A stretch of 44,059 nucleotides of DNA from an uncultured Candidatus Saccharibacteria bacterium. Lineage in GTDB: Bacteria; Patescibacteriota; Doudnabacteria; UBA920. The translations under genes and the position numbers were made by a program. Below the pieces are notes generated by a model. The model made no database searches and was not told the DNA's origin. It saw only the letters and a program-made list of their open reading frames with translations. Shown piece after piece: positions 1-44,059 of the stretch. Numbering within the stretch: position 1 is the stretch's first letter; every line of letters starts with the position of its first letter. The stretch is taken from assembly GCA_964650345.1 (NCBI GenBank), contig CAZYSI010000002.1, positions 1 to 44,059 of the forward strand, in the 5' to 3' direction.

Positions 1-1103
1 CGGCAATTACAACCGTTCTTGCAAAGACCGGTGGTGCAAAGGCTCGCGATTACGCTAGCATCGACAACGCACCAGAAGAAAAAGCTCGTGGTATTACTAT
101 TAATACCTCACACGCTGAGTACGAATCAGCAAATCGTCACTACGCTCACGTAGACTGTCCTGGACACGCCGACTACATCAAAAACATGATTACCGGTGCT
201 GCTCAAATGGATGGTGCTATCTTGGTAGTATCTGCGACTGATGGCCCAATGCCTCAGACTCGCGAACACATTTTGCTTGCCCGCCAAGTAGGTGTGCCTC
301 ACATTGTTGTTTACATGAACAAGTGTGACATGGTTCAAGACACTGAACTTCTTGACTTAGTTGAAGAAGAAATCCGTGACTTGCTTACAAAGTACGAATT
401 CCCTGGCAAAGACACTCCAATCATTCGTGGTAGTGCACTTAAAGCTTTGGAAGGCGATACATCTGACATGGGTGAACCTTCTATCTTAAAGCTTGTTGAA
501 GCTTTGGATACTTTCATCCCTAACCCAGAACGTGCTACTGACCAACCATTCTTGATGCCGATTGAAGACATCTTCACAATTGAAGGTCGCGGTACTGTGG
601 TAACTGGTCGTATTGAACGCGGTATCATCAACATTAACGAAGAAGTTGAAATCGTTGGTATTCGTCCAACCTCCAAGACAGTTGTTACTGGTGTGGAAAT
701 GTTCAACAAGCAGTTGGATAAAGGTATGGCTGGTGACAATGCAGGTTTACTGCTTCGTGGTGTAAAGAAAGAAGAAGTAGAACGCGGTCAAGTTTTGGCT
801 AAGCCTGGTTCTATTACTCCTCACACTGAATTCTCTGCTGAAGTCTACATCTTGAACAAAGAAGAAGGTGGACGTCACACTCCATTCTTCAAAGGTTACA
901 AGCCTCAGTTCTACGTTCGTACCACTGACGTAACTGGTGAAGTTATCCTTCCTGAAGGTCAAGAAATGGTTATGCCTGGTGACACTGTAACTATCGATGT
1001 TAAGTTGATTACCCCGGTAGCCTTAGAAGAAAAAGGCAAATTCGCTATTCGCGAAGGTGGCCGTACCGTAGGTGCTGGTGTTGTTACTAAAATCATTAAG
1101 TAA
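1..1103 (+). CDS. tuf: Elongation factor Tu, 5'-truncated by window edge
   Basis: Frame is open from nt 3 ([11 protein letters not shown]...[44 protein letters not shown]). DCPGH and NKCD GTPase motifs are present, followed by EF-Tu domain II/III sequence to the stop at 1101-1103. Confidence 0.98.
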
Positions 1104-1124
1104 CAAATTAATACAGTTTGTATG

Positions 1125-1150
1125 AAAAACTCCCCGAAAGGGGAGTTTTT
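1125..1150 (+). terminator. Rho-independent terminator after tuf
   Basis: aaaaaCTCCCC-gaaa-GGGGAGttttt: perfect GC-rich stem, 4-nt loop, T-run downstream and A-run upstream. Confidence 0.85.
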
Positions 1151-1175
1151 GTTATTGCTGTAAATAAACGCTGTC

Positions 1176-1204
1176 TTTACAAAAACCTGTTCTTGTCTTA
1201 GAAT
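1176..1204 (+). promoter_or_regulatory. Sigma70-like promoter for the 1258 ORF
   Basis: TTTACA (1176-1181), 17-nt spacer, TAGAAT (1199-1204), about 50 nt upstream of the GTG start. Confidence 0.55.
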
Positions 1205-1257
1205 TAGCCGAATACCAAAAGCGGTAAATAGATATTATCTGTAGGAGGACAGATCAA

Positions 1258-1998
1258 GTGCACGCAAGCAAAGGAACAGGCGCTAAAACAGACGTTAGTA
1301 TTGTTCGTAACCCACGCCCAGGTATACGGGCGCTTATCGAGAAAGGTGTTAACCAGAGAGAGCGAGGCAAAAGCTTCGATTCTATAGAAATATTCAACGA
1401 GGCGATGCAATTGTCGGAAGAAATTCCTGATTATTCGCTATACGCTTCTGCTCTGGGGCATCGCATCGTTGCTTATAAACACCTGTATCAGAAACAGGGG
1501 AGTAAGGTTTTCCGTAATCTGATGAGGATTGATGCCGAAACAGGCCTCATTTTGTCTATTCCCGAAGCAGAAAAGGCACCTTTTTACTTGCGCATGGGCG
1601 ATGTCTATGCGATCGACAAAAAAAGGAAACTCGCTGAAGACTGCTACCGTCATGCTTACCAGTTGGTCAAAGGAAGTTCTGGTGAAAAAGAATACCTTGG
1701 TCATTTAGCGGAGGCCATGGCGCATAACGATAAGGGTGGCGAAGCCTTGCAGATCGTCCAGCCGAATCTGGTTGAGGCAATCGAGCTTTATGGCCCCCAT
1801 CCTAATGAGCACGGCCTGATCGTGATCTCTGGCATATATAAACGGCTGGCGGTGATAGCGAAAATTACTGACCAGAAAAAATTGTTTTTTGCCTCCGTTT
1901 GGCACTATTTGCGCTTGGCGACCACTCTGTGGTTGCTGCATAAGAATCCAATGCGTATGATGCAGCTGAAGAATTACATTCTTCATGGCCGCGACTAA
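1258..1998 (+). CDS. Hypothetical helical-repeat protein (246 aa) inserted between tuf and rpsJ
   Basis: GTG start preceded by AGGAGG (1243-1248, 9-nt spacing). It has its own promoter and terminator. I recognised no family motif. Confidence 0.6.
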   Translation: MHASKGTGAKTDVSIVRNPRPGIRALIEKGVNQRERGKSFDSIEIFNEAMQLSEEIPDYSLYASALGHRIVAYKHLYQKQGSKVFRNLMRIDAETGLILSIPEAEKAPFYLRMGDVYAIDKKRKLAEDCYRHAYQLVKGSSGEKEYLGHLAEAMAHNDKGGEALQIVQPNLVEAIELYGPHPNEHGLIVISGIYKRLAVIAKITDQKKLFFASVWHYLRLATTLWLLHKNPMRMMQLKNYILHGRD

Positions 1999-2024
1999 GC
2001 AGTTGTTAGTTGCAAGCTTTTTGG

Positions 2025-2054
2025 GCCGCGTTCTACAATGGACGCGGCTTTTTT
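2025..2054 (+). terminator. Rho-independent terminator
   Basis: GCCGCGT-10 nt loop-ACGCGGC followed by TTTTTT (2049-2054). Confidence 0.85.
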
Positions 2055-2102
2055 ACTGAATAACCTTTTGTACATAAAATTTGAGATTTTCTTCATAAAT
2101 AT

Positions 2103-2131
2103 TTGACATATATAGAAAAATAGCTTAAAAT
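2103..2131 (+). promoter_or_regulatory. Promoter of the S10 ribosomal protein operon
   Basis: TTGACA (2103-2108), exactly 17 nt, TAAAAT (2126-2131). The ~105-nt leader contains an 8-bp hairpin ttcgctta-taaa-taagcgaa (2180-2199). Confidence 0.7.
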
Positions 2132-2240
2132 ATTCAAGAATAGCTGAATATTCGTTTAGCTATCTTTTAAAGGCTCGAATTCGCTTATAAATAAGCGAAA
2201 TTTAGCCATTAATTCTTAACTTAGCTCATTGCCATAATCA

Positions 2241-2564
2241 ATGGAAAAAGCAGTTCACAAGCCGAAAATCCGAATAAAGATCCGCGCTTACGACCACAAG
2301 CTGATTGATCAAAGCTCAAAACAGATTGTGGAGACCGCCAAGCGAACCGGAGCCTCTATTTCTGGACCTGTCCCGTTGCCAACGGAAAAGAAGAAGTACA
2401 CCGTACTTCGTTCAACTTTCGTTCATAAAGACAGTCGCGAACAGTTCGAAATGCGCGTACATAAGCGTATGATCGACATCTTGGAACCAACTGCTAAAAC
2501 CATTGATTCCCTGACCAATCTCAATTTGCCTGCTGGCGTTGATGTTGAGATCAAAATGAGTTAA
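2241..2564 (+). CDS. rpsJ: 30S ribosomal protein S10
   Basis: [17 protein letters not shown]...[31 protein letters not shown] is the S10 signature. Operon position fits. Confidence 0.97.
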
Positions 2565-2710
2565 TCAAATTAATATTCACGAGTAAAAAAGTTCTGGACG
2601 TTTCCAGCCCAAACAGCTGACCGGGCCAGAAAACTATTTGCCACCAATACGAAACTCCTTTTGGATATTTTTGTGTGCTGGCTATATAGTTCGCACATTT
2701 TTGTTTTTAT

Positions 2711-3388
2711 ATGAACTTTATTGTCGGTAAAAAATTGAACATGACCCAGTACTTTGCGGAAAACGGGGAAGTAATCCCAGTTACCGTGCTTAGCGTACCT
2801 GAAATGGTTGTGACTCAAATTAAAACCGCAGAAGGAAAAGATCAGTACAATGCTGTGCAGTTAGGTGTGTCTAGCAATGTCGCTGGCAGCAAGAACACCA
2901 ATAAAGCAAAGACTGGTCATAGCAAAAAGTCTGGTACTGATGTTGTTTTTGGTAAGTTCGTAGAATTTCGTGTAGACGATACGAAGGATTACGAAGTTGG
3001 CAAAAAGCTCGATGCCGCGACTTTCCAAATTGGTGAAATGGTAAATGTAATTGGCGTAATGAAAGGACGTGGTTTTGCTGGTGCGATGAAGCGTCATGGT
3101 TTTGCTGGTTTTCCAGCATCACATGGTCACGACAAGCCTCGTTCAATGGGATCTATTGGTTCCCGTTACCCACAACACGTTAACAAAGGTCGCCGTATGC
3201 CTGGTCATATGGGCACCCAGAATGTTACCGTAAAGAATTTGCAAGTTGTAGATGTAGATCTAGAGCAGAGTTTAATGATGGTAAAAGGTGCAATTGGGGC
3301 TAATGGCGGTATGATCAAGATTACTTCTACTGGCACTGTTAAGCCATTATTTGTAGCTGCTCCTGAATCAGATAAGAAGAAGAAATAA
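2711..3388 (+). CDS. rplC: 50S ribosomal protein L3
   Basis: N-terminus IVGKKLNMTQYF..GEVIPVTVL and FAGAMKRHGF.G.PASHG are L3 motifs. Confidence 0.97.
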   Translation: MNFIVGKKLNMTQYFAENGEVIPVTVLSVPEMVVTQIKTAEGKDQYNAVQLGVSSNVAGSKNTNKAKTGHSKKSGTDVVFGKFVEFRVDDTKDYEVGKKLDAATFQIGEMVNVIGVMKGRGFAGAMKRHGFAGFPASHGHDKPRSMGSIGSRYPQHVNKGRRMPGHMGTQNVTVKNLQVVDVDLEQSLMMVKGAIGANGGMIKITSTGTVKPLFVAAPESDKKKK

Positions 3389-3394
3389 TAGACG

Positions 3395-4090
3395 ATGAAA
3401 ATTTCTGTATACAATCAAAATGCTGAAGTTACTGGTGAAATCGAATTAAACGATAAGATTTTTGGCGTGAAGCCAACTTTGCACTTGCTGGCAGAAGCAG
3501 TTCGTATTCAAGCAAGTAATGCTCGTAAAGGTTTGGCTAATACCAAGACTCGCGGTGAAGTTAGTGGTGGTGGTAAAAAGCCTTGGCGTCAAAAGGGAAC
3601 TGGTCGCGCTCGCGCTGGCTCTAACAGAAGCCCAATCTGGCGTCATGGTGGCGTAACTTTTGGTCCTACCTCCGACCGTAACTGGTCTTTGAAGATCAAC
3701 AAGAAAGCTAAGACTAAAGCTTTGTTTATGTCTTTGTCCGACAAAGTTACTGATGGTAAATTAATTGTTCTTGAAGGGTTGAATTTAGAAGCTGCTAAAA
3801 CCAAGCAGTTTGTGAAAGTTATGGAAAGCTTTGAAGCTAAGCTAAATGGTTTGGGCAACAAACAGTTGTTAATTACTCCGAAGAAAGATCAATCTATTTC
3901 CCGCGCCGCTCGCAACATCCCACATATTACTGAAGCGCTAGCAACTAGTCTGAACGTTACCGATGTGCTGAAAGCAGATACTTGTGTGATTTTGAAAGAG
4001 AGCTTGCCAGTAATTGAAAAAACTTATTTGAAAACTACTAAAGCACCGGCTAAGCCGGCAGCTAAAGCAGCTAGCAAAACTACTAAATAA
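3395..4090 (+). CDS. rplD: 50S ribosomal protein L4, with Lys/Ala/Pro-rich C-terminal tail
   Basis: TKTRGEVSGGGKKPWRQKGTGRAR.GS.RSP.WR.GG is the L4 motif. Operon position fits. Confidence 0.97.
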   Translation: MKISVYNQNAEVTGEIELNDKIFGVKPTLHLLAEAVRIQASNARKGLANTKTRGEVSGGGKKPWRQKGTGRARAGSNRSPIWRHGGVTFGPTSDRNWSLKINKKAKTKALFMSLSDKVTDGKLIVLEGLNLEAAKTKQFVKVMESFEAKLNGLGNKQLLITPKKDQSISRAARNIPHITEALATSLNVTDVLKADTCVILKESLPVIEKTYLKTTKAPAKPAAKAASKTTK

Positions 4091-4095
4091 CTCTA

Positions 4096-4491
4096 ATGGC
4101 CCTATTTTCTAAAAAAGAGAATACCGAAGAAACTACAGCAGTAGAAACCACTACAACTGACAACGTGGTTACTGAAACCACTCCTGTTTCTGTAGATTTG
4201 GATGCAAAAGCAACCCAGTCTTTAATCGTGCCTCGTCTTTCAGAAAAAGCTGGTCTAGTTAATAAACTAAACAAGTATGTTTTTACTGTTTGGGGTAAGG
4301 CTAATAAAGTCGAAGTTCGCAAAGCGGTTGAAAAGCAGTATGGCGTTAAGATCGATCGTGTCAATATGATTACTATGGCTGGCAAAACTCGCCGCTTTGG
4401 CCGTCGCTACGGTGTAACTCAAGCTTACAAGAAAGCAATTGTTACTCTTACCGCAAACAGCAAGAAAATTGATTTAGTAGAACCAAGTTAA
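4096..4491 (+). CDS. rplW: 50S ribosomal protein L23, with ~40-aa Thr/Glu-rich N-terminal extension
   Basis: Core is PRLSEKA....NKYVF.V...ANK.EV.KAVEK.YGVK...VN. Operon position fits. Confidence 0.93.
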   Translation: MALFSKKENTEETTAVETTTTDNVVTETTPVSVDLDAKATQSLIVPRLSEKAGLVNKLNKYVFTVWGKANKVEVRKAVEKQYGVKIDRVNMITMAGKTRRFGRRYGVTQAYKKAIVTLTANSKKIDLVEPS

Positions 4492-4494
4492 TAT

Positions 4495-5343
4495 ATGGCA
4501 GTTAAACTCTACAAACCAACTACTCCAGGACGTCGTTTCGCTAGCGTGACGGATTTTTCCGTGCTCAGCAAAACCGAGAAGACTCCAAAGGGACTAATTG
4601 TTGCTAAGGGTCGTAAAGCCGGCCGTAACAACTCTGGTAAAATTACTGTTCGCCATCAAGGTGGTGGAGCTCGCAAGAAGATTCGTTTAGTAGACTTTTC
4701 TCGTGTTGATTTGAAGAATATCCCTGGAACCGTTAAAACTATTGAATACGATCCAACTCGCACTGCATTTATTTCTTTGATTTTCTACAAGAATGGTGTA
4801 AAGCGTTACATTGTTACTCCTCAGGACTTGAAAGTTGGCGATACTGTAATCTACAGCGATACTGCAGAAATCCATCCTGGAAACCGTTTGCCTATGTCGG
4901 CAATTCCAATTGGTACAACTGTAAACGATGTTGAATTGATTCCTGGTCATGGCGGTAAAGTAGCACGCAGCGCTGGTAGCTCTCTATTATTACAGAACGT
5001 TGAAGGTGGTTACGCACTTCTTAAGATGCCTTCTGGTGAGATTCGCAAAGTGCGTGAAACCTGTACAGCTACTATTGGCTCTATTTCTAATTCTGATTGG
5101 ATGAACGTCCGTATTGGTAAAGCTGGTCGTAGTCGTCACATGGGTATTCGCCCAAGTGTTCGTGGTAAAGTGATGAACCCAGTTGATCACCCTCATGGTG
5201 GTGGAGAAGGTTCTAACTCTATTGGTATGAAATACCCAAAGACTCCTTGGGGTAAACATGCCATGGGTGTTCGTACTCGCGACAAGAAGAAGCCTAGCGG
5301 CAAGTTCATTATTAAGCGTCGTGTTAACAAACGTTCTAAGTAA
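4495..5343 (+). CDS. rplB: 50S ribosomal protein L2
   Basis: MAVKLYKPTTPGRR ... RGKVMNPVDHPHGGGEG are canonical L2 motifs. Confidence 0.98.
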   Translation: MAVKLYKPTTPGRRFASVTDFSVLSKTEKTPKGLIVAKGRKAGRNNSGKITVRHQGGGARKKIRLVDFSRVDLKNIPGTVKTIEYDPTRTAFISLIFYKNGVKRYIVTPQDLKVGDTVIYSDTAEIHPGNRLPMSAIPIGTTVNDVELIPGHGGKVARSAGSSLLLQNVEGGYALLKMPSGEIRKVRETCTATIGSISNSDWMNVRIGKAGRSRHMGIRPSVRGKVMNPVDHPHGGGEGSNSIGMKYPKTPWGKHAMGVRTRDKKKPSGKFIIKRRVNKRSK

Positions 5344-5367
5344 TAAGACGGTAATATCTATTAATTT

Positions 5368-5691
5368 ATGTCTAGAAGTTTAAAAAAAGGTCCATATATA
5401 GATCCTAGGTTGCTGAAGAAAGTTTTAGCCGGCAAACCAGGTGATAAAATCAAGACTTGGTCACGCTCAAGCAGCATTGGCCCAGAAATGGTTGGATTCA
5501 CATTTGGTGTTCATAACGGCCGCCAGCATGTCGATGTTTTCGTTACTGAATCCATGGTTGGTCACAAGCTTGGTGAATTTTCTCCGACTCGGAAGTTCAT
5601 TCGCCACGGAGGTAAGATGGCTAAGGAACAAGCTGCCGCTGCAGCCGCTGCGTCTAAGCCAGCTGCCGCTGCTCCAGCCAAGAAGAAATAA
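5368..5691 (+). CDS. rpsS: 30S ribosomal protein S19, with Ala-rich C-terminal tail
   Basis: [14 protein letters not shown]......IKTWSR.S.I.PEMVG.TF.VHNG......[14 protein letters not shown]. Confidence 0.97.
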
Positions 5692-5706
5692 CATTATTTA
5701 TTTGGG

Positions 5707-5769
5707 TTCTACAGAAGTGTCTGCTCAGAAAGCGGAGTCCACGCTTTCCTTACAGACACTTCTGTAGAA
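5707..5769 (+). promoter_or_regulatory. Long compound RNA hairpin in the rpsS-rplV spacer
   Basis: Perfect 17-bp inverted repeat ttctacagaagtgtctg (5707-5723) / cagacacttctgtagaa (5753-5769). It encloses a second 7-bp stem gaaagcg (5728-5734) / cgctttc (5742-5748). No flanking T-run. Confidence 0.6.
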
Positions 5770-5790
5770 CAGTAAAAAACATTTATCAAC

Positions 5791-6429
5791 ATGGCAGAAA
5801 AGACTGCACAACTGAATAAGAAAGCTGACAAAGCGCCAAAGCCTGCTGCTGAAAAGGTAAAGCCGGTTGCACCGCTTGTTCGAGCGCACGCGCGTAGTCT
5901 TCGCATTGCTCCTCGCAAAATGCGTTTAGTTACCAATTTGGTAAAGGACATGCGCGTAAACGATGCCGTTACTCAGCTACAGTTCCTAAACAAGAAGGGT
6001 GCGAAGATGTTGCAAAAGCTACTGCAATCTGCGGCTGCCAATGCGGAAAATAATTTCTCTTTAAACCGCGACAATATGTTTATTAAGACTATTACTTGCG
6101 ACATGGGTCCGGTTATGAAGCGATCTTTCCCTCGTGCTCGAGGTAGCGCGTTCATGATCCGCCGTAAGCTTAGTCATGTGAATGTTATTCTTGAAGAACG
6201 AGATGTGAAGCCGAAGAAGAAGCGTGCTCCAGTCGTTGCTAAAGCCGTTCGTCCAGAACCGAAAGATAAAACTTTGGAACTAGATAAAGCAGTTGATCCA
6301 AAATCTGAAGCGATCCAAACCTCAGTAGTAGAAGAGTCGAAGGCAGAGGAAACAGTTAAAGAAGTTCACAACGAAAACACTGCTGAGACTGTAAAAGAAG
6401 AAACCAGCCCTCAGAATCTGAATAAATAA
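5791..6429 (+). CDS. rplV: 50S ribosomal protein L22, with N- and C-terminal extensions (212 aa)
   Basis: Core is A.AR.LRIAPRKMRLV..LV......DA...L.F..KKGA....K.L.SA.ANAE... . Operon position fits. Confidence 0.95.
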   Translation: MAEKTAQLNKKADKAPKPAAEKVKPVAPLVRAHARSLRIAPRKMRLVTNLVKDMRVNDAVTQLQFLNKKGAKMLQKLLQSAAANAENNFSLNRDNMFIKTITCDMGPVMKRSFPRARGSAFMIRRKLSHVNVILEERDVKPKKKRAPVVAKAVRPEPKDKTLELDKAVDPKSEAIQTSVVEESKAEETVKEVHNENTAETVKEETSPQNLNK

Positions 6430-6475
6430 TTTACTATTAATAACCAGCCCTTACTTACAAAAGTAACTAATCAAA

Positions 6476-7114
6476 ATGGGAAATAAGATTAATCCAACTT
6501 CATTACGAATGAAAATCACCGATACTTGGAAGTCGAAGTGGTTTTCGAAGAGCAGTTACGTAGAACTTCTACGCGAAGACATTCGTATTCGGGAATACCT
6601 TGAAGCACATTTGCGCAAGGCTGGTTTGTCACGCATCGATATTGAACGTTTGAACGACGGTACAATTACTGTAATTATCCGCACTACTAAGCCAGGTCTA
6701 ATTATTGGTAAAGGTGGCGCTGGTATTGAAGAGTTAAAGAAGAAGATCAAGACAAAATTGAAGATCAAGAAAGAATTAAAGGTAAACATTGAAGAAATTC
6801 GTGATGTAAACATGCACGCAGCGGTAATTGCCGGTAATATTGCTGAACAGCTAGAAAAGCGTGTAGCGTTTCGCCGCTTAATGAAGCAATCTATAGAAGC
6901 AATTATGCAAGCTGGTGCTAAAGGTGTAAAAGTTGCAATTGGTGGTCGTTTGAATGGTGCGGAAATTGCTCGTACAGAACACCTTTCTGCTGGTAAAATC
7001 CCACTTCACACTTTACGTGCTGACATTGATTATGCTCAAGCTACTGCTCATACTACTTATGGCACTATTGGTGTGAAAGTTTGGATTTACCGAGGAGATA
7101 AATTTAATAACTAA
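6476..7114 (+). CDS. rpsC: 30S ribosomal protein S3
   Basis: [11 protein letters not shown]......W.SKWF; KH-domain [12 protein letters not shown]; C-terminal [11 protein letters not shown]....[14 protein letters not shown]. Confidence 0.98.
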
Positions 7115-7116
7115 TT

Positions 7117-7524
7117 ATGTTGATTCCTAAGAAAGTCAAACACCGCAAGCATCACCGCGGTCATAACAAAGGTAAAGCTACTTCTGGTAATTTTATTGCG
7201 TTTGGTTCTTTCGCGCTTAAAGCGTTGGAAGGCTCTTTCGTGACAGCTCGCCAGATTGAATCTGCTCGCCGCGCTATGACTCGTAGTATTAATCGTGGTG
7301 GGAAGATTTGGATTCGCATTTTCCCAGACAAACCAATCACAGACCATGGTAATGAATCGGTAATGGGTAGTGGTAAAGGTGCAGTATCTCACTTTGTTGC
7401 CGTTGTAAAAAAAGGCCGCATTTTGTATGAAATGGATGGTGTAACTGAAGCTCAAGCTCGCGAAGCCATGCGCCTTGCTGCTCACAAGCTACCAGTGAAG
7501 ACTAAGTTTTTGATTAAAGAATAG
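7117..7524 (+). CDS. rplP: 50S ribosomal protein L16
   Basis: [15 protein letters not shown]...G.A..G....FG.F.LKA.E......ARQIE.ARRAMTR. Confidence 0.98.
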
Positions 7525-7529
7525 CAGTC

Positions 7530-7712
7530 ATGAAGTATAAAGAATTATCCCAACAAACCAATGACCAGTTGCGTAAAGAGCTAGCTGAATTGCGTGCGAA
7601 AGCAAGCGATTTGGCACAGAAGAAGAAACTGGGCCAAGTAAAGAATGTTCACCAATTGGCTGGTATTCGCAAAGATATTGCCCGTATTTTAACTTATTTA
7701 AGAGCTAACTAG
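7530..7712 (+). CDS. rpmC: 50S ribosomal protein L29
   Basis: 60-aa helical protein (L..EL.ELR....L...K..GQ..N.H.....RKDIARI.T). Operon position fits. Confidence 0.93.
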
Positions 7713-7734
7713 GGCGCTAATTAACCTAATCACT

Positions 7735-8010
7735 ATGGAAGAAGTAAAACAGACTGAAAAGCAGTCTACAAAACAGCAAATGACCGGCACGGTTGTTTCG
7801 AATAAGATGGACAAGACTGTTGTGGTCAAGGTTGATGTGCGAAAGCGTCATCCGAAGTATCATAAGAGTTACACCAAGTCTTACAAGTTTAAGGCTCACG
7901 ATGCAGAAAATGGTTGCAATATTGGAGATCGTGTAATAATTGAATCTTGCCGACCAATTTCTAAAGACAAGGTGTTCAAAGTCATTAAGACTGTTCGTTC
8001 TGCCGCATAA
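7735..8010 (+). CDS. rpsQ: 30S ribosomal protein S17
   Basis: [16 protein letters not shown]......HPKY.K.......KAHD..N....GD.V.I.ECRP.SK.K. Confidence 0.96.
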
Positions 8011-8051
8011 TCGCAGTAAATCAAATTAACTAATCATCTTTATTAACCTGT

Positions 8052-8423
8052 ATGTTACAAGTACGATCCTTAATTAAAATCGCAGATAACACTGGCGCGA
8101 AAATCGTCAATGTTTTCAGCGTGAATGGAAAAAATGCCCGACGCTTTGCTGGTGTGGGTGATGTCGTAGCAGGATCAGTTCGTCAGGCAGCCCCTGGTGG
8201 CCAGGTTAAGAAAGGTGATAAAGTTTACGCATTAATTGTTCGCACCAAGAAAGAAATTCGTCGTAAAGACGGTTCTTATATTCGGTTCGATGAAAATGCA
8301 GGTGTTTTAGTAGATAAAGAAAAACATGAACCACGAGGTACTCGTATTTTCGGACCAGTTGCTCGTGAAATTCGTGATAAAGGCCATAACAAAATTGTGT
8401 CCATGGCTCCAGAGGTAATCTAA
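8052..8423 (+). CDS. rplN: 50S ribosomal protein L14
   Basis: MLQVRS...ADNTGAK......V...........GD.V..SV..A.P.G.VKKGD...A..VRT. Confidence 0.98.
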
Positions 8424-8747
8424 ATGACAATGATGAAGATGAAAATTAAGAAAGGCGACACAGTTAAGGTTTTGTCCGGTAAGGACAAAGGTAAAACTGG
8501 TTCTGTACTCCGCACTCTACCAAAACAAGGTAAAGTGGTTGTTGAGAATGTTAATTTACATACCAAATTTGAAAAAGGTAAGACCCGCCGTCAGGTTGGT
8601 CAGAAAATTACTTTGCCTGGACCAATGCAAGCCTCTAAGGTTATGTTAATCGATAGTAACTCTGGAAAGCCTAGCCGTATTGGTTACGAAATTTTAGAAA
8701 ATGGTACTAAGCAACGTATTGCTAAGAAAAGTGGCAAAGCTATTTAA
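8424..8747 (+). CDS. rplX: 50S ribosomal protein L24
   Basis: KOW motif IKKGDTVKVLSGKDKGKTG.V. Operon position fits. The start may be one of the in-frame ATGs a few codons downstream. Confidence 0.94.
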   Translation: MTMMKMKIKKGDTVKVLSGKDKGKTGSVLRTLPKQGKVVVENVNLHTKFEKGKTRRQVGQKITLPGPMQASKVMLIDSNSGKPSRIGYEILENGTKQRIAKKSGKAI

Positions 8748-8769
8748 CTCAAGGATTTAACCTAAGAAT

Positions 8770-9324
8770 ATGAACCGTTTACAAGAACAATATAATAAGC
8801 AGATCTTGCCGCAGCTCAAAGAGCAGTTTGGTTACAAGAACGCAATGGAAGTACCTAAAGTCCAAAAGGTTATCCTTAATGTTGGCATTGGCCGTTTCTT
8901 AAAAGACTCTAAGTTTGTAGAATCAATTAAGCGCGATATGGCTGCTATTGCAGGACAGGCTCCGGTGGAAACTAAGGCTCGGAAATCTATTGCTGGATTC
9001 AAGATTCGCGAACAGCAAGTAGTGGGTCTGGCAGTAACTCTTCGCGGTCAACGCATGTACGAATTTCTCGATAAGCTGGTTTCCGTAGCTCTTCCTCGTG
9101 TGAAAGATTTCCGGGGTATTTCTCCAAAAGGATTTGATGGTCGCGGCAACTACCACCTAGGACTGAAAGAGCATATTGTATTCCCAGAAATCTCTAATGA
9201 CGCGCTTGAACATATTTTCGGACTACAGGTATCTATAGTAACGAATGCTGGTAAAGATGAGCCAGCCAGAGCGCTCCTAAGTGCAATGAATTTTCCCTTT
9301 ATTAAACCCGCAGAAACTAAGTAA
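8770..9324 (+). CDS. rplE: 50S ribosomal protein L5
   Basis: NRL.E.Y.....P.L.E.F.YKN.M.VPK..K...N.G.G... and FDGRGNY..G..E...FPEI. Confidence 0.97.
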
Positions 9325-9329
9325 CTAAC

Positions 9330-9524
9330 ATGGCAAAAAAATCTCTAATCGCAAAAGCAAATAGAAGTTTGACCAAGCCGAAATTCTCGTCTCGAGTAAT
9401 CCGGCGTTGTTGGAAGTGCGGCCGCAAGGCTGGCTTCATGAGAGATTTTGCACTATGTCGCATTTGCTTCCGGGAATTGGCCAGCCGTGGCGAAATTCCA
9501 GGAATAGTAAAGGCTTCTTGGTAG
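9330..9524 (+). CDS. rpsN: 30S ribosomal protein S14, short zinc-binding type Z
   Basis: 64 aa with CWKCGR...CRIC (CxxC...CxxC) and a terminal KASW. Confidence 0.95.
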
Positions 9525-9539
9525 ATTAACTAAACCGAT

Positions 9540-9932
9540 ATGTACACAGACCCAATTTCAGACATGCTAACTCGTATCCGTAATGCTCTTGCTGCTCGTA
9601 AGGGTGAGTTAGTCATGCCTTATTCTAAATTCAAGCACGGTTTAGCTAATGTGCTCTTGCAAGAAGGATTTATTAGCGGTGTTAACGAACTTCCGGGACG
9701 GGTGAAGACTTTACAGTTGAACTTGAAGTATGACCAAGCTGGTAGCCCAGTAATTACCGGTATTAAGCGTGTTTCCACACCAGGACAGCGCATTTACTTG
9801 CCAGTAACAAAGATTCCTCGTACTAATGGTGGTTTTGGCGTGACAGTAGTGTCGACTTCACGCGGTCTTTTAACCGATAAGCAAGCCCGCAAAGACCGGG
9901 TTGGTGGAGAAGTAGTTTGCCAAATTTGGTAA
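9540..9932 (+). CDS. rpsH: 30S ribosomal protein S8
   Basis: DPISDMLTRIRNA.......V..P.SK......VL..EGFI and a C-terminal GGEV.C..W. Confidence 0.97.
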   Translation: MYTDPISDMLTRIRNALAARKGELVMPYSKFKHGLANVLLQEGFISGVNELPGRVKTLQLNLKYDQAGSPVITGIKRVSTPGQRIYLPVTKIPRTNGGFGVTVVSTSRGLLTDKQARKDRVGGEVVCQIW

Positions 9933-9948
9933 GCTGAAAGGATTTACT

Positions 9949-10542
9949 ATGAGTCGTATTGGAAAAAAACCAGTTGTATTGCCAGCCGGAGTTACCGCAG
10001 AGTTGAGTAATGGAGTTTTAACAGTGAAAGGACCGAAAGGGGAATTAAAGCAGGACATCCACCCAAAAGTTGATGTGAAAATTGAAACCGGAGAAAATGG
10101 TACTGAGATATTGATAGATGTCGCTAAAAAAGAAGACAAGCGTGAGAAATCTCTTTGGGGTTTATTCCGTTCTTTGGTGCAGAATATGGCAGATGGTGTT
10201 AACACTGGATACACTAAACAATTAGACATTGTTGGGGTTGGTTTCAAGGCTGAAGTTCGCGGTACTACTTTGGTCCTGAACCTAGGTTTCTCTCATGCGA
10301 TTGATTTTGAGATTCCAGCAGGTGTAGAAGTGAAAGTAGAAAAAGATCCAGCCAAAGTTACTATTTTGCAGTATCAGACTACAGTTACTCTAACTGGTAT
10401 TAACAAACAGCTCGTTGGTCAAACAGCAGCTAACATTCGTGAGTTGAAGAAACCAGAACCTTACAAAGGTAAAGGAATTAAGTATAGCGACGAAACCATT
10501 GTCCGTAAGGCAGGTAAAGTCGTTAAGGCGGTAGGTAAATAA
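9949..10542 (+). CDS. rplF: 50S ribosomal protein L6
   Basis: [12 protein letters not shown].......L.VKGPKGEL and [10 protein letters not shown]. Confidence 0.97.
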
Positions 10543-10544
10543 CC

Positions 10545-10904
10545 ATGACAACTAATAGAGAACAACTTAAAAGACAGAAGCGCACACTTCGTCACAATCG
10601 CGTGCGTAAGAGCACTGTTTCAAAAACTGACCGCCCGCGTTTGGCCGTGTTTCGTTCAGCTACCCATATTTACGCTCAAATAATTGATGACAAAGCTGGT
10701 AAAACTTTAGTAGCCAGTTCAAGCAGTGAACTAAAGGCAAAGGTTGCTAAAACCGATGCTGCTACTGCAGTTGGCAGCGCAGTTGCTGAAAAAGCAAAAG
10801 CAAAAGGTATTACTAAGGTAGTATTTGACCGGGGTGGTAACCGTTACCATGGTCGTGTAAAAGCTTTGGCTGAAGCAGCTCGCGCAGCTGGGTTGGAATT
10901 TTAA
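10545..10904 (+). CDS. rplR: 50S ribosomal protein L18
   Basis: RPRL.VFRS..HIYAQ.IDD..G.TL...S and [23 protein letters not shown]. Confidence 0.97.
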
Positions 10905-10924
10905 TTTCGCTAACAGATAAATTT

Positions 10925-11431
10925 ATGATGGACAAACGACAACGAAAACCTAATACTCGTGGCAATGATCGCCCGGTACGCGAATTCGACCAAAAGGTTG
11001 TAGAAGTAAAGCGTGTTACTCGTGTTACTGGTGGTGGCAAACGCATGCGTTTCCGTGCTTTGGTGGTTATTGGTGACCACAAAGGCAAAGTTGGTATTGG
11101 TCTACGAAAAGGTAATGATGTAGCCGAAAGCGTAAACAAGGCAGTGAACCAAGCTAAGAAGAATATGATTGTTTTACCTTTGGTAAACGATACTATCCCT
11201 CACGAAATAAAGTTGAAGTACAAATCTAGCCAAATTATTATGTTGCCAGCTCGCCCAGGTACTGGGGTAATTGCTGGTGGTGCTGTTCGTAGTGTACTCG
11301 ATATGGCAGGTGTTAAGAATGTAATTTCGAAAATGTTGGGCAGTAATAATAAAGTTAACAATGTCCGCGCTGCGTTTGAAGCCTTTAAGTCTATGCGTAG
11401 TAAAGAAACTATTCTAAACGCTCGCAAGTAA
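10925..11431 (+). CDS. rpsE: 30S ribosomal protein S5
   Basis: V...RV..V..GG...RF.ALVV.GD..G.VG.G..K...V..A. and PA..GTG.IAGG..R. Confidence 0.97.
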   Translation: MMDKRQRKPNTRGNDRPVREFDQKVVEVKRVTRVTGGGKRMRFRALVVIGDHKGKVGIGLRKGNDVAESVNKAVNQAKKNMIVLPLVNDTIPHEIKLKYKSSQIIMLPARPGTGVIAGGAVRSVLDMAGVKNVISKMLGSNNKVNNVRAAFEAFKSMRSKETILNARK

Positions 11432-11448
11432 CTTTTCATTTTAAATTT

Positions 11449-11880
11449 ATGATTAAATTACATCAATTAAAAAAGCATCCGAAATCTACTAAGCGTCGTA
11501 AAGTTGTGGGGCGTGGTCTTGGTAGTGGTCATGGTACTTATTCCACTCGGGGTGGAAAAGGCCAAACCGCTCGCACCGGCCATTCTAAAATGCCGGCTCG
11601 ATTTGAAGGTACACAGCCCTTAATCCGCCAATTGCCTAAACTTCGCGGCTTCAAGAGCTTGCACGCTAAAGCAACTGCAATTAAACTTGACGCGCTATCT
11701 GTATTTAAAGATGGTGATGAGGTAACTCTAGCGACTTTGCGTGGTAATGGCTTGTTGCCGACTGGCTCTAAGCGCGTGAAAATTTTGCAAGGCAAATTAT
11801 CTCGCAAATTGACTTTCAAAGTCCCTGTATCTGAAACTGCTAAGGCTACTATTGAAAAAGCTGGCGGCAGTGTGCGATAG
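11449..11880 (+). CDS. rplO: 50S ribosomal protein L15; follows rpsE directly with no L30 gene
   Basis: L..L......KR.K.VGRG.GSG.G.....G.KGQ.AR.G. The gap to rpsE is only 17 nt. Confidence 0.96.
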   Translation: MIKLHQLKKHPKSTKRRKVVGRGLGSGHGTYSTRGGKGQTARTGHSKMPARFEGTQPLIRQLPKLRGFKSLHAKATAIKLDALSVFKDGDEVTLATLRGNGLLPTGSKRVKILQGKLSRKLTFKVPVSETAKATIEKAGGSVR

Positions 11881-11899
11881 TAGTGTAAAATAAACAAGT

Positions 11900-13180
11900 A
11901 TGAATACTTTAGCCCTTATCTGGAAAACTAAAGACCTGCGCTGGAAAATTGTTGCAGTGCTTTTGCTATTGTTAGCCACTCGCGTTTTGGTTAATATCCC
12001 GATTCCAGGGATTAACGTTAGCGGCTTGCAAACCTTTTTTGAAAGCAACCAGTTCGTAAATTTGCTAAACATTTTTTCAGGTGGTGGGTTAAGTAATTTC
12101 TCCATTGCCATGCTTGGTGTGGGCCCTTATATTACTGCGTCTATTATTATGCAGTTGTTGACCATGATTGTCCCATCTCTAAAGGAATTACAGAAAGAAA
12201 GCGGCGAAGCTGGCCGAGCAAAAATTAACCAATACACTCGATTTTTAACGATTCCATTGTCTGTTTTGTCTGGGTTCGGGACTATTCGCTTAATTCAAAG
12301 TCAGGGTGGCGCAGAAATTTTAGGTGTGTTTAGTCCTTTCCAATGGTTTTTGACTCTACTCTGCGTAACAGCCGGATCTATGTTCGTAATGTGGATCGGT
12401 GAAATTATTTCTGAATATGGTATCGGTAATGGTCTGTCTTTGATTATCTTTGCTGGTATTGTGGCTTCCTTGCCGTCTAGCCTGCAATCATTGATTCAAT
12501 TGTACGATCCAAGTAAATTGCCAATGATTATTGCTTTTGCAGCAGCAATTATTTTAGTTATTGCTGGGGTAATTCTAGTAACAGAGGCGCAGCGCAATAT
12601 TCCGGTGTCGTATGCTAAGCGGCAACGAGGTGATCGTCAGGTTGGGGGAGTGGATTCGCATTTACCGCTTCGTTTGAATCAAGCCGGTGTTATTCCAATC
12701 ATTTTTGCTTTGTCTTTAATGCTGTTCCCAGCGATTATTGCGCAGTTCTTTGTGAATGCGAAGACTCCTGCTATTGCTAGCTTTGCACAAGATGCTATCA
12801 ACTTCACTAACAATCAAGGACTCTGGTATGGAATTGCTTACTTTGTGTTAGTGGTAGCCTTCACATATTTCTACACTAACATTGTTATTAACCCTGATGA
12901 TGTTTCTGAAAATATGCAGCGTAGTGGTGGCTTTATTCCTGGGCTTCGCCCTGGCCAACAGACTGCAAACTATTTGTACAAGGTTTTGAATCGTATAACT
13001 TTACCTGGTTCATTGTTCCTTGGTTTGGTAGCAGTCTTACCGTTTATTGTTCAGCAGTGGACTGGTACTCAATCTTTGACGTTAGGTGGTACTGGTTTGT
13101 TGATTGTAGTTTCCGTTGTGATTGAAACCATTAAGCAGGTTGAAGCTCAACTGACCATGCACGATTATCAGGGATACTAA
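11900..13180 (+). CDS. secY: Preprotein translocase subunit SecY
   Basis: 10-TM protein with PIPGIN...., LGVGPYITASIIMQLL, WIGE.I.E.GIGNG.SLIIFAGI. Canonical position after rplO. Confidence 0.97.
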   Translation: MNTLALIWKTKDLRWKIVAVLLLLLATRVLVNIPIPGINVSGLQTFFESNQFVNLLNIFSGGGLSNFSIAMLGVGPYITASIIMQLLTMIVPSLKELQKESGEAGRAKINQYTRFLTIPLSVLSGFGTIRLIQSQGGAEILGVFSPFQWFLTLLCVTAGSMFVMWIGEIISEYGIGNGLSLIIFAGIVASLPSSLQSLIQLYDPSKLPMIIAFAAAIILVIAGVILVTEAQRNIPVSYAKRQRGDRQVGGVDSHLPLRLNQAGVIPIIFALSLMLFPAIIAQFFVNAKTPAIASFAQDAINFTNNQGLWYGIAYFVLVVAFTYFYTNIVINPDDVSENMQRSGGFIPGLRPGQQTANYLYKVLNRITLPGSLFLGLVAVLPFIVQQWTGTQSLTLGGTGLLIVVSVVIETIKQVEAQLTMHDYQGY

Positions 13181-13192
13181 TCCATAGATTAT

Positions 13193-13266
13193 AAAACTAC
13201 TAGTTATCTTTTCATTGATCTTGCTTTGTCTCGATTCGTTAAAGAATAACTAGTGGTTTTTTATTT
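13193..13266 (+). terminator. Terminator-like long hairpin after secY
   Basis: 15-bp stem aaaactactagttat (13193-13207) / ataactagtggtttt (13246-13260, one G-U pair). The loop is 38 nt and a T-rich run follows to 13266. Confidence 0.5.
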
Positions 13267-13286
13267 TGCCCAATAGCTCTATAATA

Positions 13287-13295
13287 TGGTATAAT
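13287..13295 (+). promoter_or_regulatory. Extended -10 promoter element (TGGTATAAT)
   Basis: tggtataat lies 62 nt upstream of the 13358 ATG. An overlapping tataat sits at 13280-13285. The same motif recurs at 23189, 31877 and 33508. Confidence 0.5.
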
Positions 13296-13357
13296 TAGAG
13301 AAGGAAATGCACCTTTTTGCATAACTATTTGAAATAAACATCAATAAATTATAAAAA

Positions 13358-13762
13358 ATGCTATTTGATCCTAACCGCACTACTGCCAGCGAAAACAAAG
13401 CCAGTGCAGCGAATGATTTAGAAAAAGATAATATTGCTATACAGGGCGAGTTTCGTCCAGAACCAGTCGAAGAACCAGAAGGCTTAGGGGTTGAAACTGA
13501 AAATTTTACTAGTAGGCCACAAAATCCAGAGGAAGTTAAGTTAGCTCCTGATTTGCCCTCAGATGAAGTTGTGCAGCCAACAACCGAAATTCTTGCTCCA
13601 GAAACTATCTTAGAAGAAGATCATACCAAATTGACTGGAGAAAAAGAAGAACAGGCTCGTTTTTTAGAACATCTTCTTGCTGAAGATTCAAAAATTTTAG
13701 ATCCTAATTCAGAAATGGACCCTGCCACATTAAACGATATGGTTGATGGTATATCTCAATAA
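13358..13762 (+). CDS. Hypothetical acidic, Glu/Pro-rich protein (134 aa)
   Basis: ORF sits 28 nt upstream of the ATPase gene on the same strand. Low-complexity acidic composition, no TM helix, no recognised motif. Confidence 0.5.
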   Translation: MLFDPNRTTASENKASAANDLEKDNIAIQGEFRPEPVEEPEGLGVETENFTSRPQNPEEVKLAPDLPSDEVVQPTTEILAPETILEEDHTKLTGEKEEQARFLEHLLAEDSKILDPNSEMDPATLNDMVDGISQ

Positions 13763-13790
13763 AATTTCTATAAAACAAAACTAAAATCAA

Positions 13791-16346
13791 GTGCCTTTTG
13801 AATTAAGCACCATTGCCATTGCCGGAATAGTCCTAGCCGTTCTAATCGCGGTGTTTTTCGCATTTCTAGCATATTACTTGCATCGCCATTGGTATTACAC
13901 CAAAGTTATCCTGCCGCGCACTAAGAACTGGGTGTTTATGGAAATACAAATGCCGAAAGAGAGCTCTGAAGATAAAAATTCGCAGCTGCAAAATAACGAA
14001 GAGGGCAAGAAGAATCTCATTGCTGTAGCTGAGCAATTATTTACCTCACTTTCGGAAATTAGTCATGAGAATTGGTGGTTTCAGCCGAAAGAGTATATTA
14101 GTTTTGAAATTGCTTGCACTGACAAGAAGATTTCATTTTACATAAACTGTCCTCAGCATTTACAGCAACTCATTGAAAAACAATTGCAGGCTCAGTATCC
14201 GCATTCATTTGTAGAAATTGTTCGGGCATATAATCCTTTCCAAAAAGGTGGACAGGTGGTTGCAACGGAATTACAAACCACGCGTCCATATGTGTTCCCG
14301 ATTCGTACCTATAAAACCATGGAGACTGATCCTTTGAACTCTTTGACTAACGCAATGTCGAAATTAGGCGAAGGGGAAGGGGCTGCTATTCAATTCATAC
14401 TCTCACCTGCAGGGCATCATTGGCAACACAAACCACGCCATATGGCTTTGGAAATTCAGCAGGGAAAGAATCCGGATAAAGTAGTTAAAGGGGTTGGCGC
14501 GCGCGTGGCTTCGGAAGCGTTTTCAACTTTGAAAGACAGCACTCTGGGGAAAAATAATCCTTCCGCAGCAGGACAGCATCATCAAGATTTGTCGGGAATG
14601 TACAGCCCGATTAATCTGACTCCAATGCAGCAGGAGATGGTGAAGCGGTTTGAAGAGAAAGCCAGTCGACCAGGATTTAAAACTAATATCCGGATTGTTT
14701 GTTCATCTGTTAATCCTGGTGCAGCGGCAGTGAATTTGAATAATATTGTTTCATCTTTTTTGCAATACAACATGCCTCCATTTAATGGCTTTCGAATTAA
14801 AAAGCGAGCTCAGGCCTCGATCGTTAAAGATTTTATTTTCCGCATTTACCGCCGCTATGGCAGCAAAGCCATTTTAAATACGGAAGAACTAGCTAGTTTA
14901 TGGCATTTACCAACGCCATTTTTAGAAACTCCGAATATTAAGTGGCTGCAGTCTAAAAAGGCGCCGCCGCCAGTGAATTTGTCAAAAGAGGGAATTTTAA
15001 TTGGCCGAAATATTTACCGCGGGGTGGAAACGCAAATCTTTGCAGATCGAGATGATCGCCGCCGCCACATGTACATTCTGGGACGAACTGGTGTGGGTAA
15101 AACCGAGATCATGAAGTATATGTCTGTGCAGGATATTAAGAACGGCGAAGGATTATGCATTATCGACCCGCATGGTGATTTCATTGAGGATGTGTTACCA
15201 CACATTCCAAAGGAGCGTGCAGAAGATGTAATTTTGTTTGAGCCGTTCGATACTGAGCGTCCAATGGGTTTGAACATGCTCGAAGTTCGCCAAGAAGGGG
15301 AGAAAGATTTTGCGGTACAGGAAATGATCTCGATTTTTTACAAACTGGTGACTGACCCTGCAATGCTAGGGCCAATGTTTGAACACAACATGCGTAACGC
15401 CATGCTGACTTTAATGGCCGACGAAACTCATCCTGGAACCTTAGTAGAAATTCCACGTATTTTTACAGACGTTGAGTTCCAAAAATACAAGATTAGTAAA
15501 TTACAAGATCCAGTGGTGCGAGCGTTTTGGGAAAAAGAAATGGCTAAGACCAGTGACTTTCACAAGTCGGAAATGCTGGGTTACTTGGTTTCAAAAGTTG
15601 GGCGGTTCGTAGAAAATTCCATGATGCGAAATATTGTTGGGCAGCCCAAGAGCGCCTTTAATTTCCGCGATGTCATGGACAATGGCAAAATTTTGTTGGT
15701 GAATTTAGCCAAAGGTAAAGTTGGTGAAATGAATGCCAAGCTGATCGGCTTAATTTTAGTCAGTAAGATTCAAATGGCTGCTATGTCACGCGCGGATATT
15801 CCCGAAGAAGATCGTAAAGACTTTTATTTGTACGTGGATGAATTTCAAAACTTTATTACCGACGCGTTTTCAAGTATTTTGTCTGAGGCGCGAAAGTACC
15901 GCTTGAACTTAATTATTGGCCATCAGTTCTTAGGGCAATTATCGCAAGGAGCGGGTGTTCAAGGCGCAGGTAGCAATGATCTACGTGATGCTGTATTTGG
16001 TAATGCCGGCAGCATGGTCACATTCAGGATTGGCGTGGAAGATGCCGAAATTATGGCCAAGGAGTACGCTCCAGTGTTTAATGACTTCGATTTACTAAAT
16101 GTCGACCGGTTTAATGCTTTTGTAAAGTTAATGATTAACGGCACTGCCAGTAAACCATTTAACATGGCAACATATCCGTTGGAAAAAGCCACCGAAGAAC
16201 AGCGCGCCACTGCCGCAGCCATTCGTCAGTTATCTCGTTTGAAATTTGGTCGTCCACGCGCTGAAGTTGAAGCTGAAATTCTCGAAGCTAGTCGTGTGGC
16301 TGACATGATGGCAGCCGGTGAGGCTGGAATAGAAAAAACCGTTTAG
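13791..16346 (+). CDS. Membrane-anchored FtsK/HerA/VirD4(TraD)-superfamily P-loop ATPase, type IV coupling-protein-like (851 aa)
   Basis: GTG start. N-terminal TM helix IAIAGIVLAVLIAVFFAFLAYYL. Walker A GRTGVGKT (nt 15081-15104), then CIIDPHGDF. Walker B YLYVDEFQNF (Asp-Glu at 15837-15842). C-terminal GNAGSMVTFR pattern as in coupling proteins. Confidence 0.75.
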   Translation: MPFELSTIAIAGIVLAVLIAVFFAFLAYYLHRHWYYTKVILPRTKNWVFMEIQMPKESSEDKNSQLQNNEEGKKNLIAVAEQLFTSLSEISHENWWFQPKEYISFEIACTDKKISFYINCPQHLQQLIEKQLQAQYPHSFVEIVRAYNPFQKGGQVVATELQTTRPYVFPIRTYKTMETDPLNSLTNAMSKLGEGEGAAIQFILSPAGHHWQHKPRHMALEIQQGKNPDKVVKGVGARVASEAFSTLKDSTLGKNNPSAAGQHHQDLSGMYSPINLTPMQQEMVKRFEEKASRPGFKTNIRIVCSSVNPGAAAVNLNNIVSSFLQYNMPPFNGFRIKKRAQASIVKDFIFRIYRRYGSKAILNTEELASLWHLPTPFLETPNIKWLQSKKAPPPVNLSKEGILIGRNIYRGVETQIFADRDDRRRHMYILGRTGVGKTEIMKYMSVQDIKNGEGLCIIDPHGDFIEDVLPHIPKERAEDVILFEPFDTERPMGLNMLEVRQEGEKDFAVQEMISIFYKLVTDPAMLGPMFEHNMRNAMLTLMADETHPGTLVEIPRIFTDVEFQKYKISKLQDPVVRAFWEKEMAKTSDFHKSEMLGYLVSKVGRFVENSMMRNIVGQPKSAFNFRDVMDNGKILLVNLAKGKVGEMNAKLIGLILVSKIQMAAMSRADIPEEDRKDFYLYVDEFQNFITDAFSSILSEARKYRLNLIIGHQFLGQLSQGAGVQGAGSNDLRDAVFGNAGSMVTFRIGVEDAEIMAKEYAPVFNDFDLLNVDRFNAFVKLMINGTASKPFNMATYPLEKATEEQRATAAAIRQLSRLKFGRPRAEVEAEILEASRVADMMAAGEAGIEKTV

Positions 16347-16365
16347 GGTTACCAAAAAACATAAA

Positions 16366-16374
16366 TGATATAAT
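16366..16374 (+). promoter_or_regulatory. Extended -10 (TGATATAAT) placed 6 nt before an ATG; leaderless-type promoter candidate
   Basis: tgatataat at 16366-16374. The ATG of the next ORF is at 16381. Confidence 0.45.
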
Positions 16375-16380
16375 AGATTT

Positions 16381-17763
16381 ATGGGATTTTCTGAAAAACT
16401 TCAATACGCACATAGCCAAGCGCAGGATGCAAAGGATCATATTCAAGGCAGTATCGACGAGATAAAAGATAAGATTACAGAGAAGGTTGATCCTTTGAAA
16501 GAAAAGGCTACTGCAGTCGCCGATGCTTATCGAGGGGTTAAAACTGGCGCTAAGGAAATAGTTGGTAGAGTTAAAGATACTGCGATGTTGGCGCGTGACA
16601 AAGCAGCAGCTACGCGTGTTGATATTGAAGAGGCTAAAAATGACCTTCAATTTGCTGAGTTTTTGTCAAAATCCGGAAAAGATTTAGATTGGGATGCCGA
16701 ACAGTGGCAAGTTAGAGAAGCGTATGTTCAGTACGAACGAACCAAACATGTAACCGATAAAATTGGTAGTCTATTCACAGAGAAGCTGCAGAATGTAGTG
16801 GGCGATAGTCCAGAAGTTCGGTCGTTAATTTCCGACCATCTCATTGAGTTGGCTAATACTAACCCCTCAGAGTTGATAAAATTGGAACGTTACGCTAATG
16901 CCGTGTCTGAAAGTCAAAAGCAAATACTAGAGAAGCAAGCTGAGATTGATAAGTTAGCCGGTGATTTTGCGGGTGATTCAAGCAGAGAAGCAATGCAAGA
17001 TAAGTTAACTACTTTAAAAAAATCAAAGAGCATAAAGGGTCGCATTCTTCAGAAAATCGATAAAGTAGGTTTGGCTAATGAATATATGCTTGCCTCAGAA
17101 AGTGCGAGGAAAAATTACAATCTTGGATCAAGGCGTGAAATTACTGCTGAAATAAAACAGCTGAGAAAAGGCATTAAAGGGATTAAGAAATTAGAAGATG
17201 CTCAAACTGAGATTCGTAACAAGTTTGCCTTTGAGCGTGCCCAATTATTTTTAGATAGTGATTCTGCAAAGGATATCCATAGTCGACTAGAAGCCATTAT
17301 AAATCAGAAGTTCGCAGAATTATCTGCGACGCCTAGTCTAGGCAACACTAAACGACTTCATAAAGCTCACCGGGCATTGCGTACTGAGTTTGAAAATGAA
17401 GGAAGTATTGTACGTACTGGTATTGGTAAAAGAATTTTGAATGATTCCTTAAATAGTCCTACCGAAATAGTAGGTCGGAGTACAAGAGATTTGCTTGCTG
17501 ATGAAAATTATTTGGAGGGCGAGATCGAGGAGCGGGTTGTAAGAAGGTTAAAGACTTTAGTTGAAAATAGTTCAAATGACCAGTTATCTGATGAAGTAGA
17601 TAAGTATTTTAAAAAACAGCAGTTCGCAGGTGCATCCCCAAAGAAGTCAGCAGAGAAAGTTTGGGGGGCGTTGAATCAGGTACGTGATAGATTTTCTGTC
17701 ACAGACCCTAATCGAGTACGCGTTGATTGGTTGCTGAGGAAATTAGAATTTAGAACAGCATAG
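16381..17763 (+). CDS. Hypothetical coiled-coil protein (460 aa)
   Basis: Long Lys/Glu/Ala-rich heptad-like helical sequence. Tightly linked to the ATPase upstream and to the next ORF (2-nt gap). Confidence 0.65.
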   Translation: MGFSEKLQYAHSQAQDAKDHIQGSIDEIKDKITEKVDPLKEKATAVADAYRGVKTGAKEIVGRVKDTAMLARDKAAATRVDIEEAKNDLQFAEFLSKSGKDLDWDAEQWQVREAYVQYERTKHVTDKIGSLFTEKLQNVVGDSPEVRSLISDHLIELANTNPSELIKLERYANAVSESQKQILEKQAEIDKLAGDFAGDSSREAMQDKLTTLKKSKSIKGRILQKIDKVGLANEYMLASESARKNYNLGSRREITAEIKQLRKGIKGIKKLEDAQTEIRNKFAFERAQLFLDSDSAKDIHSRLEAIINQKFAELSATPSLGNTKRLHKAHRALRTEFENEGSIVRTGIGKRILNDSLNSPTEIVGRSTRDLLADENYLEGEIEERVVRRLKTLVENSSNDQLSDEVDKYFKKQQFAGASPKKSAEKVWGALNQVRDRFSVTDPNRVRVDWLLRKLEFRTA

Positions 17764-17764
17764 T

Positions 17765-18061
17765 ATGAATAAATTTGATATTGATAATTTTATAGAGTTG
17801 GTAGAAGCGAATAAGTTGGATGATGCTAGTCAGAAACTTGGTAATTATTTTGATAAACTTACACCAGCGGAAAAAGGAAAGGTCTATGTAGATATTGCAG
17901 GTATTTATATGCGCATGATTGCTGAAAATAACATGCGTTTGGTAGAATTTTTAGATGCTCAATTGGCTCGGTTGAGAGAAATAGATGAAATTGAGTCTAA
18001 CGCTAGTAATCAGATTAAAGATAGATTTGATTTAGCAGATCTTAGAAAAAAGCTGCAATAG
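17765..18061 (+). CDS. Hypothetical small helical protein (98 aa)
   Basis: Starts 2 nt after the previous stop. No recognised motif. Confidence 0.55.
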   Translation: MNKFDIDNFIELVEANKLDDASQKLGNYFDKLTPAEKGKVYVDIAGIYMRMIAENNMRLVEFLDAQLARLREIDEIESNASNQIKDRFDLADLRKKLQ

Positions 18062-18084
18062 TAAGAGTTTGATAGTTTACTTTT

Positions 18085-18112
18085 AAAATCCCCTTTAAAT
18101 AAAAGGGATTTT
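18085..18112 (+). terminator. Weak terminator-like hairpin
   Basis: aaaatccc (18085-18092) / gggatttt (18105-18112), 12-nt loop. The stem is AT-rich, so this is a low-confidence call. Confidence 0.4.
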
Positions 18113-18136
18113 AAATATTCTTAAAAATACTAAACC

Positions 18137-18165
18137 TTGACAAAACGTCTTAAATTTGCTATAAT
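18137..18165 (+). promoter_or_regulatory. Consensus sigma70 promoter of the lectin cassette
   Basis: TTGACA (18137-18142), 17 nt, TATAAT (18160-18165), with TGC immediately upstream of the -10. Confidence 0.75.
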
Positions 18166-18299
18166 TTGCTAAATTTGAACAATAGTAGCTGCTGACTTAT
18201 TTTTCCGGAAATGTTGGTTAAAAGCCTGTATTTCCGGCAAAGTAATCCTTTGCCTGTACATTCCAAATTAAATACTTTCTTACTAAGGAGCATACTGTA

Positions 18300-19610
18300 A
18301 TGGCAACATCACGAACCGACGTTGAAGCTGTTGTTGAGTTCTTTGATCCCAACAACAAAACCAAGTCAGATAAGAGCGGCAGAAATTACCCGCAGTATGG
18401 GTTTCTGTTCGTAATTGATGACGGGACTAGGATACCGATTCAAGACGAGGGTCTTGACGCGGCTATTAGTCCACAGCTCCGTAGAGATAATATCTTTACG
18501 GTGGATATTGTTGCTGATCCTACTAATCCCACAAGGGACAAAGTAAAAGCAACCAACTTTCGGTTTGTTAGAACCGAAGCCGGCGCTGCAGACAGCGCTA
18601 AGGCCAAATTCAAACCTGCCAAATCTGGTGCTCCTACACCTTCCTCAACAAAGGCCGACAAGGCCGATCCCAAACAAAATACTGAAGAGCTTTGGCGGCT
18701 CGAGGTAATGGGTGAACCAGTCGGAGGCGATAATAGCGGCGAATGGACAATATCCGTGGAGTTGGATAAAAACAACTACCCGGTACCAGACGCCAAGATC
18801 AAATTCCGTGCTGGATCGACAAGTTTCGTTGGGACGACCGGTCCCGAAGGCTGCATCGAACAGACCATAACTGTTTCAGATAATACGTATGGGCGGGTCG
18901 TTTACGACTCATCCCTGAGTATATCTGGAATACCGATTGCTGGACCAGATAAAGCTGTTGCCCCTAAGCGTAAGCTTACGGGTTGGCACTGGTTTAACAA
19001 TTTTTTGTATGGTTTTTGGACTGCTGTGCTTGTGCTTTCGATCATTCTGTGGGTACGGGCGGGTTATGTGGAGCTCACAACGCCTTACTCGCAGACCAAA
19101 TCGGTCAGCACAACACAGCAGGACAACGGCCGACCTAAGTTTTCTTGGGACAAGACTCAGCAACCTGCTCCAGAAACGGAGCAGGCAGCAGTAAGTTGGG
19201 GTGGTTACATTTGGAGCTGGACTCCAATGGGATCATTCCTCATTTTGCTACTCTGGTTCTTCCTTTGGATTATTTTGTTTCCGATTTGTTTCGGAGCGGA
19301 GATCTGGGAAGCTTTGCTGAATCAGTACCAAAAAAGCAAAGGCGCTATCGAGGCTTGGCGTCATACGCGTGAACCATTCCAGTATACCGTCGAGGTTATC
19401 CGGAATGGCGGCAAAATCGCTCAGAAACCGGTGTATATGTACAACGGCGAAAAAGTGAATAAGCCCGAGACGCGCTCGGAAGCGATGAGTTCGCTGAAGA
19501 ATATGAAATTCGGCGATATCAAAGAATTTATCAAGTTCGATTTGTTGTCGGATCTCGGCGTAATGCTATTCGACCGCTTCGTGCTTGGCAGACTATTTGG
19601 AGGAAGGTAA
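18300..19610 (+). CDS. Hypothetical two-TM membrane protein with N-terminal soluble domains (436 aa)
   Basis: AAGGAG lies 7-8 nt before the ATG. Soluble N-terminal ~230 aa with a Lys/Ala/Pro linker. TM helices FLYGFWTAVLVLSIILWV and FLILLLWFFLWIILFPICF. Confidence 0.7.
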   Translation: MATSRTDVEAVVEFFDPNNKTKSDKSGRNYPQYGFLFVIDDGTRIPIQDEGLDAAISPQLRRDNIFTVDIVADPTNPTRDKVKATNFRFVRTEAGAADSAKAKFKPAKSGAPTPSSTKADKADPKQNTEELWRLEVMGEPVGGDNSGEWTISVELDKNNYPVPDAKIKFRAGSTSFVGTTGPEGCIEQTITVSDNTYGRVVYDSSLSISGIPIAGPDKAVAPKRKLTGWHWFNNFLYGFWTAVLVLSIILWVRAGYVELTTPYSQTKSVSTTQQDNGRPKFSWDKTQQPAPETEQAAVSWGGYIWSWTPMGSFLILLLWFFLWIILFPICFGAEIWEALLNQYQKSKGAIEAWRHTREPFQYTVEVIRNGGKIAQKPVYMYNGEKVNKPETRSEAMSSLKNMKFGDIKEFIKFDLLSDLGVMLFDRFVLGRLFGGR

Positions 19611-19611
19611 C

Positions 19612-20661
19612 ATGGATACGTGGAAAAAAGTTGGAATCGCAGTGGTACTTCTGCTGCTGGTCGTTGTTGGTATTTTGATCTTCAAGGCCTTGGTCATGAA
19701 GTATTTCGATCTGACGCTGTCGTTGGTCTTTGTTTTGTCGGCATTCGTGCTGGCAGCGATCGCGCTAGCGTTCATTCACTTTTTTGCTCCTGAGAGCTCT
19801 CGCAGCTTTCTGACGAGTGGAGTTGTCGTGATGCTGGTTCTGTTCTGCGGGTGGTCAATCTATGCAGGCACTAGTCCAGTAGCGGCTAAAACCACGAAAA
19901 AAGGGATCGCGGCTCACTTTCTTAACTTCGCCAAAAATTTGTTGCCGGACAATTCAGCTAATGATGAGGTTACTCATCAGGCTGATATGGACTGCGACGA
20001 AGCAACTGCGGAGTTTCGCTATAATGTCGAGCAGAAATTGCTGGACAATTATAAGCAGGATGGCGATGTTGATAAGTACCTCCGTGCCCGAGCAGAATTG
20101 CAGGAGAAGTTGATGAAGAACACTGCTTTATGCAGTTCGGCATCACGTTCTTCGGTTACTCCTTCCTCGACGCCCGCGCCGGCGAGTACTCCCGCCTCAA
20201 CAACTTCTTCAACTAGCATGGTAGCAACTACGGGAACAACCAAAGTTTTCGTGGATGCTACTCGGTACAATGGAGTCGGGTCGGTTCAATTGATTTCTGG
20301 ACGAAAGTTCGAAATTAAAGGGACAGGCACGGCGGTGTGGAAAAATATTCCCGTAGGAAATCCGACAAAGTATGAATCTTGCGGTCCGGAAGGCACTTCG
20401 CCAACTGCATCGGTCAAGATGACCCGTGAGGAGTACTTCTCCAATATCGGGGACTACTTATGTCCTACGGCTCTCAAGGGTGCGCTCATTGCCAAAATTG
20501 GCAACGGGGCGTGGTTCCCGGTCGGAAAAAACTTTCAGGGGGTAGCCCAGAATGATGGGGTGCTGACTTTAGCGGTCAACGATCTTGATCCGCAAAAGCA
20601 GCCCACGTCGAACTGGGCAGACAATGGTGGTGGGTTCTCGGTGGCGGTCATCGTACACTGA
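19612..20661 (+). CDS. Membrane-anchored protein with C-terminal PA-IL (LecA)-like lectin domain
   Basis: I prefer the ATG at 19612 (GGAGGAAGG taa c ATG; SD at 19599-19603) over the 19585 ATG in the ORF track. Three N-terminal TM helices, then a Ser/Thr/Pro linker (SSVTPSSTPAPASTPASTTSSTS). The C-terminus reads CGPEG...GALIAKIGNG...GVLTLAVND...DNGGGFSVAVIV, resembling P. aeruginosa LecA as I recall it. Confidence 0.7.
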   Translation: MDTWKKVGIAVVLLLLVVVGILIFKALVMKYFDLTLSLVFVLSAFVLAAIALAFIHFFAPESSRSFLTSGVVVMLVLFCGWSIYAGTSPVAAKTTKKGIAAHFLNFAKNLLPDNSANDEVTHQADMDCDEATAEFRYNVEQKLLDNYKQDGDVDKYLRARAELQEKLMKNTALCSSASRSSVTPSSTPAPASTPASTTSSTSMVATTGTTKVFVDATRYNGVGSVQLISGRKFEIKGTGTAVWKNIPVGNPTKYESCGPEGTSPTASVKMTREEYFSNIGDYLCPTALKGALIAKIGNGAWFPVGKNFQGVAQNDGVLTLAVNDLDPQKQPTSNWADNGGGFSVAVIVH

Positions 20662-20675
20662 AGCCTATTTCACTG

Positions 20676-20716
20676 AAAGGGTTAGCGGATATAATTCGCT
20701 GACCCTTTTTATTTTG
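20676..20716 (+). terminator. Rho-independent terminator closing the lectin cassette
   Basis: aaagggttagcg-gatataatt-cgctgacccttt (one G-U pair) followed by ttattttg. Confidence 0.8.
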
Positions 20717-20741
20717 TCTAAGCACTAATTGCTTATATAAT
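20714..20741 (+). promoter_or_regulatory. Promoter candidate for a leaderless mRNA
   Basis: TTGTCT (20714-20719), 16 nt, TATAAT (20736-20741). The ATG at 20749 is only 7 nt downstream. Confidence 0.5.
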
Positions 20742-20748
20742 ATAGATT

Positions 20749-21687
20749 ATGTTGTTATCTTTTTTGAAGAAAAATTTTTATCTACATGAACTGATAATTA
20801 TCCCAGCTTTTATTGGGAGTGTAGGATTGAGTTGGTATTTTAGTCAAAATTACAATTGGTTGCCTCCATTTGCAGAATGGGTAATGCTAATTGCTTTGAT
20901 GTTTTTTATTGGTTTTGTATGTGTAAAAATTGCAACTGTTGGAATTAAGTTATTTTTTAAGTCTGAGATTGCTCAAAACAAATTTAATTATATAAAAACT
21001 TTCCGATTTATTAGAATTTTTTTTGCTATTTTTGTGTTGTTAATAATATATGAGAATTTACAACTCATTATTCCATCAATCGCTCCAACGCTTCAGGACC
21101 CTGCCTTGTTGTATTATGATGAACTGTTATTTGGTTTTTATCCGACTGATCCGTGGATTATGAACCTTGCCAATGTGTATCTCACAGAAATAATGAACGC
21201 AGTATACCTAACTTTCTATTTCTATATCCCTATTATTGCTCTGTTACTGTATGTTCAAAATTCGATTTCCGAAGCTTTGCGTTTTACGTTAGTAATGGTC
21301 ATTGCATTTCTAATCGCATTTGGACTTTATATATTAGTTCCCGGTATAGGACCCTTGTACTATCTTAAAGGTCAATTTCCTGTTGAATTAGACGGAACAT
21401 TGGTGAATTTAGTGCAGGGTATATTGCAGACCAGTGGAATTCCTCGCAATGTTTTTCCCAGCTTACATGTCGCTGGTAGTGCTATTCCGCTATACTTCTT
21501 TTACAAGAACTCTAAACCGTTGTTTATAGTTTGCTTGCCGGTCATTATTTTGTTGTGGCTATCGACCGTTTATTTGAGGTTGCATTACATTATTGATGTC
21601 TTTGCGGGGTGGTTTTTAGCAATTGTTTGCATAGCGCTTGGAACCTATTTATTTACGAAATGGAATGAAAAAACATTGGTTGATTAG
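20749..21687 (+). CDS. PAP2_C-type (sphingomyelin/IPC-synthase-like) lipid phosphotransferase family membrane protein
   Basis: Polytopic membrane protein with FPSLHVAGS and RLHYIIDVFAGW. These match the SGH / HYxxDVxxG signature of the PAP2 superfamily. Confidence 0.7.
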   Translation: MLLSFLKKNFYLHELIIIPAFIGSVGLSWYFSQNYNWLPPFAEWVMLIALMFFIGFVCVKIATVGIKLFFKSEIAQNKFNYIKTFRFIRIFFAIFVLLIIYENLQLIIPSIAPTLQDPALLYYDELLFGFYPTDPWIMNLANVYLTEIMNAVYLTFYFYIPIIALLLYVQNSISEALRFTLVMVIAFLIAFGLYILVPGIGPLYYLKGQFPVELDGTLVNLVQGILQTSGIPRNVFPSLHVAGSAIPLYFFYKNSKPLFIVCLPVIILLWLSTVYLRLHYIIDVFAGWFLAIVCIALGTYLFTKWNEKTLVD

Positions 21688-23185
21688 TTTGTGTTTAGTG
21701 GTTGCCATAATGGCCACTCTACAAATCCCTAACCGAACTCGGTTAGGGGATCCAGACGGGTTTTATCATGCCAAGGCTTCGCAGCTGCTGGAACAAGGAA
21801 ATTTATCAGATACTTTTCCGTACTTAGCATATACCACGTGGAAAGATGGTTATGCTGACCAACACTACCTTTATCATGCACTGCTGATTCCGTTTAATAA
21901 CGTGGATTCTTTGTTCCTGTCCATAATAATATTCGCTAGTCTAGCAGCCCTTGCCTTTTATTTGCTGTTTTCAGTATTGATGGTGAAAAGCAAGCTCTGG
22001 TGGCTACTAATTTTGATGCTGGGTTCAACTGACTTTTTGTTTCGTATTAATTTGGTTAAAGCCAACACGCTATCTTTAGCTTCGTTAGCAGCAATCATAT
22101 ATTTGCTGTGGAAGTGGCATGAAAAAAACAATTATTGGGTTGCTGCGGCAATTGGCGTTGTTAGTTTTTTGTTTGTATGGATTTACGGTGGGTTTGTGTT
22201 TGTCCCTGTAGTATTAGCTTTATATGTACTTTCAGTACTAATAACAGAGCGAAAATTTGATTACCTACCAGGACTTGCCAGTGCACTCGGCATAGTCATT
22301 GGATTACTCGTACATCCACATAACTCACATTTACTAGTTTTACTTTATGATCAGATTTTCCGGGCTGGGCTTGGTGCTGGAGCAGTTCCTGTGGGTAATG
22401 AATGGCTCCCTTTTAATATAGATTGGTTTTTAACTAGCAACATTCCATTGTTGTTGGTCTGGGTTTTAAGTTTAGCCGCAGTAATGGCTAAGATTTGGCA
22501 CAAACAAATTAGTTGGCTGGAGTTGTGGCTGCAGCTCATTGCTGTAGCTTTGTTGCTGTTAACCTTGCGTCATCGTCGGTTCATTGAATACTTTACGCCG
22601 TTTGCAGTATTATCAGCCAGTGTAGTTCTGACACCGTATTTGGCTAAATTAAATTGGCAACAAATTAAACTGAGCATAAAACAACACTGGCAATTAGGTT
22701 TTTCCGCTGGGTTTGTAGTTTTCCTAGTCGCTTCAGCATTTCTATACAACTTCCAGCACGTGTATGATTACTTGCAGGGTGGGGAAGAGACTCATCGGTT
22801 TGAAGAAGTTGCCCAGCAAATTTATACTCACAGTCAACCAGGTGACATTGTAATTAATACTCAGTGGGATCAGTTTCCGCAATTGTTCTATTGGAATAGT
22901 AAAAGTTATTACCCAATTGGGTTAGACCCGACGTTTATGTACATCTATAATGCAGATTTGTACTGGGATCTGCGCAAGATTGCCGATGATAATGAGAGCG
23001 ACTGGGAGTCTGTTGAATATTTGCATTCAATCGCCAGCAAAACTTTGAAAGGCAAGTTTTTATTCTTAGATGCAAATCGTAATATTAATATTCATAAGTA
23101 CATTCAAGAGCACGATACAGAGCAAAAATACTTCCAATTGATCTATGATTTAGACAACGTGGTAGCTTACCGTATTTTGCCGTAA
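21665..23185 (+). CDS. GT-C fold (ArnT/PMT-like) membrane glycosyltransferase candidate
   Basis: About 12 TM helices. The first extracytoplasmic loop reads GDPDGFYHAKAS (acidic DxD-like motif). There is a large C-terminal soluble domain. I prefer the ATG at 21665 (MKKHWLISL); the track start at 21638 is also possible. The gene overlaps the PAP2 gene. Confidence 0.55.
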   Translation: MKKHWLISLCLVVAIMATLQIPNRTRLGDPDGFYHAKASQLLEQGNLSDTFPYLAYTTWKDGYADQHYLYHALLIPFNNVDSLFLSIIIFASLAALAFYLLFSVLMVKSKLWWLLILMLGSTDFLFRINLVKANTLSLASLAAIIYLLWKWHEKNNYWVAAAIGVVSFLFVWIYGGFVFVPVVLALYVLSVLITERKFDYLPGLASALGIVIGLLVHPHNSHLLVLLYDQIFRAGLGAGAVPVGNEWLPFNIDWFLTSNIPLLLVWVLSLAAVMAKIWHKQISWLELWLQLIAVALLLLTLRHRRFIEYFTPFAVLSASVVLTPYLAKLNWQQIKLSIKQHWQLGFSAGFVVFLVASAFLYNFQHVYDYLQGGEETHRFEEVAQQIYTHSQPGDIVINTQWDQFPQLFYWNSKSYYPIGLDPTFMYIYNADLYWDLRKIADDNESDWESVEYLHSIASKTLKGKFLFLDANRNINIHKYIQEHDTEQKYFQLIYDLDNVVAYRILP

Positions 23186-23188
23186 ATA

Positions 23189-23197
23189 TGGTATAAT
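23189..23197 (+). promoter_or_regulatory. Extended -10 element (TGGTATAAT)
   Basis: tggtataat lies 24 nt upstream of the 23222 ATG. Confidence 0.5.
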
Positions 23198-23221
23198 TAA
23201 TGCGATAATTAAACCCAAAAC

Positions 23222-26200
23222 ATGTTGTTTCGCATAGGCGAGAGAAGTGGTTCTGATTTTGAAACAAAGCTAGATCCGGAGCGAAAACCGAGTGAAAATA
23301 TTAATGAGCTTGAGCAAACTAAAGCTGCTGAGGTTGATTTTGAAATAGGCAAAGAAGCAAAAGGTAAAGAAGGTATTAATGAACGTTTAGAAGAAGAATT
23401 GGGTGTCGTTGCAGAAAAAATTATTTCAAATAACGATGACTTAGAAAATTTAATAGAGAGTAATTTTTCAGACCGGTCACCAGAGGAAAAACAAAAAATT
23501 CTAGAACAACTGCAATCCGCAGCTGGCAAAGAAGAATTTAAGGGTCATGTTAAGGAGTTTTTGACTAAGTCCTTACCAAAAGATTTTACTGTAGGCGCTT
23601 TGGCTGGTTTCGCAGCTCCGCTAATAGCCAAGATAGCAGTTAAAAATTCAGCACGGGCTTTACTTGCTAGTAAAACATTTGGAGTGAGTGTGGCTGCTGG
23701 CGCGATCGCTAACGCTGTTGTTGAACCATTGAGACATTGGATTCGCAATAAAGAAAAAATTGTTGCAAAAGATATTGAATGGCAATTAGCAGCCGCTCAG
23801 TCGTCGGAGCAGCAAGCCGCTATTATCGCTCAGACCCAGAAAAGTTTGGAGGCAGGTCGGTTTCGTAAAGAGGACGAAGCTGGTGTTCGAGCACTATTGC
23901 AAGAACAGCTTGTAAAGGTACATTTAGAAACAAATAAAGAAGGTTTGGAAGGCAAGGATAAGGTTTTACAAATACTGGAAATTTCAAAATCTACCCGACG
24001 TGCTTTGTTTACGAAAGAGGGCAGGGCAGTGCGAAAGCTAATTAATAGCGTTGAGCTGCTTACTGAAAAAAATAAGGTTGGTTATAAGGAGCTAGCTTCA
24101 GCTTCACTTAAAGGCGCTCTTACTGGCGCTGTGGGGGGCGCTGTGGGGGGCGCACTTCATTATTTCCTTGTCGATGCCGGGTACGGCCAAAAAGCCGTCG
24201 ATGTTATCGGGGAGAAATTAAAGGCTGGTTGGTCTGTTTTGCGAAATATGAAAGGCAGTGGTGGCCCTGCGTTGGCATTTATTAACCCAACCTTAGCAAC
24301 TACTCTTTACGGGGAAGTAAGTAACTACGCTCCAGATGTTCCGGAGAAAGAAATTCCCGACGCTGTTAAGCAGGTCATTGCTAACAAAGCTGAGCAGTCT
24401 TTTACAACAGCACCACAAGGATTGTCGGAGATAAAGGACAAACTAGCAGAACAGGCGTTTTATTCTGATTTAGAGCAGGGTAATGGGGGAACGCATTTGG
24501 CTCGAAAAGCATTACATGATTACAGGGTTAATCTAATTAAATCCGGCGATCCTGATGCTGCAAATCTCTCTACTGAACAATTAATCTTCGCAGAAAATTG
24601 GTTTATTAAGCATAAGTTAGATAAATATGTTGAAGAAGGTGCGGATCATGCCTTTAAGCTAGGGGAGGAAGTAAAACCCTTTGATGGCGCAGATTTGAGA
24701 GAGGCAATTGAGGAAGCAAAAAAACTGAATGAGGAACAGCTAAAGAATTTGCACAAATATGTAGACAAGCTTTCTGAAAAAACCATTCACGAAATGCACG
24801 ATTTACAGAATTTTGAAAATGCAGCGAATGACTATACTAAAAACATTCAATCGCCGCAGCCAGATCAAAGTAATGTCGCACCGGGCACTAACCCTGCAAT
24901 AAGTCCAACACCTGAAAACTATGACAATTATCATCCAGACCCGTTAACCGATGAGGAGCGTAAAGCTATAAATGATTCGCAAGATCGTTTTCAAGAAGAT
25001 CAAGCTACTGGTGGTTCTGAGATAGATAAGCAGATTGAACAGTATTATGAGGACAACAAAGACACTGGTCTGAATGAATCAGAAAAAAATATTGAAAGCA
25101 TTAATTCTAAATTAATTGCAATTGCTAAACTAAATCTCATGGGAGGCATCTTGCTTGGTGGGGCTGCAGCAGGGTTTTATATGTTCAAGAAGTGGCAAAA
25201 AGAACGCCCTACTCCTGAGCAAAGTAGAGAGGCGATTGAACAGCTGCTACGCCAAAGAGAACTAGAGGTTGAGCTGGGAGAAGGCGTGACCGATAAAGAC
25301 ATACATAAGCAGTACAATAAATTAATTCGGGCCATAGAACAAGATTACGCTTATGGTGGTTTAGCAAATCTTGCCGGTAAAAAAATTGTATTAGAAAAAG
25401 CGCATAGTGCTAAGGAGCCCTGGGTAGATCATACTGACCCCGAGGTAATTCATTTACCTGTTTCTGTAAAACTTGATAAGTTAGAAAGGTTTATTAATCA
25501 GCTAGATGATGATGCAATCGATCAAGCTAAAGAGTTTTCAGAACGAAAATTATATGAAGCGGGTGATATTATGTTAGATTTGGAGGATGAGTTTCAAATA
25601 AGAATTAGGTTCATTAACAGAGGTCCGAATGGAGTAAGTTCACAACAATTAATTGACAACCTCGATCGATTCAGAAACGCTTTGCGTGACTTACCAGCAG
25701 AGGATTTGCACGGGACGAACTTCGTTCTAACTTATGCCTTAAATGAGCTCGATAAGTCAAGCGGAGATATCTACATAGATGTGGTAAGGCAAACCGATGA
25801 AGAACTATCAAAAGAACTAAGGCAGTTACTTGGGTTAGCCGAAAATATTGAATCTGGAAGTGGTGCTCCAATTTTGGCTGAGCCAGTTTTTGAAGACGAA
25901 CCAGAAGATGTTGATGAGCCTGACTCGTCTGGTATTGTAGAACCAGAAATTAATCCGGTCGAACAAGCTAGACAGGAGATTCAATCTGAATTCAATGAAA
26001 TAGAACGAAAGCATGGTATGAATATAGCTTTGGCTAATGATAAAACCGCAGAATTATTAATGCGCGACCGCAATTTAATGTTTAATTTGCAAGACGGCAT
26101 TGAAGATGCGAGTCGATTCTATCCAGGGATGTTTTATCCTTTCGAAGGTTTTAAAATAGTTCTTGATGATAAATGGGCTTTAGAAAAAGGGGTGCGCCAT

Positions 26201-27895
26201 ATTAACATAAAACAAGGTACACCAAAGCAAATTGCAGATTTTTTAGTTGACCCAGTGAGAGCATTGCGACGTAATAATGAGCCTGCAGCAAGTGGGGTTG
26301 ATAGCATTGAAGTGCGCAATATCGAAGGTAATGAATCAAATCGATTCTTCGAAGAGAATGAAGTTCAGATTCATGGCTCAGCCTATGAATTTAGTCCAGG
26401 TTCTTTTGCTAAACTTGAGGTTAAAGATTTAGTTGACGCAGGCTTAGAACCAAAGCATACAGTTGTTGTAGGAAGTACTGAGTTGAGAGTTTCTCAGCCT
26501 TATAATTTAGACAACGGTCGTCTGGCAGCGATGGTCTATGTGAAGCAAGGCGATGTTTATGTTCCTCGTTCCTATTACAAAAGTAATTCAGCTGTATCTT
26601 GGCGTTATTTGCCTACATATAGTAGAGAGTATGACCCTGAAACAGATCGTTACAATCGTCATTACGATAAAGGCTATGACGAGGATAGTTTAGATGCTAC
26701 TTGGGAAGTGCAAATGGCTTTAACTAAGATCGCAGCAGAACCGAATAATATTATCAATACTCCAAAGGATCCAGAATTCTATATGTTTGGGACATGTTGG
26801 GAGAAAGACAAAGATAATACTTATCAATTTTCGGTTGACGAGTTAGGTGAAACCTATAATGGTCAGTTTAAAGTACCTGAAAGTGATCGGCAGAAGCACG
26901 AAAATGTAGGCGGGTTTTTGGAATTTACTGGTGTGAATAAACTCGAGCCAGAAAAGGTTGGTTTTGCTAATCACGCTTTTAATCCGAACTTTGCTGAAGG
27001 TCCAATAGCGGAATGGCCTGACTATAGCCACATTTATGGTGCGATCACTAATAGGGTTTTTCAGAGTAAAAATAAGCAGCTTACTTATGTGATTCATGAA
27101 AGCGCAGAGGGAAAGGTGTGGATGAACATTCAGACTAATACTGAATTAACTCCAGTTGGTGTGAGGAAGAAGTGGTTTGATGGCGGAGACTTAACCTCAC
27201 CTGCGTATGAATACAAATATCCTAAGATTTCGAATAGTGGTGAATCTTATGTCTACGATCAAACTGGAGGTTATGGTGATGATTCCGATAGAAGAGGTAG
27301 TTATGTTGACATGTTTAAAAACTACAATAGCAAAATTCCTATTATTAAAGAGTATCGGGAATGGAGAAATAATCCACCCGCATCGCCACAGCCAGAGTTA
27401 GTTATTGAACCAGAGCCGGTTAAGCCTAAGCAAGCAGCTTCGTCTCCTCGAGATAGAACCCTGAAGCCAACTCCAGAAAGCCTTCGTAGCTACCCAATAG
27501 GTATTGATTCTGCGCCAGCAACTGAAGCCTGGGATCTCCTTCACTCGGAATCTAAAGAGAATCCATTTCGATCAAATATTGATGATGTTGTTCCACAGCT
27601 TAGCCAACTGGAAAATTGGGTTAATGAGCAAAGAGACTTCAGTGTAATTTACCCTGAATCTCCAATTGTAAAAGCATTTGAAATGCTGAACACGCTATTC
27701 GATTTTTATTCTGATGACGACCGAGCTCGTTCAACTGTTTCCTGGTTACGAGATACTATTAGACAGTTAAACCGCGTAAGTATGAGGCGAGCAGAAGAGC
27801 AAGCCAATGCTAATTTGGGTCGCGATAATTCAGAAGACCCAATTCCTAAAGTAAAGACCAATCGCTTAGAACGAAAACATGGTAAGAAGGAATAG
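23222..27895 (+). CDS. Giant multi-domain membrane protein (1557 aa), function unknown
   Basis: Uninterrupted 4.67-kb ORF. Hydrophobic Gly/Ala-rich segments: FTVGALAGFAAPLIAKIAV, GALTGAVGGAVGGALHYFLV, LMGGILLGGAAAGFYMF. Acidic coiled regions and an aromatic-rich C-terminal region of ~350 aa. No family motif recognised. Confidence 0.8.
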   Translation: MLFRIGERSGSDFETKLDPERKPSENINELEQTKAAEVDFEIGKEAKGKEGINERLEEELGVVAEKIISNNDDLENLIESNFSDRSPEEKQKILEQLQSAAGKEEFKGHVKEFLTKSLPKDFTVGALAGFAAPLIAKIAVKNSARALLASKTFGVSVAAGAIANAVVEPLRHWIRNKEKIVAKDIEWQLAAAQSSEQQAAIIAQTQKSLEAGRFRKEDEAGVRALLQEQLVKVHLETNKEGLEGKDKVLQILEISKSTRRALFTKEGRAVRKLINSVELLTEKNKVGYKELASASLKGALTGAVGGAVGGALHYFLVDAGYGQKAVDVIGEKLKAGWSVLRNMKGSGGPALAFINPTLATTLYGEVSNYAPDVPEKEIPDAVKQVIANKAEQSFTTAPQGLSEIKDKLAEQAFYSDLEQGNGGTHLARKALHDYRVNLIKSGDPDAANLSTEQLIFAENWFIKHKLDKYVEEGADHAFKLGEEVKPFDGADLREAIEEAKKLNEEQLKNLHKYVDKLSEKTIHEMHDLQNFENAANDYTKNIQSPQPDQSNVAPGTNPAISPTPENYDNYHPDPLTDEERKAINDSQDRFQEDQATGGSEIDKQIEQYYEDNKDTGLNESEKNIESINSKLIAIAKLNLMGGILLGGAAAGFYMFKKWQKERPTPEQSREAIEQLLRQRELEVELGEGVTDKDIHKQYNKLIRAIEQDYAYGGLANLAGKKIVLEKAHSAKEPWVDHTDPEVIHLPVSVKLDKLERFINQLDDDAIDQAKEFSERKLYEAGDIMLDLEDEFQIRIRFINRGPNGVSSQQLIDNLDRFRNALRDLPAEDLHGTNFVLTYALNELDKSSGDIYIDVVRQTDEELSKELRQLLGLAENIESGSGAPILAEPVFEDEPEDVDEPDSSGIVEPEINPVEQARQEIQSEFNEIERKHGMNIALANDKTAELLMRDRNLMFNLQDGIEDASRFYPGMFYPFEGFKIVLDDKWALEKGVRHINIKQGTPKQIADFLVDPVRALRRNNEPAASGVDSIEVRNIEGNESNRFFEENEVQIHGSAYEFSPGSFAKLEVKDLVDAGLEPKHTVVVGSTELRVSQPYNLDNGRLAAMVYVKQGDVYVPRSYYKSNSAVSWRYLPTYSREYDPETDRYNRHYDKGYDEDSLDATWEVQMALTKIAAEPNNIINTPKDPEFYMFGTCWEKDKDNTYQFSVDELGETYNGQFKVPESDRQKHENVGGFLEFTGVNKLEPEKVGFANHAFNPNFAEGPIAEWPDYSHIYGAITNRVFQSKNKQLTYVIHESAEGKVWMNIQTNTELTPVGVRKKWFDGGDLTSPAYEYKYPKISNSGESYVYDQTGGYGDDSDRRGSYVDMFKNYNSKIPIIKEYREWRNNPPASPQPELVIEPEPVKPKQAASSPRDRTLKPTPESLRSYPIGIDSAPATEAWDLLHSESKENPFRSNIDDVVPQLSQLENWVNEQRDFSVIYPESPIVKAFEMLNTLFDFYSDDDRARSTVSWLRDTIRQLNRVSMRRAEEQANANLGRDNSEDPIPKVKTNRLERKHGKKE

Positions 27896-27896
27896 G

Positions 27897-28211
27897 TTAA
27901 CGGCGATAGGAATCGTGGATAATTTTTAGTTCCTGTTCTATTGCTTCATCAATAGTTTTTAGTAGGCCAGGAACTTGAGAAGTGATATAAGAAATTTTTT
28001 CTTCTTTTTGTGGAGAGGGTAACTTTAGAGCGTCTTGATAATCTTCAGCTTGTTGTTCAGTTAATTGGGAAATCGTTACTTCAGTAATTAGGTTATCAAA
28101 GTGGCTGACAAGGGCTTTCACTGTTTCTGCTTTATCTTCATTAGATACGTTAATATCTAGAGCCGCTAAAAGCTCACGAGGGTTAATGTGTAGATTATTA
28201 ATCAAACTCAT
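27897..28211 (-). CDS. Hypothetical small acidic helical protein (104 aa)
   Basis: Convergent with the giant gene; the two stops are separated by 1 nt. A TGATATACT extended -10 lies 6 nt before its ATG. Confidence 0.55.
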   Translation of the reverse strand: MSLINNLHINPRELLAALDINVSNEDKAETVKALVSHFDNLITEVTISQLTEQQAEDYQDALKLPSPQKEEKISYITSQVPGLLKTIDEAIEQELKIIHDSYRR

Positions 28212-28217
28212 ATTTAA

Positions 28218-28226
28218 AGTATATCA
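28218..28226 (-). promoter_or_regulatory. Extended -10 (TGATATACT on minus strand), leaderless-type
   Basis: The minus strand reads ttGATATACTttaaatATG. The hexamer ends 6 nt before the start codon at 28211. Confidence 0.45.
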
Positions 28227-28241
28227 AAAGTTGTACTAAAC

Positions 28242-28272
28242 AAAAAAGCCCATATCAACAAATATGACATGG
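28242..28272 (-). terminator. Rho-independent terminator for the 28362-29396 gene
   Basis: Minus strand: CCATGTC-atatttgtt-GATATGG (7 bp including one G-U pair) followed by GCTTTTTTG. Confidence 0.65.
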
Positions 28273-28361
28273 AGACTTTTCGTTTAATTGTCTAATTCTT
28301 TTGCTATTTACTTTCCACCACTGTTTTACAGGGGCCAATTCCAATAGCATCTGAATTAAAT

Positions 28362-29396
28362 TCAGGTTATGGGTCCGCTCGGGGTCGGTGAGGTATTCGA
28401 ATTGCTCGAATTACTGTTCGTCGATCCGGACGGAGCCGCGGTATTGGAATTGCTGTTGCTGTTCTGCTGCTGCGAACTGGGATCAGGAGTCGGGCTAGGC
28501 GACGGCGTTGCCGCAGGAGCCTGGTTCGAACCTGGGTTTGTGTTCGCTGCAGGAGCAGTGGAATTGTCGGTGCCCTTGATCGTGACGGTAACGGCGACTT
28601 CGCACTTCGAGCCGCAATCTTTTGCAGCGTCGATCGTGGTGAACTTGATCGTAGCAGTGACATCCTGCGCATTCTTTTTCCCATTAAGCTTGGCAGTCAT
28701 GCGATTGGCAAGATCTGGGAAGGAGAGAAGCGCGTTCTGGGAATCGCTGGTGGCCTTGAGACGGGCAAGTATTGCATTACCGTCCTTGTCCTTGGCCTTA
28801 ATGACGATATTAGTTTCCACTGCAGTGTCGAGTTCGATGTTTGTGCTATCGGCCTCGAGACTGGCAACTTCCACCTTCTTCACTGTTACCTTGATGGCCT
28901 TGCGGAGCGCCGGGAATTCCTCGGACCCGATATAGAACGATCGAGTGCCGGGAAAGATCGAGTTAATGGTCAGCTTGTTGGTCTGCGCGTCGATCGAAGC
29001 GGTCGCAGTCTGCGACTTGCTGTAATCGGCGAGAAGCTTAGCGGTGAGCGAACTGTTATCGGCCTTTTTCAGGACGGACAGCTCTATCTCCAGCTGCTGA
29101 CCAGGGGTGGTTTCATATTCGTACTTGTCATCAGCGATGACAAACTTCGCCTCGGCCGTGTCGACTACCTCAGGCTTAGGAGCCGGGGGATTGTGTCGAC
29201 GAGCTGCTGCGGCTGTCTTCTTGACGCCGTTGCCATTGGCCTTTTTGGCGTGCTTCTTCTTGGCCTTCTTGGCCGAGTAGTTGTAAGCGGTCCGCGACGG
29301 GTTTATCGTCTGAGCCGACACCGAAAGGTGGCTTGCACACACGATGATACCGACGAAAAGTAACGAAATTATCGAAAGAATAGACAATCTTTTCAT
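28362..29396 (-). CDS. Secreted beta-rich (Ig-like repeat) protein with basic N-region and Ser/Asn/Pro-rich C-terminal tail
   Basis: Signal peptide MKRLSILSIISLLFVGIIVCASHLSVSAQ, then a Lys-rich stretch, two ~90-aa beta-strand-pattern modules, and the tail QQQNSNSNSNTAAPSGSTNSNSSNSNTSPTPSG. AGAGGAA lies before the ATG. G+C is markedly higher here: hand counts of two 60-nt lines gave 55% and 63%. Confidence 0.75.
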   Translation of the reverse strand: MKRLSILSIISLLFVGIIVCASHLSVSAQTINPSRTAYNYSAKKAKKKHAKKANGNGVKKTAAAARRHNPPAPKPEVVDTAEAKFVIADDKYEYETTPGQQLEIELSVLKKADNSSLTAKLLADYSKSQTATASIDAQTNKLTINSIFPGTRSFYIGSEEFPALRKAIKVTVKKVEVASLEADSTNIELDTAVETNIVIKAKDKDGNAILARLKATSDSQNALLSFPDLANRMTAKLNGKKNAQDVTATIKFTTIDAAKDCGSKCEVAVTVTIKGTDNSTAPAANTNPGSNQAPAATPSPSPTPDPSSQQQNSNSNSNTAAPSGSTNSNSSNSNTSPTPSGPIT

Positions 29397-29573
29397 GGTT
29401 TTCCTCTATTTGACTTAGAAATGTGCGGGTAGTCTGTATAGCGCTGGAACGCTGACCTTTTATCCCTTAAAGCTCCAGTTTCCGACAATTTTCTAGGATT
29501 TACTAGAAATTAGCTGAAACCAAAGCTCTAATGTAGTTTTATTTAATACAGTGCATATTTTAGCACATTTAGC

Positions 29574-29602
29574 TTGACTTGTCAAGTCTTTTGTGTTATA
29601 TT
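29574..29602 (+). promoter_or_regulatory. Sigma70-like promoter with palindrome over the -35
   Basis: TTGACT (29574-29579), 17 nt, TATATT (29597-29602). The palindrome CTTGAC-TT-GTCAAG (29573-29586) overlaps the -35. Confidence 0.6.
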
Positions 29603-29693
29603 AAATTGTTCTAAAAGCTGCATTTACTGTGATTTTTAGAGCAAAACAGTTAATTTTGTACATTTTCAACCTGTTCTGGAGGAACATTAGACT

Positions 29694-31769
29694 ATGAATA
29701 GTAACATCTTTTTAGCGCTTTTAGGTGTCTTTAACGTTTTAAGCCTTCTTATGCGACGGCGAGCGAAAAGCAAGCTGTCGCAGCGGGAGATCGACGCGTT
29801 GCTGACCAAATTTCCGCACCGGTCGGTAGACCAGTTGTTGTCGGCCGTTTATTCTTCACCAGTCGCTTTGGTTCGGTCACTGATCGACCATGCCGTTAAA
29901 TACAACGACGATTACACTGATGGTGATCGTGAGGCGGCAGTAGAGGTATTGTCCAAATTGTTCGTTAGTGTCGACTGGCAACCAAGAGTTTCTGGTTTGA
30001 CCGTAAAACGAATTTGGTCAGCAACCAAACAGCTAACCGAGTTGTCGGGAGCTGGCATTATCCTTGCTTTTGTCGTTTCGCTCATCGCTAATATTCTCGG
30101 GTATCTGTATTTTGAGAATTGGTGGATGTCCACCGTGGCGGTGACAGTTGGATACTTTGCTTTGGCTTCGTTTGTAGTTAGCGGTGTTCGCTACCTTTGG
30201 TCGCAGATGCCGTTGACTTCGCGTCTTGTAAAGGCGGGTCTAGTAATCGGCTTCCTTCTGTTTAGTTGGATGCCAATGATCATTTCTTATTTCTACCAAC
30301 CGGCAAGCGCGGTGGTTAATAAGGAACCTGGTATTATTGAGCAGGGAGCGATCGAGAAGCAGCTGGCGAAGATCTATGATCGTCCGCCAGTTCCTACTCG
30401 AGGAGTCCCAGCTTGGACTGCGATGGATATTAAGGTTGGCGCTAAGCGTCGATCTGAACTCAGCGCAGAACAGAAGACCTTGCGTGAATTATTGTTGGTA
30501 GACCAACTAACCTTTTCTTCTCTTAACACGACAGAAAAGGTAACTGGTTTCCAGCGTATGAAGAACTACACCACGCTCGTTTCGGCCTCCGTCGCCAATC
30601 TCTTAGTGCGCGATCCACAGGCTGGTAAGGACTTTGCTGAGCAAACAGGTTTACAACCCGAAAACCTGGCTGACTACTTCCTGGCAATTTTAGGGAAGGA
30701 GTCATCTTGGTCAAACGATTGTGAATCGGGGACCGGTCCGGTATGTCCCGCAGGTATTTCTATTGCCTTGGGGGAAGACGAGGGTTTGGTGAAGGGAAAT
30801 CAGGATCTTCGAAAGGTTCCGGAACATGCTATACCGATGATGGTTGAGTATGCTTATGGTAATTACCAAAAGCTTAATCGTCGTTGGGATCTGGCTGCTC
30901 TGGGTTATCATACTGGGCGTAGTCGCGCCTTAGGTTTGGTAAAGATTGCCCAAGAAGAGAATTTGCAATGGAAGACCTACATGGATATCTACTTTGCAGA
31001 TCCTGATAAATATCCACAAACCTGGGCTAAGGTCCAGGAAATCCATTCCAAGGACTTCGGTGATACCTACTGGCCTGGCATCATTCGCTATATGGAGCTT
31101 ATTTCTGTGTTTCGCACAGATGAAGAAGCTTTCCAAGAAATTGCGAAAGCGCAGCTCAGGAGGGTTGATGGTCGAAACATTGCCCCTAAGTACAAGTTCC
31201 ATACATTCTTTGACGAGAGCCTGTTGAATTTCGAGGGCATCGGTATGTTGAAGGACTTGAACGACTTGAAAGCTGCGGCTGCTAAAGGTTTGCTTGTAAC
31301 TGCACCGAACCATAACTCGATTAATTACCGCACAGCGGATGATCGAGGGATTGGTGCGAACGACAAGGCAAACGGTCTCGAGTACAAACGGTTAAGGCCT
31401 TTGGGTATTGGCGGTTTGTGGGCTGTGGGAACCTTGGTTGGTCGGCTTGATTCGCAGCAACGTCTGGACCTAACTTCCATGATTCGCACGGATGAGTACC
31501 AGAAAAAAGCGAATACTCGTGAGGATGTGGCTGTCCCAACTCATTTGTCGGGGTTGGTATTCGACATCTCGATGAAGGATATGAAGGATGACGATCCTGA
31601 ATACATCCGCATTGCATTCGCTCTCAATGAACTTGAGAATTACGGATGTGTAAGCTGGATGCCGGAAGGGAAAGCGTATCGAGCTTTCCATGTCGTCATT
31701 AATCCTTATCAGAAACAGTGCGTGGAGATGTTTATGAACAACTACCATGTTAGTGGTGCGGTCGGCTAA
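29694..31769 (+). CDS. Membrane-anchored putative cell-wall hydrolase: lytic-transglycosylase-like plus M15 (VanY-like) peptidase-like motifs
   Basis: GGAGG lies 11 nt before the ATG. The N-terminal ~200 aa contain several TM helices. LAILGKESSW (Glu codon 30699-30701) and AALGYHTG resemble SLT motifs I and III. SMIRTDEYQ, PTHLSGLVFD (31542-31565) and AYRAFHVV resemble the SxxR...Q / HxxGxxxD / xxH pattern of M15 peptidases. Confidence 0.6.
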   Translation: MNSNIFLALLGVFNVLSLLMRRRAKSKLSQREIDALLTKFPHRSVDQLLSAVYSSPVALVRSLIDHAVKYNDDYTDGDREAAVEVLSKLFVSVDWQPRVSGLTVKRIWSATKQLTELSGAGIILAFVVSLIANILGYLYFENWWMSTVAVTVGYFALASFVVSGVRYLWSQMPLTSRLVKAGLVIGFLLFSWMPMIISYFYQPASAVVNKEPGIIEQGAIEKQLAKIYDRPPVPTRGVPAWTAMDIKVGAKRRSELSAEQKTLRELLLVDQLTFSSLNTTEKVTGFQRMKNYTTLVSASVANLLVRDPQAGKDFAEQTGLQPENLADYFLAILGKESSWSNDCESGTGPVCPAGISIALGEDEGLVKGNQDLRKVPEHAIPMMVEYAYGNYQKLNRRWDLAALGYHTGRSRALGLVKIAQEENLQWKTYMDIYFADPDKYPQTWAKVQEIHSKDFGDTYWPGIIRYMELISVFRTDEEAFQEIAKAQLRRVDGRNIAPKYKFHTFFDESLLNFEGIGMLKDLNDLKAAAAKGLLVTAPNHNSINYRTADDRGIGANDKANGLEYKRLRPLGIGGLWAVGTLVGRLDSQQRLDLTSMIRTDEYQKKANTREDVAVPTHLSGLVFDISMKDMKDDDPEYIRIAFALNELENYGCVSWMPEGKAYRAFHVVINPYQKQCVEMFMNNYHVSGAVG

Positions 31770-31807
31770 CTCCGGCCTGGATTCATAGTCTCTGAACTGT
31801 TTTGCTC

Positions 31808-31842
31808 GCCGGCTCTTACTAAAAGTTTGAGCCGGCTTTTTT
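31808..31842 (+). terminator. Rho-independent terminator
   Basis: GCCGGCTC-13 nt-GAGCCGGC followed by TTTTTT. Confidence 0.88.
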
Positions 31843-31874
31843 ATACTAAATTTTCATTTGCCTTTCACCGAGAG

Positions 31875-31885
31875 TGTGGTATAAT
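31875..31885 (+). promoter_or_regulatory. Extended -10 element (TGTGGTATAAT)
   Basis: tgtggtataat, with ttgcct 16 nt upstream. An ~83-nt A/C-rich leader runs to the 31969 ATG. Confidence 0.55.
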
Positions 31886-31968
31886 ATTTCCAAGTCCTCG
31901 AAACATTTCGAAACCCAAACAAAATTATCAAAACAAACCTAAAACAAACATAGAAAGACCTTTAATTT

Positions 31969-32574
31969 ATGGATAAAACTGCTAATTTAGCGTTGGTTAT
32001 GCAGATGATCGATGCTGCGGAAAAGAATATTCAATCTGCCAAACAATTACTACGCGAAAGTGGGGGTATTGCGCCTGCACGTAGTAGCGCTTCTGCTGTA
32101 TTTGAAAAAGCTCAAAGCCTGTCTTCTTCTGAAGGGGGTAAGGTTATTGAAGGCGTATTCGACGGTCAAAATATGATCGGACCAGAAGGTAAACAATATC
32201 CAGTACCGGCTAATTATGCATCAAAAAGTAAGCTCGTCGAAGGTGATATGCTTAAACTCACTATTGCTGACGATGGTTCGTTCATTTACAAACAAATCGC
32301 TCCAGTAGAACGTCGCAAAGTTATGGGCACTCTGATGCAAGATGAGAAAGGCGATTACAAGGTTATTGCCGAGGGTAAATCTTTTAAAGTACTACTGGCA
32401 TCGTTAACTTACTTTAAAGCCGATGCAGGCGATGAGGTGACTATTGTCTTGCCACAAGATACTGACAGTGAATGGGCCGCAGTTGAACATGTTATTAAGC
32501 ACAACTCTTCGAACATTGATGCCGAAGCTGGGGGTATGGATATAGACGCCGAAGCTGGGGGAGAAGAATTCTAA
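31969..32574 (+). CDS. Hypothetical protein (201 aa) with C-terminal tandem IDAEAGG repeat
   Basis: ORF with 27-nt-period repeat units at 32518-32534 and 32545-32561. Its stop overlaps the next start (TAATG). Confidence 0.6.
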   Translation: MDKTANLALVMQMIDAAEKNIQSAKQLLRESGGIAPARSSASAVFEKAQSLSSSEGGKVIEGVFDGQNMIGPEGKQYPVPANYASKSKLVEGDMLKLTIADDGSFIYKQIAPVERRKVMGTLMQDEKGDYKVIAEGKSFKVLLASLTYFKADAGDEVTIVLPQDTDSEWAAVEHVIKHNSSNIDAEAGGMDIDAEAGGEEF

Positions 32575-33212
32575 TGCGCGAGCAAATCCGCCAACTCCTC
32601 AAACAGTACCCAATCATATTACAATTCATGAAGTTTGCAGCTATTGGATTCTTAACAGCTGCTTTAGACTTTTTAATTTTAAATTTTCTGTCCAAGTTAT
32701 TCGGAATTAATTCTGGAATACACTTGGGCTTAATTAATATTATCAGCTTTATTGCTGCTGTGATTCACAACTATTTGTGGCAACGCCACTGGACTTTTGC
32801 CGTTGGGCAAGATGTTGGTTTGTTCCGCAATTTTATTCGCTGTGTAATGGTGGGCGGAGCTGGTGTAGCGTTTATTGCAGCTGTCTTACTCTCCGCTCGG
32901 TTTGAAGCCAGTGCTGTAGTATATGCTGGTTTGTTGTTGGTATTCTTCTTGCTTCTTTGGGCGTTTTGGTCGACCTTTGAACTCTTGGCTACTCGTAATG
33001 CTGGTCAGGTTAGTGTTCAGTTTGCGGCTTTCTTGGTGGTAAGCATTATTGGTCTTTTGATTAACACTTTTATTGTCTCGTTTGCTTCTGCTTATTTAGT
33101 TGATTACGGCATTGCTGAGGATTTAGCTAAGAATATTGCTAAAATTGCCGCTAATGGTGTGTCATTGATTTGGAACTTTACAGGGTATAAATTGATAGTA
33201 TTTCGACGGTAG
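32574..33212 (+). CDS. GtrA-like family membrane protein, longer than usual (212 aa)
   Basis: N-terminus FMKFAAIGFLTAALDFLILNFL and C-terminus NGVSLIWNFTGYKLIVF are typical GtrA-family ends. There is an extra central hydrophobic region. Confidence 0.65.
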   Translation: MREQIRQLLKQYPIILQFMKFAAIGFLTAALDFLILNFLSKLFGINSGIHLGLINIISFIAAVIHNYLWQRHWTFAVGQDVGLFRNFIRCVMVGGAGVAFIAAVLLSARFEASAVVYAGLLLVFFLLLWAFWSTFELLATRNAGQVSVQFAAFLVVSIIGLLINTFIVSFASAYLVDYGIAEDLAKNIAKIAANGVSLIWNFTGYKLIVFRR

Positions 33213-33245
33213 CATATATTCATAAGAAGATAAAAATTTAAAATC

Positions 33246-33271
33246 AAAAAACACCCTTGCGGGTGTTTTTT
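33246..33271. terminator. Bidirectional rho-independent terminator
   Basis: aaaaaaCACCC-ttgc-GGGTGtttttt: A-run and T-run on either side. It lies between the gtrA-like gene (+) and the tRNA-like element (-). Confidence 0.85.
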
Positions 33272-33343
33272 CTGAGTCGGCAGATTTCTCTGAGACCAGG
33301 GTTGGTAAATATATTTTACCAATATGGGCCGCTTTGTCAAGTT

Positions 33344-33415
33344 TGGTGGACGGAAGGGGAATCGAACCCCTCCGACTCAGGTACCAACCCTGGTCATGCC
33401 ACCAGGACTCCGCCC
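33344..33415 (-). tRNA. Aberrant tRNA-like gene, 72 nt including encoded CCA; possible pseudogene
   Basis: Minus strand: GGGCGGA GTCCTGGTGGCATGA CCAGG GTTGGTA CCTGA GTCGG AGGGG TTCGATT CCCCT TCCGTCC A CCA. The T-arm is canonical and the 7-bp acceptor has G3-U70. The anticodon-like loop has U33 and UGG. Only 15 nt are available for positions 8-26, about 5 nt too few for a normal D-arm. Confidence 0.5.
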
Positions 33416-33505
33416 ATTGGTAAATCATAAAGAAATGGAGTTCAAGAACACATAAAGTTTTTCCCAAGAATATGGGAAAAAACTTCGCGCAGTTAAGGAT
33501 AAAAT

Positions 33506-33516
33506 TGTGGTATAAT
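33506..33516 (+). promoter_or_regulatory. Extended -10 element (TGTGGTATAAT) for dnaX, near-leaderless
   Basis: tgtggtataat ends 9 nt before the dnaX ATG at 33526. Confidence 0.55.
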
Positions 33517-33525
33517 TAAGCTAAT

Positions 33526-35070
33526 ATGGCTGTGTTTTATCAACAATATAGACCGCAGCGTTTTGCTGATGTAGTTGGACAAGAACCAATTGTTCAAACT
33601 CTCAAAAACGCAGCAGATAATAACGCTCTAGCGCATGCGTATTTGTTTACGGGAAGCCGTGGGGTAGGGAAGACAACCCTAGCTCGACTGTTGGCCAAGG
33701 CAGCTAATTGTCAGAAATTAGACAAGGGTGATCCATGTGGTAAATGCGATGTATGCATGGCTGTGGCTAATGGCTCATCTTTAGATATTATTGAAATTGA
33801 TGCTGCCTCTCACACAGGAGTAGATAACGTTCGTGAATTCATAGAGCATGCCCAATTCCGTCCAACTACTATGGCGCGGAAAGTTTTTATTATCGATGAG
33901 GTGCATATGCTTTCCAAAGCAGCCTTTAATGCACTCTTGAAAACTTTAGAAGAGCCACCAGAGCATGTGATGTTCATTTTAGCAACAACAGATATAGAAA
34001 AAGTGCCGGCAACGATTGCTTCACGCACCCAACGGTTCGATTTTAAGCGCATTAATCCGGAGCAAATGACAGAGGCGCTAGCAGTAATTGCAAAACATCA
34101 AAAATTGAAATTACCCGAAGGAGTTATTGAGGCAGTCGTGGCACAAGCCGAAGGTAGTATGCGCGATGCACTTAGTCGGTTAAACATGGTTGCTTCGTTG
34201 GGTGAAAAAATTTCTTTAGCCGAGGCGGAAAATTTGCTTGGAGTAACCCCTCGTAGTTTGGTGCAAGAATTAGTGGGACACATTGTTAATCACAACTCTG
34301 GTAAGCTGCCGGAATTTTTCGAAGCAGCCTTAGCTAAAGGAGCTGATCCGCTCGTATTTAACCGCAGTATTCTAATTTATTTACGCCATTTATTGAGCGC
34401 CAAATTAACTGGCACAGTACCTGCGGAGTTAAAAGATGATGCAGGCTTTGCAGAGCAGGTAAATAATATTCAATTGCCGCAGTTGTTATTTACTGTGCGG
34501 TTGTTTTTGCGCTCGTATAAAGAGTTGGGATATGCGCCATCTCCGGAATTACCGCTCTTACTCGCTTCTATTGAAGCTAGTATGCAGGGACAAGGTAGTG
34601 GAAGTGAAGTAGTCGCTATGCAGACTCAAAAGCCTCAGTCAGCGCCAGCAAAAACAGTTGAGCCTACTAAATCTGTTGAAAAAGTGGTAGCGGTGACCCA
34701 AGAGCCTGCTGTTTTAGATACTCAAGATGCTCCGGACAGCGTTAGTATGGAAGAATTACAATCCTGGTGGCCAGAGGTTATTAATCGAGTGAAGATTCAT
34801 AATAGTCCAATAGCAACTTTGCTCAAGAATTCACCAGTGACAGAAGTAGAAAATGGCCGAGTAACAGTGGCAGTAAAATACCTTTTCCATAAAGAACACT
34901 TAGATAATAAGAAACATTCCCAATTAGTAGTTCAGGCTATAAACGATGTCAGTGGGAAAAATTTACAATTTAAGTCGATTATTAAAAATAATTCCTTAGA
35001 ACCGATAACTAATACCGTGGACGCCTTAAGTGATGCATTAAAGGTGTTTGGCGGCGAACTCGTAGAATAA
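33526..35070 (+). CDS. dnaX: DNA polymerase III subunit gamma/tau
   Basis: YRPQRF.DVVGQE......L.NA......HAYLFTGSRGVGKTT.AR..AK..NC, zinc module CGKCDVC, and Walker B IIDEVHMLS. Confidence 0.95.
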   Translation: MAVFYQQYRPQRFADVVGQEPIVQTLKNAADNNALAHAYLFTGSRGVGKTTLARLLAKAANCQKLDKGDPCGKCDVCMAVANGSSLDIIEIDAASHTGVDNVREFIEHAQFRPTTMARKVFIIDEVHMLSKAAFNALLKTLEEPPEHVMFILATTDIEKVPATIASRTQRFDFKRINPEQMTEALAVIAKHQKLKLPEGVIEAVVAQAEGSMRDALSRLNMVASLGEKISLAEAENLLGVTPRSLVQELVGHIVNHNSGKLPEFFEAALAKGADPLVFNRSILIYLRHLLSAKLTGTVPAELKDDAGFAEQVNNIQLPQLLFTVRLFLRSYKELGYAPSPELPLLLASIEASMQGQGSGSEVVAMQTQKPQSAPAKTVEPTKSVEKVVAVTQEPAVLDTQDAPDSVSMEELQSWWPEVINRVKIHNSPIATLLKNSPVTEVENGRVTVAVKYLFHKEHLDNKKHSQLVVQAINDVSGKNLQFKSIIKNNSLEPITNTVDALSDALKVFGGELVE

Positions 35071-35120
35071 AAATTTACTAAAATAATTTTAAAATTAAAA
35101 TCAAATAAAACTAAAAACAA

Positions 35121-36722
35121 ATGGATTTTACTAATACCCCACGCAAATATTTAATCGGCTTTATTTTGGTCATAGTACTAATTCTCGCTATGATCACTTC
35201 CCTTAACCCTGGGACGTTAATGTTCCGCGATCCGACAGATTACGATGCTCAGCGAAAAGTAGCAGAAGCTGAAGCTCAGCAATATAACGAACTGTTAGCG
35301 AGCCTGGAGCCAAACTATGAAGCTAGTCAGCAGTTGTTAGAGAAAATTGCCACTGAAGACATTGTTAAGAAGGAAGTTGAGACTGCTCTAAAAATTAACC
35401 AAAAAGTTACTATTCCTACGGTAGCAGACTCTGAGTTTACTATTGCCCCACGCGGTGACCGTCCAGCGATGGTAGATTACGTCACGCGCTTGGGTTCAAT
35501 ATTTGAAAATTATAATACCGAAACCGAGCTCGCTCGCAATCAGGTGTATGGAGATTCAGCAGATAGTAACCAAATTGTGGCAGCGCGTGCTAAAACCGAA
35601 AGACTGGCTCAGAACTTGCGTGGTCTGCCTGTTCCAGCAGAAGCTTTGCCTATCCAAAAAGCTTATCTTGTTGCGTACGACAGCTATGAATCTTTTTTGA
35701 ATACCGCCGCAGAATATGCAAAGGGTATAAATCCTGAACCATGGGATGAAAACTATAACAACTACCGAGTGATAGATAATCGATTAGCTGTTGCAAATAT
35801 AGAGCTCGACAAGCTCTCTAAAAAATACGCCTTGGATTTGCCTATGCCAGAAGATTTACTGGCTAATTCTAACCGCTCGGAAGGTTTCTCTATAGTTAAA
35901 ACAGCGAATGCACAGATTGGAATAACTACCGTAATAGATATTAAAGCTGCTGCTGAGGTTGGTATACGAGCTGGGTTAGCACGGTCATTCGCTAAGTTCG
36001 CTACCACCATGCTCGACAAATTAGTCGGTCATATTGAGAAAAGTTTCGCAATTGCTAGCCAGCTGTATTACTCACAAGATCTTGGTCGTTACTACTCTGT
36101 CGAATATATGAAGAAGTTCGTGGCAGACCCGACAGAACAAGATATTATTCAAAAGTTTTTACCACAATATTTTTGTGTAAATCCAAAAGCTGGGGAATTA
36201 AAACAGATCTTTACTGCTAAGGCACGGGCGAATCAGGGCTCAGATATCGTAATTGACCCGAATGATCCGCAATTCTTAGACAAACTAGCTCGGCTTGGCG
36301 GTGACGCAAGGAATTATCCGCAGTGGTGGGAAGAATACTATACGACTTTAGCAGCACAAACCCAGCAAGCAGCCGAAGCTGCAGCAACGAAAGAAGTGCT
36401 TAGCCCAGGCTTAAAGTCTGGCCGCGATATAGTCACCGGACAAATTAATAAAACTATGTCATCAATATTTAACGTTCAGCAAGCAGCAATTTCTGGCAGC
36501 ATTCAGCTTGGAACTAGTAATGCTGAAAATGTCGTAAGTCAGATTGTGGCGGGAATTGTTGAGAACATGGTTAACAAATTTGTGTTTACACCAATTTCTG
36601 GTGGCGCCTCCAGTGGCGGTGGAGGAATCGGTGTAATTGGTGAAAAGAACGTTTGTTTAAACACAGCCCAACTTAAACCAATTGTCTCCGTTCCAAGCAC
36701 GCCAACTTTTTCGGGAAATTAA
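35121..36722 (+). CDS. Hypothetical N-terminally anchored protein (533 aa)
   Basis: Single TM helix YLIGFILVIVLILAMITSL. Helical extracytoplasmic body and a Gly-rich C-terminus (GGASSGGGGIG). No recognised motif. Confidence 0.65.
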   Translation: MDFTNTPRKYLIGFILVIVLILAMITSLNPGTLMFRDPTDYDAQRKVAEAEAQQYNELLASLEPNYEASQQLLEKIATEDIVKKEVETALKINQKVTIPTVADSEFTIAPRGDRPAMVDYVTRLGSIFENYNTETELARNQVYGDSADSNQIVAARAKTERLAQNLRGLPVPAEALPIQKAYLVAYDSYESFLNTAAEYAKGINPEPWDENYNNYRVIDNRLAVANIELDKLSKKYALDLPMPEDLLANSNRSEGFSIVKTANAQIGITTVIDIKAAAEVGIRAGLARSFAKFATTMLDKLVGHIEKSFAIASQLYYSQDLGRYYSVEYMKKFVADPTEQDIIQKFLPQYFCVNPKAGELKQIFTAKARANQGSDIVIDPNDPQFLDKLARLGGDARNYPQWWEEYYTTLAAQTQQAAEAAATKEVLSPGLKSGRDIVTGQINKTMSSIFNVQQAAISGSIQLGTSNAENVVSQIVAGIVENMVNKFVFTPISGGASSGGGGIGVIGEKNVCLNTAQLKPIVSVPSTPTFSGN

Positions 36723-36741
36723 ATCAATCTAAAAATAATTA

Positions 36742-37122
36742 ATGAGAATTTTAGGAATAGACTACGGCAGTAAACGGGTAGGGTTGGCGATTTCTGATGA
36801 ATCGCATACTCTGGCGCGAGAATTTGGCATTCAGTCGCCAGAGCAGTTTTGGAAAGAGATTGAAGGCTTAGTAGCAGAACAGGAGATCGAACGAATTATT
36901 ATTGGCTTGCCTCTGAATATGTCTGGGGAGCCGACTGATTCAACTAGGCGTGTTCAAGAATTTTGCGATAAGCTCGAGGAAAAAGTCTCAATTCCTATTG
37001 AATATATGGACGAGCGACTTTCTAGTGTCATGGCTGGTAATTTGCCAGGCGGTAAAAAAGATATAGATAGCCTAGCTGCGCAAATCATCTTGCAGAACTA
37101 TTTAGATCGCCAAAAACAGTAG
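36742..37122 (+). CDS. ruvX: Holliday junction resolvase-like nuclease RuvX/YqgF
   Basis: MRILGIDYGSKRVGLAISD ... IIIGLPLNMSG ... F...L ... DER.SS. Confidence 0.9.
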   Translation: MRILGIDYGSKRVGLAISDESHTLAREFGIQSPEQFWKEIEGLVAEQEIERIIIGLPLNMSGEPTDSTRRVQEFCDKLEEKVSIPIEYMDERLSSVMAGNLPGGKKDIDSLAAQIILQNYLDRQKQ

Positions 37123-37146
37123 CGCAAACAATTATTTTAACTTTCA

Positions 37147-38148
37147 ATGTCAGAATTTAGACAAAATCCAATTACTAAACAGTGGGTACTCATCGCCCCG
37201 ACCCGTTCTAAACGCCCGGAAGACTTTAAAACTTATAGCGTGATGGCTGGTTTGCCGGAGCTGGATTCAAAGTGTGTGTTTTGCCCAGGTAATGAAAATT
37301 TGAATCCGGATCTGTGTGATGATGTTTGTCGGATTCCTAACGACAATAATTGGCAGCTGCGTGTTATTCCTAATAAGTACCACGCCTTGGATCATAGCCC
37401 AGTGCTGTCTCAGCGCGAGTTTTACCAATCACGTGCAGGCTATGGTGACCATGAAGTAATCGTTACTAGAAAACATAACGAGCCAGTAGCGATGCAGTCG
37501 GCTCAGCTCATTGCTTTAACTTTGAAGAATTTCAAAGAACGAATTGAAATTTTAAGTCGTGATGAAAAAAATGCCTATGTTCAGGTTTTTCATAACCACG
37601 GGCGCGATGCTGGTGCATCGCTGGTACATCCGCATTACCAGATTCTCACTTCACCAATGGTGCCGCCACATATTCATTCTGAAATTTCTGGGGCGTACCA
37701 TTATTATCAAAATCATGGTATATGTATTTACTGCGATATCATGGAAGAAGAAGCAAGGTTGGGAGAGCGTCTAGTGTATGAAGATGAACATTTTATGGTA
37801 GTTTCGGCTTATGCTTCACGCAAGCCGTTTGAGACTTGGATTTTACCTAAGCGACATACGGCACGGTATGAAGATATTTCTGAAGTCGAAATAACCCATC
37901 TGTCTCATGTCTTAAAACACGTCTTAGGGGCTTTGTATACTAAGTTATCTGATCCACCGCTTAATTTTTACATCCATACAATGCCAGTTAAGCGTGAGCG
38001 TACTACGATGCATGAAGAGGGGAGTTACCATTGGCACTTAACTATTTTCCCTCGCTTAACAATTTGGGCTGGGTTTGAGTATGCAACAGGTATTCCAGTT
38101 AATCCAGTAACTCCGGAAGAAACTGCCAAGTTTTTAAGAGGAGATTAA
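37147..38148 (+). CDS. galT: Galactose-1-phosphate uridylyltransferase-like HIT-family nucleotidyltransferase
   Basis: R.NP.T..WV.IAP.R..RP, CVFCPGNE, VIPNKYHAL, and active-site HPHYQI (HxHxQ). Confidence 0.7.
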   Translation: MSEFRQNPITKQWVLIAPTRSKRPEDFKTYSVMAGLPELDSKCVFCPGNENLNPDLCDDVCRIPNDNNWQLRVIPNKYHALDHSPVLSQREFYQSRAGYGDHEVIVTRKHNEPVAMQSAQLIALTLKNFKERIEILSRDEKNAYVQVFHNHGRDAGASLVHPHYQILTSPMVPPHIHSEISGAYHYYQNHGICIYCDIMEEEARLGERLVYEDEHFMVVSAYASRKPFETWILPKRHTARYEDISEVEITHLSHVLKHVLGALYTKLSDPPLNFYIHTMPVKRERTTMHEEGSYHWHLTIFPRLTIWAGFEYATGIPVNPVTPEETAKFLRGD

Positions 38149-38173
38149 ATTTACAAAATTTTAGAATAATTTT

Positions 38174-38857
38174 ATGAGAAAACTAATAATCGGTAACTGG
38201 AAATTGAACCCAATGACAGTGCAGGAAGCTGTTGCGCTGGCTGCTCGGATAGAAATATCTACAATTAATGATGTAGTTATTTGCCCACCCCTGCCGTTTC
38301 TGGAGTCAATTGAATATCCACATGTAGGGGCACAAGATTGCTCCCCACATATAAAAGGCGCATACACAGGCGAAGTTTCACCAGCACAGTTAGCTAGTAT
38401 GGGTATTAAATATTGTATTGTTGGCCATAGCGAACGTCGTGCTATGGGTGAAACTGACGAAATGGTGAATGCCAAAGTTAAATCTTTACTAGACTACAAA
38501 ATTACTCCAGTGGTCTGTGTGGGTTTTGGCACGACTGTAAAAGAAGATACTTTGGAAGTTGCAGATGTTATTGGCGAACAGATTGCGCTAGCTTTAGAAG
38601 ATGTCGATCCAACTAAAGTGGTTGTGGCCTATGAGCCGGTTTGGGCAATTGGTACCAAGAATGCCGCTACTGCAGAACATGCTGAACAAATCGCTTTATA
38701 CATTACCACGAAACATGGGGTGAAGCGAGTATTGTATGGTGGTAGTGTGAATGGTAATAATGCAGAAGATTATTTGTCACAGCCCCACATTTCAGGGTTG
38801 CTAGTTGGTGGTGCTAGCTTGCTGCCGGATGATTTTAATAAAATTGTTGCACTGTAA
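38174..38857 (+). CDS. tpiA: Triosephosphate isomerase
   Basis: IIGNWKLN, GAYTGEVS, CIVGHSERR, AYEPVWAIGT, YGGSV. Confidence 0.95.
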   Translation: MRKLIIGNWKLNPMTVQEAVALAARIEISTINDVVICPPLPFLESIEYPHVGAQDCSPHIKGAYTGEVSPAQLASMGIKYCIVGHSERRAMGETDEMVNAKVKSLLDYKITPVVCVGFGTTVKEDTLEVADVIGEQIALALEDVDPTKVVVAYEPVWAIGTKNAATAEHAEQIALYITTKHGVKRVLYGGSVNGNNAEDYLSQPHISGLLVGGASLLPDDFNKIVAL

Positions 38858-38886
38858 TTTTGAACTAAATATAATTTTCAAATTCT

Positions 38887-39330
38887 ATGATATACATTGG
38901 TGCTGACCACGGCGGTTACAAAATGAAGGAGCAATTAAAAAAGTTTCTAAAAAAACAGAAGCTTGAGTTCGTTGATGCTGGCGCCAAAAGTCTGAAGGCA
39001 GGGGATGACTACCCTGATTATGCAAAAATTGTAGGTAAAAAGGTGTCACAAAATCCAATGGCTAACTCAGGAATATTGATTTGCCGCAGCGGGCAGGGTG
39101 TTTGCATGGTCGCGAATAAGTTTGTTCACGTTCGCGCAGCTTTAGTTTGGAATACAAAAGAAGCTGAAATGTCACGCAAGGATGATATGTCCAATGTTTT
39201 ATGTTTACCCTCAGATTATATTTCACAAAAAGATGCAGAAGCGATTGTAGATGTGTGGTTGAAGACTCCTTACTCGACGGAAGCGCGACATTTGAGAAGA
39301 GTAAAAAAAATCAGCGCCCTGGAGAAGTGA
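38887..39330 (+). CDS. rpiB: Ribose-5-phosphate isomerase B (RpiB/LacA/LacB family)
   Basis: IYIGADHGGYKMKE, GILICRSGQGVCMVANK, VRAAL, N.LCLP. Confidence 0.9.
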   Translation: MIYIGADHGGYKMKEQLKKFLKKQKLEFVDAGAKSLKAGDDYPDYAKIVGKKVSQNPMANSGILICRSGQGVCMVANKFVHVRAALVWNTKEAEMSRKDDMSNVLCLPSDYISQKDAEAIVDVWLKTPYSTEARHLRRVKKISALEK

Positions 39331-39336
39331 TAATTA

Positions 39337-39374
39337 AAAAAATCTCTAACCACCGATTGTGATTTGAGATTTTT
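39337..39374. terminator. Bidirectional terminator between convergent genes
   Basis: aaaaatctc (39337-39345) / gagattttt (39366-39374) with a 20-nt loop, between rpiB (+) and the 39396-39683 ORF (-). Confidence 0.55.
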
Positions 39375-39395
39375 TGTGGGATAGAACTCTAGTTT

Positions 39396-39683
39396 TTATT
39401 CGTATGGGTCTGGATCAGTATTTAGCTCCTGACCGCAATCAGGGCAAAACCTGATAAAGTTGAGAAACTGGTTATTTCCGTCAAAGAGTGCAGGTTTTCC
39501 TTCTAAGGAACCGACACGTCGACGAATTTCGCCGCTTTCTGAATAGGGCGATGAGCAGTAGATGTAATGATAATCAGCGTGGCCGTTATTGGCCATATGG
39601 CCATAGGCCATTTGATCAGCATACAGGTACTCTTCCTCTGAATCGATAAACGCGTGGTGCGCGCAACAAGTTCTAATAGACAT
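39396..39683 (-). CDS. Small Cys/His-rich zinc-ribbon-like protein (95 aa)
   Basis: CC.HH near the N-terminus and CPDC near the C-terminus. Strong GGAGG lies 5-6 nt before the ATG. It has its own consensus promoter. Confidence 0.6.
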   Translation of the reverse strand: MSIRTCCAHHAFIDSEEEYLYADQMAYGHMANNGHADYHYIYCSSPYSESGEIRRRVGSLEGKPALFDGNNQFLNFIRFCPDCGQELNTDPDPYE

Positions 39684-39717
39684 AGTAACCTCCGTGGTTT
39701 TTTATTCGAACTATTAT

Positions 39718-39746
39718 ATTATAGCATAAATAATTATATTTGTCAA
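39718..39746 (-). promoter_or_regulatory. Consensus sigma70 promoter (minus strand) for the zinc-ribbon ORF
   Basis: The minus strand reads TTGACA-17 nt-TATAAT with TGC just upstream of the -10. On the plus strand, tgtcaa is at 39741-39746 and attata at 39718-39723. Confidence 0.7.
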
Positions 39747-39771
39747 TAGGAACTGAAAAAGCCTCAAAAAC

Positions 39772-40428
39772 ATGATAATCCCAGCCATATTAGAAAAAAC
39801 TTCGCATGGATTTGCGGAAAAAATAGCATTACTTGCTTCCCTGAAAAGTAAAGTAAAAACAATTCAGGTAGATTTTGCTGATGGTCTTTTTGTGCCCAAC
39901 GAAACCATGGGTATTCACGATTTTGCTGAAATTGGGGATTTATCAAAGAAATACACTTGGGAAGCGCATCTTATGGTTATTAAGCCGCAAAACTTTGCTG
40001 ACTATAAAACTGCTGGGTTTAATACAATAATTGTTCATTACGAATCTTTTGATAGCGAACAACAACTAGAAGATGCTCTAGAGGCAATAGCAAGACTTGG
40101 TCTTAAGCCAGTCATTGCTATTAACCCCCATACATCAGTGTCAGTGCTTCGCTATTTTACAGATACTATTAATCAATTTACGATTCTTTCAGTTGAGCCA
40201 GGAAGGCAAGGAAATCCATTTTTACGCGAAAGCATTGAACGAGTGAAAATGTTGAGAGAAATGGCCCCAAATGCTACAATTGAGGTAGATGGTGGGATAA
40301 ATGTCAGCAATGCATCAGCCCTCCTAAACGCAGGCGCAGACTACCTTGCCGTAGGTAGCGCGCTGTTTGAAACAGAACACGTAAAACAAAACTTCGAACA
40401 AATTGAATCTGCAGGAACTACAATATAA
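39772..40428 (+). CDS. rpe: Ribulose-phosphate 3-epimerase
   Basis: IIPAIL, VDFADGLFVPNETMG, HLMV, VEPGRQGNPF, VDGGIN. Confidence 0.9.
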   Translation: MIIPAILEKTSHGFAEKIALLASLKSKVKTIQVDFADGLFVPNETMGIHDFAEIGDLSKKYTWEAHLMVIKPQNFADYKTAGFNTIIVHYESFDSEQQLEDALEAIARLGLKPVIAINPHTSVSVLRYFTDTINQFTILSVEPGRQGNPFLRESIERVKMLREMAPNATIEVDGGINVSNASALLNAGADYLAVGSALFETEHVKQNFEQIESAGTTI

Positions 40429-41245
40429 GGCTAATGATATCCGTCAGGACATAGTTAGCATGCTTGTCGAGGCCGGCTCTGGTCACAGTGCCGGACCTTT
40501 AGGATTAGCAGACATTTTTACGGCCCTGTATTTTAAAGTGATGAAACACGATCCAACTCACCCGGAGTGGAATGGGCGTGATCGTTTGGTGTTGTCGTGC
40601 GGGCATACTTGCCCGGTGTTGTACGCATCTTTAGCAGAAGCTGGATATTTTCCAGTTGAAGAGCTGAAGACTTTGCGCAAGTTCGGTACTCGCTTGCATG
40701 GTCACCCACACAATTTGGCGTTGCCAGGAATTGAAACCAGTAGTGGTCCTTTAGGACAAGGAAGCAGTCAGGCTGTAGGTATGGCATTGGCGTTTCGTAT
40801 GGACGGCCTCCGTAATCGTGTTTACCTGATTATGTCAGATGGCGAACAAAATGAAGGACAAATTTGGGAAGCGGTTATGCTAGCTGGTAAAGAGAAACTT
40901 CACAACCTCACTGCAATAATTGATCGTAACAATATTCAAATTGACGGTTTCACTGAAGACGTTATGCCATTAGAAAATTTGCGCGAAAAGTACGAAGCCT
41001 TTAACTGGCATGTCTTAGAGGTTGATGGGCATAACATAGATGCGATTATTAATGCCTATAAAGAAGCAGAAGCGATTTACGAAAAACCTACTGTTATTAT
41101 TGCGCATACTATTCCCGGCAAAGGTGTAGATTTTATGGAAGGCCGGTATGAGTGGCATGGCAAGCCACCATCAAAAGAAGAAGCTAAAGTTGCGCTACAA
41201 GAATTGCGCACACTTGGTGGAAAAATTAAAAGTGAGCATGAGTAA
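40403..41245 (+). CDS. tkt: Transketolase, N-terminal (thiamine-diphosphate-binding) subunit
   Basis: AGSGHSAGPLG, RDRLVLSCGH, HGHP, GPLGQG, SDGEQNEGQ.WEA, IDRN. Overlaps the rpe 3' end by 26 nt. Confidence 0.93.
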   Translation: MNLQELQYKANDIRQDIVSMLVEAGSGHSAGPLGLADIFTALYFKVMKHDPTHPEWNGRDRLVLSCGHTCPVLYASLAEAGYFPVEELKTLRKFGTRLHGHPHNLALPGIETSSGPLGQGSSQAVGMALAFRMDGLRNRVYLIMSDGEQNEGQIWEAVMLAGKEKLHNLTAIIDRNNIQIDGFTEDVMPLENLREKYEAFNWHVLEVDGHNIDAIINAYKEAEAIYEKPTVIIAHTIPGKGVDFMEGRYEWHGKPPSKEEAKVALQELRTLGGKIKSEHE

Positions 41246-41259
41246 TTAACATCGAATAT

Positions 41260-42558
41260 ATGTCTGAATTAGAACTAAAACCAAATATAGAGAAAACCTC
41301 GCTGTCGAATTTGCAAGAGCAGCTAGATGCCTTAAAGTCTCAGCATGATCAGGAGAAGGGCCGAGAGAATGAGCGATACAAAGATCTGGTGCAAATGGCT
41401 GTAGAAATGGCTGGTGGGAACGTAAAATTGGCTCAAGCTACGGATCGCTCCTATCTTACATTTCCAAGTCTACCTGATGCGCATCGAAAATCCCTTTATG
41501 AATTTGAGATAAATCGCAAGCAGGAAATTGAGGATCGAACTTTAGATCTAAAGGCTAAGACGGAAAAGTTGGAGTCTGTAAAAAGTAATTTCCAGAGTTT
41601 GCAGGAGGCCGGAGCGCTTACTGAGGAGCAGTTACATCAATTCGAAGCTCAGATCCAGGAGGAAGAAGCAATTTTGGCTGGGGAGTCGGAAGCCATTAAA
41701 ACTTTGGGTAGCACTTTGAAAGATGATTATAATGATTTAGCTGAAAAGTTTCGAAAAATTGAAACCAAGCAAGACAACATAGCTGCTAATCCAGGTGAAT
41801 TTGCGATTGAAACGGTTTTGGAAATGAATAAAGACGATATGACAGAAGAACAGATTGCATCATTTAAAGCCGATGTAGAGCAGGTTTTAAAAGAGCAGCA
41901 AAACGAAGCTTGGGCAACGAAGCAGTTGGAAGAGAAAATGGAATTTCTTAAATTCGAAGAAGGTGTGGTCGAAGAGTTCGCCCAGCGCCTTTCTGCAATT
42001 AAAGCAAAGATTGAGGCGCATATGCCTGCTTTTGCGACTATTTCTCCGGACGTAAAAGTGCAGCTGGCGCCAGAGCTTAAAAGCCGGTTACAAGAACATC
42101 AAAAACAAATTGAGAAATTGCTTGGCAGTCTCTATATGACTAGCGGTAAAGCTAAAGATACAGAACAGCTTATAAGAGAGTTGAGGGCAATGTATGATCT
42201 TTATCGGGACCAATATTATGAAATTCATAACACTCTCATTAACTTTTTAAACGATGCTTCACATCAAGACCAAAATAAAGACGGCCAAGTTATGGGATTA
42301 GGGAGGGTAACATTAAGAGAAATTGGTGAAAGTGATAACAGTCTAACCTGGGTTAAACAGCCTAATTTACAAAATAAAGTTAGTGAGCTGAATGATCAAG
42401 CCAGAATTGTTCAAATGCGGGCAAAGGTATTGTCTAAGGAAATTAATTCCTATTGCAAAAAAACTCAAGAAGCAATGGAGGAATTTCGTAAGCAATTAGA
42501 AGGGTTGTGTGACTCTAAAATTAGAGAATACGCAGCTAAGTTAAACCAGCGCAGATAA
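41260..42558 (+). CDS. Hypothetical coiled-coil protein (432 aa) inserted between the two transketolase subunit genes
   Basis: Glu/Lys/Gln-rich helical sequence, no TM helix, no recognised motif. Same strand, with 14-nt and 28-nt gaps to its neighbours. Confidence 0.65.
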   Translation: MSELELKPNIEKTSLSNLQEQLDALKSQHDQEKGRENERYKDLVQMAVEMAGGNVKLAQATDRSYLTFPSLPDAHRKSLYEFEINRKQEIEDRTLDLKAKTEKLESVKSNFQSLQEAGALTEEQLHQFEAQIQEEEAILAGESEAIKTLGSTLKDDYNDLAEKFRKIETKQDNIAANPGEFAIETVLEMNKDDMTEEQIASFKADVEQVLKEQQNEAWATKQLEEKMEFLKFEEGVVEEFAQRLSAIKAKIEAHMPAFATISPDVKVQLAPELKSRLQEHQKQIEKLLGSLYMTSGKAKDTEQLIRELRAMYDLYRDQYYEIHNTLINFLNDASHQDQNKDGQVMGLGRVTLREIGESDNSLTWVKQPNLQNKVSELNDQARIVQMRAKVLSKEINSYCKKTQEAMEEFRKQLEGLCDSKIREYAAKLNQRR

Positions 42559-42586
42559 TTAACTTACTAATGTAAGTAGAAAATAA

Positions 42587-43579
42587 ATGCTAAACCCTCA
42601 AGCAAAACTTAATCCAAAGATCGGGCAAGCCGACATTGAAGCAGTCCCCAGCAGAAATGGTTTTGGGGAAGCGCTTTTGCAATTGGGCGAGCATCATAAG
42701 GAAGTAGTGGCTTTAACAGGCGATTTAGCAGAAAGTACCCGTGTTCTAGAGTTTGCGCAGAAGTACCCAGATCGTTTTGTTGAGTGTGGTGTGGCCGAAC
42801 AAAATATGATGGGCGTTGCAGCTGGAATGGCTTTGGCAGGTAAAACCCCTTTTGTATGCAGCTACGCTACTTTTAGTCCTGGACGAGCGTGGGATCAATT
42901 GCGTGTTTCTGTGGCGTACAGCAAGGCGAATGTAAAGGTTGCTGGTCACCACACTGGTCTTTCCGTAGGACCAGATGGCGCCACTCATCAAGCTTTAGAA
43001 GATATTGCTATTGTTCGTACATTACCTAACATGACAGTCTTAGTGCCGTGTGATTCAGTAGAAGCTCGTAAAACCACTCTCGCGCTTGGTGGTACAGCAG
43101 GGCCAGCCTACTTCCGACTAGGTCGGGAAAAAACTCCTGTAATTACCACTGAGGAAACTCCTTTTACAGTGGGTAAGGCGCAGGTACTAAAAGAAGGCAC
43201 AGATGTCGCTGTAATTGGCTGTGGTCCAATTCTCTACAGCGGTCTTCTCGCAGCGATGGAACTCGAAAAAGAAAATATTAATGTCTTAGTTATAAACAAC
43301 CATACAATCAAACCGATGGATACCGAAACAATTGTTTGGGCAGCAAAAATGACAGGCGCTGTAGTAACAATCGAAGAGCATCAGATTATGGGTGGTGCAG
43401 GCTCAGCCGTGGTTGAAGTATTAGCTCAAAGGCAACCAGTACCAGTAGAAATGGTTGGTATGCCAGACAGTTTTGGTGAAAGTGGCGACCCAGAGCAACT
43501 TCTTAGAAAATTTGGCATGGATAAGGACGCAATAAAAGCAGCTATTAAAAAAGTTCTAACTAGAAAGCAGAATCAATGA
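42587..43579 (+). CDS. tkt: Transketolase, C-terminal (pyrimidine-binding) subunit
   Basis: R..FGEAL..LG, FVECGVAEQNMMGVAAG.A, GPDGATHQALEDIAI.R.LPNM.V..P.D. Confidence 0.93.
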   Translation: MLNPQAKLNPKIGQADIEAVPSRNGFGEALLQLGEHHKEVVALTGDLAESTRVLEFAQKYPDRFVECGVAEQNMMGVAAGMALAGKTPFVCSYATFSPGRAWDQLRVSVAYSKANVKVAGHHTGLSVGPDGATHQALEDIAIVRTLPNMTVLVPCDSVEARKTTLALGGTAGPAYFRLGREKTPVITTEETPFTVGKAQVLKEGTDVAVIGCGPILYSGLLAAMELEKENINVLVINNHTIKPMDTETIVWAAKMTGAVVTIEEHQIMGGAGSAVVEVLAQRQPVPVEMVGMPDSFGESGDPEQLLRKFGMDKDAIKAAIKKVLTRKQNQ

Positions 43580-44059
43580 AAAAGCCTATGAAAAAAACTA
43601 CACAAAAAACTAAAGCCATTAAAACTAAATATGACCTCATTTCTATTGGCGACCCAACCATAGATACGTTTTTGTTAATTCACGATGTAGAGGTGAAGCG
43701 GATTAAGGGCGAGTTGAAAGCGCTTATTAGCTGGGGCGATAAATTACCAGTGGACGATTATTATCGAACAGTGGCTGGTAATGCAGCAAACAACGCTGTT
43801 GGTAGCGCACGACTTGGTTTAAAAACTGCGTATTATGCAATTTTTGCCCATGATGCCGGTGGGCGGGAAATTTTGCACAAAATGCGCAAAGAAAAAGTTT
43901 CTGACGAGTATTTGAAAATTAATGATAAACATCCGACTAACGCATCAACGGTGTTGAGCTACCAAGGGGAGCGGACAATTTTTGTTTATCATGAACATCG
44001 TCGTTACAAACTTCCTAAATTAGCGCCAGCGAAGTGGGTGTATTTGACTAGTATGGCGT
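43576..44059 (+). CDS. PfkB-family carbohydrate kinase, 3'-truncated by window edge
   Basis: Not in the ORF track because it has no stop. The ATG overlaps the tkt stop (ATGA). My translation: MKKPMKKTTQ...YDLISIGDPTIDTF...VAGNAANNAVGSARLGLKT...; DxxG(G/A)NxAN..A..LG is the PfkB N-terminal signature. Confidence 0.75.
   Translation, partial: MKKPMKKTTQKTKAIKTKYDLISIGDPTIDTFLLIHDVEVKRIKGELKALISWGDKLPVDDYYRTVAGNAANNAVGSARLGLKTAYYAIFAHDAGGREILHKMRKEKVSDEYLKINDKHPTNASTVLSYQGERTIFVYHEHRRYKLPKLAPAKWVYLTSMA

Follow-up and report, generated by a model that had tools for sequence, protein, structure and literature searches.

A predicted secreted protein with two Ig-like domains, encoded beside a wall hydrolase in a variable gene module of an uncultured Patescibacteria genome

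The window analysed here comprises 44,059 nucleotides of contig CAZYSI010000002.1 (assembly GCA_964650345.1). The 807-kb genome belongs to a tiny, uncultured member of the Patescibacteria and is available as a MAG of 63 contigs. On its reverse strand, at positions 28362-29396, the window carries the coding sequence of a 344-aa secreted protein with two Ig-like domains (P0001), as defined from the list of open reading frames, the homologues and an AlphaFold model. The neighbouring gene is transcribed divergently (29694-31769, forward strand) and encodes a membrane-anchored SLT-domain wall hydrolase of 691 aa, which also carries a peptidase part. On the other side lie a reverse-strand gene for a 104-aa protein (27897-28211) and a forward-strand gene for a giant membrane protein of 1557 aa (23222-27895), the fourth gene of a variable module. 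The four-gene block sits between conserved core genes. No tRNA gene was found in the window and no integrase at the locus, and flanking att-like or direct repeats occur at chance level only. None of the target, the 104-aa protein and the giant protein matches a PHROG, and the SLT protein shows only a weak endolysin-domain match.

The target begins with a signal peptide (residues 1-28; 29313-29396, reverse strand) composed of MKR, the hydrophobic core LSILSIISLLFVGIIV and the cleavage site SVSA↓Q. Inspection and hydropathy reveal the features of Sec and signal peptidase I substrates, namely an n-region, a hydrophobic core and small amino acids at positions -3 and -1, and the A-x-A↓QT cleavage region is kept in all five family members. 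After cleavage, the mature protein would start with the motif QTxxPSxxAxNY (residues 29-40; 29277-29312), which according to the family alignment is invariant and whose residues 31-40 are modelled by AlphaFold at a pLDDT of 89. This would be followed by a basic Lys/Arg-rich linker (KKAKKKHAKK; residues 41-75, 29172-29276) of low confidence in the model, two Ig-like beta-sandwich modules recognised with AlphaFold and Foldseek (approximately residues 76-175 and 176-275; 28872-29171 and 28572-28871), and a disordered, low-complexity C-terminal tail rich in S, N, P and T (SNSNSN/PTPS; residues 276-344, 28365-28571), all on the reverse strand. The signal peptide contains no lipobox (its IIVC does not qualify), and neither a sorting signal nor a transmembrane segment was found in the tail.

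AlphaFold with a single sequence performed poorly (pLDDT 44), and an alignment of five sequences was required to reach a pLDDT of 79 overall and about 90 over residues 76-275 (pTM 0.70). In Foldseek searches the model matched LigA Big_2, invasin and the S-layer proteins SbsC, SbsB, Sap and EA1, with E-values of 1e-7 to 1e-8 and a probability of 1.00 for LigA, invasin and intimin; phage BIG2 domains were also among the fold matches. At the sequence level, none of the five family members matched a Pfam Ig family (Big_2 PF02368, Big_1, invasin/intimin) at E <= 1, the family profile retrieved no PDB chain, and the target was assigned to no family by Pfam, PHROGs or NCBIfam. At the level of sequence, the two Ig modules give only a weak signal of having arisen by duplication within the gene (z = 2.4). 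A preliminary description of this DNA had listed a signal peptide, a poly-Lys region, two beta-rich modules and an SNSNSN/PTPS tail; all of these are present, and the two modules are modelled as tandem Ig-like folds with a core of about 200 aa. By its signal peptide and predicted fold, the target is a putative envelope protein exported by the Sec route, with a mature mass of about 32 kDa.

The gene is served by its own promoter (29557-29585, reverse strand), consisting of TTGACA, a 17-nt spacer with TG, and TAAAAT (11/12). The divergent SLT promoter (29574-29602, forward strand) is formed by TTGACT, a 17-nt spacer and TATATT (10/12). The back-to-back -35 boxes of both lie in a 14-nt inverted repeat, CTTGACAAGTCAAG (29573-29586), which is identical in all five family loci and occurs only once in the window's genome. 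The -10 elements are likewise invariant in the five loci, including the extended -10 columns of the SLT promoter. With their -35 boxes overlapping in this repeat, the two genes would be coupled by a bidirectional promoter. The 5' leader of about 154 nt (29397-29550, reverse strand) contains a long stem-loop (approximately 29468-29531) and a small hairpin (approximately 29440-29453). In five sequences only, with the structure derived from and scored on one alignment, the helices are 82% paired compared to 74% in shuffles (0/500), the covariation is 0.317 compared to 0.20 (0/500), and the pairing collapses once the partners are slid. No Rfam match was found between 28000 and 29800.

A Shine-Dalgarno (SD)-like AGAGGAA (29401-29407, reverse strand; GAGG at 29403-29406) lies 6 nt 5' of the ATG and has a counterpart in every one of the five family members. 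On the 3' side of the gene there is an intrinsic-terminator-like element (28239-28273, reverse strand), comprising a hairpin at 28273-28249 (9 bp, loop of 7) and a T-run. Both elements had been pointed out earlier and were found again. Judged from these signals, the target represents a self-contained unit of promoter, reading frame and terminator, and its promoter, SD and structured leader suggest that it is probably strongly expressed. A promoter-pattern match on one metagenome contig (L026), of high G+C content and unrelated, was taken as chance.

An exhaustive phmmer search revealed four full-length homologues (E = 6.6e-43 to 3.6e-12), 31-40% identical to the target, of the same architecture and all on metagenome contigs; including the window, the family comprises five uncultivated lineages. 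No member was detected in 24 genomes of the same genus, 145 others of the order or 400 of the phylum. The lack of an orthologue in these relatives supports the original suggestion. Among 15 billion proteins there was no donor, the closest homologue being about 40% identical. Word-index protein searches returned only the target itself, or the target and P0005, as a result of the low-complexity tail crowding the list of candidates, and peptide-pattern scans of genome and metagenome contigs yielded nothing for the target or the SLT alignment. One alignment (A1) was too variable for pattern design.

In the three homologous loci with flanking DNA (L008, L009 and L010) an SLT gene adjoins the homologue. 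Genes for a protein of about 105 aa and for a giant protein are also found beside it in L009 and L010, and GtrA and DnaX in L009, while part of the module is missing from L008. L009 is the one homologue contig with core genes, and its DnaX is 54% identical to that of the window, a value within the range of 50-68% seen in the same genus. By this measure, L009 is a related Patescibacteria lineage.

The core genes and the module genes differ in their closest relatives, a contrast that rests on best-match identities. In tblastn comparisons with the sister genome G010, the flanking core genes are highly similar (SecY 85%, VirD4-like protein 88%, a 201-aa protein 84% and DnaX 66%), whereas matches of the giant, 104-aa, target and SLT proteins to the sisters are absent or faint, the best ones being found in L010 and L009. 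The giant protein is 49% identical over 316 aa to its L010 counterpart and 26% to that of another sister, G003, with no match in G010; the 104-aa protein shows 46% identity to L010 and 29% to G003. G003 keeps the architecture of the module at these 26-29% identities. The proteins that occupy the slot in sister genomes (P0006 and P0007) are unrelated to the target family, with no homology detected by hhalign. The sister slots hold unrelated or extremely diverged versions.

The G+C content of the target reading frame is 0.540, compared to 0.412 on average across the genome (z = 4.6 in 1035-bp windows), and only 0.19% of such windows in the 807-kb genome reach this value. Its GC3 is 0.652 (mean 0.376, SD 0.067; third of 818 ORFs), and with amino-acid content controlled for, its synonymous codon usage is the most atypical of 597 genes (z = -12.8). 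The target is therefore a clear outlier relative to the whole genome by windowed G+C and codon usage, the very checks that had been proposed. The hand-counted values of 55% and 63% G+C are reproduced in the windows 28440-28499 and 28500-28559 (0.55 and 0.63). That this exceeds by far the rest of the window is true in so far as the target is the strongest case, but positions 18300-20700 also reach 0.48-0.53, so that it is not the sole G+C-rich gene of the window. The G+C-rich block extends over approximately 28380-29340, both flanks drop to 0.25-0.35, and the first 19 or so codons of the gene (29340-29396) are A+T-rich. Overlapping ORFs occur on both strands (e.g., 28369-28935 forward and 28367-28684 reverse) and are read as spurious, as before. 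The adjoining SLT gene has a GC3 of 0.51, a codon z of -6.2 and a GGAGG SD.

The unusual composition is shared by a class of genes throughout the genome. An SD of at least 5 nt precedes 52% of the genes with GC3 >= 0.5, compared to 5-8% of those with GC3 < 0.45, and this coupling recurs in the sister genome G010. Own promoters are found in 63% of the high-GC3 class versus 12%, an enrichment that is real but in part a confounding effect of operons, inside which many low-GC3 genes lie. The 16S anti-SD was not found in the window's MAG and was read from genomes of the same genus, whose 16S rRNAs retain it. The target exhibits the traits of the class, i.e., high GC3, an SD, its own promoter and terminator, and a variable slot between core genes, and its codon shift correlates with that of the class (r = 0.86). 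Within this set of genes, which are rich in G+C, SD-led and equipped with promoters and are spread over an otherwise SD-poor, A+T-rich genome, the codon usage of the target is the extreme. Other class genes keep their GC3 in sister-species orthologues: those of a lectin have 0.55 and 0.51 in G000 and G010 at saturated synonymous divergence, and those of the C18 gene have 0.66 and 0.63. Composition consequently cannot date an acquisition here, and atypical composition fails as a sign of recency. Atypical G+C and codon usage mark a persistent class of genes, not recent import, a result of consequence wherever horizontal transfer in Patescibacteria is sought by composition.

We consider it somewhat more probable than all alternatives together (roughly 55%) that this is a real gene for an exported Ig-like protein, that its module has been exchanged among related Patescibacteria, and that its composition is the extreme of the class and carries no date. 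Since the homologues occupy the same slot and share promoter and leader, and L009 is related, the target is best viewed as a variant of a lineage-specific module. The earlier notion of a foreign factor is not supported on this point, as the homologues to which the taxonomy of matches leads lie in the same module. The whole module, or its Ig-SLT half, would have been exchanged or replaced by recombination among related Patescibacteria, without import from a foreign phylum, and would constitute a hypervariable, swappable surface slot. With no donor or homologue above about 40% identity, replacement and very fast divergence in situ are indistinguishable.

Recent horizontal acquisition of the target alone, or of the Ig and SLT pair, from a donor of higher G+C content whose composition has not been ameliorated, was the original proposal and is in our opinion a possible but rather unlikely origin, at about one half the weight of the exchange reading. 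What stands of it is the first rank of the target as codon outlier, the atypical SLT gene beside it and the lack of the target in all sister genomes. The GC3 of the target exceeds that of its genome by 0.27, compared to about 0.08-0.10 for the homologues in L009 and L010 and no excess for that in L008, such that true input from a higher-GC lineage is still plausible. The codon usage of the target is also better described by an L009-type model (-1.24) than by that of its own genome (-1.39), and in the high-GC3 class as a whole amino-acid usage is shifted in the G+C-rich direction (K/(K+R) 0.51 versus 0.63). The amino acids of the target itself are Lys- and Asn-rich (K/(K+R) 0.80) and not G+C-rich in character, however, and high GC3, since it persists in sister orthologues of other class genes, is no clock. 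The homologues share slot, promoter and leader, L009 is related by DnaX, and no foreign donor, integrase, tRNA or flanking repeat accompanies the gene.

Purely vertical descent is less probable still. Here, an ancestral slot gene would have diverged extremely fast under diversifying selection, with codons, SD, promoter and leader kept by selection for high expression; this account assumes that the G+C-rich codons are read by dedicated C34/G34 tRNAs. The genome does contain tRNAs Lys-CUU, Gln-CUG, Glu-CUC, Ser-CGA, Thr-CGU, Ile-GAU and Val-GAC. The SD, promoter and leader are kept across five lineages whose proteins are only 31-40% identical, no gene on the L009 and L010 contigs exceeds the family member in GC3, the GC3 of the class is retained in sister orthologues, and G003 has the same module architecture. 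On the other hand, ribosomal-protein genes have a GC3 of 0.36, which speaks against a general expression-linked G+C bias, and the GC3 of the L008 homologue is no higher than that of its flanks. Moreover, the module genes are nearer to L010 than to the sisters, the opposite of the core genes, and hhalign did not relate the family to the proteins in the sister slots.

Finally, we regard it as very improbable that the gene is an artefact, be it a chimeric assembly, a contaminant introduced in binning or a spurious reading frame in non-coding DNA rich in G+C. In its favour, the MAG is in 63 contigs, the G+C block matches a single ORF in extent and long chance ORFs do arise in such DNA. Against it, core genes flank the target on either side within a contig of 46.5 kb, its gene order recurs in independent NCBI and JGI assemblies (L009 and L010), the Logan contig L008 has the same SLT-homologue pair, no frame but that of the target has full-length homologues or a confident fold, and the shared promoter and leader extend into the A+T-rich flank.

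Returning to the preferred reading of an exchanged surface module, fold and gene context suggest how the product may act. The basic linker would hold the protein non-covalently on anionic wall polymers with its Ig domains displayed, and the protein would be the partner of the divergently encoded SLT/peptidase hydrolase, in the role of an adhesin or a coat protein. Most Patescibacteria are uncultured and spend their lives attached to other microbial cells. The locus is a concrete candidate for partner specificity, combining a secreted Ig protein and a wall hydrolase in a module that differs between sister species. More tentatively, and in our view improbable as a complete account, the genome may operate two expression regimes, an SD-less, A+T-rich core and a selected SD-led minority, of which the Ig/SLT pair would be the extreme and a swappable host-surface determinant; if true, the pair would decide which host surface is attached to and breached. 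The traits of such a minority would be near-consensus sigma-70 promoters, structured leaders, a dialect of G+C-ending codons and dedicated C34/G34 tRNAs. The locus also supplies compact regulatory parts in its conserved leader and its invariant bidirectional promoter.

Among known systems, the Big_2-type adhesins (Leptospira LigA, PDB 8gyr; Yersinia InvD/InvE; E. coli FdeC) provide the best Foldseek matches (E = 3.6e-8 and upwards) and are likewise secreted or surface-exposed proteins with consecutive Ig-like sandwiches. Unlike them, the target has no Big_1/Big_2 HMM match and just two domains, and in place of an LPXTG, autotransporter or lipobox anchor it bears the invariant N-terminal motif, the Lys-rich linker and the S/N/P/T tail. 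The S-layer proteins SbsC, SbsB, Sap and EA1 (PDB 4uid, 4aq1, 9g93 and 8opr) also contain tandem Ig-like domains. Surface layers have been reported in Patescibacteria, and a strong promoter with a long structured 5' leader, as found here, is typical of S-layer genes. The target is much smaller (about 32 kDa when mature), Pfam revealed no SLH, CWB2 or other known wall-binding domain in its family, and the family is far too rare for a general coat protein of the group.

Like phage morons, the target has its own promoter, SD and terminator, an atypical G+C content and a position between conserved genes. Unlike morons, it lies outside a prophage, in a fixed chromosomal slot flanked by core genes, and is tied to a partner gene through the common bidirectional promoter. 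In the Bacteroidota, translation is SD-independent, with a few genes still SD-led. We know of no anti-SD sequestration or similar mechanism shown for Patescibacteria. The present genome resembles the Bacteroidota in that most genes have no SD, the anti-SD is kept in 16S rRNAs of the same genus, and a minority of genes is SD-led; as opposed to the Bacteroidota, this minority is G+C-rich at synonymous sites, promoter-bearing and largely composed of accessory or secreted proteins.

A single long minus-strand ORF (28362..29396, 344 aa) lies where the preliminary description had placed a G+C-rich gene for a secreted protein, and that observation is confirmed: the locus is a real, well-defined feature and was rightly described. 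The hand-counted G+C contents of 55% and 63% are matched by 60-base windows (0.55 and 0.63), and the G+C-rich block (~28380-29340) corresponds to the extent of the ORF, dropping to 0.25-0.35 on either side. The product has the proposed signal peptide and poly-Lys stretch, a core of ~200 aa and the S/N/P/T tail. The gene is preceded by a Shine-Dalgarno (SD) sequence (GAGG at 29403-29406) and followed by a terminator (hairpin at 28273-28249 plus a T-run), again as proposed; the overlapping ORFs on both strands are present and were read as spurious. The further statement that G+C is far above everything else sampled in the window holds as to the enrichment, but positions 18300-20700 are also enriched (0.48-0.53).

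Windowed G+C and codon usage mark the gene as an outlier against the whole genome (G000; 807 kb in 63 contigs, G+C 0.412, the window being contig C2) in G+C, GC3 and codon likelihood. Its G+C of 0.540 is 4.6 standard deviations over the mean for equal-sized windows and is reached by 0.19% of them; its GC3 of 0.652, compared with 0.376 +/- 0.067 in the genome, ranks third among 818 ORFs. With amino-acid content controlled for, its synonymous-codon likelihood makes it the most atypical of 597 genes (z = -12.8), with AAG at 85% (33% in the genome), CAG at 100% (36%), TCG at 45% (9%) and ATC at 57% (17%).

The gene is not alone in this respect, since the genome holds two gene classes. An SD of at least 5 nt precedes 52% of the genes with GC3 of at least 0.50, versus 5-8% of those below 0.45, and the same coupling appears in a 154-kb sample of the sister genome G010. 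A promoter match of at least 10/12 within 200 nt is found for 63% of the high-GC3 genes versus 12% (p = 3e-9), a difference partly confounded by operon structure, and an N-terminal hydrophobic segment is slightly commoner (48% versus 29%, p = 0.05). The class as a whole is shifted to G+C-type amino acids. Pooling the other high-GC3 genes gives a codon shift with which that of the target correlates (r = 0.86), and the fit of the target to this pooled model (-1.17) equals that of the class members themselves. tRNAs directly reading the favoured codons are encoded (Lys-CUU, Gln-CUG, Glu-CUC, Ser-CGA, Thr-CGU, Ile-GAU and Val-GAC); although the genome is small, ARAGORN identified 37 tRNAs, among them several C34 isoacceptors and tRNA-Ile(UAU). 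The anti-SD CACCUCCU is kept in same-genus 16S rRNAs, and a search of the G000 MAG itself found no 16S rRNA gene. Ribosomal-protein genes have a GC3 of 0.36, and there is therefore no general expression-linked G+C bias. Class genes retain their GC3 in sister orthologues: 0.55 in G000 and 0.51 in G010 for a lectin gene (58% amino-acid identity, same-codon fraction saturated at 0.39), and 0.66 and 0.63 for a gene on contig C18. High GC3 thus outlasts long vertical descent and provides no clock. Our literature search found no published description of such a G+C-rich, SD-led class.

Other high-GC3 genes were noted in passing. Positions 18300-20661 carry a unit of two genes, for a 436-aa protein and a lectin-like protein of 358 aa (GC3 0.50-0.55, codon z = -7.6 and -8.3); the former is without a match in the sampled 154-kb G010 contig, where the lectin orthologue has a GC3 of 0.51. 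A 246-aa ORF directly upstream of the ribosomal-protein operon (1258-1998; GC3 0.51, perfect AGGAGG) has no match on the syntenic G010 contig. The top-GC3 gene (C18:17621-18613, 0.66) has an 82%-identical orthologue at G010 C3:145236-146225, with a same-codon fraction of 0.71 versus ~0.50 for core genes at equal protein identity, reflecting either more recent inter-lineage exchange or constraint on synonymous sites. Outside the window, the SD-led genes C7:17071-17895 and C8:20187-20756 (GC3 0.54 and 0.59) encode signal-peptide proteins without a Pfam match whose last residues are ...GLSLSF and ...ALKYSF. Both are similar to the C-terminal signature by which outer-membrane beta-barrels are known, an oddity in a lineage usually considered to have no outer membrane.

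The target sits in a hypervariable module and is not a lone insert. Gene-by-gene tblastn assigned SecY, the VirD4-like ATPase, a 201-aa protein and DnaX to the sister G010 (85%, 88%, 84% and 66%), whereas the giant 1557-aa, 104-aa, target and SLT-domain wall-hydrolase genes (23222-31769) find their best matches in the metagenome contigs L010 (49%, 46%, 30% and 31%) and L009, with matches to the sister genomes absent or faint. Judged by sequence similarity, the locus thus appears as a clean mosaic of closest relatives. In the three homologue-bearing contigs with flanking DNA (L008, L009 and L010; L007 is too short to display neighbours), the homologue divergently adjoins a large SLT-domain protein gene; L009 and L010 also carry the ~105-aa and giant membrane protein genes. 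L009 further shares GtrA, DnaX and RuvX with the window, its DnaX being 54% identical, within the range of 50-68% for same-genus genomes. Relative to the Ig gene, the giant gene of L009 (11270-15124; compare 23222-27895 in the window) is on the other strand, and L008 lacks it between its Ig gene and a GT-C-like membrane gene; besides diverging, the module has therefore been rearranged.

Comparison with the sister genomes showed the target family to be missing and its slot filled by unrelated proteins. The sister G003 keeps the four-gene architecture (26-29% identity) with an unrelated slot protein, P0006, and G010 has a single unrelated secreted protein, P0007, between both conserved flanks. 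With the family profile, no member was detected in 145 further genomes from the order or among 400 phylum representatives, and searches of the locus for a tRNA, a phage family and flanking repeats were negative. In these two closest relatives the slot proteins (L012:7007-7954 in G003 and L011:3901-4836 in G010) likewise begin with a signal peptide, one of them with SAQT, and a K/R-rich linker, but continue into unrelated bodies and end with a C-terminal TM helix. Exported proteins with a basic linker thus seem to have this slot reserved for them.

A purely intrinsic origin of the G+C-rich composition is argued against by GC3 and codon fit: the target exceeds its own genome in GC3 by 0.27, compared with ~0.08-0.10 for the homologues in L009 and L010 and no excess in L008, and an L009-type codon model fits it better than that of G000. 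Input from a higher-G+C relative is allowed by the data, which neither require nor date it. The earlier reading, in which a foreign factor was recently acquired by horizontal transfer, is only partly right; a better description is that of a swappable surface module which related Patescibacteria exchange and which is made up of genes from the persistent G+C-rich, SD-led class.

The unexpected result of the analysis is an invariant 14-nt inverted repeat, CTTGACAAGTCAAG, in the upstream alignment of the five family members. It supplies the -35 boxes of both genes, TTGACA for the Ig gene and, in the opposite orientation, TTGACT for the SLT gene (29694-31769, +). Each is followed after 17 nt by an extended -10, and the promoters overlap back-to-back over 29557-29602. 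Within G000 the repeat occurs only here, and the sister loci without the family do not have it. Each of the five family genes is SD-led, unlike most of its neighbours. For the 5' leaders (128-154 nt), RNAalifold predicts a long stem-loop near the 5' end and a small second hairpin, with 82.4% of cells paired versus 74.2% in shuffles (equalled by 0/500) and a covariation score of 0.317 versus 0.20 (0/500 as high). Nine of 30 pairs stay paired despite changes on both sides, sliding the partners by one column lowers pairing to 63% and 53%, and the window leader folds with z = -2.0. A conserved leader structure is, from five sequences, suggestive but not proven; no Rfam family matches the leader. 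A plus-strand terminator-like hairpin (29439-29454) inside the leader region is the complement of the small hairpin.

The gene thus has its own promoter, leader, SD and terminator, is linked physically and in regulation to the SLT hydrolase gene, and belongs to a module that differs between sister species. The protein, with two Ig-like domains and a signal peptide cleavable by sequence criteria, would be exported and held at the envelope via its basic linker, displaying the Ig domains and acting with the SLT hydrolase either on the cell surface or at the interface with the host. Overlap between the promoters may serve to couple the expression of both genes or to keep it in balance, and the 5' stem-loop may stabilise the mRNA.

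Pfam, PHROG and NCBIfam models gave no match to the protein, and word-index searches returned only itself. Exhaustive phmmer against 1.84 billion cluster representatives yielded four homologues (342-371 aa, E = 6.6e-43 to 3.6e-12; 31-40% identical in alignment). Every member has a signal peptide ending in A-x-A|Q, after which the mature protein opens with the invariant motif QTxxPSxxAxNY and continues with a linker rich in K/R, two modules and a tail rich in P/T/S. Whereas the high-GC3 class is shifted to G+C-type amino acids, the target is itself rich in Lys and Asn, likewise a family trait. With the five-sequence alignment, without which the single-sequence model failed, AlphaFold predicts two beta-sandwiches (pLDDT 79, ~90 over residues 76-275; pTM 0.70), the N-terminal motif forming a short confident strand. 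Neither Ig-family HMMs, run on all five members, nor the family profile against PDB sequences gave a match; the family is therefore new in sequence, although its fold is a known one. A fold search of the two beta-rich modules (Big_2, invasin- or adhesin-like) had been suggested, and in Foldseek the model falls among tandem bacterial Ig-like domains, matching LigA Big_2, the S-layer proteins SbsC/SbsB/Sap/EA1 and invasin/intimin (E = 1e-7 to 1e-8), as well as phage BIG2 decoration domains. Differing inter-domain angles keep the whole-model TM-scores low (0.25-0.3).

Follow-up and report, generated by a model that had tools for sequence, protein, structure and literature searches.

We find that the window (the whole stretch of 44,059 nucleotides that was analysed) encodes a putative integral-membrane dual peptidoglycan hydrolase of a Patescibacteria (CPR) bacterium; that this protein, below called the hydrolase, acts on the wall of its own cell is the reading we prefer, with a probability of roughly 0.55. 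The evidence consists of an intact reading frame, the homology of two domains, the conservation of residues of catalytic type, fold matches and synteny. The hydrolase does not represent a new kind of system: it belongs, as a divergent member, to a protein family that has already been catalogued. It evolves fast and is a positional orthologue within a conserved neighbourhood of housekeeping genes in a Patescibacteria lineage.

The hydrolase gene and its membrane region

The gene is a complete open reading frame, with GGAGGA 11 nt ahead of the ATG. A promoter-like sequence lies upstream; the neighbouring 344-aa gene has a divergent promoter, and the -35 elements of the two overlap, both promoters being matches to the consensus only.

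29694..31769, + strand: hydrolase gene, complete open reading frame with SLT and DUF5715 domains (ATG start, 691 aa)
29574..29602, + strand: sigma-70-like promoter, TTGACT-17-TATATT, TG-extended (consensus match only; ~92 nt 5' of the ATG)
29585-29557, - strand: divergent promoter for the 344-aa gene (consensus match only)
29694..30296, + strand: N-terminal membrane region, aa 1-201, four hydrophobic helices

Antisense open reading frames within the gene (e.g. 30930-31313, - strand) were given no weight, because homology supports the + frame throughout.

A preliminary description of this DNA had named six motifs in the protein, and all six occur in the order given: GKESSW (aa 334), AGISIAL (353), AALGYHTG (401), SMIRTDEYQ (595), PTHLSGLVFD (615) and AYRAFHVV (661). 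They do form two groups, but the groups are ~260 aa apart and not ~280 aa as had been claimed. Likewise, the ~200 aa of transmembrane helices that had been proposed for the N-terminus are found as four hydrophobic segments (aa 1-21, 113-141, 144-166 and 178-201). Positive charges follow TM1 (RRRAKSK) and are also present between TM3 and TM4; by the positive-inside rule, both the SLT and the DUF5715 domain would therefore lie outside the cell, while the helical stretch of ~95 aa between TM1 and TM2 (aa 22-112) is predicted to be cytoplasmic. We saw no release or cleavage signal in the hydrolase. The AlphaFold2 model of the protein has a pLDDT of 84 overall and above 90 for aa 220-680.

A family of divergent relatives

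An exhaustive full-library HMMER search with the hydrolase protein found 61 relatives, and the family is visible only in this way, since a word-indexed homologue search with the protein and with alignment A1 returned only the protein itself and two MltD-like SLT proteins. The alignment that we used holds 59 relatives and leaves out P0011 and P0054, which are long repetitive proteins with spurious matches at the hydrophobic or linker region. The family is divergent (20-38% identity) but has a clear consensus, ES...SPTGPxGxxQ...AYHxG followed by TSLVRxxxYQ...PxHxxGxAFDI...E...HVV, and Pfam recognises SLT in 47/59 relatives (best 1.5e-21) and DUF5715 in 38/59. Among the relatives are lipoproteins and proteins of free-living lineages, e.g. 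Patulibacter. With the hydrolase protein itself, NCBIfam gave no match and a single-sequence phmmer search of the PDB gave nothing meaningful; searches for orthologues, with alignment A3 on the genome contigs and with P0001 and A3 on the metagenome contigs, found none.

A predicted lytic transglycosylase module

The middle part of the hydrolase is, as judged from sequence profiles and the modelled fold, a family-1 lytic transglycosylase (SLT/GH23) domain. The module is composed of a helical N-extension, the SLT core and a conserved helical C-lobe, with a pLDDT mostly above 90.

30342..31250, + strand: predicted lytic transglycosylase module, aa ~217-519 (profile, Pfam and fold matches)
30645-30932, + strand: SLT core, Pfam PF01464 match at aa 318-413
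30699..30704, + strand: Glu336-Ser337, aligned with the catalytic E-S motif of family-1 lytic transglycosylases (ES of T7 gp16 and Slt70)
30906..30917, + strand: Tyr405-His406-Thr407-Gly408, AYNxG equivalent (family consensus AYHxG)

A loose SLT pattern also arises by chance, turning up three times in the window and in 316 of 20,000 shuffled versions of the protein, and thus the call cannot rest on motifs alone; we make it because of the HMM, profile and fold evidence. The Pfam SLT score is at the cut-off of 21.3 bits, slightly below it for the whole hydrolase (20.7 bits, E=3.2e-4) and above it for the soluble fragment (23.2 bits). The profile of the 59 relatives matches T7 gp16 in the PDB at 1.2e-20, with the catalytic ES column aligned, and Slt70, MltF, MltC and EmtA at 1e-12 to 1e-8. 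Similarly, Foldseek matches the AlphaFold2 model to MltD, Slt70, MltE, MltF and g-type lysozyme in the PDB with a probability of ~1.0, and the best 50 PDB matches of the SLT region are all lytic transglycosylases or g-type lysozymes (probability 0.72-1.00, most ~1.0; E-values 1e-3 or weaker).

The residues of catalytic type are well conserved in the family. The column of Glu336 is E in 48 of 48 ungapped relatives and that of Ser337 is S in 46/49, and the AYHxG motif keeps its Y in 45 relatives, its H in 49 and its G in 46. The Gln of GLMQ is kept in 43 relatives, but the hydrolase and its nearest relative, P0002 ('CPAGIS'), have Gly at this position (Gly354). The SLT-like call of the preliminary description is thus borne out for the equivalents of ES and AYNAG, and has HMM, profile and fold support, but AGISIAL, its equivalent of GLMQ, lacks the Gln.

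We compared the hydrolase with known family-1 lytic transglycosylases, namely Slt70, MltC and EmtA of E. coli, MltD and MltF of P. aeruginosa, and the N-terminal domain of T7 gp16. Shared with these, at the level of the family, are the Glu-Ser, the SPTGPxGxxQ region, a DxR-xP helix, AYxxG and the lysozyme-like fold. The hydrolase differs from them in that the motif-II Gln is replaced by Gly354 and a pair of cysteines, Cys343/Cys351, has been gained there in the loop of the substrate groove; in its N-terminal anchor, which is polytopic and takes the place of the lipobox or signal peptide of the known enzymes; and in its C-terminal zinc-peptidase-like domain.

A C-terminal DUF5715 domain probably related to M15 peptidases

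The C-terminal domain appears, from sequence and model, to be a relative, not a proven member, of the M15 peptidases within the LAS zinc-peptidase group.

31251..31766, + strand: C-terminal DUF5715 domain, aa 520-691, predicted LAS (Hedgehog/DD-peptidase) type fold (profile and weak fold matches)
31476..31502, + strand: S595-M-I-R598-T-D-E-Y-Q603, SxxR...Q motif (R in 53/59, Q in 49/59 relatives)
31542..31565, + strand: His617-x6-Asp624 (HLSGLVFD), putative first and second zinc ligands (H in 59/59, D in 58/59)
31665..31691, + strand: Glu658 to His666, candidate general base and putative third zinc ligand

The match to Pfam DUF5715 (PF18979) is below the cut-off of 26.8 bits for the hydrolase domain alone (17 bits, E=0.004), and DUF5715 is recognised in 30 of the C-terminal domains of 35 aligned relatives (best 4e-20). 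Matches to M15 families among these 35 domains are few and weak (VanY 6, best 0.004; M15_4 2; M15_3 1, 1.1e-4), and the M15 profiles VanY, Peptidase_M15, M15_2, M15_3 and M15_4 gave no significant match to the hydrolase protein. A profile of the C-terminal domain, with the hydrolase sequence included, matches canonical DUF5715 proteins at ~1e-38; three that it matches are YcbK/DUF882 proteins in JGI naming. The preliminary description had staked its call in advance on HMM or HHpred support for the domains, and HMM support was found, at threshold for SLT and among the relatives for DUF5715, while the profiles that it had named for M15/VanY did not recognise the protein itself.

When the C-terminal profile was compared with the PDB, 10 of 11 matches were LAS/M15 proteins (VanY-like 4mph/4jid, the L-Ala-D-Glu endopeptidase 8q2g, an M15C protein, Desert hedgehog and LdcB/DacB). 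The model of the domain has a pLDDT of 92.9, and its only full-domain Foldseek matches in the PDB are to the Sonic hedgehog N-domain, at TM 0.46-0.56 and a non-significant E of 0.1-0.3. Foldseek matches in BFVD, with probability 1.0 and E from 6.6e-4, include phage 'Murein endopeptidase K' and 'Peptidase M15B', as well as a DD-carboxypeptidase and a cell-wall hydrolase. These matches, to VanY, LdcB, M15C, MepK-like peptidases and the Hedgehog N-domain, are weak in sequence and in fold, but M15/LAS proteins are the only coherent class among the weak PDB, Pfam and Foldseek matches; we therefore place the domain as an M15 relative of the LAS group.

A six-frame translation of the window contains the composite M15-type pattern S..R[ST]...Q / H..G.[AV].D / H a single time, and none of 20,000 shuffled versions of the hydrolase protein has it. 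S595, R598 and Q603 align with 'SGFRSYDYQ' of the VanY-like 4mph. His666 is present in 57/59 relatives and Glu658, with a Hedgehog-like spacing, in 53/59. His617, Asp624, His666, Arg598 and Glu658 are thus at least 90% conserved in proteins that are only 20-38% identical, which indicates selection on an active site.

The hydrolase resembles M15/LAS proteins (VanY, VanX, LdcB, MepK (YcbK, M15_3), the phage T5-type L-Ala-D-Glu endopeptidase and the Hedgehog N-terminal domain) in its SxxR...Q, HxxGxAxD, distal His and predicted alpha/beta sandwich fold, but differs in its acidic residue. This residue precedes the last His by three positions in VanX/VanY (E-x-x-H) and M15C (D-x-x-H), while in the hydrolase that position, 663, is Arg in a variable column, and the conserved Glu658 stands 8 residues upstream of His666. 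The position of Glu658 is closer to the Hedgehog arrangement than to that of M15, and resembles E177/H183 of Shh. Hhalign comparisons of the C-terminal profile with single sequences of ShhN, T5 endolysin and VanX were anchored on HxxGxAxD at probabilities of 1-3% and were used for residue mapping only; in that low-probability alignment, H617/D624/H666 fall on H141/D148/H183 of Shh. Hedgehog is not known to be a peptidase. The M15-like call of the preliminary description can thus be kept in the form of a LAS-group M15 relative with a conserved triad, but membership of M15/VanY is not demonstrated and the E/D-x-x-H is absent.

As a DUF5715 protein for comparison we used WP_320669291.1, a 'DUF5715 family protein' of Patulibacter defluvii (P0036). 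The C-terminal domain of the hydrolase is homologous to those of DUF5715 proteins and shares their invariant R, H-x6-D, E and H, and an SLT domain in front of DUF5715 is also seen in P0036 and in most of the 59 relatives. The majority of the DUF5715 proteins in the database stand alone, with lengths of 200-310 aa, whereas the hydrolase is very divergent and has the four-helix anchor. DUF5715 has hundreds of members, and we found no mention of it and no experimental data in the literature searched.

A conserved housekeeping neighbourhood

The hydrolase gene has the same neighbours in related contigs.

23222-27895, + strand: 1557-aa protein gene, upstream neighbour, syntenic in related contigs
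27897-28211, - strand: 104-aa protein gene, upstream neighbour, syntenic in related contigs
28362-29396, - strand: 344-aa secreted protein gene, upstream neighbour, syntenic in related contigs
13791-16346: sequence-divergent VirD4/TraD/HerA-like P-loop ATPase gene, ~13 kb and 9 genes upstream of the hydrolase

The shared order begins with a giant protein, a ~100-aa gene, a ~350-aa gene, the hydrolase and a 201-aa gene, and continues with GtrA, DnaX, a 533-aa gene, RuvX, GalT, TIM and RpiB. This entire order recurs in two related loci, L086 and L088, and its first part also in a third, L001. Identity across the syntenic loci is 25-31% for the hydrolase and 74-77% for the 201-aa neighbour. The 1557-, 104-, 344- and 201-aa neighbours received no assignment from Pfam, NCBIfam or the PDB. 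The matches of the ATPase to VirD4/TraD/HerA-like families are all far below the family cut-offs, no other component of a type IV secretion system (T4SS) was recognised within the window, and the 10 kb upstream of the hydrolase in L086 and L088 have no recorded T4SS-type ATPase. A phage or plasmid origin of the hydrolase was rejected, given that tblastn found no matches and that the context is one of chromosomal housekeeping genes.

Probable remodelling of the cell's own wall and alternative roles

The most likely job of the hydrolase is the remodelling of the cell's own wall, because it is a positional orthologue in a housekeeping neighbourhood. In the mechanism that we propose, topology, zinc binding, enzymatic activity, bond specificity and physiological role are all predictions. 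The four N-terminal helices would anchor the protein in the membrane, with ~95 residues staying in the cytoplasm and the other 490 facing the cell wall. The SLT/GH23 module would cleave the MurNAc-GlcNAc bond through Glu336, while the DUF5715 domain would bind Zn2+ by His617, Asp624 and His666, with Arg598 and Glu658 assisting hydrolysis of a stem-peptide or cross-link amide. The membrane tether would confine both activities to the wall beside the producer's own membrane, and may thus allow local opening or turnover of its own sacculus in growth, division or the insertion of envelope structures.

CPR bacteria live attached to host cells, and the hydrolase might instead be a weapon or entry tool which, with its giant and secreted neighbours, digests host peptidoglycan at the contact site for nutrient access or envelope fusion; we consider this unlikely, at something like one chance in several. 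The organism is indeed in the Patescibacteria, based on a SecY that shares 75-88% identity with SecY of CPR MAGs and on the absence of L30 between S5 and L15, and three related contigs show the hydrolase in linkage with a secreted protein and a protein of 1284-1557 aa. In a Saccharibacterium, furthermore, hydrolases near virB4 were reported to be indispensable for epibiotic growth (PMC12102498). The much faster evolution of the hydrolase than of its neighbours (25-31% versus 74-77%) would be expected of a protein at the host interface, but this may equally be due to relaxed constraint. The four-helix anchor, with no release signal seen, would keep the catalytic domains close enough to act on the producer's own wall, and the relatives that are lipoproteins or belong to free-living lineages such as Patulibacter argue that the family is not specific to symbionts.

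Less probable than host attack by the hydrolase as such is its extended form, in which the hydrolase and the 1300-1550-aa, ~100-aa and secreted ~350-aa proteins are one conserved module for breaching host walls and DUF5715 is an unrecognised class of zinc peptidase. If this were true, DUF5715 would have a Hedgehog-like catalytic layout used in inter-bacterial parasitism at the contact site of epibiont and host.

We are a little more doubtful still that the hydrolase is a specialised VirB1-like enzyme, which would make an opening in the wall for a pilus or a type IV secretion system. Its membrane anchor, SLT domain and second peptidase domain parallel monoderm VirB1 proteins, in particular the two-domain proteins PrgK (pCF10) and TraG (pIP501) from conjugation systems of Gram-positive bacteria, which combine an N-terminal anchor, SLT and a second peptidoglycan peptidase domain for local wall opening (PMC12102498), and a VirD4/TraD/HerA-like ATPase is encoded ~13 kb upstream. 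However, the second domain is CHAP or M23 in VirB1-like hydrolases and DUF5715/LAS here, and CPR homologues of VirB1 carry M23 or LysM domains (PMC12102498). VirB1-like hydrolases are encoded inside T4SS operons, whereas the subthreshold ATPase is the only T4SS-like gene in the window, none is recorded close upstream in L086 and L088, and the conserved synteny with housekeeping genes (DnaX, RuvX, TIM) argues against a T4SS link. In most CPR classes, a survey found VirB1 homologues to be poorly associated with virB4 (PMC12102498), which also speaks against this role.

There are precedents for non-catalytic modules in the Hedgehog N-domain and the pseudoenzymes among LytM factors. That one or both domains here only bind peptidoglycan or regulate, so that the protein is a scaffold for other enzymes, would fit the altered substrate-groove loop, the absent E/D-x-x-H, Hedgehog as the best solved-structure match of the C-terminal domain and Pfam scores below the cut-offs, but we find this the least probable explanation, as the catalytic Glu-Ser and all five conserved residues of the C-terminal domain are retained.

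Implications

Glycosidases fused to peptidases are a frequent feature of autolysins, T4SS hydrolases and phage lysins, and with domains of known types the hydrolase should therefore be no great surprise to a specialist. The 'bifunctional hydrolase' of the A. baumannii T6SS was rejected as a precedent for SLT with M15, the 'M15' there referring only to lacZ-delta-M15 genotypes.

CPR/Patescibacteria are ultrasmall bacteria with very small genomes, and little is known of how they build, remodel and breach walls. The hydrolase is a candidate for a single polypeptide with predicted glycan- and peptide-cleaving modules, conserved in position in a core genome region. It also provides a functional hypothesis for Pfam DUF5715, as an M15 relative in the LAS zinc-peptidase group that frequently occurs in fusion with SLT. 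Should the enzyme prove active, its specificity could reveal the type of cross-link used by these organisms or their hosts.

Domain architecture of the hydrolase

The hydrolase is a 691-aa protein with four hydrophobic segments in its hydropathy profile (aa 1-21, 113-141, 144-166 and 178-201), consistent with the N-terminal ~200 aa of transmembrane (TM) helices proposed in the preliminary description. All six motifs quoted there are found, GKESSW (aa 334), AGISIAL (353), AALGYHTG (401), SMIRTDEYQ (595), PTHLSGLVFD (615) and AYRAFHVV (661). Positive charges follow TM1 (RRRAKSK) and occupy the TM3-TM4 loop; from this placement and the positive-inside rule, we infer that aa 22-112 are cytoplasmic and that everything beyond aa 201 lies outside the membrane.

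Features of the window discussed in the text
13791-16346, + strand, P-loop ATPase of 851 aa with an N-terminal hydrophobic segment
29574-29602, + strand, sigma-70-like promoter TTGACT-17-TATATT facing the hydrolase gene (consensus match only)
29694..31769, + strand, hydrolase open reading frame, ATG start, 691 aa
31969-32574, + strand, 201-aa protein directly downstream of the hydrolase, 74-77% identical at the syntenic loci L086 and L088

A GGAGGA precedes the hydrolase ATG, also as a consensus match only. Positions 29557-29602 hold two divergent sigma-70-like promoters (consensus matches only), whose -35 elements overlap inside the palindrome TTGACTTGTCAA; one is directed at the hydrolase and the other at the gene for a 344-aa secreted protein. 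Because the promoters diverge from overlapping -35 elements, the arrangement hints that the two genes may be co-regulated.

A composite M15-type pattern occurs once in the six-frame translation of the window and in 0 of 20,000 protein shuffles. The loose SLT pattern is unspecific, being matched in 1.6% of shuffles, and the SLT call therefore needs evidence beyond motifs.

Relatives of the hydrolase

A word-indexed homologue search with the hydrolase returned no protein besides itself. When 1.84 billion cluster representatives were searched exhaustively with HMMER, 61 proteins matched at E ≤ 1e-3, 19 of them at ≤ 1e-10; most are 450-800 aa long, and the alignment spans query residues from about 370 to 685. 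P0011 (1739 aa, 25 matched stretches) and P0054 (2224 aa), both long and repetitive, were treated as spurious matches to the hydrophobic or linker part and left out of the full-length alignment (A1), which comprises 59 sequences with 20-38% identity to the hydrolase. The A1 consensus reads ESxGxxxAxSPTGPxGxxQ...DxRxxP...AxxxYHxGxG in the SLT part, followed by a helical stretch, and TSLVRxxxYQ...NxxA...PxHxxGxAFDI...L...G...E...HVVxxP in the C-terminal part. E336 is present in 48/48 ungapped relatives and H617 is invariant, with D624 conserved in 58/59, H666 in 57/59, and R598 and E658 each in 53/59.

The lytic transglycosylase domain

The proposed lytic-transglycosylase likeness is borne out by profile searches: Pfam SLT matches aa 318-413 (E=3.2e-4, 20.7 bits against a cut-off of 21.3), scores 23.2 bits on the soluble fragment alone, and is matched in 47 of the 59 relatives (best 1.5e-21). 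PHROGs gave weak matches to 'internal virion protein with endolysin domain' and to a transglycosylase. Against solved structures, the A1 profile matched T7 gp16 (1.2e-20), MltC (1e-12), Slt70 (9e-12), MltF (2e-11), EmtA (4e-10) and MltD (6.5e-10), and its ES column falls on the catalytic Glu-Ser of the matched enzymes. An AlphaFold2 model built with A1 had a mean pLDDT of 84, mostly >90 across aa 220-680, where no 10-residue block fell below about 78. The best 50 Foldseek matches in the PDB were all lytic transglycosylases or g-type lysozymes, with probabilities of 0.72-1.00 (most ~1.0); the E-values, 1e-3 or weaker, reflect a long, multi-domain query.

Not every SLT motif read from the sequence survives: E336-S337 and Y405-H406-x-G408 are retained, but the Gln of motif II (GLMQ) is replaced by Gly354. 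The loop replacing GLMQ is flanked by Cys343 and Cys351 (window 30720-30746), and the exported domain may have a disulfide between them. Both the Gly354 substitution and the Cys pair occur elsewhere only in P0002, the nearest relative. We conclude that this region is a genuine lytic transglycosylase domain of family 1 whose substrate-groove loop is altered, and that it is likely to be active.

The C-terminal DUF5715 domain

The sole Pfam match in the C-terminus is DUF5715 (PF18979; aa 588-633). Its E-value is 0.03 with the full protein and 0.004 with the fragment, and the score of 17 bits stays below the cut-off of 26.8. DUF5715 is matched in 38/59 full-length relatives and 30/35 isolated domains (best about 4e-20), and since its relatives match that family, the hydrolase C-terminus is firmly tied to it. 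Among the relatives, P0036 corresponds to WP_320669291.1 ('DUF5715 family protein', Patulibacter defluvii). A profile of C-terminal domains with the window sequence placed first (A2) found 321 proteins (best about 1e-38), nearly all PF18979 and most of them stand-alone proteins of 200-310 aa.

Secondary Pfam matches among the relatives were to VanY (6), Peptidase_M15_4 (2) and Peptidase_M15_3 (1, E=1e-4). Ten of the 11 PDB matches of A2 at E<1 were LAS/M15 proteins (VanY-like 4mph and 4jid, L-Ala-D-Glu endopeptidase 8q2g, an M15C protein, Desert hedgehog and LdcB/DacB), aligned over SxxRxxxQ and HxxGxxxD. The domain model (pLDDT 92.9) matched only the Sonic hedgehog N-domain over its whole length in the PDB (TM 0.46-0.56), and in BFVD it matched phage Murein endopeptidase K, Peptidase M15B, D-Ala-D-Ala carboxypeptidase and cell-wall hydrolase entries (probability 1.0, E from 6.6e-4). 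Three DUF5715 matches carry the JGI name 'YcbK (DUF882)', the name of the MepK/M15_3 family. Thus, four independent weak signals (Pfam, PDB profile, fold and JGI names) agree on DUF5715 as an M15/LAS relative.

In a low-probability hhalign alignment to a ShhN sequence, H617, D624 and H666 fall on H141, D148 and H183, the zinc ligands of Shh. The canonical E/D-x-x-H base is absent from the hydrolase domain, where R663 holds its position; the conserved E658 sits 8 residues ahead of the last His (H666), nearer to Hedgehog spacing. The original M15/VanY-like reading is thus narrowed: we conclude that the domain is zinc-peptidase-like and probably of the LAS group with its Hedgehog/DD-peptidase fold; it is a relative of M15 that makes up a family of its own and lacks the E/D-x-x-H base. 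With this refinement, the interpretation first offered is supported for both domains.

Fusions of lytic transglycosylases or lysozymes to peptidases are well known, for example from PrgK and TraG of monoderm type IV secretion systems (T4SS) and from phage virion lysins. The BFVD fold matches of the C-terminal domain also include a phage 'LT_GEWL domain containing protein', and the SLT+DUF5715 architecture is already in databases, for example under the name 'DUF5715 family protein'. The hydrolase thus adds a new and very divergent member to a family that is already catalogued, though uncharacterised. Its peculiarities are modest: the anchor has four helices and a cytoplasmic segment, motif II has lost its Gln, and a Glu occupies a Hedgehog-like position. 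No mention of DUF5715 or PF18979 was found in the literature searched, and amidase domains are the sole catalytic partners of M15 listed in a 2019 review on the domains of cell-wall hydrolases (PMC6403190).

Genomic setting

The window is chromosomal: it encodes EF-Tu, the proteins of the S10/spc ribosomal operon and SecY, and farther along DnaX, RuvX, GalT, TIM, RpiB, Rpe and a transketolase in two parts. Its SecY shares 75-88% identity with that of MAGs titled Candidatus Saccharibacteria or Doudnabacteria and about 50% with that of other Patescibacteria, and S5 is followed directly by L15 (17 nt gap) without L30 (window 10925-11880); L30 absence has been reported for CPR bacteria. These SecY identities and the missing L30 therefore identify a CPR/Patescibacteria bacterium. 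Record titles are inconsistent and unreliable for class-level placement: the MAGs closest by SecY are titled Saccharibacteria or Doudnabacteria, and many GTDB MAGs among loci L006-L085, whose SecY shares about 50% identity with that of the window and groups with Microgenomates-type sequences, are titled 'uncultured Gammaproteobacteria'. The transketolase is divided into N-terminal (40403-41245) and C-terminal (42587-43579) genes (window 40403-43579) with an unassigned 432-aa ORF (41260-42558) between them. tRNA and Rfam searches of the window gave no matches.

The gene order is repeated on the contigs of three relatives, P0003 (L001, the first part of the order), P0004 (L086) and P0012 (L088): a 515-aa polytopic membrane protein, a 1284-1557-aa protein, a ~100-aa gene, a ~350-aa secreted protein and the hydrolase, then the 201-aa protein, GtrA, DnaX, a ~530-aa protein, RuvX, GalT, TIM and RpiB. 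The hydrolase gene is thus orthologous by position, within a housekeeping region that has been inherited vertically. In the upstream block (window 21638-29396), the 515-aa, 1557-aa, 104-aa and 344-aa proteins have no Pfam, NCBIfam or PDB assignment; the 1557-aa protein has two hydrophobic segments and a counterpart in L001 divided into three ORFs, and the 344-aa secreted protein has a low-complexity Ser/Asn/Pro tail. The 201-aa protein, for which no family assignment was found, is much better conserved than the proteins encoded around it. Across the syntenic genomes, hydrolase identity is 25-31%, compared to 74-77% for the adjoining 201-aa protein, which indicates that the hydrolase evolves fast. 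In the relative P0005 (L004), the gene lies two genes downstream of FtsZ, with a homologue of the 515-aa protein also close by. No hydrolase matches were found by tblastn of phage and plasmid collections.

Proposed role of the hydrolase

Homology and conservation establish a membrane-tethered protein, exported according to its predicted topology, with glycan-cleaving and peptide-cleaving types of active site. The tether would confine hydrolase action to the wall beside the producer's membrane. For this reason, and because the gene lies in a syntenic housekeeping region and, in one relative, near FtsZ, we favour a role in remodelling the cell's own wall (probability about 0.55), which would make room for growth, division or envelope structures. 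An attack on a host wall would fit the CPR lifestyle, the fast evolution of the hydrolase and the conservation of the giant and the secreted protein next to it; the membrane anchor and the occurrence of relatives outside symbionts make it unlikely.

Quite improbable is a VirB1-like role, which is suggested by the architecture and by an ATPase, encoded 13 kb upstream, that diverges from VirD4/TraD but resembles them. This 851-aa ATPase directly follows SecY, whose usual followers are adk, map and infA, and is itself followed by two unassigned ORFs of 460 aa and 436 aa; its weak matches to TrwB/VirD4/TraD, DUF87/HerA and CedB/CedD are all far below family cut-offs. However, no T4SS gene adjoins the hydrolase, none was recorded within 10 kb at the syntenic loci, and in a published CPR survey VirB1 homologues are poorly linked to virB4 in most classes (PMC12102498). 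That the hydrolase is a pseudoenzyme is very unlikely, given that all catalytic-type residues are retained.
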